From the NCBI GenBank assembly GCA_903906305.1, contig CAIVJR010000005.1, positions 162,113 through 226,112 of the forward strand: a DNA stretch of 64,000 bases. The letters run 5' to 3'. Made by a program: the position numbers and the translations under genes. This DNA is from an uncultured bacterium. GTDB taxonomy: Bacteria > Patescibacteriota > Dojkabacteria > SC72. The notes under the pieces are model-generated. The model was not told the origin of the DNA and ran no database searches. It saw nothing but the letters and a program-made list of their open reading frames with translations. This document shows positions 1 through 64,000 of this stretch, one piece after another (position 1 is the first letter of the stretch; each line of letters starts with the position of its first letter).

Positions 1-499
1 TATGTGGACGAGCTAACACTCCAAGTGGGTATGATGCATAGCCATCCAATGCCTTCTTAAAAGCTTTGTATGAAAGGCCTATATTTTCTAAATCTTTGAA
101 ATAGTCGATATCCAGTTGAAGCAATGCCTCCATTATATGTTCCGATCCTACATATACATGGGAATATTTTCTAGAAATATCATATGCCTTACGTAATACA
201 AATTGAGATTCATTGGATATTTCTAACTCTCTTGCAGAGTTTGGATCTGTCGTTATCTCAATCATCTTCCCTCCAAAAGACTTCTTCATGAGGTCGTTTC
301 GATCAATACCCATCGACATAATAGTCCTTGTAGCAAGACTATCTTCGTTTAAAAGGATACCTATGAATATGTGTTCCGGAGAGATACTCTTCGCTTTTAA
401 ATGCTCCATTATGAGTGAAGCATTACGAAGAGATATCCTCGCGTTTTTACTTAGTCGTTTTAAAATGTTTGGCTTTTTGTCCAAAGCTATTGTAGTCAT
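1..499 (-). CDS. Clp ATPase (ClpC/ClpB-like) N-terminal fragment with two Clp_N repeats; gene continues beyond window start
   Basis: Minus-strand frame open from ATG at 499 to position 1. Translation MTTIALDKKPNILKRLSKNARISLRNASLIMEH... then ...ISPEHIFIGILLNEDSLATRTIMSMGIDRNDLMKK... matches the Clp_N repeat pattern. The +strand ORF 213-521 is its antisense shadow. Confidence 0.5.
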   Translation of the reverse strand, partial: MTTIALDKKPNILKRLSKNARISLRNASLIMEHLKAKSISPEHIFIGILLNEDSLATRTIMSMGIDRNDLMKKSFGGKMIEITTDPNSARELEISNESQFVLRKAYDISRKYSHVYVGSEHIMEALLQLDIDYFKDLENIGLSYKAFKKALDGYASYPLGVLARPH

Positions 500-522
500 A
501 CCCCAATTATACTACATCTAAC

Positions 523-1749
523 CTATTCTTTTGTGGTTAGCTCTGCTTCAATAGCGTTGTCTACTGCACTTGCAAGTTCTTCCTTGGTAACTTTCTTCTT
601 AGGTTCGACTGTCTTTTTTGCACTTGCGCCCTTTAGACTCAAGCCTAAGTGTCTCTCTGTAGAAGATATGGAAAGGATCTTAACGTCAACAGCTTGTCCT
701 TCTTTTACAATATCTTCAGGATTTTTAACCAATTTGTCTGAAAGTTCTGAGATATGGATGAGTCCATTAAGACCTTCACCAATTCTAACAAATGCTCCGT
801 AAGGAACAACCTTTTGAATCTCTCCCTTAACGACATCACCGACTTTGTACTTAGAGATAGCCTCTGCCCATGGATCTTTAAGTAACCTCTTAACACTGTA
901 AGCTACTCGCTTACCACCATCAGAGATACCTATGACCATGACATTAACCTTATCACCTACTGAATATATGCTATCAATATTCTCAACCTTGTCCCATGAC
1001 AATTCTGAGAGGTGAACCAATCCTTCTAGTCCTTCAGCATTAACAAATATACCAAATGGTGTAATACCACTTACAGTACCGATTAACACATCGCTCTCTT
1101 TTACCTTGTTCAATGTCTTTTCTCTCTGTTCTAAGTCTCTTGATTGTGTAACCATCTTTTCAGAAAGAATGATTCTGTTCTTTTCTCTGTCTAATTCAAT
1201 AATTCGGGTTTGAACTTTCTCACCAACCAATGAATTCAATGTCTTTTGTACTCTTGAAGAGATATCTTTTCCTACCTGTCTTACACCATTTAGATATACT
1301 CTTGAAGCATCTAATTGAGATGTAGGTATGAATCCTCTGATATCTTTTCCAATCTCTACGATTAATCCACCATTGTTTGCTTCTACTACTGTAGTTTCAA
1401 CAACAGAGTTATCTTTCTTAGATTTCTCAAGGGTAATCCATGCACTTGCTTGTTGTGTTCTTCTGATTGAAAGGACTAATTGTCCTTCATCATCTTCAGG
1501 TTTAACAACATATACCAAGATACTGTCTCCTACTTTGAGATCTCTCCAATTCATTGTCTCACTCTTTAATTCTCTTCCTGCAACAATACCTTCAGATTTG
1601 TAACCAACGTCAACAACGACATAGCCGTCTCTAACGTCTGCAACAACTCCTTCAACGATATCGCCTTTAGAAAGTTTTCTAATCTTGTTTCCTTCATCAA
1701 TGAGGAACTGATCTATTTGTGCGTATGCACTTTTTTGTGTTTGTACCAT
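523..1749 (-). CDS. rpsA: 30S ribosomal protein S1 (multiple S1 RNA-binding repeats)
   Basis: 408 aa with repeated S1-domain motifs (GDIVEGVV..., GKDIRGFIP..., GTVSGITPFGIFV..., GEIQKVVPYGAFV...). Confidence 0.85.
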   Translation of the reverse strand: MVQTQKSAYAQIDQFLIDEGNKIRKLSKGDIVEGVVADVRDGYVVVDVGYKSEGIVAGRELKSETMNWRDLKVGDSILVYVVKPEDDEGQLVLSIRRTQQASAWITLEKSKKDNSVVETTVVEANNGGLIVEIGKDIRGFIPTSQLDASRVYLNGVRQVGKDISSRVQKTLNSLVGEKVQTRIIELDREKNRIILSEKMVTQSRDLEQREKTLNKVKESDVLIGTVSGITPFGIFVNAEGLEGLVHLSELSWDKVENIDSIYSVGDKVNVMVIGISDGGKRVAYSVKRLLKDPWAEAISKYKVGDVVKGEIQKVVPYGAFVRIGEGLNGLIHISELSDKLVKNPEDIVKEGQAVDVKILSISSTERHLGLSLKGASAKKTVEPKKKVTKEELASAVDNAIEAELTTKE

Positions 1750-1822
1750 AGGGTTTTCCTTTGGTGATGTAATGCCTGTAGCTGCTATTACATACTAATA
1801 ATGTTATTTGCTACGAGCTGGA

Positions 1823-2470
1823 TTATATCACAAGGTATTCTTTTAATACAACCTTTTCCCAGTCAGGCTTTTTGGCTTTTAAGATGTATCTGCCATATAG
1901 TACAAAAAGAGAGTTAACTTTGTACCAATCGTCTTTTGGATATAGCTTTTCTAGGTCATGGGCTATCTTAGTAGGATCAGTTTCCTTAGTTAAACCGTAT
2001 GATTTAGCTACTCTACTCACATGAGTATCTACTGCAATACCTTGATTGGAGTGATATAGATCGTTAAGAAATACATTGGCTGTCTTGTAACCTACTCCTG
2101 GAAGTGTTTGAAGCTCTATGAGGGTCTTAGGAGGCTCGCCTTCATAGCGTTCATCAACTAACTTGGCTAATTCAACGATATGCTTGGCTTTGGTTTTAAA
2201 ATAGTTTATACCCTGTAGGGTATGTTCTACTTCCTCATACTTTGCGTTAGCCAGCTTCTTAGCTGTTGGATATTGCTTGAAAAGATTCTCAGTTATCTTG
2301 TTCACCTGTTTATCCGTAGTTTGAGCAGAGAGTACTATACAGATTAGAAACTGAAAGGCTGTAGACCAGTTAGAAAGCTCTGTTTTAGCTTCAGGGTATA
2401 TTTGCTCTATTTCAGATAGTAATTTACTTGCAAACGATTTCAGCGTCTCTTTCGTTTTTAACCTCTTCAT
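1823..2470 (-). CDS. nth: Endonuclease III-like HhH-GPD DNA glycosylase; lacks the C-terminal 4-Cys Fe-S motif
   Basis: HhH-GPD motifs LPGVGYKTANVFL and IAVDTHVSRVA with catalytic K and D. The C-terminus has no cysteines. Confidence 0.7.
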   Translation of the reverse strand: MKRLKTKETLKSFASKLLSEIEQIYPEAKTELSNWSTAFQFLICIVLSAQTTDKQVNKITENLFKQYPTAKKLANAKYEEVEHTLQGINYFKTKAKHIVELAKLVDERYEGEPPKTLIELQTLPGVGYKTANVFLNDLYHSNQGIAVDTHVSRVAKSYGLTKETDPTKIAHDLEKLYPKDDWYKVNSLFVLYGRYILKAKKPDWEKVVLKEYLVI

Positions 2471-2843
2471 CGAATTTTAAGTCGTTAATAAACTTAATGG
2501 CTCCACCTCTTAGATCATCAATTGTACCATTATTCTCTATTACATAATCATATTCGGGGTATTCCTCTACGTTTTTATCAGCATATGCATAGTTTTCGAA
2601 TTCCACATCTATATCCTTCTTTATCAATATTGCTTTAAAATCAATCTCTGGATAGTTTAATTCAATATATTCTTTTAATTGGCAGATATATTCCGATTCT
2701 CTAATATCGAAAAACAATACGCCATTTCCATCTTCTCCGAAATATTCATACAGTTTTCCAATAGCATAATCATCAAGGCTATGTTTATCCATATTTACAA
2801 ACATTTTTTTTGCAATCAAACATCGCTTTTCTCCAATATTCAT
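2424..2843 (-). CDS. C-terminal part of a T4-gp1-like deoxynucleoside monophosphate kinase (downstream frame of a split gene)
   Basis: C-terminal ...YDYVIENNGTIDDLRGGAIKFINDL resembles the T4 dNMP kinase C-terminus (...GDLVITNDGSLEELFSKIKNTL). The 59-nt overlap with the upstream P-loop ORF lies on an A8 run. Confidence 0.45.
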   Translation of the reverse strand: MNIGEKRCLIAKKMFVNMDKHSLDDYAIGKLYEYFGEDGNGVLFFDIRESEYICQLKEYIELNYPEIDFKAILIKKDIDVEFENYAYADKNVEEYPEYDYVIENNGTIDDLRGGAIKFINDLKFDEEVKNERDAEIVCK

Positions 2844-3027
2844 TTTTTGTTACTCCATCCCAAAGCTTTCCCTCCCAGCCAGTAGTTTTCAAATATTCTC
2901 TTACAGGATTTACCGAAGATTCGTGCATAAAGGGGATGCCTTTTTCTTGCAAAATTCTGCCTACTTGTTCGCCAAAGGTATTTTTTCCTACTCGGGCTCG
3001 CCCATTAATTACAAATATTTTTAGCAT
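2785..3027 (-). CDS. N-terminal P-loop (Walker A) part of the dNMP kinase-like gene (upstream frame of the split gene)
   Basis: MLKIFVINGRARVGKNTFGEQV resembles T4 gp1 MKLIFLSGVKRSGKDTTADFI (GxxxxGK[ST] P-loop). The ORF ends just after an A8 homopolymer at about 2804-2811. Confidence 0.45.
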   Translation of the reverse strand: MLKIFVINGRARVGKNTFGEQVGRILQEKGIPFMHESSVNPVREYLKTTGWEGKLWDGVTKNEYWRKAMFDCKKNVCKYG

Positions 3028-3425
3028 TGATTTTGGGGATATTTTATTTTAGTTTCGTAGTCCTATAGCCAGTGTCGGCCATTTTGAGTACTGATTAGTA
3101 TATTTTTACCCTATATTTAGCATACCACACCTCATAGTTACGGTATAGTGCAAATATTGTATACTGGTATATGCACCTATATATTAGTCTTTCTTTTCAA
3201 TTCCTATATTCTATATGGGAAATCATAAAAAGATGTGTTCGGGCTTTGAGAGGGGTTCGCTCTAGTCTAAATAGACGAGTTACGTTGTTTAGCACGCAAA
3301 GCCCCCTACGTTTCTGCTACAGCAGATATATGTAACATTATTGTTTCGTATATATCTGTATCAATTATGGCTACATTTATATACATTATCCGAGAGTATA
3401 TTTATATCAGCTTCAGTATAAATAA

Positions 3426-3453
3426 CAAAAAGCCCACTATTTCTAGTGGGTTT
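3426..3453 (-). terminator. Rho-independent terminator-like hairpin (cccacta/tagtggg stem); copy 1 of a 34-bp repeat
   Basis: Minus strand reads aaacccactagaaatagtgggcttttt: a 7-8 bp stem, 4-nt loop and T-tract. It lies downstream of the minus-strand micro-ORF 3611-3814. Confidence 0.45.
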
Positions 3454-3610
3454 ATCAATTTATAATTAAGGTCGAATTGTCATCTAATTAATCAATGCAT
3501 TTAAACATACAAGCTCTTTATATATTTAAGTACATCGCGCAAGAGAGAAAAGAATACCAATAAAATTGGAAATTTCTAAGATTACTCTCTTGCGCTAGTG
3601 ATGTACATGT

Positions 3611-3814
3611 TCATGGGATCCAAAGTAATTGTTGTAGAATCTCTTCGTTCCGGTTTTGGATTTGCTCCGCGGTTAAAGTCGGCACTGGTGTTGGATTCAT
3701 TTTTTCTTGAATCACTACTACAACATCCCCTATGGGATCGTTAGACGGTAAAACAACCATCATTCCTACCAAAATAATGACAACCATCAATCCGAAACAA
3801 ATTACTTTTTTCAT
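3611..3814 (-). CDS. Small hydrophobic protein (signal/TM peptide), hypothetical
   Basis: 67 aa. MKKVICFGLMVVIILVGMMVVLP has an N-terminal hydrophobic helix. It sits between the two terminator-hairpin copies. Confidence 0.3.
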   Translation of the reverse strand: MKKVICFGLMVVIILVGMMVVLPSNDPIGDVVVVIQEKMNPTPVPTLTAEQIQNRNEEILQQLLWIP

Positions 3815-4240
3815 TATTATCTCCTCTGGGATTTCCCCAATCTAAAAAACTTTTAAAGAAGCTTTCGCTTCGCCGAATATAAATATCCAATTAAATAATT
3901 AGGTACTCATATCGGGGAAGCTAAATACTCCAAAGTATTTTAGTGTATAACATGTACATCTTAATACTCATTCAATACAGATATAAATATCATGTATATA
4001 TAGAATAAGTAATATTTTAAAGAACATTATCTCTTCATATAGAAAAGATATTAGAAGGAATAGGCAATATTCGCTCTCACATCATTTCTATGAATGGGAT
4101 ATGTTTCTTTGTTTAATTATTAAAGGGCAGACTTTAATCTATGTATATTATACTAAATATTAGGGAGTTATTCAACACTATGGGATATTAGACCCCTTTC
4201 CATGGAAGCTCACAAGCAATTTAAGATAGGCCCAAAGAAC

Positions 4241-4267
4241 AAAAAACCCACTATTTCTAGTGGGTTT
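4241..4267 (-). terminator. rRNA operon terminator hairpin (copy 2 of the same 34-bp element), immediately after 5S rRNA
   Basis: Minus strand reads aaacccactagaaatagtgggttttttg: stem cccacta/tagtggg plus T6. It lies directly 3' of the 5S gene. Confidence 0.6.
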
Positions 4268-4282
4268 ATCTATTCTAATAAG

Positions 4283-4400
4283 TCCTGGCAATGACCTATC
4301 TTCCCAGGACCAAAGGTCCAAGTATTTTCGGCGCTAGAGCGTTTTACTTCTGAGTTCGGGATGGAGTCAGGTAGTTCCACTCTGCTACAATCGCCAGGCA
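4283..4400 (-). rRNA. rrf: 5S ribosomal RNA
   Basis: Reverse complement begins (t)gcctggcgattgtagcagagtggaactacctgactccatcccgaactcagaagtaaaacgctctagcgccg... and ends ...tgccaggac, i.e. 5S conserved sequence. Confidence 0.8.
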
Positions 4401-4537
4401 ACAAAAATCTAGGTATAAATTCCTGTTGCCTGACAACCTTACTTGCGTAAGATATCAGGACTTAAGTTCTAAAGAGCTAATGAACGTGTACAATGTACAC
4501 ACTCAAAACTGAATAGAAATATGTAATTTCAAAAAAA

Positions 4538-7664
<3,127 letters not shown>

Positions 7665-7824
7665 TATTGAAATTACTTTCCTATTCAGTTTTAAATGTGC
7701 AACTACAAATTCTGTAAATATTTATTACAAAATGGACCTACCTATACAGTAATAAATATGTACTACAAAATCTGGTTCATTTTTCAAGAATTAAAGCTTT
7801 AGACTTCGTTTCCTGTTATCTATA

Positions 7825-7898
7825 TGGACCTGAAGGGAGTCGAACCCTTGACCTCTTCATTGCAAATGAAGCGTTCTGACCAGCTGAACTACAGGCCC
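7825..7898 (-). tRNA. tRNA-Ala (anticodon UGC), G3:U70 present, CCA not encoded
   Basis: Reverse complement GGGCCTGTAGTTCAGCTGGTCAGAACGCTTCATTTGCAATGAAGAGGTCAAGGGTTCGACTCCCTTCAGGTCCA; anticodon loop TTTGCAA. Confidence 0.9.
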
Positions 7899-7911
7899 TC
7901 ATAATCGATTA

Positions 7912-7988
7912 TGGTGGGCGCACCAAGGATCGAACTTGGGACCTCAGTCTTATCAGGACTGTGCTCTAACCAGCTGAGCTATACGCCC
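7912..7988 (-). tRNA. tRNA-Ile (anticodon GAU), CCA encoded
   Basis: Reverse complement GGGCGTATAGCTCAGCTGGTTAGAGCACAGTCCTGATAAGACTGAGGTCCCAAGTTCGATCCTTGGTGCGCCCACCA; anticodon loop CTGATAA. Confidence 0.9.
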
Positions 7989-8065
7989 ATCGATTCGCTC
8001 TCATATTATTAAAAGAACTAGCTCTTGAAAGCTAAAAAGTGATAGGAAGATCTAGGTTACTCCTT

Positions 8066-9616
<1,551 letters not shown>

Positions 9617-9917
9617 AAAACGCTTGACTTTGCAATTTGCCGAAGCAAAAAGACCAACCAGCGATTGTTGGATTTGATTTTTTTGACTAAATGAATTGTG
9701 TGACCAAATCACACGATATTTAAAAAGCCTAATTGTTTTAGACTTCCTATCACTCTTCAACTTTTAAGGAGCTGAATGTGGTAATAAAACGAAGATAAAA
9801 ATATTTCACGAACTGCAGGTATTCGTTAGAGCTATTCTCTAAGAGGATTCCCGTATCTCCTTTAGTATCCCAAACTCGTGAAAGGATTCTAACACAGGAA
9901 AAGTAGATATGCAAGTA

Positions 9918-11765
9918 CTATTTCTTACCTTTTTGTACTATGTATAGATGTTTAAGTTCTTCAATAGTAGTAGCCTCTTCAGAAGTCTTGTCCCTACTCC
10001 ATTCTACAAGCCTTGGGAACCTCAAAGAAAGCCCACCACCTATATTTAAATCTGCCTTAATATTCTGTGTAATTTCATCAGCTTCTACAGAAAAAACAAT
10101 CTTAGGATCGACCCATACATCCGGAGCAAGAATATCATTCACTTCTACATTCTTTGGCTTCTTGTTTACAATATCTTCTTTAAAGCCTTCCCCTATACTT
10201 CTAAGCAATTCATCACTAAAACCAGTACCAACTTTACAGATAGCCTCATATATATCAGATTCAGGATTATAGAGCGCACCCAATATAGCGCCAACTCCAA
10301 GCTTACTTCGCTTCCCAGACCCATTGTAGAAGCCTACAGCCACCAAATCTATAGTATCAACTAGATCTTTTTGCATAGATTTCTTTAATTTAATCCATTC
10401 GAAGTTTCTAGCACCAGGATAGTATGGTCCTGCCAACTGTTTTACGATTATTCCTTCTAGCTTTCTCCCCACATTTTCATCGAATACTGCCTTTAGGTCC
10501 TCAATATTACTAATTACAGTAGTATTGCACACCTCTATACCCCCGTGGGTATTAGAAAACTCTTTCTCCAACTGAAATACTCGCTCAGAAGTATCAATTT
10601 CAGACATATCTTTTCCATTCAAATACAGAAGATCAAAGGTCTGAGCTTTAACTGGGATATCAGCTTGCATTCCCTCTACCCCATACTTTCTTCTTCTTTG
10701 CATAGTCTCTTGGTAGCTTAGGAAGGTATTCTCTTTGTAATTCCATCCTAATACTTCAGAGTCCAACACAAATGATTCCTGCTTAAATTCCATCGCAGCA
10801 TCAACAATTTCTGGGAACATATCAGTAACATCCTCTAAATTACGAGTGAATAGCTTTACCCTATATTCCTTGGCTTTAGATTCGAAAAGCCCGCCCTGTG
10901 AGGCCTCCTCCGTGAAGTTTTCCCACATCATTCTCTCTTCATACCTTGAATCATCTTTCTTGAATTTGTGAATCTGACATCTCAATCCATCAAACTTTGG
11001 TTGAACTAAGAATTCGTTTCCGAATCTCTCAATCACTTCTTCAAATGACCCCACTCTCTCTACTAATCTAGACAATACAGGTACTCCTGGTGTTATATGT
11101 AGATCTAAAATTTTCTCATCAGCTCCATCTCTAACCTTCATGATTAGCGAACATATATATCCGAGGTCTGCGCTTACACCATATGATCTATCCAATCTTT
11201 CTCTTAGGCTTTTGTCACCATTTAATACAAATGAGAATGCATCTAATACCGTCTTAGAATTTAGCCCTAGTCTCAGTTCTCCGCATATGGTTCTACTAAG
11301 ATATTTAGCTTCTAGTGGGTTCATGCTCTGAAGAAGACTCATTACTAATGCTTTCTTCTTTTCAATTGATCCTGTTCCTGTTGCCTTAACTATTTCCCAC
11401 ATTCGGTTATATATCCCTTCTAAAGATATTTCCTCTGACTTAAAACCTAATTCATTTGAAAGAAATTCTGCAGCATCTCCAATATCTCCCAGCTCTGTTC
11501 GCTTCTTTTGCATATCAAACTTGCGTCCTTTTAGCTTACACAGTGCGTCAAAAAGCGAGGTTAAACTCTTTTCAGAGAAATTGAATTCACTTACTACAAA
11601 GAACGGAGCTAGTCTTCCCTGTACAAGATATGCAGTTATTTGTGCATCCTTACTGTCCAATGTTTTAAGGAAGTCCGCAAGGATACCTGTCATATCATTC
11701 CTCGAATCAGTTACCTCTAATTGTTGAAAAACCTCGCATACTTTTTTGAATGTTACTCTTTCCAT
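9918..11765 (-). CDS. ATP-dependent DNA ligase, three-domain Lig1/archaeal type (DBD-NTase-OB)
   Basis: 615 aa. Adenylation motif I KFDGLR (…VQPKFDGLRCQIHK), with an N-terminal DNA-binding domain and a C-terminal OB fold. Its start is one nt after the stop of the upstream HTH gene. Confidence 0.85.
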   Translation of the reverse strand: MERVTFKKVCEVFQQLEVTDSRNDMTGILADFLKTLDSKDAQITAYLVQGRLAPFFVVSEFNFSEKSLTSLFDALCKLKGRKFDMQKKRTELGDIGDAAEFLSNELGFKSEEISLEGIYNRMWEIVKATGTGSIEKKKALVMSLLQSMNPLEAKYLSRTICGELRLGLNSKTVLDAFSFVLNGDKSLRERLDRSYGVSADLGYICSLIMKVRDGADEKILDLHITPGVPVLSRLVERVGSFEEVIERFGNEFLVQPKFDGLRCQIHKFKKDDSRYEERMMWENFTEEASQGGLFESKAKEYRVKLFTRNLEDVTDMFPEIVDAAMEFKQESFVLDSEVLGWNYKENTFLSYQETMQRRRKYGVEGMQADIPVKAQTFDLLYLNGKDMSEIDTSERVFQLEKEFSNTHGGIEVCNTTVISNIEDLKAVFDENVGRKLEGIIVKQLAGPYYPGARNFEWIKLKKSMQKDLVDTIDLVAVGFYNGSGKRSKLGVGAILGALYNPESDIYEAICKVGTGFSDELLRSIGEGFKEDIVNKKPKNVEVNDILAPDVWVDPKIVFSVEADEITQNIKADLNIGGGLSLRFPRLVEWSRDKTSEEATTIEELKHLYIVQKGKK

Positions 11766-11766
11766 A

Positions 11767-12198
11767 TTACCTCCCTATGTATTTGTAAAACGTTGATTTA
11801 GTACTGCCTTTCTGTGATATATACTTTTCTTTTGCAAGAACATCCATATCTCTTCTAAGGGTTCTAGAGGAAACATCGGGAACTAAGATTTGAAGATCCT
11901 TTGGAGTTACAATCCCCTTCTCTTTTACAACTTTAAGTATCCTAGCTTGTCTCTCATTTAATCCTAAGATTTTCTCCTCGACCTCTTTTTCAAGGACTGC
12001 CCTAGGGCTGCCCTCATCGGGTTGGATTTCTTCTTCCTTTTTCTTTCCACCACTTTCTTTACTCAATGGGGTACTAGATGTTTCTTGGTGTGTAAGTTTT
12101 GTTATCAAAAATGCGCCTAAAAAAATTCCTCCAAGAGTTAGTATTGTACTCAATGCATGATTTTCCTTTTTTGGGGTAGTTGCCATATAGTTATCCAC
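11767..12198 (-). CDS. Membrane-anchored DeoR-type winged-helix HTH protein
   Basis: The N-terminus has a TM helix (LSTILTLGGIFLGAFLITKL), followed by a K/E-rich linker. The C-terminus ERQARILKVVKEKGIVTPKDLQILVPDVSSRTLRRDMDVLAKEKYI matches the DeoR HTH signature. Confidence 0.5.
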   Translation of the reverse strand: MDNYMATTPKKENHALSTILTLGGIFLGAFLITKLTHQETSSTPLSKESGGKKKEEEIQPDEGSPRAVLEKEVEEKILGLNERQARILKVVKEKGIVTPKDLQILVPDVSSRTLRRDMDVLAKEKYISQKGSTKSTFYKYIGR

Positions 12199-12237
12199 AT
12201 GGGGCTTAAATTTATTCTCTGTTACAATTATACATGC

Positions 12238-14916
12238 CTATTTCAATTCGGACAAATCATTTCCTACACTATCGTGAACTTCTAAGGTGGTTTCTAATGA
12301 TGCTGCGTTTCTCAAAATATAGCAAGCCTTTTCTCTAAACTCCTCTGCTCTCTTTTCTTTAACCTCGAAGACAAACTCATCATGGATCTGAAGTAATATG
12401 TATGCCTCTCCTTCGAATTCCTTTTCAATGAGCTCATTGAGTTTTACCATTCCTAGTTTCATAATATCAGCCTCCGTACCTTGGATTGGCATATTTACAG
12501 CCTCTCTTAATGCTGCTCTCCTTGCAGTTATGTTCTTCGATTTAACGGCGGCTATTCGCCTTGTTGTTCCAAGCATGCTTTGTACAAATCCTCTCTTGTA
12601 GGCTTCTTTTTCCAGTATTCTAATGTAATTCTCAACACCAACATAGTGCTCGAAGTAGTTCCTAATGTATTCAGATGCTTTTTGAGCATCAATATTTAGT
12701 AATCTTGCTAGACCAAATGATGTCTGTCCGAAAAGTATTGCGAAGTTTACTGTTTTTCCAGCATTTCTCTCTGCTTTGGTTACATCTTCTATCTCCTTCT
12801 CCAAGATTCTAGCTGCTGTGGCTTTGTGAATATCTAATCCATCTGTAAAGTCTTTAATTAACAGATCGTCCCTCGACATATCTGCCATGATTCTTAATTC
12901 CATCTGTGCATAGTCCATTCCTACAAATTTGAATCCATCGTTTGGTACAAAGGCTTTTCTTAACTTCTCTGACCATGTGCCTGACGCTGGGAGATTTTGC
13001 ATGTTTGGATTTACAGATGAGAATCTACCAGAGGTTGTGCCTGCTTGTTTAAAGTCTGTATGTATCGATGTGTTGGAATCCTTTTGAGCCATTTCAAGTA
13101 ATGGTGCAGTGTATGTGCCATATACCTTTGAGACCTCTCGGTATTCCAAAAGTTTTTCTACGCATGGGTGTGCTCCCACTAATCCAGAGAGAACATCTTC
13201 TCTTGTTGATTGTTTTCCTACCACGGGTAGTTGCAACTCATTGAAAAGCACATCTCCCAATTGCTTTGGCGAATTGAGATTGAATTCATGCCCAACAGAA
13301 TCATATATTTCCTTGGCTAACCTCTCCATCGTCCCCTTAACTTCTGTATCCAGTGCTTTGAGGTATCCTGCATCTATTTTAATACCTCTTCTCTCCATCT
13401 TTCCAAGTATCTCTGCTACTGGCATTTCAACCTTCTTAAGGACATTAATCAAGTAATCTCCCTCAACCTTTAGATATTCTTTTATGCTCTTCTGGGTGTA
13501 TTCATACAATTCTGTATCATTTGCCTTCTTTGTTTCCTTCTCCCTTATCTCCACAATTGCATCCAAGATATCCGTCATCCTAAGTGGGGAGAGTTTTTCT
13601 TCAAATATCTTCCCAGCATAGTCGAAGGCAAGATCTTTAAATGTTAATGTCTTCTTCCCAGAGCTAATTGTATGGGCAAAAAGCATTACATCAAAAGATT
13701 TATCGTAATTCAAAACTATGTGTTTCTGCGCTGTTAGTTCCTCCCAATTGTAGAATGTGGTTATGCAATCTTGTGGAATTTGTGTATCAATCTCCTTAAA
13801 AAGGCTATCCTGAAATCCACCACCTACAAAATTAAATCGGACAACGTAGAATGGTTCCCCATTGTAGGATTCCTCTTTGGATATATATCCTAATATCATC
13901 TCCTTAGATCTTCCTGTAAGTTCTTTGAATGTCTCAAGATTTTGCCAATCAATTTCAGTATTTGAATTAGTTCCAAATATGCTTAATTGAGGAGAGTCTG
14001 ACGACTCTTCTTTTCCGAAAAGATCATCTAGTTTTGTCATTAATGATCTAAAACTAAATTTTTTAAACATTTCCAATACATTGCGCCTATCAAAATCCTT
14101 TGTCCTACAATCTTCAAGATGAATATCTACATGCATATTCTGCTCTATGGTTGCTAGCATTCTGCTCATCTCTGCCTGTTCTATACCTTCGCCAAAGAGT
14201 ACTTGTAATCGAGGTTTGAGTGTAGATATATTTTTGTAGATTGTATCCAAGTCTCCATGCTCTTTTAGTAGATCTACCGCGGTTTTTCCACCAATTCCCT
14301 TTATTCCAGGAATGTTGTCAGATGCATCCCCTACTATGGCTTTGTAATCTATGATTTGATTGGGATATACCCCAATGTATTTGAATACCTCATCGGTATC
14401 GTACAGTACTAGGTTTTTGAAATTTCCTGCGGGTAAACACACTCGAATATCGTTCTTTACTAACTGTAACAGATCTCTGTCCCCACTTAATATGTAAAAA
14501 TCCAGATTCTCGTTCTTCCATTTCCCGCTATCTACCATTTTTGATATCGTTCCTAGAATATCATCTGCCTCAAATCCTTCCTGCTTTATGATTGGTATAT
14601 TGAATGCTTTAAGGACTTCCTCTACTAATGGGAATTGATCTAAAAGAGACTGATCCGTCGGTTTTCTGGTGCCTTTGTATTCCGCAAATTCAATATGTCT
14701 AAACGTTGGCGCTTTAGTATCAAATGCACAAAGTACATATTCTGGATGGAATTGTTTTAATGCTTCAAGAAGCATTACCGTGAAGCCATATACCGCGTTT
14801 ACTTGGACACCATCTTCTGTTTGTAAGCTAGATGGATATGCATGGAATGCCCTATGTACGATTGCATTAGCATCTATGGCTAAGAAGACATCCTTGGATG
14901 TTCTTTGTATATTCAT
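12238..14916 (-). CDS. polA: DNA polymerase I (5'-3' exonuclease domain, linker/inactive 3'-5' exo region, and polymerase domain)
   Basis: 892 aa. N-terminal FEN/5'-nuclease motifs, and C-terminal family A polymerase motifs (…RRAAKTVNFAILFGQTSFGLA…, …LLQIHDEFVFE…). Confidence 0.9.
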   Translation of the reverse strand: MNIQRTSKDVFLAIDANAIVHRAFHAYPSSLQTEDGVQVNAVYGFTVMLLEALKQFHPEYVLCAFDTKAPTFRHIEFAEYKGTRKPTDQSLLDQFPLVEEVLKAFNIPIIKQEGFEADDILGTISKMVDSGKWKNENLDFYILSGDRDLLQLVKNDIRVCLPAGNFKNLVLYDTDEVFKYIGVYPNQIIDYKAIVGDASDNIPGIKGIGGKTAVDLLKEHGDLDTIYKNISTLKPRLQVLFGEGIEQAEMSRMLATIEQNMHVDIHLEDCRTKDFDRRNVLEMFKKFSFRSLMTKLDDLFGKEESSDSPQLSIFGTNSNTEIDWQNLETFKELTGRSKEMILGYISKEESYNGEPFYVVRFNFVGGGFQDSLFKEIDTQIPQDCITTFYNWEELTAQKHIVLNYDKSFDVMLFAHTISSGKKTLTFKDLAFDYAGKIFEEKLSPLRMTDILDAIVEIREKETKKANDTELYEYTQKSIKEYLKVEGDYLINVLKKVEMPVAEILGKMERRGIKIDAGYLKALDTEVKGTMERLAKEIYDSVGHEFNLNSPKQLGDVLFNELQLPVVGKQSTREDVLSGLVGAHPCVEKLLEYREVSKVYGTYTAPLLEMAQKDSNTSIHTDFKQAGTTSGRFSSVNPNMQNLPASGTWSEKLRKAFVPNDGFKFVGMDYAQMELRIMADMSRDDLLIKDFTDGLDIHKATAARILEKEIEDVTKAERNAGKTVNFAILFGQTSFGLARLLNIDAQKASEYIRNYFEHYVGVENYIRILEKEAYKRGFVQSMLGTTRRIAAVKSKNITARRAALREAVNMPIQGTEADIMKLGMVKLNELIEKEFEGEAYILLQIHDEFVFEVKEKRAEEFREKACYILRNAASLETTLEVHDSVGNDLSELK

Positions 14917-14928
14917 ATATTGATTTTA

Positions 14929-16794
14929 CTACTTAACAAAAAGTGCTTCAAACTCCTCACCTGTAATTACTTCTTTCTCAATCAAGAAGGCTGCGAGTTT
15001 CTCGACATACTCCTTCTTGTCCTTTAAAAGCTTCTTCGAGTATTCATATGCCTCATCTGTTAATCGCTTAATCTCTTCATCTATGATTTGTGCTGTCTTT
15101 TCACTGTAGTCTTTACCACCACCGTATGAGTATCCAAGATTCTTAGTTTCTTCTCTATCACCATATTTAATTAATCCCAATTTCTCACTCATACCAAGTT
15201 CCATAACCATACTCTTGGCAGTTTCTGTTATCTGTTCAATGTCACCTGAAGCTCCCGAAGAAATATCTCCTAAGAAGACTTCTTCAGCTGCTCTACCTCC
15301 AACACCTGTTCTCAACCATGAAAGCATCTGCTTTTTGTGCATGAATGTTCTTTCTTTTTCTGGAAGATATACCGTTACTCCACCTGTCATTCCTCTTGAG
15401 ATTATGGATACCTGCTCTACTGGATCTGATCCTTCTGTAAACTTTGCAACAATTGCGTGTCCAGCTTCATGATATGCAGTTCGTTTAATATCCTCCACAT
15501 CTTGTTCCTTCCCCTTTTTCTTTCTTCCGAGCTTTACCTTTAAGTAGGATTCCATTAAATCGTCATGACTAATTTTCTTCCTGTCTTCTTTTGCTGCCAT
15601 GATTGCTGCTTCGTTTAGAAGATTCTCTAAATCTGCTCCAGAGTATCCTACTGTTTTCTTAGCTAGCATCTCTAAGTCAGATATATCATCAAACTTTTTG
15701 TTCTTAGCATGTACATCAAGAATTGCTTTCCTACCCTTCATATCTGGCATCTGCACTACAACCATTCTGTCGAATCTTCCTGGTCTCAAGATTGCAGGAT
15801 CTAATACATCTGGTCTATTTGTAGCTGCAAGTACAATGACATTTTCTCTTCCTTCTAATCCATCCATTTCTACCAATATTTGGTTCAATGTTTGCTCTCC
15901 TGCTCCAGAGTGTAGTACTGTTCCTCTCTTCTTAGCTACTGCATCTATTTCATCTATGAAGATGATACATGGTGCTACATTCTTAGCTTTTTTGAAAAGG
16001 TCTCTTACTCTTGATGCTCCAGCCCCTACCAACATTTCTTCAAATTCTGATCCTGATGTGTGGAAGAATGGGACTCCTGCTTCTCCTGCTACAGCTTTTG
16101 CTAACAAGGTTTTTCCTGTACCTGGTGCGCCTGCAAGTAATACTCCCTTAGGAATTCTTGCTCCTGCTGCTAGATATTTTTTAGGGTTCTTAAGGAAATC
16201 TACAATTTCAGTTAATTCTTCTTTTACTTCCTCAATTCCTGCTACATCATCAAATGTTGTACCTGTTTTCTTTCCAAAGAGTAACTTTGCTTTACTCTCT
16301 CCAAAGTCCATGATCTTTCCACCTGATGCCTGCATATTCTTAATCATTATGAATACCAATATTCCTCCTACTACTAGGAATACAATACTGATGATATCAC
16401 TGAAGGATACTCCTACTGCTGGTTGGTAGAAATCATTTTCTAAATCTTTAATATTTACTCCTGAATCTGAGAGTATCTGGTAGAAGTCGGTTCCATTTGG
16501 TAGTAATGCATATTTCTTTACAATGAGGTTGTTAGAATCTCTTTCCTGAAGTGTTACTGTATCGTCTTTCAAGATCATATTTTCATATTTCTTCTCCGTT
16601 ATATCCGTCACTATTTCACTTACTGATACCTCTGTTCCTTTGGATCCTAATCCTCTAATCCAGAAGAATCCTGCGGCTAATGCTGCAGTTAATACTAACG
16701 ATACTACTATACTTGGTATATTTATCTTCCTTCCTGTAGGCATTTTTCTAATATCTATCTTCACTTCTTTTTTCTTAGGTTCTTTGTTATCCAT
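14929..16794 (-). CDS. ftsH: ATP-dependent zinc metalloprotease FtsH
   Basis: N-terminal TM helices, an AAA module (GAPGTGKT, DEIDA, SRH) and zinc motif HEAGHAIV. Confidence 0.9.
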   Translation of the reverse strand: MDNKEPKKKEVKIDIRKMPTGRKINIPSIVVSLVLTAALAAGFFWIRGLGSKGTEVSVSEIVTDITEKKYENMILKDDTVTLQERDSNNLIVKKYALLPNGTDFYQILSDSGVNIKDLENDFYQPAVGVSFSDIISIVFLVVGGILVFIMIKNMQASGGKIMDFGESKAKLLFGKKTGTTFDDVAGIEEVKEELTEIVDFLKNPKKYLAAGARIPKGVLLAGAPGTGKTLLAKAVAGEAGVPFFHTSGSEFEEMLVGAGASRVRDLFKKAKNVAPCIIFIDEIDAVAKKRGTVLHSGAGEQTLNQILVEMDGLEGRENVIVLAATNRPDVLDPAILRPGRFDRMVVVQMPDMKGRKAILDVHAKNKKFDDISDLEMLAKKTVGYSGADLENLLNEAAIMAAKEDRKKISHDDLMESYLKVKLGRKKKGKEQDVEDIKRTAYHEAGHAIVAKFTEGSDPVEQVSIISRGMTGGVTVYLPEKERTFMHKKQMLSWLRTGVGGRAAEEVFLGDISSGASGDIEQITETAKSMVMELGMSEKLGLIKYGDREETKNLGYSYGGGKDYSEKTAQIIDEEIKRLTDEAYEYSKKLLKDKKEYVEKLAAFLIEKEVITGEEFEALFVK

Positions 16795-16982
16795 TTTGAT
16801 GTAATAATCTAAATTAGATTGGGAATGTTTTAGATATGTATGTATATCTGGTGATTTGATTCCTAATATATATGATTATATCAAAAGGGATGAGTATTCT
16901 AAAGGAAATATTGGGGATGTTTATGCTAAGTCCTACAGGTATCCAAATTACAATTACGGATACCCGTAGGGTTAGCTCGTTC

Positions 16983-17261
16983 TTATTCTTTCATTTGGCG
17001 GATGATTTCTTTCTGGTAAGATTCTTGATGGTGATCAACCCACAAACCGACAGCAGTATTTTCATCCAAGAGGAAGAATACATTGTTTCGGGGGAATTTA
17101 GACTCCCTGCTGACAGATATCATTTCGGTAGTCCAATTGGTCACTTTGCACAGTAAAACTGGATCATTCGCAACATCACTTAAATCACGCCATGGAGAAT
17201 CGGGATTTAGGATCCATGCCTTTGCTTGCACAGATTCACTTCCCAACAGGGAAATTGCCAA
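16983..17261 (-). CDS. Hypothetical protein (92 aa) in a ~600-bp region of short overlapping ORFs upstream of ftsH
   Basis: ORF only, with no recognisable motif. Could be a gene remnant. Confidence 0.15.
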   Translation of the reverse strand: MAISLLGSESVQAKAWILNPDSPWRDLSDVANDPVLLCKVTNWTTEMISVSRESKFPRNNVFFLLDENTAVGLWVDHHQESYQKEIIRQMKE

Positions 17262-17416
17262 TAATCGTCAAGGCTTTTTGGGCCATGGCACTTGCGATAT
17301 CTTCAAAACACATTCGAACCCCTTTCCTTTTTGAAAGAATATTAAGAGCTATGAATAATGGCAAGACGCCAATATCTTAGCGAATATTATACTATAAGTC
17401 TATTGGAAAATAAATA

Positions 17417-17490
17417 TGGTGGAAGGTGGAATCGAACCACCGACCTTAGGTTTATGAATCCTATGCTCTAACCTTCTGAGCTATTCCACC
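17417..17490 (-). tRNA. tRNA-Met (anticodon CAU), elongator type
   Basis: Reverse complement GGTGGAATAGCTCAGAAGGTTAGAGCATAGGATTCATAAACCTAAGGTCGGTGGTTCGATTCCACCTTCCACCA; anticodon loop TTCATAA. Confidence 0.8.
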
Positions 17491-17515
17491 AAGTTGTAAA
17501 AGATTATATCAAAAA

Positions 17516-18076
17516 CTAATTAGCTTTTCCTGAATATGTACCAGAATCTGTATTGATTTTGATCTCGTCCCCTTCTTTGATAAACATTGGGACTTGGAGT
17601 TCAAAACCTGTTTCTACCTTAGCTAATTTAGTAGCACTGTTAGCAGTATTACCCTTAACCGCATCTGATGTTTCAGTAACAGTTAATACAACTGTAGGAA
17701 CCTCTTTGATATTTAATATCTTACCATCATACATAAGGATTAAGGTTGTAGAACCCTCCTTAAGGAAGTTGATGTAGTTACCAATGGTATCCTTAGCTAT
17801 GAACATTGTTTCGTAGGTTTCAGAATCCATAAAGTAAGAACCCTTCTCATCAGAATACAGATATTGCATTTCCTTAGTCTCAGGCTCAATATGCTCTACC
17901 TTAGCACCAGATTTAATAGTCTTAGTAATCTGATTACCAGTTTCCATAGATTGTAATCTCATGATTATTAATCCACCTTGTCTTCCTTGTGTTTTCAATT
18001 GTCTATCTAGAAGGTAATATATTTTATTCTCTTCCATAATGTACATTCCTTTAACGGGTTGATTTGTTAATGGCAT
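17516..18076 (-). CDS. efp: Elongation factor P
   Basis: …AKVEHIEPETKEMQYLYSDEKGSYFMDSETYE… and C-terminal …GFELQVPMFIKEGDEIKINTDSGTY match EF-P. The modification loop reads KTQGRQGG. Confidence 0.85.
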   Translation of the reverse strand: MPLTNQPVKGMYIMEENKIYYLLDRQLKTQGRQGGLIIMRLQSMETGNQITKTIKSGAKVEHIEPETKEMQYLYSDEKGSYFMDSETYETMFIAKDTIGNYINFLKEGSTTLILMYDGKILNIKEVPTVVLTVTETSDAVKGNTANSATKLAKVETGFELQVPMFIKEGDEIKINTDSGTYSGKAN

Positions 18077-18164
18077 ATTAGTATATTTAACATATTATTA
18101 GGAAATGCTGTATTAGAGTCGTTTCTGGCGTAATTCTAACACAATTAACTTTAAATTCCAACCT

Positions 18165-18728
18165 ATGGATACCCTTAACTTTATTGCGAATATATCTGGA
18201 TTGATTAGTTGTGCAGTGGTCCCCATTATTTTAAGAATCTGTTGGAAACAGAATCAGTATGATGTTAAGAAGAATACTCTTTCTGATTGTGGTGGTTTTC
18301 CCTTTACTGCAAGACTTTTTACATTTGGGCTAGCTATGTTTGGGATATTGGAAGTAACATTTACATATGCTATTGCTAGAAATCTTCTACCACCACACCA
18401 GATGTGGATTATTCTTCCTGCCTTAGCCGGAGGAATATTTACTGCTATGGTAGCAGTGTTTGATAACCGAAGATTTCCTAATTTACATGAATTCTTCTCA
18501 TATGCAGCATTTATATTATTACTGCTCTGGTGCTTTGGGTTACATATATTGATATATCAAACGAATGCATTAGCTGGGGTAGTTGGGATAGGGATTTCGG
18601 TTATACTCTCTACTGCAGTTGGACTTACTAGATTGAAATATGGTTCTTGTGCTATTCCTGAGATAATCTTTATAGTGGGGGTAATGATTTGGAATTTGTT
18701 TTTCTCTTATGTAATACTATTTACTTAA
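18165..18728 (+). CDS. Polytopic membrane protein, hypothetical (about 6 TM helices)
   Basis: 187 aa, dominated by hydrophobic helices. No catalytic motif recognised. Confidence 0.45.
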   Translation: MDTLNFIANISGLISCAVVPIILRICWKQNQYDVKKNTLSDCGGFPFTARLFTFGLAMFGILEVTFTYAIARNLLPPHQMWIILPALAGGIFTAMVAVFDNRRFPNLHEFFSYAAFILLLLWCFGLHILIYQTNALAGVVGIGISVILSTAVGLTRLKYGSCAIPEIIFIVGVMIWNLFFSYVILFT

Positions 18729-19319
18729 CAAGTGAGAAGTATCGTCTACCCTATCACTAACGAACGTTTTTCCATCGTAATCAAATTCCGTGATTGAAGC
18801 ATTTGCCGGATCATGCTTAAAGGTCTCTTCTATGGGAGCATTTAATAAATAAGGCATAAGAATTCTAATTGCTCCACCATGAGTTACTATACCAATATTC
18901 CCTCCATCTCCCTTCTTAATTGATTCCTGCAATGCGTTAATGAGTCTCTCTTCGGAAGCCTTCCATGATTCCCCCTCAGGAGGGACATAATTGTATCTTT
19001 CTTCGAGTGTTAAGGGATCAAGAACCTCCTTAACTTCACTCCACGGACGATTGGAATAAATACCCCAGTTCCTTTCCTCAAATCCATCTACAGGAATGGA
19101 AGGACATTCAAGAATATGGGAGAGTATTTCTGAGCTTTTTTGTGCTCGTAATTCCTTAGAACAGAATATTACTGAAATATGAGCATTCTTCAATACTTCA
19201 CCTGTCTTTTCTATCTGTTCTATTCCAGTTTCATTCAAAGTCTCAATATCACCCTTCTCGTGTAGTTTGTTACCTATGTTTTTATCTGTTTCTCCATGCC
19301 TAATAAAGAAGATCTTCAT
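18717..19319 (-). CDS. Histidine phosphatase superfamily protein (phosphoglycerate mutase-like)
   Basis: N-terminal IRHGETDKN (RHG catalytic motif) and later THGGAIR. Confidence 0.8.
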   Translation of the reverse strand: MKIFFIRHGETDKNIGNKLHEKGDIETLNETGIEQIEKTGEVLKNAHISVIFCSKELRAQKSSEILSHILECPSIPVDGFEERNWGIYSNRPWSEVKEVLDPLTLEERYNYVPPEGESWKASEERLINALQESIKKGDGGNIGIVTHGGAIRILMPYLLNAPIEETFKHDPANASITEFDYDGKTFVSDRVDDTSHLLSK

Positions 19320-19348
19320 GTATTTATTATATCAGGAAATTTTTTAAA

Positions 19349-19423
19349 TGGTTGCGGGGGTTGGACTCGAACCAACGACTTTCAGGTTATGAGCCTGACG
19401 AGCTGCCACTGCTCTACCCCGCG
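19349..19423 (-). tRNA. tRNA-Met (CAU), probable initiator tRNA-fMet (C1:A72 mismatch), CCA encoded
   Basis: Reverse complement CGCGGGGTAGAGCAGTGGCAGCTCGTCAGGCTCATAACCTGAAAGTCGTTGGTTCGAGTCCAACCCCGCAACCA. Unpaired 1:72 (C/A) is the bacterial initiator hallmark. Confidence 0.8.
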
Positions 19424-19479
19424 TTAACACAGTAATACGGATTATACTACATACAACAACATATTCCAAACTAGAAAAT

Positions 19480-19926
19480 CTAAACTCCCTGGATTAAAAG
19501 TTCACCCCATTGTTCAAGAACTGACTTCTCACTTTCTACTGGTTTTTCGCTTAATATCCCATCCAATCTCTCCTTAGCAGTAGTTAATAATCCCTCAGGT
19601 ATAACAAAGACAAGATCTTTATTCCCGGAAAAATTCAACCTATCCCTAGCCTCTACTTCAATATATTCAGGAGATTGCATATTTTGTAATTGAGTAGCCA
19701 ATGTAAGATTGGTAACCCTTAATTTCTCTACTTCCAATCTAGCATTCTTAAGAATATCAACCTTCTGAACAGTAATATCTATGGAGTGAGTAACATTGTA
19801 GAGAAGAAAAGCAGAAATGAGTATAAACCCTACTTTAACAAAGGAATTACTGAACAAGGCAGGTGCAATTGTATTCTTCACCTCTCTACGAGGCATACCA
19901 TTAGATCTGTATGATACTTTATCCAT
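19480..19926 (-). CDS. Septum formation initiator family protein (FtsB/DivIC-like)
   Basis: Single TM, coiled coil, and C-terminal SPEYIEVEARDRLNFSGNKDLVFVIPE matching the DivIC/FtsB conserved C-terminal motif. Confidence 0.65.
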   Translation of the reverse strand: MDKVSYRSNGMPRREVKNTIAPALFSNSFVKVGFILISAFLLYNVTHSIDITVQKVDILKNARLEVEKLRVTNLTLATQLQNMQSPEYIEVEARDRLNFSGNKDLVFVIPEGLLTTAKERLDGILSEKPVESEKSVLEQWGELLIQGV

Positions 19927-19990
19927 GGGGATATTATAAAACAGGGAGAAATATTAAGAAAGTTATTATTCAGCCCATATACAATTATTA

Positions 19991-20019
19991 TTGCCCTTCA
20001 CCCCTAGTAATGATATAAT
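19991..20019 (+). promoter_or_regulatory. Sigma70-like promoter for the xer-like gene (-35 TTGCCC, 17-nt spacer, -10 TATAAT)
   Basis: ttgccc ttcacccctagtaatga tataat, about 50 nt upstream of ATG 20067. Confidence 0.35.
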
Positions 20020-20066
20020 TTACCTATAGACATAGAGGCCTATCAATAAATTAAAGGTTTAATACC

Positions 20067-20954
20067 GTGGGAGCAATCAATAATCCAAATTTTGAGGAAA
20101 AAAGAAATAAGTTTATAGGTGATTTAAGATCTAAAGGTAGGTCTGAAGCAACTGTTATAGCCTATGCTAAGGATATTGAACAACTTTTGAACTTTTTCTC
20201 TAAAGAAGGATGCACTACCATTGAAGCAACAAGCATTGAGGACTTAGAAAAGTACAAACAGTCTCTACAGGACAACAACTATACACCAAAGAGTATTTCA
20301 AGAAAGATAAATAGTACTAGAACATTCTATAGATATCTTATAGACAACTCTATAATCTCTGATAATCCTTCTGAGAAATTAGCTCATCCAAAGTTTGAGA
20401 CCAAACCTCCAAGAGTTTTAACAGAGATGGAATATAGAGCATTGAGAGATGTTAGTAGAATTGATATTAGACTCTACTCTATCGTTGAAGTATTACTTCA
20501 AACTGGTATTAGAATTGGTGAATTAGCAGCACTTTCATTAGAAGATATTAGAAAATCTAAGGATGGTAAGATTGATTACCTCTACATTAAAGCAGCTGGT
20601 AGTCATCCATTCCGAAAGGTTCCTTTAAACAAATCCGCTAAGAAAGCTATTGATGAATATTTAGATGTTAGACCTGAGACTGAGGATGATACATTATTTG
20701 TTACTAAGAATGGGAGACCTTTGTTAGTAAGAAATATTAGAACAGCTATAGATAAGGCTTTTGAAAGAGGTGGTATTAAGAATGCTAAGGTTAATGACTT
20801 AAGAAATACCTTTATTGCTCACCACCTTTCTAATGGTGTTAGCTTAGTAGTTGTTTCTAAATTGGTTGGTCACAAGAGACTTTCTACTACTGAGAAGTAT
20901 CTTAATCTTGTTAAGATGCAAAAAGAAGAGCAAAAGAATCTTAAGGAGTTATAA
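20067..20954 (+). CDS. Tyrosine site-specific recombinase, XerC/XerD-like
   Basis: N-terminal SAM-like domain. C-terminal catalytic residues R (…TGIRIGELAAL…), HxxR (…AHHLSNG…GHKRLSTT) and Y (EKYLNL). Confidence 0.8.
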   Translation: MGAINNPNFEEKRNKFIGDLRSKGRSEATVIAYAKDIEQLLNFFSKEGCTTIEATSIEDLEKYKQSLQDNNYTPKSISRKINSTRTFYRYLIDNSIISDNPSEKLAHPKFETKPPRVLTEMEYRALRDVSRIDIRLYSIVEVLLQTGIRIGELAALSLEDIRKSKDGKIDYLYIKAAGSHPFRKVPLNKSAKKAIDEYLDVRPETEDDTLFVTKNGRPLLVRNIRTAIDKAFERGGIKNAKVNDLRNTFIAHHLSNGVSLVVVSKLVGHKRLSTTEKYLNLVKMQKEEQKNLKEL

Positions 20955-21084
20955 TTCATAATTCTTTCCTTGACCCAATTATTTCGCAGAGATATAATAA
21001 GTAATCCCCAGGGGGAAAGGTCTTTGAGGGTTAGTCCTCACAGCAATACCCCCACTTATATTTTCAATTTCCTTCTCTGATTAC

Positions 21085-22038
21085 CTATTTTAGGGTATTG
21101 TTCAACACTCTATACCAGTTCTTGTACAAGAATTTCTCTACAGACTCTCTTGGATACCTAGTTAAAAGGAACTTTTCCAAACCAGACATTATTGAAATAT
21201 CTGTATAACCTTCTAGAAAAGGATATTCTGGTAATGGATAAATATCGGAGGTAAACGATACATAATCATCCCCCCACTTATCAACAACATAATCTAGGTG
21301 TTTTACAAGATCTTCAAAGCTTCCATTTGGTCCTGTATCTTCTGCTAATGGGAATAATGATATTAATCCTCCCCTATCAACAACTATCTGAATTTCCTCA
21401 TCAAGCATCTCATGTTTACAATTCCAAACTGAACGGACGTTACTGTGTGTATTAACAATCATTCCATTGAAGTATTTATCTGCATCTTTAACAGAATTTT
21501 CACTTAGATGGGCTAAATCTATTATTACAGGAGATTTACTCATTTCGCGAAGAAGTTCTTTTCCTAAATCACTCAGGCCGCTATCAATCTTACTTTGTCT
21601 AGAACATGCATATTTATTTGTAAAATCCCAAGTCAATCCGTAACTTATAACTCCCTTTTTGTAGAATTCGTAAAAATCATCTATGCTATCAATACACTCC
21701 AACCCTTCTATACTAAAAAAATATCCTGTCTTATCTATTGGCTTTTCAATCAAGCTCTTCTTGTCTTTAATTTGATACAGTTTATCTGTCTTACTAATAA
21801 TATTTTCATAAAAAGCATAGAAATCATTTACACCATCCTTGTATGTGGTTTTAAGGAAACTTTCGTCAAAATAAAGACTGAATCCTGCAATATCTATTTC
21901 GGAATCTTGTAATTTTTTTAATGTCACAGGAGGTTTTGTATTATCGCTAAGAAAATCTTCAACAGAATAATTCCATAGCTTGTACATATCAGCGATATCT
22001 ATATGAGAATCTATTTTCTTCATAACAAAATATATCAT
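21085..22038 (-). CDS. Membrane dipeptidase (peptidase family M19 / renal dipeptidase-like)
   Basis: N-terminal IDSHIDIA (metal-binding H-x-D). …LTWDFTNKYA…, …VIIDLAHLSE…, and C-terminal …VEKFLYKNWYRVL match M19 motifs. Confidence 0.65.
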   Translation of the reverse strand: MIYFVMKKIDSHIDIADMYKLWNYSVEDFLSDNTKPPVTLKKLQDSEIDIAGFSLYFDESFLKTTYKDGVNDFYAFYENIISKTDKLYQIKDKKSLIEKPIDKTGYFFSIEGLECIDSIDDFYEFYKKGVISYGLTWDFTNKYACSRQSKIDSGLSDLGKELLREMSKSPVIIDLAHLSENSVKDADKYFNGMIVNTHSNVRSVWNCKHEMLDEEIQIVVDRGGLISLFPLAEDTGPNGSFEDLVKHLDYVVDKWGDDYVSFTSDIYPLPEYPFLEGYTDISIMSGLEKFLLTRYPRESVEKFLYKNWYRVLNNTLK

Positions 22039-22077
22039 AAATGTTACTTAGCCGGAACCATTTGAGGAATGAAAATA

Positions 22078-22150
22078 TGGGAGTAGATGGAATCGGACCA
22101 TCGACCACGGCTTTATAAGAACCGCGCTCTACCAACTGAGCTATACTCCC
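22078..22150 (-). tRNA. tRNA-Ile with anticodon UAU (reads AUA); CCA not encoded; T-loop TCCGATT (C at position 55)
   Basis: Reverse complement GGGAGTATAGCTCAGTTGGTAGAGCGCGGTTCTTATAAAGCCGTGGTCGATGGTCCGATTCCATCTACTCCCA. Clean cloverleaf with anticodon loop CTTATAA. Confidence 0.7.
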
Positions 22151-22202
22151 ATGTAAAGTAGCCTATTCTATCAAAATAAGGATGATTTTAGAAGATGTAC
22201 CC

Positions 22203-24731
22203 TTAGAATCCCATTGGTGGGAAAGGAGAATTCACAGGATTAGGCTCAGGTTTCCTATCCAATTGTGACCTAATCTTAATATCCTCATTAATCACAGCCA
22301 CATCCCTACCATACTTAGCTCTAGAATACTTCTTAATGATATCTGCAACCTCCTTATGTTCTGGTAAATTGAAACCACTCTCCGGATACTTTGATCCATA
22401 TGAAGAATCCAAAGAAAAAGGAGCTGGATATATACCATCATTAAGAAGCTTAGTATACCAATGGCTAGATCCCTGATTCACCATATCTCCAGCTTTAATA
22501 TATGGTTCAAATTGTGTTTCGAGGAATTTCGCATCCTCAGCACTACATCTAGCAATGAATAGTGAACCCACATTTCCAAATACTGCATTCCTAATATCCT
22601 CTGGTAATTGCCCAATATATTGGTGTGCAATGGTTAAATCCAATCGATATTTTCTAGCTTCAGACAATATTGAAGAAAACTCTTCTGTAGCAAAGTTTTG
22701 GAACTCATCAGCATAGAAGAAGAAATCTTTCCTCTGACCCTCTGGGATATTCTCCCTACTCAGTGCAGCTGCTAACATCTTTTGAACTAAGAGTAAGCCA
22801 ATGAAGGACATATTATCCTCACCTATGGAACCCTTGGAAAGATTAATAATCAATATCTTCTGGTTATCCATAATATCTCTAAAATCAAAGGAAGACTTAG
22901 ATTGACCAATAATATTCCTTACTGCTAAGTTAGTTGTAAATTTATCAAACTTCGAAATGAAGTATGTTAAAGATTCAGACTTTGTTTTCTTATCCGTCTT
23001 AGCAACCTGATCAGTCCAATATCTTCTTACTAATTCATCCTTAACCTGAGGTAACCAATAGCTCATTACCCATTCCTCATCTTGCAACATTCTAACAACC
23101 TCTATCAATGTAGAACCTTCCTTGGACATAGCCGTAAGCATAGAGTTTCTGACAGCCTGTTGCATAGCTGGGCCTACATAACCCTGATTATGTGGGTCAA
23201 AGAGTCTTATGAGCAACGCAATGAAGCTATTAACGATCTGATGCTTATGCTGCTCATTGTAGAATTCCATTATATTAAGACCAAATGGTCTTTCAAAATC
23301 ACCTGCATTAAAATAGATGACATCTTCAGCTCTTTCAGGAGGAATTAGTTCTAAAATATCTTCAGCAGCTTGTCCGTGAGGATCAATGAAACAAACACCA
23401 TCCCCATTATATATATCCTGCAAAATCATTCGTTTCATCAACCAAGATTTACCAGTACCAGTTTGTCCTAGGATATATGAGTGGCGTCTCCTATCATCAC
23501 GTTTAAAACAGATTGTTTTTTTCTTCCCTCTAAAGATGTTATTCCCTATCCATATCGTATCCTTAGATTTGATATCTGAGCTAATGGAGTTATCCGCTAT
23601 GAATTCTCTTGAGAGTAGCCAGTGAATGTTAGGTGTTGATACATTTTTATTTGGGAAATGATACAAAGCAGCGAGCTCTTCAACATTAAATACTGATTCT
23701 GGATATTCCGGCGTTCTTCTATATACTACGTCATATATGAATTTCTTTTCGTCTTTCTTCTCTACTTTTACCTTCTTAAGCTTGTTAATCCCTGGATTAC
23801 TGTATTGATCAAAGGCGCCAATGATATTGTCCAAATGCATTTTAGCTATTGCCTGATCAGGAGCACTGGTGATAATTCTAATCTCTCCCATTAAACCTGG
23901 TTTTGCAACCTTCTTCCCTATGCCCTGAAGTTTTTCTTGAGATATACTAATTTTCTTCTTCTCCGGATCTGAATTATTGCTTTCAATCTTTTGAACAAAC
24001 TTAGATCCATTTTTTTGCCACTTAGAATCTGTAGGGGTGACTATCAATTGTACAATCACGCCTTCATTATCAGAGATCTTACTTAAAGTACTAAGTACAT
24101 TTGCTAAAGGATCCCCTGTAAAGTTTTCTGCAACTCTTAGTGGTGCATACGAGTCATCATCGAGTATCAATCTTGCATACGCAGACTCAGTATGTGGAGC
24201 AAATATGTTGTATTCATTTACAGTTGTAACATCAGCGTCTTGGTATGATCCTAGGATTTGTTTTTCAACGAGATCTGCTAATTTCTTTGGACAATGCACA
24301 AAGAATCGTATTTCTCCTGGTAATCCAACCATTTCAAAACTTACAGCATTTCCAACAGTAAAATGTTCTGCTAAGCCATCCCCTTTTCCTCCAATACCAC
24401 ATATATTTGCAAACATTTGTTCTGCAACCCCTATTTCCACCTCATTGTCTCTTGGTAATCTTACTTCCATCAATACTCCATCATTGGCTTTTTCGTTCCT
24501 ATCTTTGTGTACTAATTTTTTTTTAACAATGAAATATGCCCCTACGCAGGCACCTATTACAACAAGAAAAAGGCTTATCCATCCCCATGGGATATCTATG
24601 GTTTTACCACCATAGAGGTCAGTGTATGTATCTTTGGGATATGTAACATTCGATCCAGTCTCAACCTTGGTATTACTTTTACTTGGTGTAGGCCCTATTA
24701 CTTGTGAGTATGTGAATTCATCAGAATTCAT
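22203..24731 (-). CDS. Membrane-anchored P-loop ATPase of the T4SS coupling-protein / VirB4-TraC-like (FtsK-HerA superfamily, AAA_10/TraG-D_C-like) type
   Basis: 842 aa. TM at about aa 52-70. Walker A ILGQTGTGKSWL followed by FIDPHGQ. Walker B FFFYADEFQNF. Downstream TIAHQYIGQL resembles the conserved Q-x-x-QL of T4CPs (VirD4/TrwB/TraD). Confidence 0.55.
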   Translation of the reverse strand: MNSDEFTYSQVIGPTPSKSNTKVETGSNVTYPKDTYTDLYGGKTIDIPWGWISLFLVVIGACVGAYFIVKKKLVHKDRNEKANDGVLMEVRLPRDNEVEIGVAEQMFANICGIGGKGDGLAEHFTVGNAVSFEMVGLPGEIRFFVHCPKKLADLVEKQILGSYQDADVTTVNEYNIFAPHTESAYARLILDDDSYAPLRVAENFTGDPLANVLSTLSKISDNEGVIVQLIVTPTDSKWQKNGSKFVQKIESNNSDPEKKKISISQEKLQGIGKKVAKPGLMGEIRIITSAPDQAIAKMHLDNIIGAFDQYSNPGINKLKKVKVEKKDEKKFIYDVVYRRTPEYPESVFNVEELAALYHFPNKNVSTPNIHWLLSREFIADNSISSDIKSKDTIWIGNNIFRGKKKTICFKRDDRRRHSYILGQTGTGKSWLMKRMILQDIYNGDGVCFIDPHGQAAEDILELIPPERAEDVIYFNAGDFERPFGLNIMEFYNEQHKHQIVNSFIALLIRLFDPHNQGYVGPAMQQAVRNSMLTAMSKEGSTLIEVVRMLQDEEWVMSYWLPQVKDELVRRYWTDQVAKTDKKTKSESLTYFISKFDKFTTNLAVRNIIGQSKSSFDFRDIMDNQKILIINLSKGSIGEDNMSFIGLLLVQKMLAAALSRENIPEGQRKDFFFYADEFQNFATEEFSSILSEARKYRLDLTIAHQYIGQLPEDIRNAVFGNVGSLFIARCSAEDAKFLETQFEPYIKAGDMVNQGSSHWYTKLLNDGIYPAPFSLDSSYGSKYPESGFNLPEHKEVADIIKKYSRAKYGRDVAVINEDIKIRSQLDRKPEPNPVNSPFPPMGF

Positions 24732-24794
24732 AATGGCAGTATGACAATCTTATGTCTAAAGAATATCACACAGGGATATATATATCAAAGAGGA

Positions 24795-25121
24795 TTAAGC
24801 TGCTATCGATGGAATATCTTTCCCATTCAGCTTATCAAACATTATTTCTAATCTAACATCATTAGGGATCTCTCTTAAAGCAACTTGTGGCCCTGCAGAG
24901 ATCTTTTGTTCGTTATTTGGTATATCCTTCTGCTCATTATTATCTAATTGGGTTTCAGAGTTGTCATTTTGATTTGCCTCAGAAGATTCAACTTCTACTA
25001 CTGGAATTGAAGACTGATTCTCCAATGTTCTAGTAGATGGAAGTAACTCAACAGGAACAGTATTTACTTCTGTCCTTATTGCTGGCTCAAATTCTGTTGT
25101 AGGTGTGTTAATGCTCATCAT
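24795..25121 (-). CDS. Hypothetical low-complexity (Q/N/E-rich) protein
   Basis: 108 aa ORF with compositional bias and no motif. Confidence 0.3.
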   Translation of the reverse strand: MMSINTPTTEFEPAIRTEVNTVPVELLPSTRTLENQSSIPVVEVESSEANQNDNSETQLDNNEQKDIPNNEQKISAGPQVALREIPNDVRLEIMFDKLNGKDIPSIAA

Positions 25122-25133
25122 AGTCCTATAATA

Positions 25134-25577
25134 TTATATCACATACTTTCTATTTTCAATATGTAATTCCCTATCCAAATCTCTTTCCTTGTCCCTGTCA
25201 CGTTTTTCATGGTATTTCCTACCCTTAGCCAACCCTACCTCTACCTTAATCATACCTCTAACAGTATACAGGCTAACAGGTATTAAAGTTAAATTCCCTT
25301 GTTTCATCTTACTTTCTAATTTATTCAATTGATCTCTATTTATCAATAGCTTTTTTGATCTGGCAGAATCATAGTTCTTGTCAGTTGCAAACTGGTATTT
25401 AGGGATATCCGCATTAACAAGCCATAGCTCGTTATTTATAACCTTAACATACGCGTCACCAATGTTAGCTCTCCCAGATTTAATAGATTTTACTTCAGCA
25501 CCAGTTAAAACTACTCCAGCTTCAAATGATTCAAGAATTTCATAGTTAAAAGATGCTTTTTTGTTAACAATTTTCAT
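25134..25577 (-). CDS. smpB: SsrA-binding protein SmpB
   Basis: …FNYEILESFEAGVVLTGAEVKSIKSGRANIGDAYVKV…LLINRDQLNKL… and a basic C-terminal tail. Confidence 0.9.
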   Translation of the reverse strand: MKIVNKKASFNYEILESFEAGVVLTGAEVKSIKSGRANIGDAYVKVINNELWLVNADIPKYQFATDKNYDSARSKKLLINRDQLNKLESKMKQGNLTLIPVSLYTVRGMIKVEVGLAKGRKYHEKRDRDKERDLDRELHIENRKYVI

Positions 25578-25584
25578 ACAGCTA

Positions 25585-27894
25585 TTATAACATGACCTTC
25601 CATATTACTGACCCATCAAGAATATACATTGAGGAGTTGGCAGAATCTACGACAAAGTCTTTCACATTATTCCACACTCCTTCTTTTTCTCCCCTGTACA
25701 CATACTGCTTCTTTAGAACTACTTCGTTAGGATGCAATATATCTCCCCCACCCTCTTGAGGTTTCTCGAAGTTAATAAATCGCTTGTTAGTTTTATCAAA
25801 TACGAAGAGTCCATCATCCAAACTACTTCTAGTAAAGCCTTTTGTTAATTCTCCTAAATCACCATTTACTCCGGTAATCGTCAACGGATTTTCAGCCTGT
25901 TTTTGTTCGGCATAGTTGTAGCTATACCTAATTAATTGTGGCATATCCTTTGTTAAAACATATACACTTAAATCTGCAAGAATATCACTGGCATTAGCCA
26001 ATCTATCATCTGGAATATATTTGTAATACAATCCATACCTATTCTCATATGAAAATACGGATTTCAATACTGCGTTATCATCTTGATCGACAAGATATAC
26101 ATTGTCTGATTCTGTAAGGATAATGAATTCACTAATATTCTTTGTTTTAATGTTTTCTCTGGCCAATCCTGAGAGCGCAACAAATGTTCCAAACCACTTC
26201 TCTGTATCAAAGGATGCTTTGATTACACCCGTTTTATTATCAAATACAAACACGCCCCCATTTCCCATTGATACATACTCAGGATCTTTAAGAAGTCCGT
26301 CAGTATCTACCAATCTTTGAGATGTTTTGTCATACAAAGATACCCTAAACACAGCATTCAATCCCTTGTCCGTAACTAAGAGGTATTCATTTCCAGAATC
26401 ATCCGAATATATCTCGATATCTGTAGGATTAGAGCTATCCCCAAATGATAATCTGGAATCAGCAAAAGTCGTTACTTTACCATTTGAATCGCTAACCCCT
26501 ACTCGTTTGTACAAAGTATCTTCTACAACCAAAATTCTAAAATCTAGACCATTTTTGATTACTAAATCTTTTTCTGATATGTTAGCTGGGACTTCTTTTA
26601 ATGCATTCTTTGCCTGATATATGGCTACTTCTGCAGTATTTTTGTCTGATGTAGACATATTTTCAGCTTTCTTTACTAAGGTCTCAGTATTTGTAAAAAT
26701 TTGACTTGCCTGATTATGTACAATGCTTGCTCTTCGAGCTTTGATTGTGAAATTGATTCCCAATGCTAATACAACAATTACAATTACAACCATAAGGACT
26801 AATCGTATTCTTTTTACTCGAGTATCTCTAGTTCTGTATCCATCAATTCTCATACCCTTTCCATTGAAATTGGGTCTGTTAATTTTAACTGTTGAAAGTT
26901 GAGAAGCTGCTTTTTTAAACCATTTTTTGTTGCCATATAGCTCGGTAAATCTTACTGCTATTTTTTTTGACAAAAGTGATATCTTTTCAGCTACTTTACG
27001 GGTAGCTTTAACTATCCAATTTTTAATTTTTACAAATATTGGTTTTATTTTTTCTAAATATACGCCCACTCTCCTGAAACTTGCTTTAGCCATTAAAAGC
27101 TGAACCTCTCGTTTTTCAAACGGCATTCTGTTTACACTAGAAACTTTTTCAGGTTCTTTCATAGCTGGAATTTCCTCTTGTTTAGGCTCAATAACTGGTT
27201 CTTTTTTTAGTATCGGCATATGGAATTGTGGTGCAAGAGGTTTGGTTTTAATTTGATTTTCATCTTCATATGCAAAAAATACTAACCCCTGAGTCCCAGA
27301 AAGCGTCTTCCCAATCTCTTTAAGCTCAGCAATAACTGGCTCTGCTGATGTTAGTTTGCCTAATTCTCCTAATGTTTTAGATATTACACCCATGGTAGAT
27401 ACTATTAGGATATCCCCTTCTTCTAGAGCAACACCTGCTGTACTTGCTTTGCTCTTCCCCAATATCTCCGTAATATTTACAAATTTTCCACTTTTGAAAA
27501 CAAAGACTTCGTTTTCTCCTAAGTTACCAATATACAAACCCTCTTTCTTCTGGGCTACCAATACGAAATTTACGTTGATTCCCAAATCTTCTAAGGATTT
27601 ATCATTTTTCATAAGGTTTTGAAGTTTCCTTACACCCTCTGTAATGCCATCTTTGAGAGATTCATTAGTGCTTTGTGTGGATGAATATATATATCCATCT
27701 AAGATTCCATCCCATACAAACTTACTTACTCTCTCTGCGGGTAATGAGGTATTTCCAAAGATTGAAAGAAGGCAGTAGATATCTCCTTCTTTTTCAGTTT
27801 TTTTTGTAGAATTTTCGGAAAAATGTTTTAAGATGGTAACAAAAGTACCTTTCTCCCTATTGTTCGAGATGAACTGTTGAGCAGTAATTTTCAT
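25585..27894 (-). CDS. Large single-pass membrane protein. The N-terminal cytoplasmic domain is about 370 aa; a TM follows; the C-terminal extracytoplasmic domain is about 380 aa, probably beta-rich. Hypothetical.
   Basis: 769 aa. Central TM LVLMVVIVIVVLALGINFTI. No catalytic motif recognised. Confidence 0.45.
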   Translation of the reverse strand: MKITAQQFISNNREKGTFVTILKHFSENSTKKTEKEGDIYCLLSIFGNTSLPAERVSKFVWDGILDGYIYSSTQSTNESLKDGITEGVRKLQNLMKNDKSLEDLGINVNFVLVAQKKEGLYIGNLGENEVFVFKSGKFVNITEILGKSKASTAGVALEEGDILIVSTMGVISKTLGELGKLTSAEPVIAELKEIGKTLSGTQGLVFFAYEDENQIKTKPLAPQFHMPILKKEPVIEPKQEEIPAMKEPEKVSSVNRMPFEKREVQLLMAKASFRRVGVYLEKIKPIFVKIKNWIVKATRKVAEKISLLSKKIAVRFTELYGNKKWFKKAASQLSTVKINRPNFNGKGMRIDGYRTRDTRVKRIRLVLMVVIVIVVLALGINFTIKARRASIVHNQASQIFTNTETLVKKAENMSTSDKNTAEVAIYQAKNALKEVPANISEKDLVIKNGLDFRILVVEDTLYKRVGVSDSNGKVTTFADSRLSFGDSSNPTDIEIYSDDSGNEYLLVTDKGLNAVFRVSLYDKTSQRLVDTDGLLKDPEYVSMGNGGVFVFDNKTGVIKASFDTEKWFGTFVALSGLARENIKTKNISEFIILTESDNVYLVDQDDNAVLKSVFSYENRYGLYYKYIPDDRLANASDILADLSVYVLTKDMPQLIRYSYNYAEQKQAENPLTITGVNGDLGELTKGFTRSSLDDGLFVFDKTNKRFINFEKPQEGGGDILHPNEVVLKKQYVYRGEKEGVWNNVKDFVVDSANSSMYILDGSVIWKVML

Positions 27895-27896
27895 AA

Positions 27897-28169
27897 TTAT
27901 CCAACTAAAAGAAATAGTACAGCGATTATGCTACCTATTATTGTTGTGATGAGATATATGGTGATTATTATTTTGATAATACCGATGCTTGAAGATTCGA
28001 ATGTATCTGCTAGGATTCTGGATCTCAAGAATAACAATGCTGCAAAGAGAACATTTCCAAAGAGGATTAGTACTAATGGGAATTTTAAGAGAGTTGCAAC
28101 ATTAACAGAGAGTCCTCCCAGTGGATTCTTTCCTAAATTGTCTAACATATTGTTTACATCATTATTCAT
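27897..28169 (-). CDS. Small membrane protein (2-3 TM), hypothetical
   Basis: 90 aa hydrophobic ORF, with start/stop overlap coupling to its neighbours. Confidence 0.35.
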   Translation of the reverse strand: MNNDVNNMLDNLGKNPLGGLSVNVATLLKFPLVLILFGNVLFAALLFLRSRILADTFESSSIGIIKIIITIYLITTIIGSIIAVLFLLVG

Positions 28170-28789
28170 TATATTTCTCCGCTTTCTTTAGATTCTAATA
28201 GATCAGACAGTATCTCTTGGACATCCCTTGGTCTTGGAATGTTTGTAAATTCAATATTTTGATTTGAGCCTGCGGTCTGTACATATACAGTACCTACATC
28301 GAATATACTTCCAAGTAATCCGAGTTGTTTCTGAGTTACATCTTCTATATGTTCTAACTGTGTTTCAGACATTGTATGTGCCATTATATTTGGGAAATCG
28401 AGATCTACTACTCTCTGATCGGTAATCATATCTACATTGTAATACCACTTAACAATTGCAGATACTAATATGCTTCCACCAGTTAACAATGAGGTTATGA
28501 GGAGCGAGAGGAATATGATAACACTTTTGAAAATAACTGGGGCTATTGCTCCTAATACCCATGGTAAAACCAAAACTAATATTGCTAAAAGTATTTGTGG
28601 TACATATACAATCCAGTGGGATCTAATTATTAATATAACCTGCTCTTCTTGTTCTTGTCCGTGGAATTTCAATCCCTTTGGAAAAGAATTGAAGGAATGA
28701 TCATTTCTAAGAGTAATATTGTCCATAAAGGATCTTTTCAGATTCCTAAACTTCTTTGGTATTTTGTTTGATTCTTCTTTAGTAGTCAT
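28169..28789 (-). CDS. Membrane protein with bacterial PH domain (bPH_2/YdbS-YdbT-like)
   Basis: Two TM helices, followed by …YYNVDMITDQRVVDLDF…GTVYVQTAG…IEFTNIPRPRDVQEIL, typical of bPH_2/DUF304. Confidence 0.5.
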   Translation of the reverse strand: MTTKEESNKIPKKFRNLKRSFMDNITLRNDHSFNSFPKGLKFHGQEQEEQVILIIRSHWIVYVPQILLAILVLVLPWVLGAIAPVIFKSVIIFLSLLITSLLTGGSILVSAIVKWYYNVDMITDQRVVDLDFPNIMAHTMSETQLEHIEDVTQKQLGLLGSIFDVGTVYVQTAGSNQNIEFTNIPRPRDVQEILSDLLESKESGEI

Positions 28790-28836
28790 ATGTTTGATAG
28801 TATAACGATAGCATAGAATGAGGGATAGAACAAGGT

Positions 28837-30684
28837 TTATTTGTATTCTACATTCACATTAATAAAGCTATTTTGTGGAATACTTAAATAGCTTGGGGCC
28901 CTCATATTATATATTGCCTTGAAATCTGCACCTGACATGGAGACTATTCCCCTATTTGTATTAAACGATATAGATGTTGTCGTTCCATTAGAATTTGCAG
29001 ATACGGCGCTATATACTGCCGTAACTGGATTTGAAACCAAGTTTCTAAGCTCTGTCATACTGTATGGGTTTGCAGATTGTCCCCAGCATCTATATACATC
29101 TGTAGATACAATTCTTGGATCACTCGAAGTTTTTCCATTACTAATCCAAAGTAAATATGCATTTAATATATCTGCCATTTCAGCATTAGATAACCATGGT
29201 GTATGTCCACAATCACTTCCGCTTGTTGCATAACCCTTTCTAAACCATGTTTTGTAGAACCAGCTTACACCAGAGATACTTTCCCAAGCGTTAGCTGTCC
29301 AGTTTGTATAGTCACCCGTTCCTGTGGTCGTATCCCAGCCCATTCCGTTACCCCATCCTCCATGTACTGCTGCATATTGAGCAGAGAATACTTTTCCTGC
29401 AGAATCAGTAAGCACAACTCCTCTTGTAGCTCGCACTGCCTCCGCCCATGCACCCGTCTTTTGTCCACCACCAATTACCTGACAAGATTCTGTTGTACAA
29501 ATTGAAGATTGTCCATTACTTGTATAGTTGATCGCAAATGTTCTGGCAATTATCACTTGAGCTTTCAACGCTTGCATATCCCAACTTTCTGGCATCTCGT
29601 TAAGCCTTAGTAGGTAATCATCTTCAAAGTTGAGCGTTCCGTATGTTGTTGTAGAAATATTTGTCATAATTGCTTCACTTGCTCCTGAAGATTTATTAAT
29701 GATAGTACCAGTTCTAAAGGTCTTCCCTGGATAGTAAGCTGCTAAGATTTGCTCATATGTTTGACCAGCCTCAGCCCTTGCTCTTGCACCCCATTGACTC
29801 ATACCATTTCTATGGGTATATGCACCAAATGCGAATACTGCAAAAGATCCGCCTGGAGCGGTACTTCTAAAATATGCTAATGAAGATGCAGGGTCAGAGG
29901 AACTATTAGGAACAGTATTTGCATCAATAATTGTTCCCCCAGATTTAGCAACTATCAAGAATTGTTGCAGTTGTGAAATTTCTTTAGACAAATTTCCAAT
30001 CGTTTTTGTTAGACTATTTTTAGTGGAATATTGATTATTTAACTCCGCTTGCAATTTCGATTTCTCTGCAGCTAACAATGCATACGAATCATCCATATCC
30101 TTCTTTTGAGCATCTAACGTAGCTTTCTGAGTCTCTAATTCTGCCCTACTTTCAGCTAAGCTACTAAATTCTCCATTAATAGCTTCTACTTCATTCTTTA
30201 ATGTAGAAATACTATTTTGTTTCAAAAAGAATTCTTTAACCAAGGTATCCCAATCATTTCCAGACAAAAAGAATGTTGCCATTCTATATCTAGACCTTAT
30301 ATATAAATCCGTAGAAAGTTTATCCATCTCTGTTTTCTTTGACTCCAGCAATGCTTGTTTATCCTCTATCTCCTTTATCTTTGTATTCAATGCTCCATCC
30401 GTCTGTGCAATACTGTCATTCAACTTAGTAATCTCAGCATTAATTAAGGCAATTTTCTGACTTACCGAGTTATTACTTCCGCTAATCTCCTTTATCTTTG
30501 CCTCTATACTTGAAAGTGTTGTTTGTTTTGCTGCCAATTCAGCATTTTTTTGATCTATCTGTTGTTGTAAATCAGATGCTTCATCTGAATATATTGGGTG
30601 TGTAAACAAAGAAAAGGTATATGTACTTAATACGAGAACTAAAAGAAGTTGTAACAAAATTCGGGGCTTTTTGACCATACCCAA
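28837..30684 (-). CDS. SpoIID/LytB-domain protein with signal peptide and about 250-aa N-terminal coiled coil
   Basis: …GMSQWGARARAEAGQTYEQILAAYYPG… and …EMPESWDMQALKAQVIIARTFA…CTTESCQVIGG…SAQYAAVHGGW match SpoIID/LytB motifs. The N-terminal region is heptad-rich. Confidence 0.7.
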   Translation of the reverse strand: MGMVKKPRILLQLLLVLVLSTYTFSLFTHPIYSDEASDLQQQIDQKNAELAAKQTTLSSIEAKIKEISGSNNSVSQKIALINAEITKLNDSIAQTDGALNTKIKEIEDKQALLESKKTEMDKLSTDLYIRSRYRMATFFLSGNDWDTLVKEFFLKQNSISTLKNEVEAINGEFSSLAESRAELETQKATLDAQKKDMDDSYALLAAEKSKLQAELNNQYSTKNSLTKTIGNLSKEISQLQQFLIVAKSGGTIIDANTVPNSSSDPASSLAYFRSTAPGGSFAVFAFGAYTHRNGMSQWGARARAEAGQTYEQILAAYYPGKTFRTGTIINKSSGASEAIMTNISTTTYGTLNFEDDYLLRLNEMPESWDMQALKAQVIIARTFAINYTSNGQSSICTTESCQVIGGGQKTGAWAEAVRATRGVVLTDSAGKVFSAQYAAVHGGWGNGMGWDTTTGTGDYTNWTANAWESISGVSWFYKTWFRKGYATSGSDCGHTPWLSNAEMADILNAYLLWISNGKTSSDPRIVSTDVYRCWGQSANPYSMTELRNLVSNPVTAVYSAVSANSNGTTTSISFNTNRGIVSMSGADFKAIYNMRAPSYLSIPQNSFINVNVEYK

Positions 30685-30711
30685 TTATACACTATCTTGA
30701 GGATGAGATTT

Positions 30712-31059
30712 TTATGCTAGGAAATCAGTCAATGTAGAGACGATTAAAGCTGCAACAAGGACAAATATCAGGCCAATTATAGCCCAAGTTAGTGTCCCTT
30801 GTGCCTGCTTTACCTTGGCAGGATCTCCAGCAGATGCAATCCATGTATAGCCACCTATTATTACAAATACAACACAGACAATTCCTGCGATAGGGAAAAT
30901 TAACTTCGTTACGCTATCAATGACATTATCAATACCACTAAAGGTAGGAGGTTGGACAGGATCACTGTCTACTCCGCCAATTGGATCTACGCCTGCAAAT
31001 ACTGGAGAAGCTACAAAAAAAGATATCAATGCAAAAAATATTTTATTTATTATTTTCAT
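30712..31059 (-). CDS. VirB2/TrbC-like T4SS pilin family protein, paralog 1 (signal peptide ...VFA)
   Basis: C-terminal …GGYTWIASAGDPAKVKQAQGTLTWAIIGLIFVLVA; shared motif G[YF]x[YWF]IxSAGDxxKVxxAxxTLxxAIIGLVxVFxA. Confidence 0.6.
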   Translation of the reverse strand: MKIINKIFFALISFFVASPVFAGVDPIGGVDSDPVQPPTFSGIDNVIDSVTKLIFPIAGIVCVVFVIIGGYTWIASAGDPAKVKQAQGTLTWAIIGLIFVLVAALIVSTLTDFLA

Positions 31060-31331
31060 TATGCTTTTAATATTGTATTAATAACAAATCTTATAACTGT
31101 TGGAGCAGCAAACACAAGCACCAACCCTACTATTGAATATATCAAAGAACTTGTTGCTGCCTTTATCTTCTTTTCATCTCCAAATGAAAGCATATACCTA
31201 AATCCTGATAATACCAAAGATACTACTGCTACTACTGCAGATATTGTGATTGCGTAATTGATAACGAAATACAGAAAATCTTGCAGATTCTCGAAGCTTG
31301 TACCATTTAAAAGATCAAGATTGACTATCAT
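31059..31331 (-). CDS. VirB2/TrbC-like T4SS pilin family protein, paralog 2
   Basis: …SGFRYMLSFGDEKKIKAATSSLIYSIVGLVLVFAA; same family motif, more divergent. Confidence 0.55.
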   Translation of the reverse strand: MIVNLDLLNGTSFENLQDFLYFVINYAITISAVVAVVSLVLSGFRYMLSFGDEKKIKAATSSLIYSIVGLVLVFAAPTVIRFVINTILKA

Positions 31332-31374
31332 ATCTTTGCAGAAGATTTAAGTTTGGTTAATTAAAAAGTAGAAA

Positions 31375-31731
31375 CTACTTAATAATATTTCCAATTACAA
31401 ATTTGACTAACAAAACTGCAACGAAACATACAACTAAACCAATTATTGCAAATGTTAGAGTCTTTGTTGCGCTTTCAACCTTGTTTTCATCACCAGCTGC
31501 AGTTATATATTTGTAGCCACTTACTACTAATATAACAACACAGAGTAATGCTGCAATTCCAATTGCCCAGTTGATAATACCGTAAATCATAGACATCAAA
31601 TCTGTTTGTCCAGTACCACCATTGATACTATTCAAATATGTATCAACAGAGTCTGCTGCATAAACAGTCGAAGTTAAGAACAAGCCTGAAACCACTGAAG
31701 CTGCGGTTGCTAATGTTTTTGTAGTCTTCAT
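31375..31731 (-). CDS. VirB2/TrbC-like T4SS pilin family protein, paralog 3 (signal peptide ...VYAADS)
   Basis: …SGYKYITAAGDENKVESATKTLTFAIIGLVVCFVA. Confidence 0.6.
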   Translation of the reverse strand: MKTTKTLATAASVVSGLFLTSTVYAADSVDTYLNSINGGTGQTDLMSMIYGIINWAIGIAALLCVVILVVSGYKYITAAGDENKVESATKTLTFAIIGLVVCFVAVLLVKFVIGNIIK

Positions 31732-31793
31732 AGAACGATTAAATATATTAATTTATGTACCAATTATATAAAAAGCAGACGGAACATGCAATA

Positions 31794-32105
31794 CTACTGT
31801 CCAGATATTACGCCCAATACATATTGCACTAAAATTTTTGCAACAAACACAATTACCATTCCTATTATTGCAGCGCTTAATGTTTTTGTCGCTTTCTCAA
31901 CCTTATCCGCATCCCCTGCCGAAGTTATGAATGTATATCCTGCAACAACCAACATAATGACAGCTACAACTGCAGAAAATATAACAAAGAAGTTAATCGC
32001 TGTAACTACTTTTCCATAGATCAAAGTATCAGGTGTACTATACTGACTACTTGAAACCCATGTTGTAAAATTCGAGATATCAACTGCTGCTAATATTCTA
32101 TCCAT
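31794..32105 (-). CDS. VirB2/TrbC-like T4SS pilin family protein, paralog 4
   Basis: …AGYTFITSAGDADKVEKATKTLSAAIIGMVIVFVA. Confidence 0.6.
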   Translation of the reverse strand: MDRILAAVDISNFTTWVSSSQYSTPDTLIYGKVVTAINFFVIFSAVVAVIMLVVAGYTFITSAGDADKVEKATKTLSAAIIGMVIVFVAKILVQYVLGVISGQ

Positions 32106-32442
32106 ATATGTCTAACCCTAAGGTATTAGAAATTAATAATAGTATTGCTACACATAGCAATATAACAACAAAACCAATAATTGCATTTGTAATAACCTGC
32201 TTCGCTTCCTGAAGCTTATCTGGGTCTCCTTTGCTAGACATCATCATAAATCCACCATAGACCAACAAAAGCACTACTGCGATTACTGCAATCGGTGTAG
32301 CAATGTTTATTATCATCTGAACAACAGTTTGATCCGTTGCGCCATCTTTCTGTATTGTTGCCAATTCATCATTCAAAGTAGAACCTAAAGACGCATACGC
32401 TTTGTGAACGACTAAATTATTTACTGTTTCTACAATATTCAT
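32098..32442 (-). CDS. VirB2/TrbC-like T4SS pilin family protein, paralog 5 (overlaps paralog 4 by 8 nt)
   Basis: …YGGFMMMSSKGDPDKLQEAKQVITNAIIGFVVILL. Confidence 0.55.
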   Translation of the reverse strand: MNIVETVNNLVVHKAYASLGSTLNDELATIQKDGATDQTVVQMIINIATPIAVIAVVLLLVYGGFMMMSSKGDPDKLQEAKQVITNAIIGFVVILLCVAILLLISNTLGLDIYG

Positions 32443-32465
32443 AGCTGATATTATACTATATCACA

Positions 32466-35400
32466 TTAGGTTTTGGCGAATTCACAAACTGTACGATAAT
32501 CGCACATACCACACTTAAACATATCTGGCTCTGCATGAAAGTCTCTCTTTTTAATATTCTCAATAATTTCAACCATCCTCTCTTTCGCTTTTTCCCTTCG
32601 TTTTGATGATATATCTGCCTCTATTTTCACTCCCTCTTCCAAGAAAACATACTGTGCCATTACTACTTTGTAGCCTAATTTTTCTTCAACAAATATTGCA
32701 TAAAGTGGGAGTTGCAAATCTTTTTTAATATCCTCCGCTTTCTTTACCTTCCCTGTTTTGTAATCCACGATACATACCTGTTTTACTCCATTCACTTCCT
32801 CAATTAAATCAATTCTGTCTATTTTCCCAGCAAAGGTACTCTCCCCTAGGTGCATTACAAACGATTCTTCAAGGTTCAATGGCTTTTCTTCATTTGAATA
32901 TATCTTTTCATAATATTTCTTTAGCATTTTCTCCCCCTGCTCCTTCTTCATATTTTCATGTTTAGTACTGTCATACCCTGCCCTTACCCAATTCTTGTTG
33001 TATGATGCAAATAATTCATCCAGTGTTGGCTCACTTACAATACCCTCGATACCTTCTCTCGAAGTCTTGAGTAAGGTATACAGATCCTTAAGGGTATTGT
33101 GGATTGTAGTTCCAAATGACAACGATGCGTTAGGTTTTTGAGGAACTCTCAATACATACGCATATTCATACTTTCTAGGACAAAGCTCATATGTATCTAA
33201 TTGGGAATAACTGAAATTTTTCATCAATTCAATTTTTACTTCTTTTGGAATAATAGATGTATTTTCTCTTTCCTCATACCCATCAATACTTACCTTACCT
33301 TTTTCAAAGTTAAATTCCTCAGCCACATCCCTATCCAATATTTCATACAGAAATACGCTTGGTTTCTTTTTTGTTTTGGCGTCGCCATAGAAGCTAGCCG
33401 CAGAAAGGTACAGTTTTTCTTTGGCACGAGTAGCACCAACATAGAACAGTCTTCGTTCCTCTTGGATATGTGCCTCTTCCTGACTCATCTTTTTGTCCAG
33501 CATTTCTTTAATCAAATCTTCGGGCATTGGTATTGAATCACTCATATTTCTAGAGGGGAATCTCTGAGCCACTAGATTTACTAAAAATACCGCAGGAAAC
33601 TCTAATCCTTTAGATCCATGTACAGTTAATATATTTACTGCATTAAAATCTTCTAACTCAGATTGGTCAACCACTGGAGACTCCCCCACTTCCATACAGT
33701 ATTCAATAAAATCTACATACTCATATATATTTGAATCTGGATTATCCTTTTCATATTTTTTAATCGACTCAAAGAATTTTTGAATATTTGAAACCGCAAA
33801 TAACCCATCTGCACTTTCTTCGCTTACAAATGAATCTAAATATCCACTAGATTTAACAAATTCATATAAAATCTCTGTCATAGGTCGGTTGTCTTTTACC
33901 TTTAAGATACTGTTTTGAAGAATCACTAAAAGATTTGTTACTCCTGCTATGGACTCTGCGTCAAATATCTTCTCAATTATTGGGCTATCTATATCCCCCA
34001 CTTCTTGAATATCAATGTTTTCTTCCTGCCCCAATTTAATATTCCAAAGTTTCTCTAATTCCTCAAACAATGTTAATCTCTCTTCTCTAGCCAATCTATT
34101 AATATCCATATATTCCCTTGGTGTTAATTTCCATACTGACATAGCTAAGAGTTTGTACATAGCTATTTCATCAGAATAGTCAACTAATACCTTTAAAAAA
34201 GCTATGAGGTTTTGAATCTCCGGTCTTGAATACAATCCTCTAGAACCTCCAAGTTTGTATGGAATACCAATTCCTCTTAGCGCTTGTACAAATGGTTCTG
34301 CATGAGAATTGGCTCTAATCAATATGGCAATATCTGAGAATCTAAGTGGCTGTTTTCCACTATCCCCTTTAACAAAAGACGCTTGTCCTTTTTCATCAAA
34401 TACCTCGGACCCTTCAACAGGCTTAGCATATTCTCCAAAACCTGTTAATTTTGCAATTTCATCCGCTACTTGTTCTGCTTCACCACTTTCATTACCAGCG
34501 GCTATGAGGTTTACAATATTCTCATCTTTTTCAAATGCACCCTTAGCTATTAATCTCTTGTCTATCTTCTCCGTGACCTCCAATCTATTCGGGTTATTCT
34601 TACTAATCAATGTATGTGAGGCATCCAATATTTCCTGCCTTGATCTGTAGTTCTCAGTCAATACAACCTCCATAGCATCAGGATATGTTTCCTTAAACTG
34701 AAGAATATTTGATATTGCTGCACCTCTAAATTTGTAAATGGCTTGATCATCATCACCTACTACTGTAAGGAGAGGACGAGTCTTTTTCCCATTCATTTTC
34801 TTTTCTTCCACCTCTTTCTTCTTACTTTCATCCAATCCTAAGGTTAGGATATTCACCAATACATTTTGGGTATAGTTGGTATCTTGGAACTCATCGACAA
34901 GGATATATTTAAACCTTTTTCGATATTTTTCTAAAACGTTTGGTCTTTCTCTAAAAAGTTTTAACGTTAGAATAATTAAATCTCCAAAGTCTACCTTAGA
35001 TTCTTGCATCTTAAGCTCTGAGTACATCTTGTAGGTTTCGGAAAGTTCTTTGTATTTCTGGAAATCTGCTTTCTGTTCTTCAGTATTTTTAGGTAATGTT
35101 TTAGCAAATTTAATATAGTCTTCTGGAGAAACATCCTCATCTTGTAATCTAGAGAAATGTTTCAAGATATCGTTTAATGTCTTAGTAACCTGTCCTCTCG
35201 GTTTTAAAGTATCAAGTGGAAGATCGTGGTAAAACTTTCGAAGGAATATGTATGATTGTGCAGTTGTCATCAATGAATAGCCTCCATCTAGGCCCATATT
35301 GTAACCTTCTTCTCTAAGTATTCCATCACAGAATGAGTGGAATGTAGATATCCATGGTTCTTCATATCCATACTCCATCTCTTTGTCTATTCTCTCTTGC

Positions 35401-35597
35401 ATTTCTGCTGCAGCTTTTTCTGTGAATGTTAATGCCAATATCTCAGATGGTTTTACATTGCATTTTTTAATGAGATACAAAATACGCTGAGTAATAACTG
35501 CGGTTTTACCAGTTCCAGCACCAGCGATAATTAGAAGATCCCCTTGGGTATATTGGACAGCTTTTTGTTGATTTTCGTTAAGATTTACTAATGCCAC
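32466..35597 (-). CDS. UvrD/PcrA-family SF1 helicase fused to a C-terminal PD-(D/E)xK (RecB/Cas4-like) nuclease with a 4-Cys cluster
   Basis: N-terminal GAGTGKT Walker A and UvrD motifs. The C-terminal domain has …YELCPRKYEY… …IDRIDLIEE… …IVDYKTGK… and CGMCDYRTVC (C…C-x2-C-x5-C). Confidence 0.85.
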   Translation of the reverse strand: MALVNLNENQQKAVQYTQGDLLIIAGAGTGKTAVITQRILYLIKKCNVKPSEILALTFTEKAAAEMQERIDKEMEYGYEEPWISTFHSFCDGILREEGYNMGLDGGYSLMTTAQSYIFLRKFYHDLPLDTLKPRGQVTKTLNDILKHFSRLQDEDVSPEDYIKFAKTLPKNTEEQKADFQKYKELSETYKMYSELKMQESKVDFGDLIILTLKLFRERPNVLEKYRKRFKYILVDEFQDTNYTQNVLVNILTLGLDESKKKEVEEKKMNGKKTRPLLTVVGDDDQAIYKFRGAAISNILQFKETYPDAMEVVLTENYRSRQEILDASHTLISKNNPNRLEVTEKIDKRLIAKGAFEKDENIVNLIAAGNESGEAEQVADEIAKLTGFGEYAKPVEGSEVFDEKGQASFVKGDSGKQPLRFSDIAILIRANSHAEPFVQALRGIGIPYKLGGSRGLYSRPEIQNLIAFLKVLVDYSDEIAMYKLLAMSVWKLTPREYMDINRLAREERLTLFEELEKLWNIKLGQEENIDIQEVGDIDSPIIEKIFDAESIAGVTNLLVILQNSILKVKDNRPMTEILYEFVKSSGYLDSFVSEESADGLFAVSNIQKFFESIKKYEKDNPDSNIYEYVDFIEYCMEVGESPVVDQSELEDFNAVNILTVHGSKGLEFPAVFLVNLVAQRFPSRNMSDSIPMPEDLIKEMLDKKMSQEEAHIQEERRLFYVGATRAKEKLYLSAASFYGDAKTKKKPSVFLYEILDRDVAEEFNFEKGKVSIDGYEERENTSIIPKEVKIELMKNFSYSQLDTYELCPRKYEYAYVLRVPQKPNASLSFGTTIHNTLKDLYTLLKTSREGIEGIVSEPTLDELFASYNKNWVRAGYDSTKHENMKKEQGEKMLKKYYEKIYSNEEKPLNLEESFVMHLGESTFAGKIDRIDLIEEVNGVKQVCIVDYKTGKVKKAEDIKKDLQLPLYAIFVEEKLGYKVVMAQYVFLEEGVKIEADISSKRREKAKERMVEIIENIKKRDFHAEPDMFKCGMCDYRTVCEFAKT

Positions 35598-35741
35598 TAT
35601 CGCATGGATAGAAGTAAAATGGTGATGTAGAGAAGAAGGGCTAATATCACTCCCCCGGTTATAACCAGCATTAACTTAGGGCTTGGTGTTTCTTTTAGAA
35701 GGTTAGCTAGTTTGGTTTTTGTACTCTTTTTCATAATATTT

Positions 35742-36611
35742 TTAATTAATTAATTTCTTCAGCATCTCTACTTCTTTAAGTGTAGATTCGAAATCTTTTA
35801 ACCCCGGGGTCTCCATTATGAATGGCATTTCCTTGAACTTTGGTTCATGTAGAATCTTTTTAATCGCCTCTTCCCCAATTTTTCCTTCCCCAAGATTTGC
35901 ATGTCTGTCCTTGTTACTTCCTAATTCTACTGCAGAATCATTTAGATGTATTGCCTTAATATTTTCTATACCTACTTCTCTGTCTAAATCTTCCATCACT
36001 CCATTTAGATTATTAACCCAATCATATCCAGCTGCATATGTATGTTCTGTATCTATGACAAACCCTACTCTTTCTTTGTTTTCAACTTTGTTCCTTAATA
36101 TGCCCAATTCTGTAAAACTCCTTCCTAATGTTCCTCCTGTTCCAGCGGTACTTTCTATGAGTAGCTTCTGAGTTCCAGGGACTTCATCTAATACCCACTG
36201 TATTCCATATGATATTCGTTCCATACTATCCTCATATGACAATTCTTTTTGTGCGCCTGGGTGAAAGCATACTCCTAATATCTCAGCGTCTATGTTTCTT
36301 TTCTTGATTTCGTTTGCAACTCTTTCTGCGAAGTCTAAGTAAACAACTAATCCCATCTTTCCTAAATGGAACATTTGTTTGTCTTCTCTAGCTAGGTTTG
36401 TGAGATATATTCCATGTAGAAGAATCTTTTTTACATCTGATTTTTCTAATTCATTAACGAAGTTTAATATCATTTCCTCTGGTAAAAGCTTGGTCGCCCA
36501 TCTCATTGGTATGGTTGGCATTATCTGGATTGCATTGACTCCATATTTTTGAGCCAATTTTATGGTGTTTTCTATTCCTCCTGCAGAGGATGCATGGATT
36601 CCGTAATACAT
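35742..36611 (-). CDS. nfo: Endonuclease IV (AP endonuclease family 2, TIM barrel)
   Basis: MYYGIHASSAGGIENTIKLAQKYGVNAIQI… resembles E. coli Nfo N-terminus (VGAHVSAAGGL…), with conserved H/E/D metal ligands. Confidence 0.8.
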   Translation of the reverse strand: MYYGIHASSAGGIENTIKLAQKYGVNAIQIMPTIPMRWATKLLPEEMILNFVNELEKSDVKKILLHGIYLTNLAREDKQMFHLGKMGLVVYLDFAERVANEIKKRNIDAEILGVCFHPGAQKELSYEDSMERISYGIQWVLDEVPGTQKLLIESTAGTGGTLGRSFTELGILRNKVENKERVGFVIDTEHTYAAGYDWVNNLNGVMEDLDREVGIENIKAIHLNDSAVELGSNKDRHANLGEGKIGEEAIKKILHEPKFKEMPFIMETPGLKDFESTLKEVEMLKKLIN

Positions 36612-36662
36612 AGTTTATTGTAGCACAAATAGCATAAATGAATTATAATTAGCGCTAGATAT

Positions 36663-36751
36663 GGAGAGGTGCCCGAGAGGCCGAAGGGAACTCACTGCTA
36701 ACGAGTCATAGGCGTTAAAACCTATCGCGGGTTCGAATCCCGCCCTCTCCG
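36663..36751 (+). tRNA. tRNA-Ser (anticodon GCU), long variable arm
   Basis: GGAGAGGTGCCCGAGAGGCCGAAGGGAACTCACTGCTAACGAGTCATAGGCGTTAAAACCTATCGCGGGTTCGAATCCCGCCCTCTCCG. Confidence 0.85.
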
Positions 36752-36764
36752 TATTATACAATCA

Positions 36765-37391
36765 ATGGACTATAACACCGAAAATATTAAAGCTTACGAA
36801 TCCCTTGCAGAAGAATACGAAAAAAATATTTCTAAATACTTTCTTTCAACTAAAGAAGCCGTAGAAAACATCGCCCCTAGTATCACCACAGGAAAAGAAG
36901 TATTAGATGTAGGATGTGGCGTTGGGCTTGGCACAATGATGCTCATAGAGAAAGGTTTTTCTCTTACATCTATTGATATCTCACCAAAGATGATTACATT
37001 CGTAAAAAAGAGGAACCCCTCGGCTACTACAATAACTGGTGAATTTCTAGAGTATACATTTAAGAAAAAGTTTGATGCTATTTTTGCCATGGCTTTTATT
37101 CACCTTTTTCCAAAGAATATAGCTCAGTTAATTCTTGAAAAAATGCATACCCTACTAAAAGAAGATGGTGTTTTGTACATAGGGACAACCATTTCGGATA
37201 AAAGTAAAGAGGGATTCGAGTTAAAAAGGGATGCCTTCTTCCCAAATGGACAACAAAAAAGATATAGAAAACACTGGACTGAAGAAGAACTGCTAGACTC
37301 ATTACAAAAAGCTGGTTTTAAATACAAACATAAATATCATATTGACGATCCAAGAAAAAAGGTTTGGATGGACTTTTTAATGACAAAGTAA
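36765..37391 (+). CDS. Class I SAM-dependent methyltransferase
   Basis: Motif I VLDVGCGVGLGTMML. 208 aa. Confidence 0.75.
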   Translation: MDYNTENIKAYESLAEEYEKNISKYFLSTKEAVENIAPSITTGKEVLDVGCGVGLGTMMLIEKGFSLTSIDISPKMITFVKKRNPSATTITGEFLEYTFKKKFDAIFAMAFIHLFPKNIAQLILEKMHTLLKEDGVLYIGTTISDKSKEGFELKRDAFFPNGQQKRYRKHWTEEELLDSLQKAGFKYKHKYHIDDPRKKVWMDFLMTK

Positions 37392-37476
37392 TACGAAATT
37401 CCCTTTTTATTTCAATACTTAAAGCTTTTCAATCCCTCCCTTCCAAACAACATGGTAGAATGAAGATATAATCTAA

Positions 37477-37887
37477 TTGAATATAACTATGAACTACATA
37501 TACCTTTACCTTTTAACAACAGTTGTCTTCTTTGCCATAGATTTTCTCTGGTTAAAATTCTCAGCTCCAAACTATTCTAAAAAAATAGGACACCTCATGG
37601 CACCAAAACCAAAGCTATTCCCCGCCCTCATCTTCTACCTCATATTTGTAGGAGGAGTAATAATCTTTGCAGTATTACCCGGATACGAATCACAAAATCT
37701 TTGGAAAACCATAATGTTAGGAGCCCTCTTTGGAATGCTCTCCTACTCCACATATGATCTTACCAACCTCGCAACATTAAAAAGCTGGCCTGTATCCATA
37801 ACCATCATAGACATAATCTGGGGAACAACAGTATCTGTTCTTACCTCAATAGCAGGATATTACATAGCTACAATGCTTAACATATAG
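37477..37887 (+). CDS. Small 4-TM membrane protein (DUF2177-like), hypothetical
   Basis: 136 aa with four hydrophobic helices. Confidence 0.45.
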   Translation: MNITMNYIYLYLLTTVVFFAIDFLWLKFSAPNYSKKIGHLMAPKPKLFPALIFYLIFVGGVIIFAVLPGYESQNLWKTIMLGALFGMLSYSTYDLTNLATLKSWPVSITIIDIIWGTTVSVLTSIAGYYIATMLNI

Positions 37888-37888
37888 A

Positions 37889-38173
37889 TTGTTGTATTGT
37901 TGTTTAGAAAAAATATATACTAGAAATATGGAAGAGAACAAGAAACATGATTTTCTAATTGCCCTATGTATTACCCTCTGTACTATTATCCTTGGTTTGA
38001 TTAGCTACATTGTATATTTCAATACCATATCCCAACAAAAAGCACGATGTTCCTATGCTGGTTGGTCGTATGCTGATTCTGAAACATTTAAATCCTCTGA
38101 TGGTTGCAATTCATGTGCATGTAGTAATGGTCAGGTTGTCTGTACCCTTATGACATGCCCAAATACTAATTAA
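37889..38173 (+). CDS. Membrane-anchored small Cys-rich protein (6 Cys in C-terminal 35 aa), hypothetical
   Basis: TM LIALCITLCTIILGLISYIVYF, then …CSYAGWSYADSETFKSSDGCNSCACSNGQVVCTLMTCPNTN. Confidence 0.4.
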   Translation: MLYCCLEKIYTRNMEENKKHDFLIALCITLCTIILGLISYIVYFNTISQQKARCSYAGWSYADSETFKSSDGCNSCACSNGQVVCTLMTCPNTN

Positions 38174-38193
38174 ATTATATATATATATTTACT

Positions 38194-39021
38194 ATGGATA
38201 CTGTCCCAAATGGTACGATGGAAACGCCTACCCCTACCCCACAACCTGCTTCTAAACCTAAATCAAAATCTAATGGTGGTTTAGTTGCGTTGTGTATATG
38301 TCTTGCGTTAATTGTGGTTGGTTTACTTGTATATATTGCTTACGAGAAGGAATATATCCAGATTCCTTTCTTGAGTAAGAATAACTCCGCTCAGGATGCT
38401 GAAGAAGATGGAAATACGGATAATACGGATGCTACCGAAGCAGATAATGCCATAGCTACTACTACATTCACAGGAGAGACTGTTACTGCTACCCTACCTG
38501 AGGGTTGGACTATGCAGGAATACTACGATGGTCAGGGTTCTGAATATCTTTCAGAGGGTCCTGATTATGCTGGTTTAACTGGTATAAAGATTTTTAATCC
38601 AAGTAATACCTCCATGTTCTATCTTGCTGGTGTTAATGGTATTGGTTTTGCTGGTTGTAGTGAGTACTATGCTTTTGCAGATGACAATCCTGCATACAGA
38701 GCACAGGCTCAGGCTTCTGCTGACGAGATGGGCGAGGAGATGAATATTAACAACTTTAGTAGTATGCCATACTTTGAATATGAGATGCTTGGTAGAACAG
38801 TTAGAAGAATAGCTACTAAGATATATCTTGATGATGAGGAAGGGAATAACTATTTTGAGGCTCCATGTTTTAATGTTGTTGTTACCTTTGAAGGGTTAAC
38901 ATATACCGATGAGACTAATAATCTATATCAGGCATATTTCTATGGTTTTAATACAACCATAACGGGAGATGAGTTATTAAAGGTTGATGATATATTGAAG
39001 AGTATGAGTTTAACAGAGTAG
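38194..39021 (+). CDS. Membrane-anchored extracytoplasmic protein with acidic/Thr-rich linker, hypothetical
   Basis: TM LVALCICLALIVVGLLVYIAY is paralogous to the anchor of the preceding gene. About 210 aa ectodomain. Confidence 0.45.
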   Translation: MDTVPNGTMETPTPTPQPASKPKSKSNGGLVALCICLALIVVGLLVYIAYEKEYIQIPFLSKNNSAQDAEEDGNTDNTDATEADNAIATTTFTGETVTATLPEGWTMQEYYDGQGSEYLSEGPDYAGLTGIKIFNPSNTSMFYLAGVNGIGFAGCSEYYAFADDNPAYRAQAQASADEMGEEMNINNFSSMPYFEYEMLGRTVRRIATKIYLDDEEGNNYFEAPCFNVVVTFEGLTYTDETNNLYQAYFYGFNTTITGDELLKVDDILKSMSLTE

Positions 39022-39023
39022 CC

Positions 39024-39899
39024 CTACATCTCGAACTTATATGTGTATGTCGTTTTTCTTTTACTATCTGAAATAGTAGCCGGACAAATCCGTCTTAAAA
39101 TTGGATAACAAGTATCAAACTCATTAGGAAGTAGATAACCTCCCTTTTTAACAAAAAAATTAATACCTGCTGGAGATACTGTATTCGCAGCAAAAAACTT
39201 CGCTTCCTCTCGATCACTCGATACTTTTTGAATAATTCTGTACATCCATTTAAACATTTTCATACTAAAATCATATTGTGTAAGACCATAAGTTTCTCTT
39301 TCTTTAAATCTCAAAGGTGTTGAAATTCCTTCCGTCTCTGCGATACGAATTGAGGTTACCTCAGAAAAGGTAATTCCATCCATAATTGATGGATATATTG
39401 AATAATCAAAACTTGAGATAGCTAATATGTCCTTTACAATACCTTCTGTTCTTTGATCTGATAACCTGATTTTGTTACTTTCTTGATCTCTATAATCTCG
39501 GATATTTCTTCCAAGTATATTTCCTATGTTATCAACAGATCTTCCCTGTTTTGAGAATTCTTCCTCATATTCCCTATATTCTGTAATGAAATTTAAGAAC
39601 CTTTCTTTTGTAAATATATTCAGTTGAACAAAAAGACCATATATCTTAGATTTCTCCTTGCATTCTATACTCGATATCATAATTACCGGAACATATTCAC
39701 TCGGCAAAGTACCTTCAAAAGTATCTTGAAATTCATCACAAAGAAATTTCGAGAATTGAGTAAAATCTAAACCTATTACCTCTCGGGAGAGTGTATCTAC
39801 ATTTGGCAAGAAATAGTCTCTTGTTTCAACAACTATTGGCTCTGATGAAGAGTTAAAGCTATCTTCTTTGATTGCTTCTACATCTAAAATCATAAACAT
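39024..39899 (-). CDS. Hypothetical protein (291 aa)
   Basis: ORF only. Ends 27 nt before the 3' end of ssrA. Confidence 0.4.
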   Translation of the reverse strand: MFMILDVEAIKEDSFNSSSEPIVVETRDYFLPNVDTLSREVIGLDFTQFSKFLCDEFQDTFEGTLPSEYVPVIMISSIECKEKSKIYGLFVQLNIFTKERFLNFITEYREYEEEFSKQGRSVDNIGNILGRNIRDYRDQESNKIRLSDQRTEGIVKDILAISSFDYSIYPSIMDGITFSEVTSIRIAETEGISTPLRFKERETYGLTQYDFSMKMFKWMYRIIQKVSSDREEAKFFAANTVSPAGINFFVKKGGYLLPNEFDTCYPILRRICPATISDSKRKTTYTYKFEM

Positions 39900-39925
39900 C
39901 CAATACTAATAATTTCCAATATATA

Positions 39926-40339
39926 TGGTGGAGACGGTGGAAATTGAATCCACGTCCAAAAGTTTTGCTTAGCATCATGTACAAACATATCTAATCCTGT
40001 ATAGCTAGACATATCTAAAAAGATTAGCAAAAAGATATATCTACTCAGTAATTAAATTCGTACATACTACTCTACTGACAAAATAGTAATAATATATCCT
40101 AGTAACGACTATCTTTTACCCCTAACTAAGAATAAGGATAAAGACACTAGTCAAACTTAATTGGCTAGACTTTAAGCAGCAAAGTTAAAGTTGAAATTTG
40201 GCATAGCCAAACTTGCTTTAATATTCTCTGCAAAAGCGACGATTTTGTTTTTTACACTTATCATTGTGCGTTGATTAACGAGACAACCCTCGGTTTGTGA
40301 CAACTAAACGCAGACTCCTGTCGAAAGCCTTACGTCCCC
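39926..40339 (-). ncRNA. ssrA: Transfer-messenger RNA (tmRNA, SsrA)
   Basis: The 5' GGGGACGTAAGGCTTTCGACAGGAGTC pairs with the 3' GGACGTGGATTCAATTTCCACCGTCTCCACCA. This gives a tRNA-Ala-like acceptor with G3:U70, a T-arm, and encoded CCA. The internal tag ORF ends …CCAAATTTCAACTTTAACTTTGCTGCTTAA (…PNFNFNFAA*). Confidence 0.8.
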
Positions 40340-40400
40340 ATATATTGAAAAAGAGCTAGGAATATCTCTATTCCTACATACATTATACCATTTCTATGGA

Positions 40401-41132
40401 TTATTTTCCTCTCCTTGCCTCCCACAACCCAATCGCAGTAGCTACAGAAAGATTAAGAGAATCCACCTTGTCCGAATTAGGTATGTATATGCTCTGTCCT
40501 AATTCTCCAAATTCTTTAGGTAGTCCCTTACTTTCATTCCCTTGAATCATACTAAATGGCTCCTCAAACTTAACCTCTCGAATATCCTTAGCACCATCAA
40601 GCATGAAGGTATATATATTCCTTTTGCTGTACTTAGTCATATATTCCTGAATACTATCAAAATATTCAAAATCTATTTGGAATATTGCCCCCATTGTAGA
40701 ACGCACAACCATAGGGTCAAAAATATCAGTAGCAGGACGAATTATGGCCAAATTAGTAACATCAAACCCAAGCATAGTTCTGATTATTGTTCCTAGATTC
40801 CCCATATTCCTTGGCTCTACCAATACCAAATGATTCTCTTTTGGATCTAGTACAGAATCATATTTTTTGAAAATACCTAACACATATGTATTCTCCTTAG
40901 TCGCAATCTTGTCTATAGCCCTGTCGGCGACTTCTACTGGAATTCTCAACTCTTCACACAAATCTAGAACATCATTTACACCTTCACTTTCATCATGCTT
41001 GGATTTAACCAACACCTTTATGAGGTTCTCTTTCTGATGATTAATCAAATCTATGGTTGGATATGTACCAAAGGAATATGAATAGTCATACTTCTTTTGA
41101 TATCTTTTTAATCTTGGATCTAGTATTCCCAT
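40401..41132 (-). CDS. SpoU/TrmH-family RNA 2'-O-methyltransferase
   Basis: …LVLVEPRNMGNLGTIIRTM…, …MIQGNESKGLP…, …YIPNSDKVDSLNLSVATAIGLWE match SPOUT motifs. Confidence 0.8.
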   Translation of the reverse strand: MGILDPRLKRYQKKYDYSYSFGTYPTIDLINHQKENLIKVLVKSKHDESEGVNDVLDLCEELRIPVEVADRAIDKIATKENTYVLGIFKKYDSVLDPKENHLVLVEPRNMGNLGTIIRTMLGFDVTNLAIIRPATDIFDPMVVRSTMGAIFQIDFEYFDSIQEYMTKYSKRNIYTFMLDGAKDIREVKFEEPFSMIQGNESKGLPKEFGELGQSIYIPNSDKVDSLNLSVATAIGLWEARRGK

Positions 41133-41133
41133 A

Positions 41134-42090
41134 TTACTTCTTCATGACATCTTTTAATATCTTGTCTACGCTCCCCTTAGACCTCACTAAGCTCCATTTC
41201 TCCTCACGAAGCATTAAGTATGCCTCTTCAACTTTTGCCTTCGTCTGATCGAGCTGTTTGTTCTTGTTTGCCAATTCATTCTGTGTTTCAATTTCTTTTT
41301 GGAACATAACATAGATACTGTTTAAGAAACCAATTAAAAGACCAATATATGCAAAGAATCTTGCCCATATTGAAAGATTCATCATATTTGAATATTCCAA
41401 ATTGAAGAATGGAAGATAGAAGATTTGTGAAAGAATTAGGAATGCTATGAGGAAGATAATCCAGTAGTTGAAGTCATCATACAACCAGTTCTTGCTTAAC
41501 AAATATCCAAGTAAAGCTAGAATGAGGAACATGAGGGATATGAGACCAACAATGATTACTGCCATTCCATCGACAATGATTCCGGCTACCATGAGGTAAA
41601 CAAAGACACCAATGAAAAGTCCAAAACTTCCACCAACTACTCCCATTAAAATAGCTTCTTTTTTCTTTTTACTTTTTCCATTTACTTCATCTTTCCTACT
41701 AACCAACCAACTTACAAACATTATAACCGCTAAAAATGTTTTTGAAAGTACAGAGGTAACTGGATATACCTGGGATACTGCGCCCGAGAAGAGATTGCTC
41801 ATTCCTCCAAGATCCAAAACTACTTGGAAGATATCCAAGAGTCCTACTCCCAAAAATCCTATCCCTATGAACAGATAGTTCCATGATATTTTTTTAGTAT
41901 AGTAACGAAGTAAGGCTAAGACACCAATGAACAGTGCAAATATTCCAGATATGAGAGTTACAAATGGTTGAAAATCTTTGATCCAAACAATATCTCCAGC
42001 CCAATATGCTAAGCCTAAGAAGGCAAGCAAGGAAACGCATAGTGAAAGAAACTGGATATCTACGTGTTCACGGGGCAATCTGTTTTTCAT
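41134..42090 (-). CDS. Polytopic membrane protein (about 8 TM) with C-terminal cytoplasmic coiled coil, hypothetical
   Basis: 318 aa. Hydrophobic core, then …NELANKNKQLDQTKAKVEEAYLMLREEKW…. Confidence 0.45.
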   Translation of the reverse strand: MKNRLPREHVDIQFLSLCVSLLAFLGLAYWAGDIVWIKDFQPFVTLISGIFALFIGVLALLRYYTKKISWNYLFIGIGFLGVGLLDIFQVVLDLGGMSNLFSGAVSQVYPVTSVLSKTFLAVIMFVSWLVSRKDEVNGKSKKKKEAILMGVVGGSFGLFIGVFVYLMVAGIIVDGMAVIIVGLISLMFLILALLGYLLSKNWLYDDFNYWIIFLIAFLILSQIFYLPFFNLEYSNMMNLSIWARFFAYIGLLIGFLNSIYVMFQKEIETQNELANKNKQLDQTKAKVEEAYLMLREEKWSLVRSKGSVDKILKDVMKK

Positions 42091-42107
42091 AGATTAATAA
42101 TTAAAAA

Positions 42108-42611
42108 TTAATACATAAACTGCTTAAGCTCAATCTTTACGTTTCTTTCTGCTAATGGAGAACATATCAAGAGGCTTCCTTCCCCATCATGAGATATGTA
42201 ATATCCTGTTCCATTTCCATTGGTTCTAAATTCATCAATAGGTAGTGTTTTGTCTTTGGTATATTCTAAAGCACTTGTTAGATTTACATATCCTTTACAA
42301 TCTGATATACCTGTTTTACATATTTCATTTCCAATACTTGCACATGTTCTGTTAAGGGGAATCATACTAGGGATATTTCCAGTAGCACTTACATATGCTT
42401 TCATAGCTTCTATTATGGTTAGCATTGCAGTATTTCTATCAGAATTTCTTACATCTGATTTCATCTTCCCAGGATTCAATATCATGTATGCGAATCCTCC
42501 AATTACAAGAAATATTGAAAAGATAACCAATCCATCTAAGAGCAAATTTCTCTTAATCGTCTTTTGGACTTGGTTGGCAGTTGGCAATCCTTTCATGGAT
42601 ATATAATACAA
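42108..42611 (-). CDS. Membrane-anchored secreted protein, hypothetical
   Basis: 167 aa with an N-terminal TM after a short basic segment. Four Cys in the ectodomain. Confidence 0.4.
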   Translation of the reverse strand: MYYISMKGLPTANQVQKTIKRNLLLDGLVIFSIFLVIGGFAYMILNPGKMKSDVRNSDRNTAMLTIIEAMKAYVSATGNIPSMIPLNRTCASIGNEICKTGISDCKGYVNLTSALEYTKDKTLPIDEFRTNGNGTGYYISHDGEGSLLICSPLAERNVKIELKQFMY

Positions 42612-42628
42612 AACAAAAAAAGTTTTTA

Positions 42629-42874
42629 CTACTTGTCTAATTTCTTCTTAACTGCGAAGTAGTAAACAATTGAAAGAATGCCGCTATATCCACAGAATAT
42701 TCCTACTATTAAGAGTACAAGCCATAGTGTTCTGTCTTTGAAATCTTTTTCATCCCTATTTATACAATCAACTAGCATCCAAATTATGAATGCGAGGAAT
42801 GCAAAGGCTAATAATATTCCAAAAAGAATTGTTGGGATAAATAAAAATCTTAGTAATAGTCCTAAGTTGTACAT
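42629..42874 (-). CDS. Small 2-TM membrane protein, PLD-nuclease N-terminal (PLDc_N)-like
   Basis: 81 aa. …IWMLVDCINRDEKDFKDRTLWLVLLIVGIFCGYSGI… matches the PLDc_N pattern. Confidence 0.4.
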   Translation of the reverse strand: MYNLGLLLRFLFIPTILFGILLAFAFLAFIIWMLVDCINRDEKDFKDRTLWLVLLIVGIFCGYSGILSIVYYFAVKKKLDK

Positions 42875-43146
42875 AATTTTAAGATTGGTTAGTTTAACGG
42901 GATTATCATATCATTTCTGTATTTATAATCAAATACCCCTATAGAGTGATAAGTATAATTATATAGTAATTATATATTAAAAGAATGTTGTTGCAACGGT
43001 ATAAATACCCTGCTCTCACAGGTTATCCACACATATTGATGATTGTGGAGAGTAGAACAGTACCGAAAAGATTCATATATCACTTAAAGGGGCGCTAGAA
43101 GCCCTGAGATTATTGATAGTCGTTGAAATTTGATAATACATACAAA

Positions 43147-43233
43147 CGGAGAGAGAGGGATTCGAACCCCCGATATGGTTACCCATACAATGCTTTTCGA
43201 AAGCATCCCTTTCAGCCACTCAGGCATCTCTCC
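43147..43233 (-). tRNA. tRNA-Ser (anticodon CGA)
   Basis: Reverse complement GGAGAGATGCCTGAGTGGCTGAAAGGGATGCTTTCGAAAAGCATTGTATGGGTAACCATATCGGGGGTTCGAATCCCTCTCTCTCCG. Confidence 0.85.
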
Positions 43234-43241
43234 TTAAAAGC

Positions 43242-43931
43242 TTAAACCTTCTCTAAAGGGATATATTCACCAAAGTTTAACTTCTCTAACCAACCCTGTT
43301 TCCTAATATCCTTGTAAAGAAGTTTCTCTTGTAACAATACAAATATTGCATCCTTGTCCTTCTCGCTAAGTAAGAATAACAATGCGCCAGGAAGATTCAA
43401 TTTGGTATCAACAATCAAGAAAAGCTGATCCTGTTTCTTCGTAAAGTAAAAATTCTTCATTATGTACCACTCGTAGAGCTTGTTACCGGTATCTATACCT
43501 CTAGCTGTAATCTGATGGGTAACCTTCTGAGGTTTAGTAGTACCCAATACATATATTAGGAAAAGCATAGCTATGATAGCTCCCATGAGGAAGTAATGGC
43601 CCAAGATGGCGAGAAGGAGTATTAATACTAAACTTAATGCAACTATGATCATGAAATATTTAGTACTGTATGATATCTCATACCTATCTGGAGCTTCCCA
43701 TTCAAAAAGCTTGATATTCTGTACAACCTTCTTCTCTTCTTCAACTAAAGGATCTTTTTCTAATACAGCCTCCCCTTTTACAACTTTTCTTCTTCTATCA
43801 TTCTTTTCATCTTCCACGGCTTGTTTCTTAGCTTTTTCTAAAGCTTTCTCCTTTTTTTCTAAAGCCATCTCACCGGATATTATTTTTACTAAGTCAGTTA
43901 GTTCTTTGTTCATATGGATATCATATAACAA
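43242..43931 (-). CDS. Hypothetical membrane protein (central double TM; N-terminal K/E-rich coiled region)
   Basis: 229 aa ORF with no motif. Confidence 0.4.
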   Translation of the reverse strand: MLYDIHMNKELTDLVKIISGEMALEKKEKALEKAKKQAVEDEKNDRRRKVVKGEAVLEKDPLVEEEKKVVQNIKLFEWEAPDRYEISYSTKYFMIIVALSLVLILLLAILGHYFLMGAIIAMLFLIYVLGTTKPQKVTHQITARGIDTGNKLYEWYIMKNFYFTKKQDQLFLIVDTKLNLPGALLFLLSEKDKDAIFVLLQEKLLYKDIRKQGWLEKLNFGEYIPLEKV

Positions 43932-44292
43932 AGAGGCTTAAGATAACAACTATTAAGATGGCAATCCCCCATATAAAGTTCAAAATGTGGAAGAAATGTA
44001 GGAGATAAACAATCAAAATGCCAAAACTCAATAATAGCCCATACTTGATTGATAATTGAATATTCTTTTCAACCTCAATTTGCTTAAAGAATATCGTCCT
44101 TACTCCAAAGATTATTAACATGCTAATACAAAGTAATGCTATATATAGCAAAAAGAAAAGTACTACTACATTCATAACTTGCATATCCCCATTGATATCT
44201 AACGGTAAGAAGTTTGAATTCTGAATTAAATAGTACAAAAATCCTACAGTCACAGTGAACGTCCCTGTTGTTGTAGCAAGAAATTTAATCAT
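43921..44292 (-). CDS. Small polytopic membrane protein, hypothetical
   Basis: 123 aa, 3-4 TM. Confidence 0.35.
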   Translation of the reverse strand: MIKFLATTTGTFTVTVGFLYYLIQNSNFLPLDINGDMQVMNVVVLFFLLYIALLCISMLIIFGVRTIFFKQIEVEKNIQLSIKYGLLLSFGILIVYLLHFFHILNFIWGIAILIVVILSLFVI

Positions 44293-44360
44293 TGGGTTTT
44301 CTCTAGGCTTTTTAGATTAGAAAATATACTTATATCATAGTCCAAATAATTTCTAATTAC

Positions 44361-45044
44361 TTGTATATGAATATATTAATTATAGAGAATTCCCCTACTC
44401 TTTCTCAATTGCTTAAAAAAGCGTTGGATGCATACGGATATGGGACGACATTGGATGATGAAAATTTTCAAAGTAGGTCGTTTATACCTAAAAAGGTTTT
44501 TGATTTCATCATATTAAATACCAATCTTGGAAAAGAATTAACCGCTGAAATACTTAGCTATATTAAGACTTCTGACAAAGATACAAAAGTGCTTGGTGTT
44601 TGTAATAAAGGAAGTTGGGTTGAGAAGGTAGAATTTCTTAATCATGGTGGTGATGATGTCCTTACATATCCTTTTCCAGTTCAAGAGCTACTTGCAAGGA
44701 TTCAATCCCTTATTCGTAGACCTAAGCGTTATGTTGATGAAAATTTATATGTTGGTGATTATGTCTTAGATACTAATAATCATATAGTTACAAAGAATGA
44801 AAAGGATATTAATCTGAGGAAGAAGGAATATTCCCTCTTTGAATATTTAGCTCGTAACAAAGATCGTGCCATTTCAAGATGTGAATTACTAGACCATGTA
44901 TGGGATTACAGAGAATACGTGGGATCTAATACCATTGATGTACATATTAAAAGGCTAAGAGAGAAACTAGACGACAAAGGTATTATCAATACAATACATG
45001 GCGTAGGTTACAAGATACATGTAAAGAAAACTAAAGCATCATAG
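44361..45044 (+). CDS. OmpR/PhoB-family response-regulator-like transcription factor with atypical (Asp-less) receiver domain
   Basis: C-terminal winged helix (…LSLFEYLARNKDRAISRCELLDHVWDY…IDVHIKRLREKL…GVGYKI). At the expected phospho-acceptor position (…DFIILNTNLG…) the receiver has Asn. Confidence 0.65.
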   Translation: MYMNILIIENSPTLSQLLKKALDAYGYGTTLDDENFQSRSFIPKKVFDFIILNTNLGKELTAEILSYIKTSDKDTKVLGVCNKGSWVEKVEFLNHGGDDVLTYPFPVQELLARIQSLIRRPKRYVDENLYVGDYVLDTNNHIVTKNEKDINLRKKEYSLFEYLARNKDRAISRCELLDHVWDYREYVGSNTIDVHIKRLREKLDDKGIINTIHGVGYKIHVKKTKAS

Positions 45045-46152
45045 GCATAACTAGATGCACGAAGTTTTCGTCACCTTTGATTTTGAATACTCCTGGTCTT
45101 ACAGGTTCAGAACATTCAAAGGTAATATTATCGGAATCTAGATGATTTAATACATCAGAAAGAAGTTTGGCACTAAATGCTATTTTAATATCATCTCCTT
45201 CTACCTTACATGTTAAATTACTTTGATTTTTACCTAAATCGGATTGTGTGGCTGAGAGAGAAATCTTTCCTTCTTTGTATATATCTAAAATCATCTTGTT
45301 TCCTAATACTGATCTAGCAATGATATTTATGACCTTAAGCGAATTTAACAACTCACTCTTAGAAATCTCACTCTTAGTCTTATATCCAGTAGGTATAATC
45401 TGCTTGTATTCAGGGAATTCCCCATCGATTAACCTAGACACTAAATCAACTTCTCCAAATCTGAAGAGAATCTGATTTCTGTCATTTAATACATAGAATT
45501 CAATAAATTCATCCTCACTGTCTAACTCTGTAGCAATATGTGCTAACTCTTCTAAAGCTCTTACAGGTACCAACATACTCTTGTCTTCCGTTGCTTTTGC
45601 AATCTTAACCATCTGTCTAGAAAGTCTCAGACCATCTGTACATACAAATGATAGCGTATCATCAACTATTTCAACCTTAACTCCTGTTAAAACAGGTTTA
45701 ATATCATCCTTTGCAGCTGCAAATGCAACTCTATTTATAGCTGTTACAAAATCAGCTTTGTTAATCCTAACAACAGGTTTCTGTCCCTCTTCGATCATAG
45801 GGATTGCTGGAAAATCATCAGCTGGCATTGTATTGAAACTTGCAGAGTTGTTTTCTGTAGATATATTGAAACTCTGTTTGTCTAATTCAACATCAACCTT
45901 CTCTTCTGGAATAGAGTTTATGAATTCTGATAACTGCTTAGCAGGTGCTGTTATTTTACCTTCAACTTTTACATCTGCCCCTATCCAAGTGCTTATGCTT
46001 AATTCAAGATCTGTAACCTTTAATATTACTTTACCTTTAACTATTTCAAAAAGAACATTGTTAAGGATTGGTAATCCTGGTCTGTTGTTTACTACTCGAC
46101 TTATTATGTTTAAGTATTTAGAAAATGTATCTTGATTGCATGAGAACTGCAT
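45031..46152 (-). CDS. dnaN: DNA polymerase III beta subunit (sliding clamp)
   Basis: 373 aa with three-domain clamp architecture. N-terminal MQFSCNQDTFSKYLNIISRVV…; adjacent to dnaA. Confidence 0.9.
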   Translation of the reverse strand: MQFSCNQDTFSKYLNIISRVVNNRPGLPILNNVLFEIVKGKVILKVTDLELSISTWIGADVKVEGKITAPAKQLSEFINSIPEEKVDVELDKQSFNISTENNSASFNTMPADDFPAIPMIEEGQKPVVRINKADFVTAINRVAFAAAKDDIKPVLTGVKVEIVDDTLSFVCTDGLRLSRQMVKIAKATEDKSMLVPVRALEELAHIATELDSEDEFIEFYVLNDRNQILFRFGEVDLVSRLIDGEFPEYKQIIPTGYKTKSEISKSELLNSLKVINIIARSVLGNKMILDIYKEGKISLSATQSDLGKNQSNLTCKVEGDDIKIAFSAKLLSDVLNHLDSDNITFECSEPVRPGVFKIKGDENFVHLVMPMML

Positions 46153-46612
46153 ATTACTTAAATGTAAATTTTATATAGTTAGGCAGTTTACTATTCTATT
46201 GTATCATCTTTTGATAGTTATAAAAATTCTCGTGTGTCCTTTACTGTATTATTTTTTAATATATATTTAGTAATAGATGTAGTAGTGAGTATGGATATGT
46301 TGATAACTATATTGTATCTATTCGGAACCCTTTCTATACTCTATTTTCTTTAGATTTTAAGTATGTGGATACTGTGGTGAAATTTAAATGTTGTATTTAC
46401 AAAGAAATTACAAAAATAGACTTTAAAAACAACAATTTTTAATGTGGTTAATTTTCTGAATAACCCTGGAGTAAGTATGGGTATGTGTGGTTAGTTTGAA
46501 AAACAGAAATTGATACCTAGAAAGAGCTCAATGATATTCCAACGTTTCTTTACTGTGGAGAAGATATGGTGTTATCCAAAGATATACATACACTATCCAC
46601 AAGGTTATCCAC
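46153..46612. promoter_or_regulatory. Candidate replication origin (oriC) in the dnaA-dnaN spacer: AT-rich DUE plus at least 7 DnaA-box-like 9-mers
   Basis: TGTGGATAc (~46364), TGTGGtTAA (~46444), TGTGGtTAg (~46486), TGTGGAgAA (~46555), TTATCCAaA (~46572), cTATCCACA (~46593), TTATCCACc (~46605). AT-rich stretch ~46225-46275. Confidence 0.55.
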
Positions 46613-48070
46613 CTACTCCCTGATGAGTTTGTAGCAACTCTGGAGCTTTTCATTAAAGCGAGAATCCTTTTCCTTTAATGCTTTTATCTTCTCACACGCA
46701 TGTAATACCGTAGTATGATCTTTTCTGTTCACTTCTCGAGCTACTTGCTCAAGTGGCATGGATAATTCCGTTCTTAAGATATACATAACTATCTGTCTAC
46801 ACTGTGCTACATATGCTGTTCTTCTATCCCCTTTTATATCTGCCAACTTAACATCAAATATTTCAGATACACTCTTCATTACTTTTGCTGGAGATATTTT
46901 TTTTCGTTTACTCTCCAAATCTATTTGTAAAAGTCTTCCAATATCCTCATATGTAGGATTCATTCCTAATTTAAAGAGTGAAAGGACCTTAGTTAAAGCA
47001 CCTTCTAGCTCTCTAATATTGTTTTCTACATTCTTAGCTATTAAGTCAAGATATTCTCTTGGGACATCCACTGTTGCACCTTTGTCTATCATCAATTGTT
47101 GAAGTATAGCTAATCTGGTTTCATAATCAGGAGCTTGTATATCTGCAACCATTCCACCTTCAAACCTAGATCTTAATCTGTCTGTAATATTTTTAATTTC
47201 CTTAGGTGGCCTGTCTGACGCCAACACGATTTGTTTATTCGCCTGGTATAGTGTATTAAAGGTGTGGAAAAGCTCTTCCTGTGTTCTAGGATATGTTTCC
47301 ACAAACTGAACATCGTCAATTATTAATAGATCTACAGCTCTATACTTGTTTCTAAAGTCTTCGTTCCTCTTTGTTCTAATGGACTCTACCATTTCATTAA
47401 GGAATTGTTCTATTGAGATATATACGACCTTTTTGTCTGGGAATTTGTTAATAACTTCATTGCCGATCGCTTGCATTAAGTGAGTCTTCCCTACTCCCGT
47501 ATTACCATGGAAGAAAACAGGATTGTAAGCTTCTCCCAAGCTTTCTACAACGGCTTGTGCTACAGCTTCTGCCAATCGATTATTCGCTCCAACTATGAAG
47601 TTAGAGAAAAGATATCTAGGATTAAGTTGGGCTTTTTTAAGTGTATCTTCTTTCTGAATCTTCTCATTCTCTGCAGAAGAAAAAAGGTCTACTGACTGAT
47701 TGGTCTTGGGATCGTGGTACTCGTATTTGTATTTTTCCTTCACAGTTTGTGTTTCTCTTAGATTAATTTCGACCTCTAAATTAAGGCCACAAGATTTTCT
47801 TAGAGCATCTTGCAGAGAGTGCCTGTAATCCCTGAGCATCTTTTCTCTTTTGTATGGTATATCACACGAAATTTGGGCTACTCCATTTGAGATATTTTCA
47901 ATGTAACACCCTCCGAAGGTATTTTTAAATTCTTCGACGCCAATCATTAGCTTTAAATTTTCTTTTGCAGATCTCCACAGTGCATCTGGATCTAGTGTTT
48001 GAGAAGAGGAAGAATTAACAGTAATATCTGGTTTTGGTAATTCTTGTACGTTAAATTCTGCTTTGTCCAT
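46613..48070 (-). CDS. dnaA: Chromosomal replication initiator protein DnaA
   Basis: AAA+ Walker A GNTGVGKTHLMQAIGNE, sensor/box VII, and C-terminal DnaA-box-binding HTH (…DHTTVLHACEKI…). Confidence 0.95.
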   Translation of the reverse strand: MDKAEFNVQELPKPDITVNSSSSQTLDPDALWRSAKENLKLMIGVEEFKNTFGGCYIENISNGVAQISCDIPYKREKMLRDYRHSLQDALRKSCGLNLEVEINLRETQTVKEKYKYEYHDPKTNQSVDLFSSAENEKIQKEDTLKKAQLNPRYLFSNFIVGANNRLAEAVAQAVVESLGEAYNPVFFHGNTGVGKTHLMQAIGNEVINKFPDKKVVYISIEQFLNEMVESIRTKRNEDFRNKYRAVDLLIIDDVQFVETYPRTQEELFHTFNTLYQANKQIVLASDRPPKEIKNITDRLRSRFEGGMVADIQAPDYETRLAILQQLMIDKGATVDVPREYLDLIAKNVENNIRELEGALTKVLSLFKLGMNPTYEDIGRLLQIDLESKRKKISPAKVMKSVSEIFDVKLADIKGDRRTAYVAQCRQIVMYILRTELSMPLEQVAREVNRKDHTTVLHACEKIKALKEKDSRFNEKLQSCYKLIRE

Positions 48071-48291
48071 ACTGGTAGACAGGTAATATATAATCTTAAG
48101 GCAGTTTGGAGGCAGTGTTCTGGCCGATTGGGACTTTAGACCATTATATATATTTTTCTTGAGTTGTGGATATGTATTCTAGGACGTTGAGAATATCCTT
48201 TGTAAGAAAGCGTTTCTAAGACATGATTTAATATCTAGAATCTTTAGAGGGTATTTTGAGTTAGACCCTTACCCTATTATTATGTTGGTAT

Positions 48292-48320
48292 TTGCCAATT
48301 ATCCACTCATCATATATAAT
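48292..48320 (+). promoter_or_regulatory. rpmH promoter (-35 TTGCCA, 17-nt spacer containing a TTATCCAC DnaA box, -10 TATAAT)
   Basis: ttgcca attatccactcatcata tataat, about 30 nt upstream of rpmH ATG. A second box TTGTGGATA lies at ~48164. Confidence 0.45.
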
Positions 48321-48350
48321 ACCCACGATATCATATAGAGTTATAAATCA

Positions 48351-48533
48351 ATGAAAAGAACATACCAACCAAAAAACGTAAAAAGAATTAGAAAATTTGG
48401 CTTCATGGCTAGAAATGCAACTCCTGATGGAAGAAACGTATTAAAAAGAAGAAAAGCAAAAGGTAGAGTAAGACTCACTGCAAGTGAGGAATACAAAACC
48501 CTTAGAAAAAAGCATACAAAAAGTATAAGATAG
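48351..48533 (+). CDS. rpmH: 50S ribosomal protein L34 (with about 15-aa C-terminal extension)
   Basis: [39 protein letters not shown]. Confidence 0.85.
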
Positions 48534-48541
48534 TAGTATAT

Positions 48542-48871
48542 ATGCTACCTAAAAAATACAAATTGCCAGCAAAAGATTTTCGTTATGTGTACTCCAAAGG
48601 TTTGAAATTTCGCGGACAGTATGGAATGTTAGTTGCTCTAGCATCATCCTCTACTCCTCAGTTTGGATTTGTATTAAACAAGAAGGTTGGGAATGCAGTT
48701 CAAAGACATCGAATGACCAGATTGCTCAGAGTAATTGTTATGGAATTAGTTAAAGAATTGGAACTTGATAATTACAAATTCAATTTTGAATATGTAGCTT
48801 TCGTGTTTTGTGATTCTAAAGAGACATTAAAGGCGGATGTGATTACTCAATTCAAGAATGTAATTAAATAA
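48542..48871 (+). CDS. rnpA: Ribonuclease P protein component
   Basis: Position after rpmH; basic; …GFVLNKKVGNAVQRHRMTRLLR (RNR-like motif region). Confidence 0.8.
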   Translation: MLPKKYKLPAKDFRYVYSKGLKFRGQYGMLVALASSSTPQFGFVLNKKVGNAVQRHRMTRLLRVIVMELVKELELDNYKFNFEYVAFVFCDSKETLKADVITQFKNVIK

Positions 48872-49110
48872 TGAAGCATATACTTCTCTTCTTAATACGT
48901 ATCTACCAAAAGACTTTGTCATATGATCATGGATATATGGGAAAGCTTTTTCCTAACAATCGGCCATGTAAATTTACCCCTTCATGTTCAGAATATGGAT
49001 ATCAGGCTATAGATAAGTATGGTGTATTTAAAGGAACGAAAATGGCAGTTCAAAGAGTAGCACGATGTACTCCAAATGCTCAGCCAGGACAATACGACCC
49101 AGTACCGTAG
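48871..49110 (+). CDS. yidD: Membrane protein insertion efficiency factor YidD
   Basis: …FTPSCSEYGYQAIDKYG…; conserved position between rnpA and yidC. Confidence 0.8.
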   Translation: MKHILLFLIRIYQKTLSYDHGYMGKLFPNNRPCKFTPSCSEYGYQAIDKYGVFKGTKMAVQRVARCTPNAQPGQYDPVP

Positions 49111-49162
49111 TAAATTAGGGAGGAATTGTATATAATCAGAAGTTACTTTTTTATAAACACAT

Positions 49163-50020
49163 ATGACATTTACAGATATCTGGAACACAATATTCACAGA
49201 ACCACTTCTCAACTTAATGTTGGTCTTTTACCACATATGTGGAGATAATCTTGGTATCGCCATTCTCTTAGTTGCAGTTATTACTAGATTAGCATTAATC
49301 CCTTTCACTAAGAAACAGACTGCTATGACGAGAAAGATGGCAGGACTTAAACCTCAATTAGATGAATTAAAAGCAAAATACGGTAGTAATCCTCAGAAAC
49401 TTTCAGAAGAGCAAACGAAACTTTACAAAAAAGTTGGTTACAATCCTCTTGGTTGTTTAGTGACTTTGATACCTCAATTAGTTGTTCTCTCTGTATTAAT
49501 AGTAGTAATTAGAAATGTTTCTGAAAATAAGCTTGATGGAGTATATCCTTTCATTCAGAACTGGTTCATAACCGGAGAGGATTTTGCAATTAATACAAGC
49601 TTCTTGTTCTGGGATCTTACTAAGTCCTACTCCACTATTGGTGCTGAATTTGGAAAGTTCTCTATACAAGCAATATCATATTTGATTCTCGCTCTCTTAG
49701 TAGGTGTTTCTCAGTACATAACTACAATCTTTACACAGAAGATGCAGAATCCAACAAATGTAGTTCCAGAAAAGAAAAGTCCTAAGAAAAAAGACGAACC
49801 TGTATCTCCAGAGGCATTACAAGGAAAGATGATGAAGTCTATGAATTTGATATTACCTCTTTCTACGGTGTTCATAGCTGTTAGTGCATCTTCAGCATTG
49901 AGTGTATATTGGATCGTTCAGTCATTGATGTTAGTAGCACAATATTGGATATTGGATTGGGACAAGACTAAAGCAGGAGTACAGAACCTATATACTAAAT
50001 ACTTTAAGAAATCTAAATAA
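49163..50020 (+). CDS. yidC: Membrane protein insertase YidC/Oxa1 (short form)
   Basis: 285 aa, 5 TM; …IAILLVAVITRLALIPFTKKQ…MRKM…LKPQLDELKAKY… matches the YidC core. Confidence 0.8.
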   Translation: MTFTDIWNTIFTEPLLNLMLVFYHICGDNLGIAILLVAVITRLALIPFTKKQTAMTRKMAGLKPQLDELKAKYGSNPQKLSEEQTKLYKKVGYNPLGCLVTLIPQLVVLSVLIVVIRNVSENKLDGVYPFIQNWFITGEDFAINTSFLFWDLTKSYSTIGAEFGKFSIQAISYLILALLVGVSQYITTIFTQKMQNPTNVVPEKKSPKKKDEPVSPEALQGKMMKSMNLILPLSTVFIAVSASSALSVYWIVQSLMLVAQYWILDWDKTKAGVQNLYTKYFKKSK

Positions 50021-50067
50021 CACTACCCCGTTATTTTGAGAAATAAATTAAATATATTTTTAATGTT

Positions 50068-50550
50068 ATGAAAGATAGCGAAATCCTTAAAATAGTTAAC
50101 GAAGAAGTAGATAAGCTCTGTGAGTTATTAGGTGTTGAATGTACTAAAGAATGTAAGGTAGAGAATGGGGATGAGAATACAAAGTATATTAAGATTGCTT
50201 TTAATGGTGAGGATTTGGGATATATGATTGGTAATAGAGGTAGGCATTTGGACTCTCTTCAGTTTATGACCCAGATTATTCTTGGTAGAAAGATTTCTGA
50301 AGATACTCCATTTAAGGTATTTGTAGATGTTGGTGGATATAGATTAGAAAAGGACAAACAGTTAGAGGAATTGGCACTACAAAAGGCTGATGATGTAAGA
50401 ATCATGGGTGATGAAGTAGCTCTTCCTCCTATGAAGCCATCTGACAGAAGGATTGTACATATTGCATTGGAGAAATTCGATGATATTACAACTGAGAGTC
50501 GTGGCGAGGGTATGGACAGACACATTGTCATATTACCAGCTGTTAAATAG
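50068..50550 (+). CDS. jag: Jag/KhpB-type RNA-binding protein (KH + R3H domains)
   Basis: …GYMIGNRGRHLDSLQFM… (KH GxxG) and C-terminal R3H (…SDRRIVHIAL…); conserved position after yidC. Confidence 0.75.
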   Translation: MKDSEILKIVNEEVDKLCELLGVECTKECKVENGDENTKYIKIAFNGEDLGYMIGNRGRHLDSLQFMTQIILGRKISEDTPFKVFVDVGGYRLEKDKQLEELALQKADDVRIMGDEVALPPMKPSDRRIVHIALEKFDDITTESRGEGMDRHIVILPAVK

Positions 50551-50575
50551 TTCTGTCTGTTGATAGAATTAGTTA

Positions 50576-51964
50576 ATGGATATACGAAAATTTCTTAAAC
50601 AGTATTGGTTTCAACTTGTGGTTTTTGTTTTGTTGGCTATTCCCCTACTCTTTGTAATACAGGAGAACGTTCTCCGATCGGTTATTCTTCTCCTTTCATT
50701 AATAATATGGTTGGTAGTGAGTATTAAAACAAAAAGTGTTGTATTTTCCAGTCTTTTGTATATATTAATTACTCTCCCATTCAACCTCACCTACCAGTTA
50801 CCTCTCCGTGTTCTATTTTTTAATACAGACCCATATGTAAGCGGTATCTATACTAACTATTTAGTACCAACTCTCTCAATATTGGACATAGGATTAGTGC
50901 TTTTAATTGCTTCGTATATATATGAATATGGTTGGAAACATATTCAAGTGGTTCTACATAAATACCTTTTCTATCTGGTTCCTTTTGCATTGTTTCTTCT
51001 CTTACAGAGTGTGTTCAGGTTAGATCTAAACTCCTTAGTTAATGGTGGGAGATTAATCTTTGGTCTTACCTCCCTACTCTTCCTTATCGACTATTTTAAG
51101 ACTCAAAAACATTCAAACTTGTACAAATGCGTTTTGTGGATTTCCATAGCTTCTGTCCTTCTACAGGGAGTGCTAGGTACTATGCAGTTCTTAGGTGGTG
51201 CATCGCTTGGACTTTCTATGCTTGGTGAATCTCAAGTGGTTAGTGGTATGCAAGGTTCTAGTTTTGTGACTTTAAACAATGAAGTATTTCTACGTGCATA
51301 TGGTACATTCCCCCATCCTAATGTTTTAGGTGGATATTTTGTGATGAATGTTCTTTTGGGGGTATTTCTTTATTCGAAATCAAAAGATTTTTACAAAAAA
51401 TTATCTATTTTGTTAATCATTTTGAGTAGTATATTTGTAACATTGACGTTTTCTAGAATTTCAATTTTGCTTGTATTGGGAATTGTTTTTGTAACATTGG
51501 TATACAAATTGATCAAAGGAAAGTTGTTTTCATTTACACCGCTACTACTTGTTGAGCGTTTTACTAATTTAATGGCTGGGAATGATACTAGTTGGGCGGA
51601 CAGGGTTAATTTGATGAAGAGTAGTTTCAGTGTGATGAAGAATAATTGGATGGTGGGCACAGGGTTGGGGAATTTTACTAAGGGGATGGAGAGTGTAATC
51701 CCTACTACTGTGAATGGGGTTTTGTTAATACAACCGGTACATAACGTGGCGTTGTTAATGATTACTGAATTAGGAATATTAGGCTCCCTACTCTATGTTG
51801 TGCTTTTAGGGAAGATATTGATTAGTAATATTTCAAAGATGAATTGGTTTAAATGGTTGGTGATTATATCTTTGGTTATTATTGGATGTTTTGACCACTA
51901 TTTGTTTAGCTTACCACAGGGAATGGTTATTGGAGGAATCTTAAGTTTACTACTAATATTATGA
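50576..51964 (+). CDS. Polytopic membrane protein, O-antigen ligase/polymerase (Wzy_C)-like
   Basis: 462 aa, about 12 TM, with a central larger loop. Assignment is by architecture only. Confidence 0.4.
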   Translation: MDIRKFLKQYWFQLVVFVLLAIPLLFVIQENVLRSVILLLSLIIWLVVSIKTKSVVFSSLLYILITLPFNLTYQLPLRVLFFNTDPYVSGIYTNYLVPTLSILDIGLVLLIASYIYEYGWKHIQVVLHKYLFYLVPFALFLLLQSVFRLDLNSLVNGGRLIFGLTSLLFLIDYFKTQKHSNLYKCVLWISIASVLLQGVLGTMQFLGGASLGLSMLGESQVVSGMQGSSFVTLNNEVFLRAYGTFPHPNVLGGYFVMNVLLGVFLYSKSKDFYKKLSILLIILSSIFVTLTFSRISILLVLGIVFVTLVYKLIKGKLFSFTPLLLVERFTNLMAGNDTSWADRVNLMKSSFSVMKNNWMVGTGLGNFTKGMESVIPTTVNGVLLIQPVHNVALLMITELGILGSLLYVVLLGKILISNISKMNWFKWLVIISLVIIGCFDHYLFSLPQGMVIGGILSLLLIL

Positions 51965-52524
51965 AAGAAACCTTTTCTCACATTATTCTAATGAAAGTTG
52001 GTCCCTACTGTGGATATAGCTTAGATGAGATAATAAAGATAAAGCAAAAGGAAGAAAAGGATGTAGGGATGTATTTCTGGGGGTATAGTGGTGTTTTTTG
52101 TAGACCAATGGTAATTAAAAACCTTGTTTCCCGAGAGAAAAATCAGGATATAAAAGTATTATTCGTTGAAACAAAATCTGATTTTGTTCCGACAAAAGTG
52201 GATAAATTTGAGAAGTATTCTGAAGATAGCGGCGAATGGAAACTGTTACCTTCAAATGTTTTATTGGTTGGAAATAAAGCTAAACCTCATTTTGCTATTA
52301 CAGCTAAGAATCTAAGAGAAGTTAATATAGAATTAGATTTATCTCAATATTGTACGCTAAAAGGAATCTTTCCTAATGACAATCAACGATTTGACGAATA
52401 TTTCAGATATAGAGTTGATAAAGCTTGTGGTATTTTTGTGCCGAACAATGGTGTTGATAAGAAAAAAATCACGATCAAATATATTTCAGAGCTAGTTCCT
52501 CCGTACGCAGTTTCAATAGGATAA
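51961..52524 (+). CDS. Hypothetical protein (187 aa)
   Basis: ORF with 4-nt overlap coupling to the upstream membrane protein; no motif. Confidence 0.35.
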   Translation: MKETFSHIILMKVGPYCGYSLDEIIKIKQKEEKDVGMYFWGYSGVFCRPMVIKNLVSREKNQDIKVLFVETKSDFVPTKVDKFEKYSEDSGEWKLLPSNVLLVGNKAKPHFAITAKNLREVNIELDLSQYCTLKGIFPNDNQRFDEYFRYRVDKACGIFVPNNGVDKKKITIKYISELVPPYAVSIG

Positions 52525-53232
52525 TTATTTCCTATACACCCCTATTAAATGTACCTTAGCCTTTTTAAATGCTTTAAGATTTAATATCTTCTCTATAAAT
52601 AATGCAAAAAGAAAAGTAACCTCATCAAAACTAACATACGAAGGATCCCCATTAACAATCAATTTCTCTTTTTTAAAACCAGTCTCTGAAAGAACCTCCT
52701 CTACTCGCTTAGGTGAATTAACCTTATATTGCTTCTTAAAGGTATCATTCTCCATTCGTCCATATAGCTTTCTAGTAAAGAAATCATGTAATCTCTCTGG
52801 AACTAACCTAATAATCCAGACATTGTAATTCCAAGCATTAGGAGTAAGGAATATAACCTTACCTCCCGGTTTCAATACTCTATGGATTTCTTTAAATGCA
52901 GCTATTGGATCTGGAAGATGTTCTAATACCCAGGCACATACAACAATATCAAAGAAATTATCTTTAAAAGGCATTTTTTCTACAAAACACTTCTCTACAT
53001 TCTTTATATATGTATTTCTATTCACTGCATTAAGGTCTGGATCTATACCATATGTATGAGGAGTCTTCTTGTAGACATCTAGAAGCAAGGTACTATGCCC
53101 GCATCCGACATCCAAAATATGTGTATTCTTATTAGTATTTTCTAATATGAGGTCATGATATATCTGCGAACTTTCTCTCCAGTGAGGATTTAATGTTTGA
53201 TATTTAGATCGGTAGAAATTTTGTTTATTCAT
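52525..53232 (-). CDS. Class I SAM-dependent methyltransferase (start revised to internal Met; the 5' extension in the ORF track runs into tRNA-Ser)
   Basis: Motif I ILDVGCGHSTLLLD; motif post-I/II …DIVVCAWVLEHL…. The first 23 codons of the listed ORF are antisense to tRNA-Ser(GGA). Confidence 0.65.
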   Translation of the reverse strand: MNKQNFYRSKYQTLNPHWRESSQIYHDLILENTNKNTHILDVGCGHSTLLLDVYKKTPHTYGIDPDLNAVNRNTYIKNVEKCFVEKMPFKDNFFDIVVCAWVLEHLPDPIAAFKEIHRVLKPGGKVIFLTPNAWNYNVWIIRLVPERLHDFFTRKLYGRMENDTFKKQYKVNSPKRVEEVLSETGFKKEKLIVNGDPSYVSFDEVTFLFALFIEKILNLKAFKKAKVHLIGVYRK

Positions 53233-53243
53233 TAGTGTATATA

Positions 53244-53333
53244 TGGCGGAGAGAGAGGGATTCGAACCCACGGTACGATTACTCGTACGAACGCTTTCCA
53301 AGCGTTTCCTTTAGGCCACTCAGGCATCTCTCC
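53244..53333 (-). tRNA. tRNA-Ser (anticodon GGA), CCA encoded
   Basis: Reverse complement GGAGAGATGCCTGAGTGGCCTAAAGGAAACGCTTGGAAAGCGTTCGTACGAGTAATCGTACCGTGGGTTCGAATCCCTCTCTCTCCGCCA. Confidence 0.85.
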
Positions 53334-53345
53334 TTATTGAAACGA

Positions 53346-53422
53346 TGGCGTACCTGGCCGGATTCGAACCGACGACCTACTGCTTAGAAGGCAATTGCTC
53401 TATCCAATTGAGCTACAGGTAC
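53346..53422 (-). tRNA. tRNA-Arg (anticodon UCU), CCA encoded
   Basis: Reverse complement GTACCTGTAGCTCAATTGGATAGAGCAATTGCCTTCTAAGCAGTAGGTCGTCGGTTCGAATCCGGCCAGGTACGCCA. Confidence 0.85.
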
Positions 53423-53459
53423 ATATTCTTGGGGTATTTTATCACAAAGAATCCTATTT

Positions 53460-55316
53460 TTATATATCTACGATCTCAACAAGAATACCACCTTGTCTCT
53501 TTGGGAAGTAGTAAAGTGATTGAGGAAAATTCACAGGATTAAATTCATACATAGTAGATTTGTCAGAATATTTAAGACTATCTAAATATGCTCCACCCTC
53601 TTTCCATTTTTTACCCTTTAGAGCGTTAACAATTTCAATCTTGTCTACCTTAGGTAGAACAGAACCACTAGCTGTAAGCTTGATCAAGACTGAGCTATCA
53701 GTGTTCTGTATAACAGAAACTTCTTTTTTAATATCATCTCCCAAAGTCAATTCTATGTTTTGGTCCGTATTAAAGAGATTTTTAGCTTGTGCTTCACTTG
53801 TAAGCAAGGTCTCTACCCCATCATCAAAGCCTTTATTGTAATAGTAGGTGCCAGAGCTTGTAACTGTAAGCGAAAGATTTGCCTGTGTTGCAGCTGCGCC
53901 TACAGCAATATCTGTCTTTAGGCTATCCTTCTTTATTTCGCTCTTTATACTATCCAAAACCAAAGCCCAGTCCCCTTGCTTTTCCTTTAATGTCTGTTCA
54001 GCTTCACTAATAGAAGAAGATTTTAATTCCTCGCTTGCTGTATTTACATCTGAAAGTGAAAGTACAGTATATTCAGTTTTAGTTCCTCCTGTGAAGGTTC
54101 CAGACTTTTTACCATATACCTCATCGGTAGAATGATTTTTTACTGTAAAGTTGGTTTCTGGAGTATTGTATTCCTCTCCTATGTCTGTTGCATGTACTGG
54201 TACAGTAGCTGGAGTATCACATTCTAAAGTAACGGCGCTATCCAATGTATATGTTTTCCCATCTGGAGTAGATGTTACAACTTGGCCTGCAGCTAAAGAA
54301 AGTGCTGCAACACATTCCATTCCACCATGTATGAGTCTAACTGCACCTATTGCTTTTTCTCCTTTGTATGCCTTTCCAGTTGCAGTAACAGAAGAAGATC
54401 GTGATTCCTCTATAGATTCAGTTTTAATTGGGATCTTTAATTCCGCAAAATTAACTTCCTTGATATTTGAATCCCCTGTAAAAGTTTTCTCAATACTAAC
54501 CTCTTGAGCTTTGACAAATACTCTTACTTTAACGAATGGACCGGTGTTTAGATATATCACTATGACTAAAGCAGCAACGGAAACAAGGGATATTAATAGT
54601 ATTGGGAGGAGTTTCTTAAATTTTCTAACAAGTGGAGTTTGTGGACCAGTGGGAAGTGAAGATTTTGGTTTGAATTTAAGAAAATCAGGCCATTTAAGCC
54701 AAGATTTTTTAATTTGTGTATGTTGTTCTCCTCTGGCTATATCTTTGAAATCAATATTTGAGAGATTAGGGTTTTGAACTATTGGAGCTTCCGCTGTTGG
54801 AAGATCCTCACCCACCGATATAATGATGCCATCTTGATGTATGGTTTTTACATCCTTCTTATTCTCAATATCTGTTCTACTTTTTTGAATTGCTTCGTTT
54901 ACACGAGTTTCAAAACTTGTTTTTTGATTTTTTATATCTTGGGATGGAGTTTCTATTACTTCTTTTTCTATTTCAACATTCTCAACTACAACAGGAGTCT
55001 TCTCTTCTTGAGCTTGTGCTTTTTCCCATATATCTTCAGTAGGATTATTGGGAGTGTCTATCGTAGTAATTCCTGCTATTTTTGAGTTTCTTTCGCCTGT
55101 TGGATTTTTGATGATTTGACAGACAAGAATCTTATTTTCTTCGTCTGCGGTTTCTTTTATTACCGAGAGATTTATTGCGCTGATTAATATATCAGATTCT
55201 TCTGCAAAGGTAAGGATGATGCGGTCGGTCTTCGCGTTGATGATGCCACTGACAACATCGGTTAGCTCATCTTCTCTTCCTATGACAATTTTTGTTATTT
55301 TGCTGTTTTCTTCCAT
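53460..55316 (-). CDS. Bitopic membrane protein (about 230-aa cytoplasmic N-domain, TM, about 360-aa extracytoplasmic domain), hypothetical; start overlaps ftsA-like stop
   Basis: 618 aa. TM LLPILLISLVSVAALVIVIYL. Confidence 0.45.
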   Translation of the reverse strand: MEENSKITKIVIGREDELTDVVSGIINAKTDRIILTFAEESDILISAINLSVIKETADEENKILVCQIIKNPTGERNSKIAGITTIDTPNNPTEDIWEKAQAQEEKTPVVVENVEIEKEVIETPSQDIKNQKTSFETRVNEAIQKSRTDIENKKDVKTIHQDGIIISVGEDLPTAEAPIVQNPNLSNIDFKDIARGEQHTQIKKSWLKWPDFLKFKPKSSLPTGPQTPLVRKFKKLLPILLISLVSVAALVIVIYLNTGPFVKVRVFVKAQEVSIEKTFTGDSNIKEVNFAELKIPIKTESIEESRSSSVTATGKAYKGEKAIGAVRLIHGGMECVAALSLAAGQVVTSTPDGKTYTLDSAVTLECDTPATVPVHATDIGEEYNTPETNFTVKNHSTDEVYGKKSGTFTGGTKTEYTVLSLSDVNTASEELKSSSISEAEQTLKEKQGDWALVLDSIKSEIKKDSLKTDIAVGAAATQANLSLTVTSSGTYYYNKGFDDGVETLLTSEAQAKNLFNTDQNIELTLGDDIKKEVSVIQNTDSSVLIKLTASGSVLPKVDKIEIVNALKGKKWKEGGAYLDSLKYSDKSTMYEFNPVNFPQSLYYFPKRQGGILVEIVDI

Positions 55317-56584
55317 TATGTTGGTATGTTTTTTGATCTATTTACTTCGTTATCATATGCAAACTTTGCTAAAGCTGCAGGGGTAATGTCTGATATATAT
55401 TTCAGATCCCCACTCAAGTCTACTATATTATCTAGCTTCTGTGGAGTGAAATATTCTATTCGTGGTACTACTGGAAATGGGAGATATTTCTTCCATGGGA
55501 ATTCAAGCATGACTTCTTTAATTTCTGGAAGTAATGCGCCACCACCGCAAAGATATATCTGTCCTGGGAATGTATCTATATCATCGCAACTGTAAAATGC
55601 TGTTTTTAGTGTCTTCATCCAAAGGTTGGCAACAGGATATACGATTTTTTGTACTTCTCTTGCAAGATCTTTGCCTAGATCCTTTTCTGCGTATTTAATT
55701 TTTCGTTGCTCAGCATGTCGGTAATCTATGAAAAGTGTATTAGCTACTTCCTTGGTGAATGTTCTTCCTCCAAAGGCAAACATCTTTGTTTCTATGATAT
55801 TTCCCTTCTCTACGACTGCGACATCTGATGTTCCTCCTCCAATATCTATGAATATTGCTGAGAAATCTTTGTTAGTTGAACCATTAAAAGCTCTTGCTAC
55901 TGCAAATGGTTGTGAGACTATCCCAAGTATTGTGAGATTTAATTCTGCGGCTACTTTTCTCAAAGCTTCAACGTATGTTTTAGGTGCAAAGGAAGCGTAG
56001 AAATTAAGTTTAACTTCTCTTCCTTTGTATCCAACGAGTGAATCAACAGGCATTCCCCCTATTTCCAATCCTGTCTTGGTTATATGTAATATCTCAATAT
56101 CATCATTTTGCAATCCAGTTCTGGTTCCTAAATCGTCTTTGCCATTAATTTCAATCTTCTCTTTGATCTGCTTTATGATATTATCCTGCTCTTTTGCAGT
56201 TACTTCTTTGTCAAAATTTTCTTCTCTTTGGTAATTAATCACAATTGATACCCCTTGGATGTATTCTCCAGCAATACCCATAACCACATGCTTCGGCATT
56301 TCATCATCTGAAAGTCGGCTTGTGAGTTCTGAAATTGAAAGCCTGCAGTTAGCAAGCACTGTATCGAGGTTGGTTATGATTCCGCTTCGCATTGCATTTT
56401 GCTGTTGTTCAATACGGGAGATTTTCTTAATTTTGATTCCTGTACTCTCCATTGAGAAGAGGATGCTCTTAAGTTTCTCTGTACCGATGTCTAACGCAAT
56501 GACGTTTTTATTAGAATCTAACAATGAATTGTTTTCAGAAAAGTTTCTTAAAAAAGGCAAGTTTAGCATACGAAAGTATAGCAC
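55316..56584 (-). CDS. ftsA: Actin-like ATPase, FtsA-like (FtsA/PilM family)
   Basis: Phosphate-1 VIALDIGTEKLKS, phosphate-2 FIDIGGGTSDVAVV, adenosine motif …YLCGGGALLPEI…. Confidence 0.5.
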   Translation of the reverse strand: MLYFRMLNLPFLRNFSENNSLLDSNKNVIALDIGTEKLKSILFSMESTGIKIKKISRIEQQQNAMRSGIITNLDTVLANCRLSISELTSRLSDDEMPKHVVMGIAGEYIQGVSIVINYQREENFDKEVTAKEQDNIIKQIKEKIEINGKDDLGTRTGLQNDDIEILHITKTGLEIGGMPVDSLVGYKGREVKLNFYASFAPKTYVEALRKVAAELNLTILGIVSQPFAVARAFNGSTNKDFSAIFIDIGGGTSDVAVVEKGNIIETKMFAFGGRTFTKEVANTLFIDYRHAEQRKIKYAEKDLGKDLAREVQKIVYPVANLWMKTLKTAFYSCDDIDTFPGQIYLCGGGALLPEIKEVMLEFPWKKYLPFPVVPRIEYFTPQKLDNIVDLSGDLKYISDITPAALAKFAYDNEVNRSKNIPT

Positions 56585-56594
56585 ATTTGAGGAA

Positions 56595-58277
56595 TTAGAT
56601 AATCACCGTGAGGATAATTGGTTCTCTCTCTGTCTTCTTGTAAATGAGCTTGCTGAGCTCTTTTTCGATTGCATCCTTAAAGTTATCAATGTTTATATTC
56701 TTGTTATCTTGTGCCTGTCTCTCCCAATCGTGATGTATATCAAAGATGAGGTTTTCAATCTCTTTGAGTAACTCTTGGGAGCCTTTCATATATACAAATC
56801 CTCTAGAAATGAATCTTGGTCTACCAATGATTTTCTTTGTCTTAATATTCATATTTAATACTGTTACAAACATTCCAAATTCTGAAAGTTGCTTTCTGTC
56901 CTTTAATACAATATCTCCAGTATCTCCTACCCCGAGTCCGTCGATGAGGATTGGTTTTGATTCAACTTTCTTTCCTTTAACCCAGTTGTGTCCATCTAAC
57001 ATCCATACTTGTCCATCATCGGTTAAGAGTATATCTTCGTCTCTCATCCCCCACTTTAGGAAGTTCTGCTTGTTGAAATATCTGAATGTTAAAGGACCAT
57101 GGATAGGCATGACGGTTCTTGGTTGGATGAGGTCATACATCATCTTCATATCTTCTTGGTTTCCATGACCTGTTGAGTGAATCTTTAAGTCGATGGTATC
57201 TTTTACTAAATCTGCACCTAATGCAATTATTCTGTCTGTCATTCTGCCGATGGTACTAATATTCTCAGGAATTTCTGAAGAAGACATAATGATTAAATCA
57301 CCCTTATGTATTTTTATGAACTTATGTTCATTTAATGAAATTCTGTTTAATGCTGCAAATCTTTCTCCTTGGCTTCCAGTACAGAGTAAAAGTAACTCAT
57401 TGTCTGCATATTTGTTAATATCCTTTTCTTTAATGAACAAAGAGTCTTCTGCTGTGATATATCTCTTTTTTCTTGCGATATCTATAGCTTGATCTAAACT
57501 CCTTCCTGAAAGGACAATTTTTCTTTTGGTAATCTTTGCTACTTCAATTAATGAATACAATCGGGTAATTAAAGAGGAAAATGCCGCGACTACTACTCTG
57601 CCCTTTTGCTTACTAATTAAGTCTGCGAGATTTTCAAAAATTTCTTTTTCAGAAGGTGCTTTTCCAGGGTTAGTAGCATTGGTACTTTCCATTAATGCAA
57701 CATCAATTCTTCCTCTTAATTGCCTTAATTTCTCGTAATCTGTTTGAGGTTCATTTGCTGGTGTTAAATCAATTTTGTAGTCTCCTGAGAAGAATACATT
57801 TCCATTTGGTGTCTCCAAAAAGATCGAAAATGCATCTGGAATACTGTGGTTAATACCTATGAATGTAGCTTGGAAATTTTTACCAATCTTCAACTGTGAT
57901 TTTCTATCTACTCCAAATATCTTAACCTTGTCTAGCATATGGTATTCCTTCATTTTCTCTTCTATGAGGGCCTTTGCAAAACCTCCCGCATAGATTGGAG
58001 GGTATCCTAATTCTGGCAAGATCCATTTTAAAGCACCCGTATGGTCTAAATGGCCGTGGGTGATTAATATGGCTTTGATTTTTGCTTTGTTTTGCTTTAG
58101 ATAGCTAACGTTAGGGATGAGGTAATCTATTCCGTACATTTCTTGTCCTGGGAATGAGTATCCTGCATCTATCATTACTATCTCATCTCCGTACTCAACG
58201 AAATTACAATTTCTTCCGATTTCTGTAGTTCCTGAAAGCGTGCAGAGCTTTAACAATTCTTTTCTATTTGTAAACAT
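56595..58277 (-). CDS. rnj: Ribonuclease J (metallo-beta-lactamase/beta-CASP)
   Basis: HxHxDH motif ILITHGHLDHTGAL, beta-CASP motifs, and …HTGHGNQEDM…. 560 aa. Confidence 0.85.
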   Translation of the reverse strand: MFTNRKELLKLCTLSGTTEIGRNCNFVEYGDEIVMIDAGYSFPGQEMYGIDYLIPNVSYLKQNKAKIKAILITHGHLDHTGALKWILPELGYPPIYAGGFAKALIEEKMKEYHMLDKVKIFGVDRKSQLKIGKNFQATFIGINHSIPDAFSIFLETPNGNVFFSGDYKIDLTPANEPQTDYEKLRQLRGRIDVALMESTNATNPGKAPSEKEIFENLADLISKQKGRVVVAAFSSLITRLYSLIEVAKITKRKIVLSGRSLDQAIDIARKKRYITAEDSLFIKEKDINKYADNELLLLCTGSQGERFAALNRISLNEHKFIKIHKGDLIIMSSSEIPENISTIGRMTDRIIALGADLVKDTIDLKIHSTGHGNQEDMKMMYDLIQPRTVMPIHGPLTFRYFNKQNFLKWGMRDEDILLTDDGQVWMLDGHNWVKGKKVESKPILIDGLGVGDTGDIVLKDRKQLSEFGMFVTVLNMNIKTKKIIGRPRFISRGFVYMKGSQELLKEIENLIFDIHHDWERQAQDNKNINIDNFKDAIEKELSKLIYKKTEREPIILTVII

Positions 58278-58289
58278 GATTTGAGATTA

Positions 58290-58520
58290 TACCAGATATG
58301 GGTGTGATATAATAATGGAAGTCGTTAGTACAAGACTAGTCATCTTGGAGGCTTGGAAAGAAATCTATATGTAGTATATGTATAGAGAGTAGAATCCTCT
58401 ACCCTTGTAAGGGTTGTGAGTTTAGGATAGTAATATCTTAAAGAAGTAAGGTGGTAACGCGTATATTCGCCCTTACATTAGAATATCAATATGGTATTCT
58501 GGTGTAAGGGCCTTTTTATT
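58290..58520 (+). promoter_or_regulatory. Probable T-box riboswitch leader (T-box sequence plus terminator/antiterminator) upstream of the hypothetical-valS operon
   Basis: aagtaaggtggtaacgcg (58444-58461) matches T-box consensus AATTAGGGTGGTACCGCG at 15/18. It is followed by a terminator hairpin gcccttaca…tgtaagggc plus T5 (58469-58517). GUAAGG (58446-58451) can alternatively pair with CCUUAC (58471-58476) as an antiterminator, leaving a UGGU bulge. Confidence 0.45.
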
Positions 58521-58534
58521 TATATTACAAAACT

Positions 58535-59179
58535 ATGTCGGACGAAAATAAATCAACGGAAGGTTCGAGTGAAGAATTCTCAATTAATCCAACTCCCCCA
58601 ATAGGTGGAAGTAGCGATTCCGAGGGATTAAGTTGGGATGATTTTGTAAAAACATATGGTACTGGAGGTGGAGCATTTACCTTGAATCAGGATTCTTCGA
58701 AATCAGAAGTCCCGCTAAAAGAAAAATTGTCAGAAGAAAATGCGGCAAAGATTTTAGAAGATGATCTTAGAACTGAAAGTCCTCTAACACCCCTAGCCTT
58801 TGTATATGAATTTAAGCTTTACGAGAAAGAAGATCTTGAATCAGCTGAAATGATTGGTAGTATGCGTGAAGCTAGAGGAGAGATAAAAACAATATTGGAT
58901 AGCTATCCAAGGGATATGCTTCGCTCCTTTGCAGATGATATGACCCTTTGGGGTGGATGGCAGAATTTAATAAAGCATGGATATGAAAAAACGAAGGGAA
59001 ATAACTTTGGTGAATCTATACAGAAGTATATTAACTTAAGAGTTTCACTTCTGGAAACCCAACAAAATAATTTACGTTTAACTCCGGTTGAGGCCGCAGA
59101 CATGCGATCATTAAGGGAGTCTTTTAGAAAAACGTCGGAAATCATTCAAAGACAAATTAGTTCAAATAATAATAAATAA
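58535..59179 (+). CDS. Hypothetical protein (214 aa), translationally coupled to valS
   Basis: ORF whose stop is 3 nt before valS ATG. Acidic N-terminus, no motif. Confidence 0.45.
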   Translation: MSDENKSTEGSSEEFSINPTPPIGGSSDSEGLSWDDFVKTYGTGGGAFTLNQDSSKSEVPLKEKLSEENAAKILEDDLRTESPLTPLAFVYEFKLYEKEDLESAEMIGSMREARGEIKTILDSYPRDMLRSFADDMTLWGGWQNLIKHGYEKTKGNNFGESIQKYINLRVSLLETQQNNLRLTPVEAADMRSLRESFRKTSEIIQRQISSNNNK

Positions 59180-59181
59180 AC

Positions 59182-61446
59182 ATGGAAAGAAATATACCAA
59201 AAGTATTTGAATCTACAACATCGGAACCAGAAATATACAAACTCTGGGAATCCTCTGGCTACTCTACTCCTGAAAAAGTAGAAGAATATTTGAGAGAGAA
59301 CGGATTGAATGTTGAAAAACCATTCACGATTACTCTTCCTCCTCCAAATGCCAATGGTAATTTACACTTGGGTCATATGTGTGGGTATTCATTCCATGAT
59401 GCATTTGCAAGATTCAATAGAATGACAGGTCACCCTACTCTCCTAGTGCCTGGAAAAGATCATGCTGGTATCCAAACAGAGAGTGCCTTTACAAAAGTGT
59501 TACAAAATAATGGCGAGGATAAATGGGAAATGGGAAGAGATGAATTTTACAAACGATGCTATGACTTCTGTATGCAGAATGCTGATAATGCTAGAACCCA
59601 GGAAAAGAACATAGGGCTTTCGGCAGATTACAGTAGAGAATTCTTCACTCTAGATCCTAAGTTAACCAAGATCATCTACGAAACATTTTACAAGATGTAT
59701 GAGGATGGAATGGTTTACAGAGATAAACGTATTGTAAATGTATGTCCTAGTTGTAAAACAGCTTTAGCAGATATTGATACGGACCATGAAGAGCGAAGAG
59801 GTATCTTTGCATATATCATCTACCCTCTCATTGATGAAGCAGATAAACAATTAGCTAAAGAGAGGTTTGGTGTAGAAGGCATTACAGTTGCTACAACTAG
59901 ACCTGAAACTATGTTAGGAGATACGGCTGTTGCAGTTAATCCAAATGATCCTAGATACAAAGAATTCATAGGTAAGAAGGTTTTACTTCCAATTGCAAAC
60001 CGAGAGATTCCAATCATTGCTGAAGAAGAAGTAGATCTTGAAACAGGAACGGGTGCTTTGAAAGTTACTCCTGCTCACTCCCCTGTCGACTTTGAGATTG
60101 GTAAACGACAAGGCTTAGAAATCATCAATGTAATTGATGAGGAAGGTAAAATGACTGGAAATATTCCTGACAGATTCAAAGGTATGGGGACAACGGATTG
60201 TTCAAGAGCGTTGTGTGGTGAATTAACTGAATTAGGATTGTTAGTAAGGATTGAAAATATTAAGCATGAGGTAGCAGTATGTGAGAGATGCGGTACCCCT
60301 ATAGAGCCTGTCATATCTAATCAATGGTATGCAAATGTCGAACCATTGGCGAAGAAAGCATTAGAAGCACTGCATAATGGTGATGTTAAGGTCATACCTG
60401 AGGGTCAGCAAAAAGCTTTAGAATTCTTCTATGAAAATATTCAACCGTGGTGTATTTCTAGACAACTTTGGTGGGGTCAGAGAATTCCTGTTTGGTATTC
60501 TGGGAGTAAGAAGCTACATGATTGGTTGAATGAAAATCAAGGTAAAACGGTTGGAGATTTTGAAAAGGAATTTAATGTAAAAGCTAATGGTACTGGTGAG
60601 ATTAAGTTGGGCGAGGATAGCCCAGAGGGTATATGGGAACAAGAGTCGGATATGTTTGATACTTGGTTTAGTTCTGGTCAGGTTCCTTTCTCCACCCTTG
60701 GTGGTCCTGAGGGTGATGATTACAAGAAGTACTATCCTACTCAGATGATGATTCATGCTAGGGATATTCTTTTCTGGTGGACTGCACGTATGATTATGTT
60801 TGGTCTCTACAGAACTGGTGAGGTTCCCTACTCTACGGTATTACTTACGGGTATGATTCTTGCTGCTGATGGTTCTAAGATGTCTAAATCTAAGGGTAAT
60901 GGTATTGAACCTAATGATGTATTCCAAAAGTATGGTGCCGATGCTTTAAGACTTTGGTATTACTCTGATGCGTTACCTGGTTCTAATGCTCCTCTTAGAG
61001 AAGAGAAGATTAAGGGTAACAGAAACTTTGTTAACAAGATTTGGAATGCTAGTAGGTTCATATTGATGAATATTGAGGATGAGGAAATAGAGAAGATACA
61101 GGGGAAGGAAGTGGCTGATACTGACAGAGTTAAGGCTACTAAAGAGCATATTGAAAAGGTTGGTAAATATCTGGAGAAGTATCAATTAAATCTTGGTGCT
61201 GAAACTATTCGGGAATTCTTTTGGCATGAGTTGTGTGACAAATGGATTGAGGAGATTAAAACAGAGATTAAGGATCAACCTGTTGGTAGTGATTTAAGAA
61301 TTGAAAAACTTTCTGAATTGTTATGGTTGTTAAAAAAGAATTTAAAGATTATGCATCCTTTTGTTCCTTTTGTTACTGAGGCTGTATGGCAAGAGTTAGT
61401 AAAATTGGGATTAGCGGAGGGAGTATTAATGGTTGAACAGATTTAA
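59182..61446 (+). CDS. valS: Valine--tRNA ligase (short form)
   Basis: Class I aaRS. PPPNANGNLHLGH (ValRS-type HIGH region), an editing-domain region, and KMSKSKGN. Confidence 0.75.
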   Translation: MERNIPKVFESTTSEPEIYKLWESSGYSTPEKVEEYLRENGLNVEKPFTITLPPPNANGNLHLGHMCGYSFHDAFARFNRMTGHPTLLVPGKDHAGIQTESAFTKVLQNNGEDKWEMGRDEFYKRCYDFCMQNADNARTQEKNIGLSADYSREFFTLDPKLTKIIYETFYKMYEDGMVYRDKRIVNVCPSCKTALADIDTDHEERRGIFAYIIYPLIDEADKQLAKERFGVEGITVATTRPETMLGDTAVAVNPNDPRYKEFIGKKVLLPIANREIPIIAEEEVDLETGTGALKVTPAHSPVDFEIGKRQGLEIINVIDEEGKMTGNIPDRFKGMGTTDCSRALCGELTELGLLVRIENIKHEVAVCERCGTPIEPVISNQWYANVEPLAKKALEALHNGDVKVIPEGQQKALEFFYENIQPWCISRQLWWGQRIPVWYSGSKKLHDWLNENQGKTVGDFEKEFNVKANGTGEIKLGEDSPEGIWEQESDMFDTWFSSGQVPFSTLGGPEGDDYKKYYPTQMMIHARDILFWWTARMIMFGLYRTGEVPYSTVLLTGMILAADGSKMSKSKGNGIEPNDVFQKYGADALRLWYYSDALPGSNAPLREEKIKGNRNFVNKIWNASRFILMNIEDEEIEKIQGKEVADTDRVKATKEHIEKVGKYLEKYQLNLGAETIREFFWHELCDKWIEEIKTEIKDQPVGSDLRIEKLSELLWLLKKNLKIMHPFVPFVTEAVWQELVKLGLAEGVLMVEQI

Positions 61447-61513
61447 CCAAAAGAAAACCCTATGCTACAACAAAGTGCATAATGCACAGGGTTTTCAATT
61501 GGAGTGGTATCTA

Positions 61514-61912
61514 TTACTTTGGAACAAAACTTTCCCAAAAATCTTTGGCACATGCTAAGACATGATTTAAAATCAAATTTCCTCTTGCTTGGTCATATGC
61601 TGGGCTATGAAACGAATCGATAGCGTCTTGCATTAAAGCCGTTTGGCCAGCAATTGTTTTGTCGGTGTTGATCTTAGTAATTGTGCTAATTATGGTCTCA
61701 ACATCCGTTAAGAGTAACCAGATATCACATGTTTGATATGTTTGACTCAGGTCGGAGGCTGTCTTTAACAACAAAACTCCGTCCTCGCTTGTGATAAGAC
61801 CATCTTTGATGAAGATCTTTCCTTGGAGAACAAAATCTTTAACGTGCAAAGAAGATGCTGTCTCCGAGGGGCCAATACAATTTCTTAAACCATAGTACAA
61901 AGTTAGATCCAT
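61514..61912 (-). CDS. Hypothetical protein (132 aa)
   Basis: ORF between valS and metG on the opposite strand; no motif. Confidence 0.3.
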   Translation of the reverse strand: MDLTLYYGLRNCIGPSETASSLHVKDFVLQGKIFIKDGLITSEDGVLLLKTASDLSQTYQTCDIWLLLTDVETIISTITKINTDKTIAGQTALMQDAIDSFHSPAYDQARGNLILNHVLACAKDFWESFVPK

Positions 61913-61999
61913 TTTCCACTCCTTATTTAGTTTTTAAACAACAAGGATATTATACCACTATAGGTTCTTAGCTTCCACAATTCCCTAATCTACCAATAT

Positions 62000-63484
62000 T
62001 TGATATCATCTACAGTAATAATTAAAAGAGAATATATAATGAATAAACAAAAATTCTACCTAACAACCACACTCCCCTACGTAAATGCAGAACTACATAT
62101 AGGACATGCCTTAGAATTTGTACAAGCAGATACAATTGTAAGATATTTTAGAAACAAATTAGGAAAAGAAAATGTATTTTTCAATGTAGGAACAGATGAG
62201 CACGGGCAAAAAATATACAACAAAGCACAAGAAGAAGGATTAGAATTAAAACCATTTGTAGATAAATATGCACAAAGAGTAATGGATTTTTGTAAACTCT
62301 TTAATGTCGAATATGATAACTTCTACAGAACATCAGATACAAAACACCATGAATTAGCACAAGTATTCTGGAACAAATGTAATGAGAATGGAGATATATA
62401 CAAAAAACAATACTCAGGACAATATTGTGTAGGATGTGAGAGATATCTAACAGACAAAGAACTTGTAGATGGAAAATGTCCAGATCACCATACAGTACCT
62501 GAATTAAAAACAGAGGAAAACTATTTCTTTAGACTATCAAAATACAGAGAGCCCCTACTCAAATGGTTGGAGGAAAAAAAAGCATTTGTAAAACCTGTAT
62601 ACAAAATGGATGAATTAAAGAAATTCATATCTGAAATGGAAGATATTAGTATATCGAGATTAAGAGAAAATCTTCCATGGGGTATTGAAGTACCTAATGA
62701 CCCTACTCAGATGATGTATGTATGGTTTGATGCATTAACAAACTATGCTATTGCAGTTGGGTACGGAACTGATGAAGAAAGATTTAAACAATGGTGGGGA
62801 CCAGTACAAACATGTGGCCCAGACAACCTGAGATTCCAAGGTGCTATATGGCAAGGAATGTTAGCTTCTGCAGGATTACCGCAATCAGAGAAATTACTTG
62901 TGCATGGAATGGTATTAGGTCTTGATGGAACCAAAATGTCTAAACTAGTTGGAAATATTGTTTCCCCATTTGAACAAGAACAAAAATATGGTGCTGAAGT
63001 AGTTCGATTCTACCTTTTAACAGGTATTCCTACATATGACGATGCAGCTTACAAGGAAGATGACTTGGTGAATGAATATAACTCAAGATTGGCTAACAAT
63101 TTTGGAAATCTTCTGAATCGTGTCATTCATTTAGCTAATGCAAAAGAAGCAGAGATGAACAATGAAGCTACCGTAGAGTCTGAGTTTAAAGCAACAGTAG
63201 ATACATATGTAAAAGAGATTAATAGTTTCTACGAAGATTATGAAATATATCTTGCTGGAGAGAAAATTGATCAACTTGCAGATTATGGAAACAAATATAT
63301 TACCAAAGAAGAACCATGGTCAAAGGAAAAACCCGAAGCAGAGAAAATATTGAACAACTTAAGCTATCTTTTGAAGCATGTAATTGCCGGATATTCCCCT
63401 ATTCTTCCTGTTAGCAGTGTAAAAGCATCTGAAGCTTTAGAGAAGAGGGAGAAGCTCATTTTGTTTCCTAAATTAGAAGCATAA
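62000..63484 (+). CDS. metG: Methionine--tRNA ligase (minimal form with zinc knuckle)
   Basis: PYVNAELHIGHALE (HIGH), CVGCERY…CPDH zinc knuckle, KMSKLVGN (KMSKS). Confidence 0.85.
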   Translation: MISSTVIIKREYIMNKQKFYLTTTLPYVNAELHIGHALEFVQADTIVRYFRNKLGKENVFFNVGTDEHGQKIYNKAQEEGLELKPFVDKYAQRVMDFCKLFNVEYDNFYRTSDTKHHELAQVFWNKCNENGDIYKKQYSGQYCVGCERYLTDKELVDGKCPDHHTVPELKTEENYFFRLSKYREPLLKWLEEKKAFVKPVYKMDELKKFISEMEDISISRLRENLPWGIEVPNDPTQMMYVWFDALTNYAIAVGYGTDEERFKQWWGPVQTCGPDNLRFQGAIWQGMLASAGLPQSEKLLVHGMVLGLDGTKMSKLVGNIVSPFEQEQKYGAEVVRFYLLTGIPTYDDAAYKEDDLVNEYNSRLANNFGNLLNRVIHLANAKEAEMNNEATVESEFKATVDTYVKEINSFYEDYEIYLAGEKIDQLADYGNKYITKEEPWSKEKPEAEKILNNLSYLLKHVIAGYSPILPVSSVKASEALEKREKLILFPKLEA

Positions 63485-63523
63485 TATGCTATACTAAAAA
63501 TATAAAAATTTAGAACTGCCTAA

Positions 63524-64000
63524 TGTTTAAGTTTGGAAAACAGTCACAATCGATTGATTTTTTACAACCGTCATACTCTCCAACGGATGTTTGGTCTACT
63601 GCGTATATTTGGCTTACCAATGTTGGAAAATATCTGTTAATAGCGGTAGAGGTGCTGGTTCTAGGAGTATTCTTCTCCAGATTTATACTGGACAGGCAGG
63701 ATAATGACCTTACAGAAGAGGTAAACGCTAAGGTTACCTTACTCTCAAATGAAAGTTGGCAGAAGAATGCCGCTATATATGAGAACTACCAGTATCTATT
63801 AAGTGACATAAAGACAGTTAAGGATAAACAAACAATCAATTCAGTTAAAATGAGTGAATTAATTAGTGGTATTCCTTCCTCGCTTCATCTTGCCTCATTT
63901 GGCTATTCAGTTAACAAGGTTACTTTGAGACTGACATCTAATAGCCTGAACTCTATTAAAGACTATGAAGCGTCATTAAAAAATAATCCTAACTATTCCA
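63524..64000 (+). CDS. Partial (3'-truncated by window) bitopic membrane protein, PilN/PilO-like architecture, hypothetical
   Basis: ATG at ~63524. TM LLIAVEVLVLGVFF, then a coiled/periplasmic region. The frame is open to the window end. Confidence 0.3.

Follow-up and report, generated by a model that had tools for sequence, protein, structure and literature searches.

The DNA analyzed here, a stretch of 64,000 nucleotides referred to below as the window, carries on the minus strand at positions 22078 to 22150 a tRNA-Ile with the anticodon UAU. This gene is very probably a native, vertically inherited minor tRNA-Ile2(UAU) of Candidatus Dojkabacteria that reads AUA through a U34-A Watson-Crick pair. 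A UAU-type AUA decoder is a kind of tRNA that has already been described; what is new is its class-level, syntenic breadth within the candidate phyla radiation (CPR), to which these ultra-small bacteria belong and which is unreported in the literature searched. The reading of AUA without misreading of AUG is a classic decoding problem, and bacteria are described as near-universally using lysidine (TilS).

The assignment of the gene draws on ARAGORN, Rfam, and 33 distinct orthologous sequences. ARAGORN, one of the predictors named as a check in the initial annotation, called a tRNA-Ile(tat) at 22077 to 22151 on the minus strand, one of ten tRNA/tmRNA genes that it found in the window. Rfam model RF00005 matched 22078 to 22150 on the same strand over its full length. 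The match scored 68.5 bits (gathering score, 29; window-wide E = 8e-13), which is the same range as the remaining tRNAs of the window. The gene reads, on the minus strand, GGGAGTA TA GCTC AGTTGGTA GAGC G CGGTT CTTATAA AGCCG TGGTC GATGG TCCGATT CCATC TACTCCC A. Its anticodon T34-A35-T36 corresponds to window positions 22117 to 22115, and the 7-nucleotide anticodon loop, C-U-U-A-U-A-A, includes U33 and A37. ARAGORN and Rfam thus agree with the UAU anticodon and the clean cloverleaf originally described. The discriminator is A73, and the CCA end is not encoded by the gene.

The acceptor stem and D arm resemble those of the tRNA-Ile(GAU) of the window, the decoder of AUU and AUC, which lies in the rRNA operon spacer (7912 to 7988, minus strand; ARAGORN, Rfam, and sequence). 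In contrast, the two tRNAs differ throughout the anticodon and T stems, which indicates that tRNA-Ile(UAU) is an old, separate gene. Charging with isoleucine is predicted, with support from A73, from the likeness to tRNA-Ile(GAU) in the acceptor stem and D arm, and from the codon profile given below. A scan of the flanks found neither a sigma-70 consensus promoter nor an intrinsic terminator beside the gene; thus, its expression is suggested solely by its conservation.

The window has a uniform GC content of 35% and contains an rRNA operon as well as dnaA and dnaN, and its GC skew switches near 48 kb. Other genes of the window are ftsH (14929 to 16794, minus strand; TIGR01241, 689 bits), polA, efp, smpB, tmRNA, and those for ValRS, MetRS, an ATP-dependent DNA ligase, pilins of the type IV secretion system (T4SS) type, and a VirD4-like ATPase. 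The VirD4-like protein shares 92% identity with a protein from candidate division WS6 bacterium GW2011_GWC1_36_11, and its further matches are named Candidatus Dojkabacteria. Taken together, the gene content and these matches show that the window spans the origin of replication of a chromosome from Dojkabacteria (WS6; CPR/Patescibacteria). The tRNA-Ile(UAU) gene is located about 25 kb away from dnaA/dnaN.

The immediate upstream neighbor of the tRNA is the gene for this VirD4/TraD-like T4SS coupling ATPase (22203 to 24731, minus strand; family matches to DUF8128 and DUF87), which served as the synteny anchor; its stop codon lies 51 nucleotides from the start of the tRNA. On the other side, a gene for an M19 membrane dipeptidase (21085 to 22038, minus strand; Pfam PF01244, 1.3e-49) separates the tRNA from a XerC/XerD-like tyrosine recombinase gene (20067 to 20954, plus strand; NCBIfam XerC/XerD, 1e-46). 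The latter is convergent with the tRNA and constitutes a conserved downstream anchor, being kept at 295 amino acids in contigs L124 to L128 and found in 63 genome loci. The dipeptidase gene is also present in L121, a relative at 92% identity, and is absent from L125 to L128, in which the Xer-like gene directly follows the tRNA; judged by this distribution, it is a lineage-specific insertion. In most species, the gap between the tRNA and the Xer-like gene is about 73 nucleotides. Small insertions were observed 3' of the tRNA in some genomes. The initiator tRNA-fMet(CAU) of the window (19349 to 19423, minus strand; ARAGORN and sequence) is marked by a C1xA72 mismatch and an A29G30G31/C39C40U41 anticodon stem and has 54 orthologues in the loci described next.

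One genome per GTDB species was scanned by alignment with the VirD4-like protein, which yielded 80 loci at 60 to 94% identity, most of them labelled Dojkabacteria and some mislabelled. Further contigs (L121 to L128) were collected through VirD4-like homologues. Local ARAGORN runs placed a tRNA-Ile(tat) directly downstream of the VirD4-like gene in 73 of the 80 loci, at a median gap of 53 nucleotides. In one more locus (L164), the contig ends inside the tRNA, past the UAU anticodon arm, which gives a 74th copy. The remaining loci (n = 6) stop 0 to 5 bp past the anchor gene and are uninformative. Thus, all informative species-level genomes (74/74) carry tRNA-Ile(UAU) at the same syntenic position. 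The claim of the initial annotation that UAU-type tRNA-Ile occurs only in scattered lineages does not hold for Dojkabacteria, in which the gene is fixed in place. Collinearity in the relatives extends to a block comprising AddA, pilins, SpoIID, SmpB, the VirD4-like protein, tRNA-Ile(UAU), the Xer-like protein, DivIC, tRNA-fMet, efp, the second CAU tRNA, ftsH, polA, and ligase.

Across the 21 pairs of the 33 distinct sequences, 99.9% of the stem cells hold standard pairs, and compensatory double changes are found in six pairs of the acceptor and T stems (e.g., G5-C68 to A-U and A50-U64 to G-C). The covariation score was reached by none of the shuffles (0/500), and shifting the registers of the alignment brought pairing down to 36 to 50%. 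The 17-nucleotide anticodon arm, CGGTT-CTTATAA-AGCCG, is identical in all 74 copies; it pairs as C27-G43, G28-C42, G29-C41, a U30.G40 wobble, and U31-A39. Within the same loci, the arm has three variants in the initiator tRNA and four in the second CAU tRNA. On the strength of the fixed synteny, the covariation, and the invariant arm, these sequence comparisons identify tRNA-Ile(UAU) as a functional, vertically inherited gene that is under purifying selection, with an anticodon arm that is unusually constrained.

The same comparisons bear on whether the tRNA might be cargo, brought in by a phage or an integrative conjugative element. Its neighbors belong to conjugation-like and recombinase families (the VirD4-like ATPase, the T4SS pilins, and the tyrosine recombinase), a loose tRNA-Ile(UAU) pattern returned at least 120 matches in viral contigs, and the small 3' insertions mentioned above would fit such an origin. 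However, the whole block is collinear in relatives across the full range of VirD4-like protein identity (60 to 94%), it adjoins housekeeping genes about 25 kb from dnaA/dnaN, and its GC content stays uniform at about 35%. The T4SS is, moreover, described as a feature of Patescibacteria in the preprint 10.1101/2025.01.22.634366. A mobile-element origin is highly improbable and is effectively refuted by the synteny and by the fixed position in the informative genomes.

The initial annotation had proposed AUA usage as a further check, and the tally over 43 window genes (15,487 codons) shows AUA to be a major codon: it occurs 30.7 times per 1,000 codons (3.1%), ranks ninth among codons, and makes up 38.5% of the isoleucine codons. 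AUG is less frequent than AUA, at 21.4 per 1,000. Codons were also compared across orthologues of nine gene families, the window versus the 80 genomes. At sites where the window has AUA, the orthologues have AUA in 27.8% of cases, AUU or AUC in 26.9%, valine in 15.9%, leucine in 12.0%, and AUG in 3.7%. AUG appears at 1.8% of AUU sites and 4.4% of AUC sites, profiles like that of the AUA sites, and AUG sites themselves are retained as AUG 47% of the time. Because AUA exchanges with AUU and AUC and not with AUG, the orthologue comparison indicates that AUA is isoleucine in Dojkabacteria and is heavily used as such. Such use requires an efficient AUA reader, and the only candidate seen in the window and the loci is tRNA-Ile(UAU).

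A reassigned codon, i.e., a UAU tRNA that reads both AUA and AUG or that carries an amino acid other than isoleucine, was considered as well. Wobble pairing of an unmodified U34 with G is possible in principle, and the tRNA-Ile(UAU) of Mycoplasma mobile does bind AUG on Escherichia coli ribosomes (Taniguchi 2013, PMC3575796). Yet AUA sites in the nine families exchange as AUU and AUC sites do, with the low share of AUG and the retention of AUG sites given above, and the acceptor stem and D arm resemble those of tRNA-Ile(GAU). We regard reassignment as barely credible.

The T-loop of the window copy reads T54-C55-C56-G57-A58-T59-T60, with C55 at window position 22096 (plus-strand g), and in the Rfam alignment C55 stands opposite the consensus U of GGUUCGA. 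The TCCGATT loop with C at position 55 is thus exactly as first reported, and the accompanying observation that the CAU tRNA at 17417 to 17490 has a normal TTCGATT loop is likewise borne out by its sequence. The T-loops of the nine other window tRNAs contain TTCGA or TTCAA. Like the canonical bacterial T-loop (T54-Psi55-C56-R57-A58), the window tRNA has T54, C56, G57, A58, the G53-C61 pair, and the D-loop G18-G19. It differs in the C55 of its subclade, which precludes a pseudouridine and, with it, the G18-Psi55 contact in its usual form.

The canonical U54-U55-C56-R57-A58 loop is lacking in the window, in L121 to L123, and in L129 to L131. The first three of these relatives are independent metagenome assemblies from different samples, with a neighbor protein that is 92% identical, and the other three are GTDB species representatives with neighbor identities of 94% (L129), 92% (L130), and 88% (L131). 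The recurrence of the identical sequence in all six excludes an assembly error as the source of C55. U55 is found in the next relatives, L132 (87%), L137 (86%), and L194 (85%), and in every other orthologue. By this distribution, C55 is a real, derived, single U-to-C substitution that is shallow and fixed in the small subclade of the window, to which at least three or four species belong. No further change in the tRNA is confined to the C55 group: it retains G18-G19 and T54/A58, and its D-loop variants also occur in relatives with U55. Secondary-structure prediction gives equal energies for C55 and U55; thus, any effect would lie in tertiary structure and in the loss of a possible Psi55. C55 would alter the tertiary contact between G18 and position 55, and it rules out pseudouridine at that position.

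One reading of C55 is that the tRNA is losing function and becoming a pseudogene. U55 is near-universal, and C55 occurs in only 2 of 120 phage tRNA-Ile(UAU) genes among the matches listed and in 4 of 174 tRNAs of the Dojkabacteria loci, all four of them tRNA-Ile(UAU). Decay is nonetheless very unlikely. The C55 sequences are otherwise intact and nearly identical, while the identity of the neighbor protein has dropped to 88%; none of the 21 stem pairs is lost, and the anticodon arm is unaltered; the Rfam score is 68.5 bits; and AUA still makes up 3.1% of codons in the window genome. Because stems and anticodon arm are intact in at least three or four species, C55 is evidently tolerated. It could lower the stability or function of tRNA-Ile(UAU) in this subclade. 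C55 is a curiosity of the subclade, not a mark of UAU-type tRNAs, and it offers a small natural experiment on the importance of the conserved U55/pseudouridine-55.

We also searched for TilS. No ORF of the window matched TilS or PF01171 in family scans. With E. coli TilS (from NC_000913.3) as the query and ORFs of at least 80 amino acids as targets, phmmer (--max, E < 10) returned no match in 1.43 Mb, comprising the window and 88 Dojkabacteria loci, with the surroundings of ftsH among the DNA searched; the DNA covered corresponds to about 64 kb of the source genome (about 9% of a genome of about 0.7 Mb) and about 22 kb per relative. The phage and metagenome loci likewise contained no TilS. Three matches to the SGGxDS motif were rejected as TilS candidates, as they are secreted or SpoIID-type proteins and not PP-loop ATPases.

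In many bacteria, tilS and hpt are found immediately upstream of ftsH, as in the operon of Bacillus subtilis. Here, the DNA upstream of ftsH holds only non-coding DNA, the CAU tRNA, and efp. Searches by tblastn with TilS, the HPRT of L128, and three ORFs of L124 found no similarity to TilS or HPRT in the interval 16795 to 17415 or elsewhere in the window. A stand-alone hpt lies nearby in one relative. On balance, we lean slightly toward a true absence of tilS.

The second CAU tRNA (17417 to 17490, minus strand; ARAGORN and sequence) was compared with published identity rules. It has T3-A70, G4-C69, G5-C68, and a conserved A31.A39 mismatch. The indicators of tRNA-Ile2 are G3, A3, C70, or T70, with C4-G69 and C5-G68 being frequent (Silva 2006, PMC1635315). 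The CAU tRNA lacks these indicators, and its T3-A70 falls outside the published rules; by elimination, it is most likely the elongator tRNA-Met. Only two kinds of CAU tRNA, the initiator and this Met-like tRNA, are present in the 80 loci. A search for CAU tRNAs that share the 5' half of the UAU tRNA gave 94 metagenome matches, none with the Dojkabacteria anticodon stem and none on a Dojkabacteria-like contig; an ancestral or paralogous C34 copy of tRNA-Ile(UAU) is thus not to be found among them.

No IleRS was found in the window or the loci. The sole match to E. coli IleRS was a 754-amino-acid ValRS (59182 to 61446); Pfam suggested LeuRS for this synthetase, which we rejected in favor of the NCBIfam assignment as ValRS. 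Synthetases of the archaeal/eukaryal type have been described in CPR lineages, WS6 among them (TyrRS; Mukai 2017, PMC5370408).

The most serious alternative is that TilS and a tRNA-Ile2(CAU) are encoded elsewhere in the genome and that the UAU tRNA adds extra AUA capacity for a very frequent codon, a role that has been proposed in Lactobacillus casei and L. plantarum. [quoted passage not shown] The initial description of UAU-type tRNA-Ile as rare and tied to tilS loss is therefore only partly right: the literature does say so (Taniguchi 2013, PMC3575796), but the association is not obligatory, as both genes coexist in these bacteria. The tilS search covered about 9% of the genome, and high AUA usage could favor two decoders. 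However, the published dual cases are individual species or strains, while the gene described here is fixed across a class and has an invariant arm. The two CAU tRNA classes of the 80 loci, the ftsH locus without tilS, and the 94 metagenome CAU matches, none of which has the anticodon stem of the UAU tRNA, also speak against a second decoder. We consider a redundant role possible, if somewhat doubtful.

As the native AUA reader that we favor, tRNA-Ile(UAU) would be the principal, and probably the sole, decoder of AUA in the class. The lineage would then probably resemble M. mobile, Bifidobacterium, and Neorickettsia in having no lysidine/TilS step. By analogy with these systems, its IleRS would accept U34, an adaptation tied to Arg or Lys at the position of E. 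coli W905 or to an IleRS2 type, and discrimination against AUG may draw on the anticodon arm and the ribosome as well as on competition with tRNA-Met. The invariant anticodon arm with its CUUAUAA loop is a likely site of the constraint that AUG discrimination imposes. In its widest form, this proposal extends to the entire class (>70 species-level genomes), which would lack lysidine and TilS and read AUA with a U34 tRNA that has a frozen arm, with one subclade tolerating C55; we see the chances of this class-wide version as evenly balanced. If true, no other bacterial clade that decodes AUA independently of TilS would come near Dojkabacteria in size, and a lineage-wide co-adaptation of IleRS and the decoding center against AUG would be implied.

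In mechanistic terms, the case extends a known solution, and its interest lies with the decoding and tRNA modification fields. Dojkabacteria provide a natural dataset of dozens of species in which to find the features of tRNA, IleRS, and ribosome that make a U34 tRNA safe. This dataset also bears on the dispensability of TilS across a deep bacterial branch and on whether antibacterial ideas that target TilS would miss such organisms. The literature searched makes no mention of lysidine together with Patescibacteria or the candidate phyla radiation. A survey listed nine tilS-lacking species in three clades (Taniguchi 2013, PMC3575796), and the literature of 2025 to 2026, including a 2026 preprint (10.64898/2026.02.03.703510), still refers to bacterial tRNA-Ile(UAU) as "rare cases".

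Among known systems, the tRNA-Ile2(UAU) of M. mobile (PMC3575796, PMC1635315) is similar in that a TAT tRNA-Ile serves as AUA decoder in a small, AT-rich genome, with lysidine-free U34-A pairing expected. In M. mobile, U34 is unmodified, Arg865 of IleRS is needed, and the ribosome rejects AUG (Taniguchi 2013, PMC3575796). These features, together with the absence of tilS and tRNA-Ile2(CAU), have been demonstrated in that organism and would be expected by analogy in Dojkabacteria. M. mobile and the haemoplasmas amount to a few species of a single genus, while the Dojkabacteria gene is fixed throughout a CPR class, in no fewer than 74 of the species sampled. Bifidobacterium and Neorickettsia, which lack tilS and have tRNA-Ile(TAT) with a eukaryote-type IleRS2 (Taniguchi 2013, PMC3575796), carry the TAT tRNA in several species of a clade and thus approach the clade-wide pattern of Dojkabacteria; the likeness on the Dojkabacteria side lies in the tRNA gene.

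The dual-system bacteria, L. casei, L. plantarum, Cyanothece PCC 7424, and F. balearica, demonstrate that the lysidine system does not preclude a TAT tRNA. Their genes occur in individual species or strains, in contrast to the syntenic, class-wide gene with an invariant arm in Dojkabacteria. Finally, a suppressor of a tilS deletion in B. subtilis, in which tRNA-Ile1 was changed from GAU to UAU, has an unmodified U34 that binds AUG weakly (Kohrer 2014, PMC3919564). This suppressor resembles the Dojkabacteria case in that a tRNA-Ile with unmodified U34 sustains AUA decoding with little misreading of AUG. While the B. subtilis tRNA is a one-step derivative of tRNA-Ile1, that of Dojkabacteria appears to be an old, separate gene.

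In most species, the tRNA-Ile(UAU) that reads AUA codons (window 22078-22150, minus strand) is separated from the convergent gene for an Xer-like recombinase (20067-20954, plus strand) by a spacer of ~73 nt. Some species carry an additional 0.4 to 5 kb of DNA at this position, including the window (spacer at 20955-22076), the related locus L124 (12653-13280), and other loci. The spacer contains an M19 dipeptidase in both the window and L121 (a locus from a metagenome assembly) and is occupied by an NYN-domain gene in L124. The region 3' of tRNA-Ile(UAU) is a small insertion hotspot. On the opposite side, the tRNA lies ~650 nt from the VirD4-like gene (22203-24731, minus strand) in L129 and L131, two loci from species-representative genomes, compared with 51 nt in the window. 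Encoding of the 3' CCA also differs within the class Dojkabacteria: it is present in the tRNA-Ile(UAU) of some members (L127, L128, L134, L143, and others), while the window is among those lacking it.

The anticodon arm of the non-initiator CAU tRNA (17417-17490, minus strand) reads TGGGA-TTCATAA-ACCCA, and the bottom position of its stem is an A31.A39 mismatch. The species-representative loci (L129-L208) hold 46 orthologues, and the mismatch is retained in all of them (46/46); the 28-42 pair covaries, with G-C replaced by A-U. At 3-70 the tRNA carries a T-A pair, a combination outside the published rules separating elongator tRNA-Met from tRNA-Ile2(CAU) (Silva 2006, PMC1635315).

The window encodes a SpoU-family 2'-O-methyltransferase (40401-41132, minus strand) with subthreshold scores to RlmB (77.8 bits) and TrmL (62.6 bits), the latter a methylase of tRNA position 34. 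The window also encodes ValRS (59182-61446, plus strand; 754 aa) and MetRS (62000-63484, plus strand; 494 aa), both short for class I synthetases and truncated in architecture. Because the ValRS match is limited to positions 2-687 of the 860-position model, its C-terminal domain is missing. An ATP-dependent DNA ligase of the archaeal/eukaryal type (9918-11765, minus strand; 615 aa) adjoins polA and is kept in relatives; no NAD-dependent LigA was seen within the 64-kb window.

The locus carried by L129-L208 is clearly that of Dojkabacteria. Nevertheless, many of these MAGs are labeled "uncultured Candidatus Saccharibacteria bacterium," L208 is labeled "Candidatus Microgenomates," and L206 is labeled "uncultured Thermococci archaeon." These labels are taxonomic errors in the public records.

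ARAGORN predicted a tmRNA (39926-40339, minus strand) with the tag peptide VKNKIVAFAENIKASLAMPNFNFNFAA, and the gene for SmpB is located at 25134-25577. The predicted tag is long and terminates in FNFAA, not in the LAA-type sequence with which tmRNA tags usually end. The Rfam match to 23S rRNA (4530-7666, minus strand) spans 3137 nt against a model of 2925 nt, a surplus of ~200 nt. Insertions in rRNA are known from CPR bacteria, and this surplus is possibly one of that type.

Follow-up and report, generated by a model that had tools for sequence, protein, structure and literature searches.

The window, a 64-kb stretch of DNA that was analysed as a whole, belongs to a member of the Dojkabacteria (WS6), within the Patescibacteria/CPR. 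It carries a complete gene for a large membrane-anchored ATPase, which a sequence-only reading of the same DNA had placed at 22203..24731; we found the ORF exactly so, and the four motifs quoted in that reading were all verified in the translation. The gene is flanked by housekeeping genes, and its GC content and skew are the same as those of its surroundings. The features of the locus are as follows.

20067..20954, plus strand: XerC/D-type tyrosine recombinase (Pfam Phage_integrase and Phage_int_SAM_1)
22077..22151, minus strand: tRNA-Ile(UAU), directly downstream of the ATPase gene (ARAGORN, Rfam)
22203..24731, minus strand: complete ATPase gene, ATG start, 842 aa, DUF8128-type, T4CP-like (ORF listing)
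22257..22379, minus strand: two-helix C-terminal tail with the conserved motif 'YSRAKYGR', residues ~785-825
22392..23531, minus strand: T4CP-type (TrwB/VirD4-like) nucleotide-binding domain, residues 401-780 (Pfam, PDB profile search, Foldseek)
22605-22634, minus strand: TIAHQYIGQL, the Q-x3-Q sensor box, residues 700-709
22692-22724, minus strand: Walker B, FFFYADEFQNF, residues 670-680
22866..23255, minus strand: all-helical insertion of eight helices, residues 493-622 (DSSP of the AF2 model)
23370-23390, minus strand: FIDPHGQ, the IDPxG strand, residues 448-454
23445-23468, minus strand: Walker A, GQTGTGKS, residues 422-429
23532..24482, minus strand: DUF8128 domain, two alpha/beta subdomains with a predicted VirB4-N-terminal-domain-like fold, residues 84-400 (AF2 and Foldseek)
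23649-23678, minus strand: conserved 'EELA..HFPN' junction motif ending the DUF8128 domain, residues 352-361
24525..24587, minus strand: single TM helix WGWISLFLVVIGACVGAYFIV, residues 49-69 (sequence, position check)
24795..25121, minus strand: 108-aa ORF upstream of the ATPase gene, with a 63-bp gap
30712..32442, minus strand: array of T4SS pilin genes, five in number and VirB2-like, on the strand of the ATPase gene and ~6 kb upstream of it

The full-length AF2 model of the ATPase has a mean pLDDT of 86.4. Its first 48 residues are predicted to be disordered and extracytoplasmic (residues 1-44 fall at pLDDT <50), and the TM helix forms the start of one long modelled helix (49-83). Because the basic stretch KKKLVHKDRNEK follows directly after the TM helix, the topology is predicted to be N-out/C-in. 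Nearly all of 59 aligned homologues likewise have a lone TM helix at the N-terminus, in line with the earlier description of a single-TM ATPase of the T4SS superfamily. In the motor, the all-helical insertion sits between Walker A and Walker B and corresponds, in the model, to the all-alpha domain of T4CPs. The C-terminal tail is modelled at high pLDDT as two helices (793-807 and 811-822) and has the consensus 'LSRxKYGR' across the family. Pfam gives no match to this tail, which is not an FtsK gamma domain. Nine motor residues (G422, G427, K428, D450, G453, D675, E676, Q704 and Q708) are invariant in the 59 homologues, down to 30% identity, as is H358 in the junction motif. With Walker A, Walker B and sensor residues intact, the protein is predicted to be an active enzyme.

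The motor domain was assigned through several comparisons. The window protein passed the Pfam cutoffs for T4SS-DNA_transf (PF02534, 25.4 bits against 20.1), TrwB_AAD_bind (PF10412, 24.3 against 20.5, spanning residues 406-725) and DUF87 (35.2 against 23.2), the last being a model common to the HerA/VirB4/T4CP group, so that its match is not HerA-specific. Among the 59 family members, TraG-D_C was matched by 58 and TrwB_AAD_bind by 57, compared with 17 for AAA_10 and 11, all weak, for FtsK_SpoIIIE (PF01580). A PDB profile search returned DotL first (1.5e-7) and TrwB second (3.9e-7), with HerA lower, and Foldseek aligned the model to TrwB with an E of 4e-13 and a target-normalised TM of 0.62 (range 0.58-0.63). 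Against the family profile, the highest scores came from T4CPs of an Embleya plasmid (385 bits) and a Bacillus plasmid (276) and from a haloarchaeal T4CP-like protein (212). TrwB scored 31, followed by Embleya VirB4 (21.9), YjgR (10.7), TcpA (10.6), E. coli FtsK (6.2), TcpF (2.7), TraC (0.2) and TrwK (-1.9).

Other families were considered for the motor and rejected. A VirB4-type ATPase domain falls below the cutoffs (AAA_10, 21.1 bits against 27.5; NF045971, 23.4 against 325), as does HerA (NF040819, 13 bits against 970); the N-terminal domain, moreover, matches VirB4 rather than HerA, and there is no NurA in the 64-kb window. The FIDPHGQ strand had been taken for a VirB4/HerA signature, an assignment that we abandoned after finding that it aligns with 'IVDPNGD' of TrwB and with DotL. 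FtsK/SpoIIIE, the placement against which the sequence-only reading had set its assignment, was rejected as well: Pfam matches neither PF01580 nor a gamma domain in the window protein, which has a single TM helix and an FtsK score of 6.2 bits. The protein also lies below the NCBIfam cutoffs for TraD (TIGR03743, 39.3 against 366; TIGR03754, 26.3 against 647) and for the CD1115 VirD4-like family (NF045973, 38.7 against 250). We consider it very likely that the ATPase is a type IV coupling-protein (T4CP, VirD4/TrwB/TraG superfamily), the Patescibacteria version of the monoderm-type T4CP.

The stretch separating the TM helix from the P-loop had been described as having no obvious relatives, which proved wrong. 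Pfam scanning of the window protein gave no match to PF26449 (DUF8128), yet precomputed annotation places this domain in all 120 of the 120 closest homologues (68-92% identity), and a 69%-identical protein is named 'DUF8128 domain-containing protein' in UniRef. To judge from the annotation of its homologues, the window ATPase very probably belongs to the same family. DUF8128 relatives were also detectable on plasmids of Actinobacteria, Bacillus and haloarchaea, as well as in phages of Bacillus. Modelled separately, the domain reached a pLDDT of 87 and a pTM of 0.85; its top 12 Foldseek matches in the PDB were all TrwK/VirB4 (E 1.6e-7 to 5.5e-5, TMq 0.42-0.50), and these were the sole PDB matches at E<1e-4. 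The full-length model aligned along all of TrwK (~890 columns, E 5e-16). HHalign comparison of DUF8128 with N-terminal half-sequences gave no signal for a Bacillus VirB4 or for TraC; the corresponding half of the T4CP from the Embleya plasmid was matched with a probability of 98.3% (E 1.5e-14). A confident model thus points to a VirB4-N-terminal-domain-like fold for DUF8128, at a TM of 0.42-0.50. TrwK is thus the best Foldseek match for the full-length model and for the N-terminal domain alone, and the sequence profile points to T4CP. The suggested VirD4/VirB4 chimera survives in altered form: the mixture is real because the DUF8128 region matches the VirB4 (TrwK) N-terminal domain, but it lies in the domain architecture and not in the motifs, the motor being wholly T4CP-like by sequence.

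Proteins with the same full-length architecture were found in conjugation clusters on two plasmids (BLASTP 28% identity over residues 347-808, E 9e-53). On the Embleya plasmid NZ_CP108778.1, the order is TrbL_4, PrgI, VirB4-like, DUF8128-type T4CP (WP_331738717.1, 812 aa), Replic_Relax and NlpC/P60; on the B. subtilis plasmid NZ_OX419581.1, it is T4CP (WP_144625398.1, 913 aa), Replic_Relax, TcpC/D/E and VirB4-like. These clusters are complete, with VirB4, PrgI/TcpE, TrbL/TcpC-type and Replic_Relax components, whereas the window gene has no such neighbours. The context of these homologues shows that a DUF8128-type T4CP serves as the coupling ATPase in Actinobacteria and Bacillus plasmid conjugation clusters, and the DUF8128-type T4CPs are thus a subfamily used in monoderm conjugative elements too. 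To our knowledge, none of the plasmid proteins has been studied experimentally. Relatives of the ATPase were also seen in 18 IMG/VR contigs.

Compared with TrwB (R388), VirD4 and DotL, the ATPase likewise has a P-loop motor that is anchored in the membrane and carries an all-helical insert, and it shows their motif order of Walker A, 'IDPxG', Walker B, 'Q..Q'. It differs in having one TM helix instead of the canonical two, in the extra ~320-aa DUF8128 domain ahead of the motor, in its very low sequence similarity to TrwB (31 bits on the family profile), and in being a chromosomal, vertically inherited core gene without adjoining relaxase or T4SS genes. With VirB4 (TrwK) it shares the two-part plan of an alpha/beta domain at the N-terminus and a RecA-like ATPase at the C-terminus, but sequence comparison detects no relationship (TrwK -1.9, TraC 0.2 and TcpF 2.7 bits). 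Unlike the ATPase, VirB4 lacks its own TM helix, and relatives of the ATPase occur alongside a separate VirB4. FtsK, SpoIIIE and TcpA belong with it to a superfamily of membrane-anchored, ring-shaped pumping ATPases, and the nearby Xer recalls the FtsK-XerCD partnership; the ATPase is set apart from them by the missing FtsK_SpoIIIE Pfam match and gamma domain and by its one TM helix.

The family is large and taxonomically broad. The closest homologue of the ATPase, from WS6/Dojkabacteria, is 92% identical; a word-index search returned 1,844 homologues, and 4,715 clusters at 50% identity matched at E<=1e-30 (20,195 at E<=1e-3). Across the CPR classes, at least 599 species genomes contained relatives. 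Judged from these alignments, conservation of the ORF and its motifs goes far beyond chance. Identity to the ATPase was 74-75% at Dojkabacteria-type loci, ~42-46% at Microgenomatia-type loci, 39-40% in WWE3 and 34-37% at Parcubacteria-type loci, declining in the order of the taxonomic groups and so giving the pattern expected under vertical inheritance. NCBI annotates family members as T4SS coupling-protein-like. The family is already catalogued in Pfam and NCBI annotation, and the window gene is an ordinary, well-conserved member. According to a 2025 report, nearly all Patescibacteria genomes encode T4CP homologues at a distance from virB4, typically as one 't4cp1' match per genome, with only 148 of 5,713 near virB4 (PMC12102498). 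The 't4cp1' proteins of that study, by Quinonero-Coronel et al., are almost certainly the same proteins as the present family; the study did not describe how the protein is built from domains, that its N-terminal domain is VirB4-like, that relatives exist on plasmids and in phages, or which neighbours are conserved. The suspicion that the protein belongs to a distinct T4SS ATPase clade was therefore right in so far as the DUF8128-type T4CPs form a subfamily, though not an undiscovered one, given Pfam, NCBI and the 2025 report.

We then examined the genes around the ATPase at related loci. When essentially every ORF of >=200 aa in the 64-kb window was scanned with Pfam, no relaxase appeared, as had been claimed, and no VirB4 or VirB6 was found in the window. 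A Replic_Relax homologue was observed at 0 of 84 CPR loci, and a VirB4-like gene within 10 kb of the ATPase at 1 of 81 related loci. Downstream, tRNA-Ile(UAU) lies between the ATPase gene and a convergent Xer recombinase, which is followed by divIC; the tRNA holds this position just past the ATPase at almost every Dojkabacteria and Microgenomatia locus that we examined. Xer was the commonest conserved neighbour, seen at 24 of ~81 loci; these all come from Dojkabacteria or Microgenomatia and usually have DivIC next to Xer. The gene divIC (ftsB-like) was near the ATPase in 19 loci. This neighbourhood spans Dojkabacteria, Daviesbacteria, Levybacteria, Woesebacteria, Collierbacteria and Shapirobacteria. 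We regard the Xer recombinase as syntenic context and claim no functional partnership. At Parcubacteria-type loci, the conserved neighbour is dnaX. Upstream, Pfam T4SS_pilin (PF18895) is matched by four of the five pilin ORFs (1.1e-15 to 1.6e-9), of which three also give weaker TrbC/VirB2 matches, and the fifth (31059..31331) was assigned through sequence clustering with the others, a pilin HMM match and ORF inspection. Pilins near the ATPase were seen only in seven Dojkabacteria-like loci.

The ATPase gene has been domesticated, since it is chromosomal, shows taxonomy-ordered identity, is nearly universal in Patescibacteria, has no relaxase and usually lies far from virB4. On its role, we hold with about as much belief as doubt that it is a domesticated T4CP acting as the substrate-receiving motor of this lineage's relaxase-less, pilus-bearing T4SS, with the VirB4-like N-terminal domain as a docking module. 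By analogy with the family, six subunits would form a membrane-anchored ring that would spend ATP on drawing a polymer through its central channel and passing it on to a channel in the membrane. Nucleic acid would be the most plausible substrate, with unfolded protein as the alternative, and the N-terminal domain would dock onto VirB3/VirB4-type inner-membrane components. The five pilin genes 6 kb upstream count for a link to the T4SS; the lack of VirB4, VirB6 and relaxase genes in the window, the single VirB4-like neighbour among 81 related loci and the confinement of nearby pilins to Dojkabacteria-type loci count against it. We modestly favour such a link over a T4SS-independent role. Patescibacteria account for much of bacterial diversity and take building blocks from host cells, and their T4SS is essential in the one species in which this was tested. 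In them the ATPase would be a second motor, present in nearly every genome yet unlinked from T4SS genes and lacking a relaxase, and its role, be it T4SS feeding, nucleic-acid import or chromosome handling, would help explain their lifestyle. The predicted VirB4-like fold of DUF8128, together with the coupling role of the same architecture in actinobacterial and Bacillus elements, yields a concrete docking hypothesis, and the fold and plasmid relatives also bear on the divergence of VirB4 and coupling proteins. The published placement of the Patescibacteria T4SS within the monoderm MPF-FATA class also counts for the T4SS link, and against it count the rarity of T4CP homologues near virB4 and the report that in S. 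epibionticum the T4CP homologue is non-essential while T4SS genes are essential (PMC12102498). Four Microgenomatia genomes with a t4cp1 match but scored without VirB4 count against it too.

Several other roles were weighed against this one. T4CPs and FtsK are related ring translocases, and the ATPase could be a T4SS-independent, FtsK-like septal translocase working with the neighbouring Xer in Dojkabacteria and Microgenomatia, which we consider possible but unlikely. It would then pump chromosomal DNA and help dimer resolution, possibly replacing a missing FtsK. Convergent Xer and divIC form the most conserved neighbourhood, dnaX adjoins the gene in Parcubacteria-type loci, and the reported non-essentiality fits a role in dimer resolution. 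The ATPase is also kept where VirB4 is not scored: four Microgenomatia genomes listed as 'no VirB4' in published tables still have a t4cp1 match. In a sample of published Tables S1 and S3, in which many genomes are near-identical Woesebacteria, the FtsK/TcpA-like 't4cp2' was present in 1 of 15 Microgenomatia and 12 of 17 Paceibacteria genomes, while 't4cp1' was present in 15 of the 15 Microgenomatia; 't4cp2' is, however, no dedicated FtsK detector. The Xer/divIC synteny is limited to one related group of classes and so may be merely inherited gene order, Xer lies on the opposite strand from the ATPase and is therefore not in the same operon, and the ATPase has no gamma/KOPS-reading domain and only noise-level similarity to the FtsK profile. 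An import motor, pulling host DNA or RNA through a T4SS/pilus conduit as nutrition, seems to us improbable. Patescibacteria cannot synthesise nucleotides, the absence of a relaxase makes it unlikely that the cell exports its own DNA, and the ATPase is weakly similar to the archaeal DNA-import ATPase CedD (NCBIfam 1.6e-4). All of this is circumstantial. Known T4CPs drive export, and related loci have no conserved nuclease or nucleotide-salvage neighbours. In S. epibionticum, ComEC-dependent competence is dispensable and the essential T4SS has been proposed as an uptake route (PMC11665869; PMC12857230), and a 2026 preprint reported that host RNA is acquired and that T4SS pili may occur at the cell interface (10.64898/2026.06.21.733656), but the non-essential T4CP homologue argues against an indispensable feeding role. 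In a broader version, which we view as rather doubtful, DUF8128-type T4CPs would have kept an ancestral VirB4/T4CP N-terminal domain and become housekeeping translocases in Patescibacteria without a conjugative T4SS, either as an FtsK stand-in or as an importer; a conjugation motor would then have been converted to a core cellular function across a whole superphylum.

That the ATPase is the organism's VirB4 equivalent, a pilus or channel assembly ATPase of its T4SS, is very improbable. TrwK/VirB4 is the best full-length structural match, the N-terminal domain is VirB4-like, and the pilin array lies close by with no other T4SS ATPase in the window; against this, VirB4 references score at noise level, compared with 276-385 bits for T4CPs of the same architecture, and AAA_10 is under its cutoff. 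DUF8128-type T4CPs coexist with a separate VirB4 on the Embleya and Bacillus plasmids, and published tables list a separate VirB4 in Dojkabacteria and most Patescibacteria genomes, so that a Patescibacteria-clade VirB4 is likely to lie elsewhere in the genome of the window organism. A tRNA gene and a tyrosine recombinase just downstream, and relatives on plasmids, in Bacillus phages and in the IMG/VR contigs, could suggest that the ATPase gene is carried by a mobile element (ICE or prophage remnant) that integrated recently and is not a host gene. This is hardly credible and close to refuted: the block of ATPase, tRNA-Ile, Xer and DivIC is kept across several classes with identity following taxonomy, GC content and skew match the surroundings, the flanks are housekeeping genes, and the tRNA separates the ATPase from the recombinase, the two lying on opposite sides of it.

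The 108-aa ORF immediately upstream is a candidate fast-evolving partner protein of the ATPase; it had no match in Pfam, PHROG or PADLOC. Among related loci with any ORF upstream of the ATPase, most have a small co-oriented one directly adjoining it (gaps mostly -27 to +80 bp). In P0177 the DUF8128 domain is joined in one protein to the C-terminal domain of a small protein of this kind (blastp 3e-10).

The open reading frame that the sequence-only reading singled out, 22203..24731 (-), is real: it starts with ATG and encodes 842 aa, and all four motifs quoted for it were found in the protein when their positions were checked.

422-429: Walker A, GQTGTGKS
448-454: FIDPHGQ
670-680: Walker B, FFFYADEFQNF
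700-709: TIAHQYIGQL

The observation was confirmed, and its interpretation as an ATPase mixing VirD4 with VirB4/HerA signatures is partly supported. A single hydrophobic helix at residues 49-69, with a basic stretch after it, predicts an N-out/C-in anchor. Across an alignment of 59 diverse family members (A1), the Walker A Lys, the Walker B Asp-Glu, the 'DPxG' strand, and both Gln of the Q-x3-Q box are invariant, so the protein is a conserved and presumably active ATPase.

The motor domain (residues 401-780) was found to resemble type IV coupling proteins (T4CPs). The window protein passes the Pfam models DUF87 (35.2 bits), T4SS-DNA_transf (25.4), and TrwB_AAD_bind (24.3), and the VirB4-type model AAA_10 stays below its cutoff (21.1 against 27.5 bits). 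NCBIfam matches were all far under their cutoffs, the best being TraD and the CD1115 VirD4-like family. Over the 59 members, TraG-D_C was matched in 58, TrwB_AAD_bind and DUF87 in 57 each, T4SS-DNA_transf in 34, AAA_10 in 17, and FtsK_SpoIIIE in 11. The family profile searched against PDB sequences returned DotL (1.5e-7) and TrwB (3.9e-7) at the top, then HerA (6e-4), with no VirB4 or FtsK match. Reference proteins were also scored against the family profile directly.

Scores of reference proteins, taken from annotated records, against the ATPase family profile (bits)
TrwB: 31.2
Embleya VirB4: 21.9
YjgR: 10.7
TcpA: 10.6
FtsK: 6.2
TraD: 4.7
TcpF: 2.7
TraC: 0.2
TrwK: -1.9

FIDPHGQ had been taken as typical of HerA/VirB4 proteins, yet it aligns with 'VIVDPNGD' of TrwB in phmmer and is therefore no evidence for affinity to either. 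A full-length AlphaFold2 model built from the 59-sequence alignment (mean pLDDT 86.4, pTM 0.76) shows a RecA-like core with an eight-helix insertion between Walker A and Walker B (residues 493-622), the counterpart of the T4CP all-alpha domain. Foldseek aligns the modelled motor domain with TrwB (E 4e-13, target-normalised TM ~0.62). The window protein is neither an FtsK nor a HerA protein; it is a member of a known, catalogued T4CP subfamily, and the proposal of a distinct new ATPase clade falls away. A defence ATPase is poorly supported as well: the PADLOC matches were weak and partial (mad8 2e-14, HerA), and partner genes are absent.

The ~300 aa between the membrane helix and the P-loop had been described as lacking relatives, but the precomputed Pfam annotation of all close homologues places PF26449 (DUF8128; residues 84-400 of the window protein) there, although our local Pfam scan of the window protein did not report it. 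A literature search on DUF8128 returned nothing. The best PDB matches of the full-length model are R388 TrwK/VirB4 cryo-EM chains (Foldseek, E 5e-16), with ~890 aligned columns that cover both proteins end to end. To split the domains, residues 84-400 were modelled separately from a 26-sequence alignment (pLDDT 87, pTM 0.85). The top 12 PDB matches of this model were all TrwK/VirB4 (E 1.6e-7 to 5.5e-5, probability 1.0, query-normalised TM 0.42-0.50), followed by generic ferredoxin-like alpha/beta folds at E>=8e-4, and DUF8128 is thus predicted to have a VirB4-N-terminal-domain-like fold. At the profile level, HHalign of DUF8128 against the N-terminal halves of Bacillus VirB4 and F TraC found nothing, and a search of PDB sequences gave no meaningful match. 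The mixed signature therefore holds for the architecture, with its VirB4-like front half and T4CP-like motor, and not for the motifs originally cited.

Relatives with this architecture were observed on conjugative plasmids. A tblastn search with the motor domain matched 451 plasmid records, mainly from Bacillus, Streptomyces and its relatives, Clostridium, haloarchaea, and Sulfolobus, with homologues annotated as 'type IV secretion system DNA-binding domain-containing' or 'TraM recognition domain-containing'. The 812-aa homologue on Embleya plasmid NZ_CP108778.1 aligns with window protein residues 347-808 at 28% identity (E 9e-53), reaches 385 bits against the family profile with almost full coverage, and matches the DUF8128 profile with its N-terminal 400 aa (HHalign probability 98.3%, E 1.5e-14, 286 columns). 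It lies in a cluster ordered TrbL_4-like, PrgI, XF1762, VirB4-like ATPase (AAA_10/P-loop_TraG), T4CP, Replic_Relax, NlpC/P60. A 913-aa homologue on B. subtilis plasmid NZ_OX419581.1 (276 bits, both domains) directly precedes a Replic_Relax gene and then a TcpC/TcpD/TcpE/VirB4-like block. Both plasmid T4CPs share the architecture of the window protein and have a separate VirB4 alongside. Their place in conjugation clusters identifies this architecture as that of a coupling protein of monoderm conjugative elements, and the coexistence with a separate VirB4 argues against the window gene being the VirB4 equivalent, a reading that is poorly supported. The window protein is homologous to the coupling proteins of real conjugation clusters and has both a membrane anchor and intact catalytic residues.

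In haloarchaeal megaplasmids, the DUF8128 part and the T4CP-like ATPase part are two adjacent genes. One such pair, on Haladaptatus plasmid NZ_CP085328.1 (locus L088, 8911-9963 and 10048-12840), is preceded by a 1,072-aa hypothetical protein. Full-length relatives also occur in large Bacillus phages, namely phage G (gp156, Foldseek E 2e-48), JL (TM 0.68), Shanette, and CP-51; PHROG 5156 matches at 2.4e-79, and 18 IMG/VR contigs encode relatives. Two phage relatives are located as follows.

JN638751.1, 91012-93075
KC595512.2, 100173-101303

The phage JL and PBC5 records label the relative 'lipid A export ATP-binding/permease protein', a name at odds with its T4CP-like homology, and those of Shanette and CP-51 label it 'hypothetical protein'.

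A word-indexed search returned 1,844 homologues of the window ATPase, of which the best 120 share 68-92% identity; the closest among the homologues listed (92%) is from 'candidate division WS6 bacterium GW2011_GWC1_36_11'. An exhaustive search of 50%-identity representatives gave 20,195 clusters at E<=1e-3, of which 4,715 reach E<=1e-30, including some members of 1,400-2,000 aa with the ATPase at the C-terminus. Scanning one genome per species, we found at least 599 loci with a homologue. The best 80 of these came from Dojkabacteria, Daviesbacteria, Levybacteria, Woesebacteria, Curtissbacteria, Roizmanbacteria, Collierbacteria, Shapirobacteria, WWE3, Magasanikbacteria, Uhrbacteria, Falkowbacteria, Staskawiczbacteria, Portnoybacteria, Berkelbacteria, Peribacteria, and Doudnabacteria. 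Identity to the window ATPase declines from 74-75% in Dojkabacteria-type loci to ~42-46% in Microgenomatia-type, 39-40% in WWE3, and 34-37% in Parcubacteria-type loci, an order expected from vertical inheritance. Several contigs whose gene content is typical of CPR (L011-L013, L022, L024, L027, L039, L054, L070) bear the names Gammaproteobacteria, Bathyarchaeia, Limisphaerales, Methylomirabilota, or Bdellovibrionales in public records, and these implausible titles are probably taxonomic mislabels of MAGs.

The window is chromosomal DNA of the Dojkabacteria/WS6 lineage of Patescibacteria (CPR). The window gene is surrounded by an rRNA operon, tmRNA, smpB, ftsH, polA, an ATP-dependent ligase, efp, dnaA, and dnaN, and its closer neighbours are as follows.

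19480..19926 (-): divIC, after Xer
20067..20954 (+): Xer-type tyrosine recombinase, convergent with the ATPase
21085..22038: M19 dipeptidase, between tRNA-Ile(UAU) and Xer; absent there in related loci L001-L005
22077..22151 (-): tRNA-Ile(UAU), directly after the ATPase on the same strand
24795..25121 (-): small ORF upstream of the ATPase
25585..27894 (-): 769-aa single-TM protein without family match
27897..28169 (-): DUF5657 protein
28169..28789 (-): bPH_2 membrane protein
28837..30684 (-): secreted coiled-coil protein with SpoIID domain
30712..32442 (-): five divergent VirB2-like pilin genes in tandem

In Dojkabacteria the order is fixed: AddA-like helicase, five to seven VirB2-like pilin genes, SpoIID-domain protein, bPH_2 membrane protein, DUF5657, ~768-aa single-TM protein, smpB, ~100-aa ORF, and ATPase, then a Xer-type recombinase on the other strand, divIC, efp, ftsH, and polA. 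When all ORFs from 84 loci were clustered, the conserved neighbours met most often were the Xer recombinase, in 24 loci, and DivIC, in 19, both seen only in Dojkabacteria and Microgenomatia-type lineages. Parcubacteria-type loci have a 175-aa upstream ORF, a ~210-aa protein, and dnaX as recurring neighbours; further recurring neighbours are housekeeping genes (class II ribonucleotide reductase, NrdR, CysRS, RpoD). In nearly every Dojkabacteria or Microgenomatia locus examined (e.g., L001 12567-12640, L010 12329-12401, L035 12254-12328), the tRNA-Ile(UAU) directly follows the ATPase; Parcubacteria-type loci lack it at that position. The pair forms a very deep gene-tRNA synteny. A UAU anticodon for Ile is unusual in bacteria, where a lysidine-modified CAU is the norm. 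Base composition of the ATPase gene is the same as that of its flanks. A recently integrated mobile-element gene is poorly supported; the deep synteny speaks against that reading, as does the unremarkable base composition, and it was rejected.

Most loci have a small co-oriented ORF immediately upstream of the ATPase, often overlapping it or a few bases away. These ORFs (L008-L082) are low-complexity and form several families that look unrelated to one another; a C-terminal helix is conserved in each, and the families show motifs such as '..RWLAEW..R..K', '..PGVNKFFLEQEAKIKTDKI', and '..DPYVLDxLHD..'. In one family representative (P0177), residues 1-59 are the C-terminal domain of a small-ORF-type protein fused to DUF8128, replacing the TM helix. 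A promoter and terminator scan gave fewer matches than shuffled sequence and carries no information on operon structure.

Four of the five pilin ORFs were scanned against Pfam and match PF18895, three of them with weaker TrbC/VirB2 matches, and the fifth (31059..31331) was assigned from sequence clustering and a local pilin HMM. The four-gene block between the array and smpB is conserved in Dojkabacteria and may include T4SS or envelope components not yet recognised as such. Published surveys place VirB2-like pilin arrays usually near virB4; no VirB4 was found within 20 genes either side of the window array. The 64-kb window holds no relaxase, VirB4, or VirB6, which, with Pfam scans covering essentially all ORFs >=200 aa, bears out the earlier remark that no relaxase is nearby, and no Replic_Relax homologue occurs anywhere in the flanks of 84 CPR loci. 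Pilins lie within 10 kb of the ATPase only in seven Dojkabacteria-like loci, and a VirB4-like gene does so in one of 81 loci. Its match to the VirB4 of the Embleya plasmid (L032, 11480-13234 (-); E 1.6e-112) points to either recent acquisition of an actinobacterial-type element or mis-binning of the contig.

Quinonero-Coronel et al. 2025 surveyed 3,035 Patescibacteria genomes and found VirB4 in 2,417, where it forms a clade inside the monoderm MPF-FATA class and is often encoded close to dnaA/dnaN; Microgenomatia and Saccharimonadia were rich in VirB2-like pilin arrays, and relaxases were almost absent (PMC12102498). They counted 5,713 'T4CP homologues' in 2,918 genomes, only 148 of them near virB4. 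In S. epibionticum the T4CP homologue was not essential, whereas other T4SS genes were, and the authors leave room for exaptation (PMC12102498). Wang et al. 2023 described an essential S. epibionticum T4SS cluster without a recognisable coupling protein or relaxase (PMC10633639). The existence and odd genomic position of the T4CP family are therefore already published; its domain architecture, plasmid and phage relatives, and conserved neighbours were not found described in the literature. Sampled rows of Table S3 (PMC12102498) typically give one 't4cp1' row per genome, away from virB4, as we would expect if this row is the DUF8128-type family. For Paceibacteria, sampled rows of Tables S1 and S3 list the FtsK/TcpA-like 't4cp2' in 12 of 17 genomes, frequently with two copies separated by a few genes, versus 1 of 15 for Microgenomatia. 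This scarcity in Microgenomatia is a lead only, the sample being small and phylogenetically redundant and the profile not designed for FtsK detection.

By analogy with its family, the ATPase would form a hexameric ring in which ATP moves a polymer through the channel to a membrane conduit. We consider it plausible, with moderate confidence, that it is still the substrate-receiving motor of the Patescibacteria T4SS, its VirB4-like domain docking to VirB3/VirB4-type components. This is favoured because its nearest relatives do that, because those same monoderm systems gave rise to the Patescibacteria T4SS, and because the ATPase and pilin array form one co-oriented block in this genome. The main rival, a T4SS-independent role in DNA handling, appears rather unlikely to us; in its favour, the gene usually lies apart from virB4, it persists as 't4cp1' in at least four Microgenomatia genomes scored without VirB4 in the sampled rows, and Xer and divIC adjoin it exactly where 't4cp2' is nearly absent in the sampled tables. 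Recent studies of host-RNA feeding and of the essential, relaxase-less T4SS also suggest a possible role in nucleic-acid import. Beyond the VirB4-like fold of DUF8128 and an architecture common to conjugative-element T4CPs, the interest of the ATPase lies in what job a near-universal, relaxase-less coupling protein does in Patescibacteria.

Several minor observations were also made. One of the 59 members of A1 has a T4SS_pilin Pfam match (E 1.8e-5), which could reflect fusion of a pilin to the ATPase or a chance hit to a hydrophobic segment; an HMM built from the local pilins did not recover this member, and the fusion lead was dropped. Two loci carry a second, longer ATPase paralogue (L063 15669-18596, 975 aa; L083 13972-17193, 1,073 aa), two genes downstream of the first copy with rpoD in between; it resembles the actinobacterial plasmid T4CP (E ~1e-77) more closely than the first copy does. 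The window itself holds a complete 16S-tRNA-tRNA-23S-5S rRNA operon at 4283..9617 (-) and the trans-translation pair of tmRNA (39926..40339 (-)) and smpB (25134..25577 (-)), ~14 kb apart. At 53460..56584 (-), a 618-aa protein with a faint Baseplate_J match sits beside an FtsA/PilM-like actin-fold protein.

Follow-up and report, generated by a model that had tools for sequence, protein, structure and literature searches.

Does the gap in front of a Dojkabacteria valS gene hold a T-box riboswitch, and if so, of what kind? In the window (the whole 64,000-nt stretch of DNA analysed here), the interval between a divergent RNase J gene and the plus-strand pair formed by ORF-X and valS had been read in an earlier note as a valine T-box with an antiterminator/terminator switch. 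This reading is borne out by homology to the Rfam T-box family RF00230, by covariation among related leaders and by a GUC codon that is invariant in all of them, and the leader is very probably a tRNA-Val-responsive T-box riboswitch acting by transcription attenuation. Its architecture is not the one that the earlier note had in mind, and it departs from each of the described T-box classes with which we compare it below. The features of the locus are collected in Table 1.

The downstream gene bears on the choice of ligand, and its identity is clear. The product matches two NCBIfam equivalog models of valine--tRNA ligase above their cut-offs (NF004349, 803.7 bits against 704; TIGR00422, 771.5 bits against 612.1), in agreement with the proposed operon of a 214-aa hypothetical ORF and valS. 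The match spans model positions 2-687 of 860, and the C-terminal coiled-coil domain is missing. A Pfam match to the LeuRS editing domain is cross-family similarity; together with a CUU at the Rfam specifier site it had raised the candidate of a leucine T-box in front of LeuS, which is ruled out by the NCBIfam ValS assignment and by the lack of conservation of that CUU. We found 77 loci with related ValS, the closest of which (97-68% identity) come from metagenome-assembled genomes that carry the label Candidatus Dojkabacteria, Patescibacteria group or, in loose usage, Saccharibacteria; this places the window in a Dojkabacteria (WS6) genome. Since the RNase J gene lies on the minus strand, the alternative that the hairpin merely terminates an upstream plus-strand gene is excluded.

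ORF-X has no match in Pfam or NCBIfam, and relatives are few: 3 in a library of 5.8 billion proteins and 5 among 1.84 billion cluster representatives. Its homologues in other leader-bearing loci measure 132-214 aa and are highly divergent even where the leaders are >90% identical, sharing a PF.P..AIYY motif and a C-terminal CLDKTN.IINS.L motif; the gene is missing altogether from three leader-bearing loci (L003, L023 and L028), and in L028 valS starts about 24 nt past the terminator U run. AlphaFold models a confident helical domain at residues 60-214 (pTM 0.70) behind a disordered acidic N-terminus, and a search of this fold against the PDB gave no match (best E 0.69). ORF-X thus belongs to a fast-evolving, lineage-restricted family and is not the conserved gene of the earlier note; its co-regulation with valS follows from its position only.

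Table 1. Features of the valS leader and the genes around it (positions in the window).
Feature	Position	Strand	Evidence or remark
RNase J gene	56595-58277	-	Pfam RNase J domains; divergent from leader
Leader interval	257-nt gap between RNase J gene (-) and ORF-X/valS pair (+)	+	
Extended -10 promoter TGATATAAT	58305-58313 (TATAAT 58308-58313)	+	Conserved TGRTATAAT
Short Stem I	58319-58354	+	Covariation, RNAalifold, family model R2
Stem I lower helix	58319-58323 / 58350-58354	+	88% paired, double changes in 4/5 pairs
Stem I asymmetric internal loop	5'-GUUAGUA 58324-58330 / 3'-GA 58348-58349	+	
Stem I upper helix, 5 bp	58331-58335 / 58343-58347	+	95% paired, double changes in 3/5 pairs
Specifier loop CUAGUCA (apical heptaloop)	58336-58342	+	GUC (Val) 58339-58341, then A58342
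Stem II	58355-58397	+	Anchor-based parsing of family
Stem II lower helix	GGA 58355-58357 / UCC 58395-58397	+	Covaries between lineages
Stem II S-turn-type internal loop	AAGAAA 58358-58363 / GAGUAGAA 58387-58394	+	
Stem II upper helix	58364-58373 / 58377-58386	+	3 to 10 bp across family
Hairpin ACCCTTGTAAGGGT (ACCCU-UGUA-AGGGU)	58401-58414	+	RNAalifold, double changes in 4/5 pairs
Discriminator 5' half	58418-58445	+	RAG + Stem III + purine run
RAG motif (GAG)	58418-58420	+	Conserved in family
Stem III	58421-58429 / 58434-58442, loop GUAA	+	99.3% paired, 6/9 pairs double-changed
GAA, purine run past Stem III	58443-58445	+	Conserved in family
T-box sequence + antiterminator	58446-58476	+	RF00230 alignment, covariation
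Antiterminator helix A1	GUAAGG 58446-58451 / CCUUAC 58471-58476	+	99% paired, one double change
Antiterminator bulge UGGUAAC, 7 nt	58452-58458	+	UGGU 58452-58455 could pair with tRNA 3'-ACCA
Antiterminator helix A2	GCG 58459-58461 / CGC 58468-58470	+	100% paired, one double change
Intrinsic terminator	58469-58521	+	20-bp stem, 3-nt loop (58469-58511), then CUUUUUAUUU
ORF-X, 214-aa acidic protein, first operon gene	58535-59179	+	No Pfam or NCBIfam match
valS, valine--tRNA ligase, 754 aa	59182-61446	+	2 nt past ORF-X; NCBIfam equivalogs

In its 3' part the leader carries a near-consensus T-box sequence, AAGTAAGGTGGTAACGCG (58444-58461), that agrees with AATTAGGGTGGTACCGCG at 15 of 18 positions, exactly as the earlier note had counted. 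The 14-nt core AAGGUGGUAACGCG (58448-58461) shares 12 of 14 positions with the consensus AGGGUGGNACCGCG, and the GGUGGUA, C and CG of this core are unchanged in the 17 unique leaders described below. The leader folds considerably better than its shuffled counterparts do (z = -5.3). An Rfam scan of the window at gathering thresholds reports no T-box; the match surfaces only with E-value thresholds, at which RF00230 aligns end to end with 58306-58477 at 36.6 bits, far under its gathering score of 93 bits (E-value 1e-6 when a 401-nt region is searched, 1.7e-4 when the entire 64-kb window is compared with all 4227 families). This is the sole T-box match in the window. Orthologous leaders score 40.0 (L035), 33.9 (L003) and 32.6 bits (L028); the homology signal is reproducible among relatives, yet always far under the Rfam threshold. 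Stem III and the T-box/antiterminator region align excellently, with high posterior probability, while the model's 48-nt distal Stem I segment is reduced to 5 nt, and the score is low because this distal part of Stem I is missing. PyrR and miRNA matches over the terminator (E 0.2-6) were set aside, as they reflect the long hairpin only. The RF00230 match proposed as a check in the earlier note thus exists, at a score so far below the gathering level that it is comparison across the family that makes the case.

The family consists of 23 homologous leaders, 17 of them unique, from about five lineages; all are from Dojkabacteria and all lie 5' of valS, either directly before it or with ORF-X in between. 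With a strict T-box-core pattern, 8 out of about 50 Dojkabacteria loci proved to have the leader before valS, and a metagenome scan with the invariant Stem I and Stem II positions, leaving the loop codon free, added 15 further members, all of which carry GUC; no other specifier was found on the same scaffold. Matches of the metagenome pattern in L087, L088 and L095 were rejected as chance hits, and an apparent second Stem I at L082 1-41(-) proved to be an assembly foldback ending in Illumina adapter sequence. The family model of Stem I (R2) scores 58-79 bits in all members. When R2 and a discriminator model (R1) were run over 845 kb, they retrieved the known leaders only, plus one R1 match outside the training set, which is the canonical T-box of an Anaerolineales locus; this search revealed no hidden T-box in leaderless valS loci or elsewhere in the window.

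Covariation in this family argues for the helices of Table 1. Pair counts were taken from a MAFFT alignment, which misaligns the variable middle of the leader, and Stem II was for that reason parsed by anchors. Stem I, Stem III and the antiterminator are together 96.6% paired, with double changes in 15 of 28 pairs; none of 500 shuffles was as good (0/500), and partners slid out of register were 37-55% paired. For the terminator the corresponding values are 98.2% paired and double changes in 9 of 20 pairs, with slid controls at 36-50%. RNAalifold, given no structure, recovered the two helices of Stem I, Stem III, the hairpin at 58401-58414 and the antiterminator helices A1 and A2 with the 7-nt bulge between them; 19 of its 33 pairs show compensatory change.

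Stem I has the same plan throughout the family: 2-5 bp at its base, then an asymmetric internal loop (5'-GNUANUA / 3'-GA), a further 5 bp and, at the tip, a loop of 7 nt. The apical loop is YUWGUCM in all 17 unique leaders (17/17), its second-position U and the GUC being invariant; the base after GUC is A in 16 of the 17 and C in L028. The earlier note had looked for a canonical Stem I within 58290-58440: its GUN specifier is there, as a GUC in the apical loop of a short hairpin, and the long stem, AG bulge and distal loop are not; 58290-58318, moreover, would be promoter and not leader RNA. In the Rfam alignment of the L035 leader, the apical GUC-A occupies the specifier-plus-purine positions, and CCUUGGAG falls on the lower Stem I helix and the K-turn 3' strand. 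GUC is the rarest valine codon in the genes of the window (78 of 933, 8.4%, as compared to 47% for GUA). T-boxes are known to favour C as the third nucleotide of the specifier, irrespective of codon usage (PMC7583486), and the retention of GUC in the loop despite its rarity fits this 'C rule'. At the position of the K-turn, GGAG on the 3' side is in keeping with the consensus; on the 5' side, C-GNU-ANUA (CGNUANUA) lacks a G-A step in all unique leaders (17/17).

Stem II follows, its lower helix of 3-4 bp occurring as GGA/UCC, GGG/CCC, UAGG/CCUA, UGAG/CUCA and, in L035, CGGA/UCCG. Between covarying helices, all leaders have the S-turn signature AAGAA / (R)GUAGAA, of which AAGAA and UAGAA are invariant. 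A IIA/B pseudoknot is present in L023, L028 and L035; the IIA helices are ACAG/CUGU, GCAG/CUGC and GCAG/CUGU, and the IIA loops pair with downstream sequence as UCCUA/UAGGA, GGUGA/UCAUC and ACCC/GGGU, respectively. The clade of the window has a plain hairpin in place of this pseudoknot, the one that the earlier note had placed at ~58407, and this hairpin is a plausible functional substitute for it. The RAG motif and the purine run that flank Stem III correspond to motifs described in PMC7583486 and PMC11297988. In the antiterminator, the bulge reads UGGUAAC, UGGUAUC or UGGUACC, with UGGU in every member, so that the proposal of a bulge exposing UGGU also stands; the base pair at the foot of A2 (alignment columns 174/186) is G-C in 16 of the 17 unique leaders, A-U in the remaining one and never G.U.

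Bacterial tRNA-Val carries an A73 discriminator. The UGGU of every bulge fits a tRNA with A73, i.e. with an ACCA end, and the ligand should be tRNA-Val, as predicted from the downstream valS gene, the GUC codon and the bulge. A scan of the window and of 56 loci turned up no tRNA-Val gene.

In 17/17 unique leaders the TGRTATAAT element is located 7-9 nt 5' of the invariant Stem I CG; relatives without the leader retain it as well. Judging from the promoter consensus, transcription would start at about 58319-58321, at the foot of Stem I, which would leave no room for a K-turn strand further upstream. At the other end of the leader, the terminator arms GCCCTTACA (58469-58477) and TGTAAGGGC (58503-58511) are separated by a spacer of 25 nt, not the 27 nt given in the earlier note. 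A terminator scan reports the 43-nt hairpin directly 5' of CTTTTTATTT, with the T run finishing at 58517, that is, the stated 17 nt before the ATG at 58535. The complementarity of the T-box with the left terminator arm was likewise correctly noted. Antiterminator (-8.7 kcal/mol) and terminator (-28.4 kcal/mol) share 58469-58476; because the 5' arm of the terminator overlaps the 3' strands of A2 and A1, the two structures are mutually exclusive, and a weak antiterminator facing a strong terminator is the usual default-OFF logic of T-boxes. A run of 4-6 U is conserved directly 3' of the terminator stem, and the 17-26 nt from this run to the start codon consist of A and U only in all lineages. 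No Shine-Dalgarno-like sequence occurs in or after the 3' helix in any lineage, the nearest AAGGG being at least 24 nt from the start codon. The conserved terminator and this lack of a Shine-Dalgarno-like sequence point to action by transcription termination and not by hiding of the ribosome-binding site.

A working mechanism can be proposed on these grounds. Transcription would begin at about 58320 from the extended -10 promoter, and the nascent leader would adopt a class III-like decoding module made of the short Stem I with GUC in its 7-nt apical loop, Stem II and the hairpin. These helices are themselves evident from covariation; by analogy with the solved ileS T-box structures, from which the tertiary roles are taken, the S-turn purines of Stem II should clamp the codon-anticodon helix that the tRNA-Val anticodon would form with GUC. 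Pairing of the 3'-ACCA of uncharged tRNA with the UGGU of the bulge would then stabilise the antiterminator and allow read-through into ORF-X and valS. With the tRNA charged or absent, the terminator would form and transcription would end at about 58517. Both structures, with their energies, are documented above; that the leader switches between them is what we infer. As there is no double T-loop to hold the elbow of the tRNA, only its anticodon and 3' end would be available for recognition.

As judged by sequence and covariation, the Dojkabacteria leader combines a decoding module of class III type with a terminator of class I type and carries a valine specifier. Class III T-boxes, as in Nocardia farcinica ileS, lack the double T-loop in their short Stem I, present the Specifier in an apical loop of 5-6 nt and depend on Stem II (PMC10482949); such ileS leaders are described from N. 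farcinica, Mycobacterium tuberculosis and M. smegmatis, with structures in PDB entries 6UFM and 6UFG (PMC10482949, PMC7583486, bioRxiv 10.1101/2023.02.28.530422). The Dojkabacteria leaders resemble them in the short Stem I without an interdigitated double T-loop, in the apical-loop specifier followed by a purine, in the Stem II with S-turn behind a Stem I/II junction of 0 or 1 nt, and in the succession of RAG, Stem III and then a T-box bulge UGGN; the IIA/B pseudoknot is shared by L023, L028 and L035 only. Even the size of the decoding module is similar (about 95 nt, as compared to 98 nt in N. farcinica). They differ in output, which is an intrinsic terminator where class III uses Shine-Dalgarno sequestration; in specificity, with GUC (Val) and valS where all described class III members are Ile/ileS; and in host, a bacterium of the candidate phyla radiation (CPR) and not an actinobacterium. 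The apical loop is 7 nt long, as opposed to 5-6 in class III (PMC10482949), the tandem G.A signature is missing from the internal loop at the site of the K-turn, and in the window's clade a plain hairpin replaces the pseudoknot.

With class I (RF00230; e.g. [quoted passage not shown] Unlike class I, they lack the distal two-thirds of Stem I and with it the AG bulge, distal loop and elbow contact; their specifier is not in an internal loop, they appear to have no canonical K-turn, and their RF00230 scores of about 33-40 bits compare with a gathering score of 93. The elbow-binding double T-loop has been described as required by transcriptional T-boxes, and the G.U wobble at the base of A2, conserved in canonical T-boxes, as a steric sensor of the aminoacyl group (PMC7583486). 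According to a 2023 preprint, all ultrashort T-boxes are translational and regulate ileS (bioRxiv 10.1101/2023.02.28.530422). In TBDB, the search for short Stem I forms covered Actinobacteria only, the Rfam model being used elsewhere (PMC7778990). A full-text literature search retrieved no report of a T-box in the candidate phyla radiation, Patescibacteria or Saccharibacteria, an absence that is not proof.

Within Dojkabacteria the leader is patchily distributed. About 40 valS loci are leaderless; since most valS genes of the group, including those of very close relatives, do without it, the leader is dispensable. L002 and L039, whose ValS proteins are 91% and 94% identical to that of the window, have kept the promoter and have no leader; L002 additionally retains a stretch of about 25 nt that is similar to the 5' Stem I half and then runs directly into valS, and both loci show a deletion scar. 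On a neighbour-joining tree of ValS, the leader occurs in four lineages, the deepest branch included, and leaderless L002 is nested within the clade of the window. The simplest reading of this pattern would be that the leader is ancestral and was repeatedly lost, and we count its retention in four ValS lineages in favour of selection.

Three other explanations were weighed against a tRNA-Val-sensing transcriptional T-box. The leader might act on translation, as do the actinobacterial class III ileS leaders, with the 3' helix hiding the ribosome-binding site. All described ultrashort T-boxes work in this way (bioRxiv 10.1101/2023.02.28.530422; PMC7583486), and the 16S rRNA encoded in the window ends in a CCUCC anti-Shine-Dalgarno sequence. 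Yet the 20-bp stem and its conserved U run form a textbook intrinsic terminator, the 3' arm offers no GGAG-like sequence at a usable distance, and A and U alone make up the nucleotides between the U run and the ATG in every lineage; translational control is very unlikely here. Compensatory changes that maintain both alternative structures and the decoding helices across lineages whose ValS proteins are 68-75% identical speak in turn against a decaying relic, or a constitutive attenuator that has ceased to sense tRNA and whose terminator damps valS or serves another factor, and so does the invariance of GUC, UGGU, RAG and the S-turn strands in leaders that are free to vary in their loops, Stem II apex and flanking spacers. 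Such a relic would account for the dispensability of the leader, for the many leaderless loci and the scar in L002 and L039, for the apparent lack of a K-turn, for the missing double T-loop and G.U wobble, and for a score under the Rfam threshold; we nonetheless hold it to be highly improbable.

The third alternative accepts a T-box and disputes its layout. If the leader were built canonically, the specifier would occupy an internal loop in the 3' strand of Stem I, beyond the GAG at 58348-58350, and would read GCU or CUU, with the apical hairpin as a truncated upper Stem I. The Rfam alignment of the window does place UUAGUA on the specifier-loop AGUA, and GGAG on the GAA that precedes the codon; for L035, however, it is the apical GUC-A that the same model sets on the specifier position. 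Moreover, the nucleotides following GGAG vary within the family (GCUU, GUUA, GUCU, GCCU, GGAUU, ACAC), yielding no common codon and no match to valS, and their pairing with the leader's 5' end is borne out by covariation. A canonical layout is thus extremely improbable, and we retain the reading of a GUC specifier in the apical loop of a short Stem I.

Whether these leaders constitute a fifth T-box class, native to the candidate phyla radiation, is in our judgement evenly balanced. Such a class would be transcription-terminating and would make only two contacts to tRNA-Val, at the anticodon and the 3' end; double T-loop, canonical K-turn and G.U sensor would all be dispensed with, and one clade would have a hairpin for the IIA/B pseudoknot. 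It would have to tell charged from uncharged tRNA during transcription with neither elbow contact nor such a K-turn or sensor. In reviews, T-box classes are currently tied to mode of action, the long, elbow-binding Stem I to transcriptional control with fast tRNA capture and the ultrashort form to translational control of actinobacterial ileS; an ultrashort Stem I combined with an intrinsic terminator, for another amino acid, would break this link between class and mode. If the fifth-class reading works, a long Stem I is not required for co-transcriptional tRNA sensing, and among natural transcriptional T-boxes that have a Stem II this one would be the smallest. T-box regulation would be extended to CPR bacteria, whose elements are overlooked both by the Rfam gathering score and by the Actinobacteria-only class II search of TBDB. 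The swap of pseudoknot and hairpin, and the presence or absence of the leader among near-identical strains, are natural experiments that parallel published mutagenesis. At about 200 nt, the leader would provide a compact natural test case for how much T-box a kinetic, co-transcriptional decision needs.

Besides valS, metG is the only aminoacyl-tRNA synthetase gene in the window, and it matches neither a T-box nor any other leader; within this genome stretch, T-box control is specific to valS. The window's ValS is only 754 aa long, a length common to all its Dojkabacteria relatives; its profile match stops at model position 687 of 860, and it does not have the C-terminal coiled-coil domain found in bacterial ValRS.

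The ORF between T-box and valS (ORF-X in the window) is missing from three of the related loci that carry the T-box (L003, L023, and L028). Where present, it evolves very fast, even with leaders that are >90% identical, and encodes acidic, helical products of 132–214 aa, which match no family or fold and have just a handful of relatives among billions of proteins.

Typical CPR oddities are seen in the Rfam alignments of the window's rRNAs, namely an altered 515F primer region in the 16S rRNA (GUGCCAGAAGCAUCGGUGAU) and, in the 23S rRNA, 70 nt inserted close to model position 290. The tRNA-Ile called by ARAGORN has a UAU anticodon, unusual in bacteria, and the predicted tmRNA tag peptide is unusually long, 27 aa (VKNKIVAFAENIKASLAMPNFNFNFAA). 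The presence of dnaA and dnaN places the replication origin region within the window. The DNA ligase is ATP-dependent, and no NAD-dependent LigA was found among the large ORFs tested; three large ORFs had no NCBIfam match at E <= 1e-20.

Features of the window and of related loci (L handles)
Feature	Position	Strand	Remark
23S rRNA	4530-7666	-	Rfam alignment
16S rRNA	8068-9617	-	Rfam alignment
DNA ligase	9918-11765	-	615 aa; TIGR00574, 338.6 bits
tRNA-Met(CAU), two genes	17416-17491, 19349-19423
tRNA-Ile(UAU)	22077-22151	-	ARAGORN
Unmatched ORF	22203-24731	-	842 aa
Unmatched ORF	25585-27894	-	769 aa
tmRNA	39926-40339	-	414 nt
dnaN	45031-46152
dnaA	46613-48070
Unmatched ORF	50576-51964	+	462 aa
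ORF-X	58535-59179	+	orthologous ORFs: L001, L004, L017, L035, L078-L093
valS	59182-61446	+
metG	62000-63484	+
Region compared	58278-58360		with leaderless L002:3930-4012, L039:3930-4012, L061:3935-4000

An apparent second, divergent Stem I in the related locus L082 (contig ENA UOYA01080985) was rejected as a foldback assembly chimera: L082:1-66, at the contig start, is a perfect inverted copy of the leader 5′ end that runs into AGATCGGAAGA, an Illumina adapter.

Three close relatives (L002, L039, and L061) retain an extended -10 promoter identical to that of the window's leader, yet the whole leader and ORF-X are missing. At L002, a remnant of ∼25 nt (GTTAGCACACATCTAATCA) that is similar to the 5′ half of Stem I is joined to the valS start; this fusion is a deletion scar, showing near-identical strains to be polymorphic for the riboswitch.
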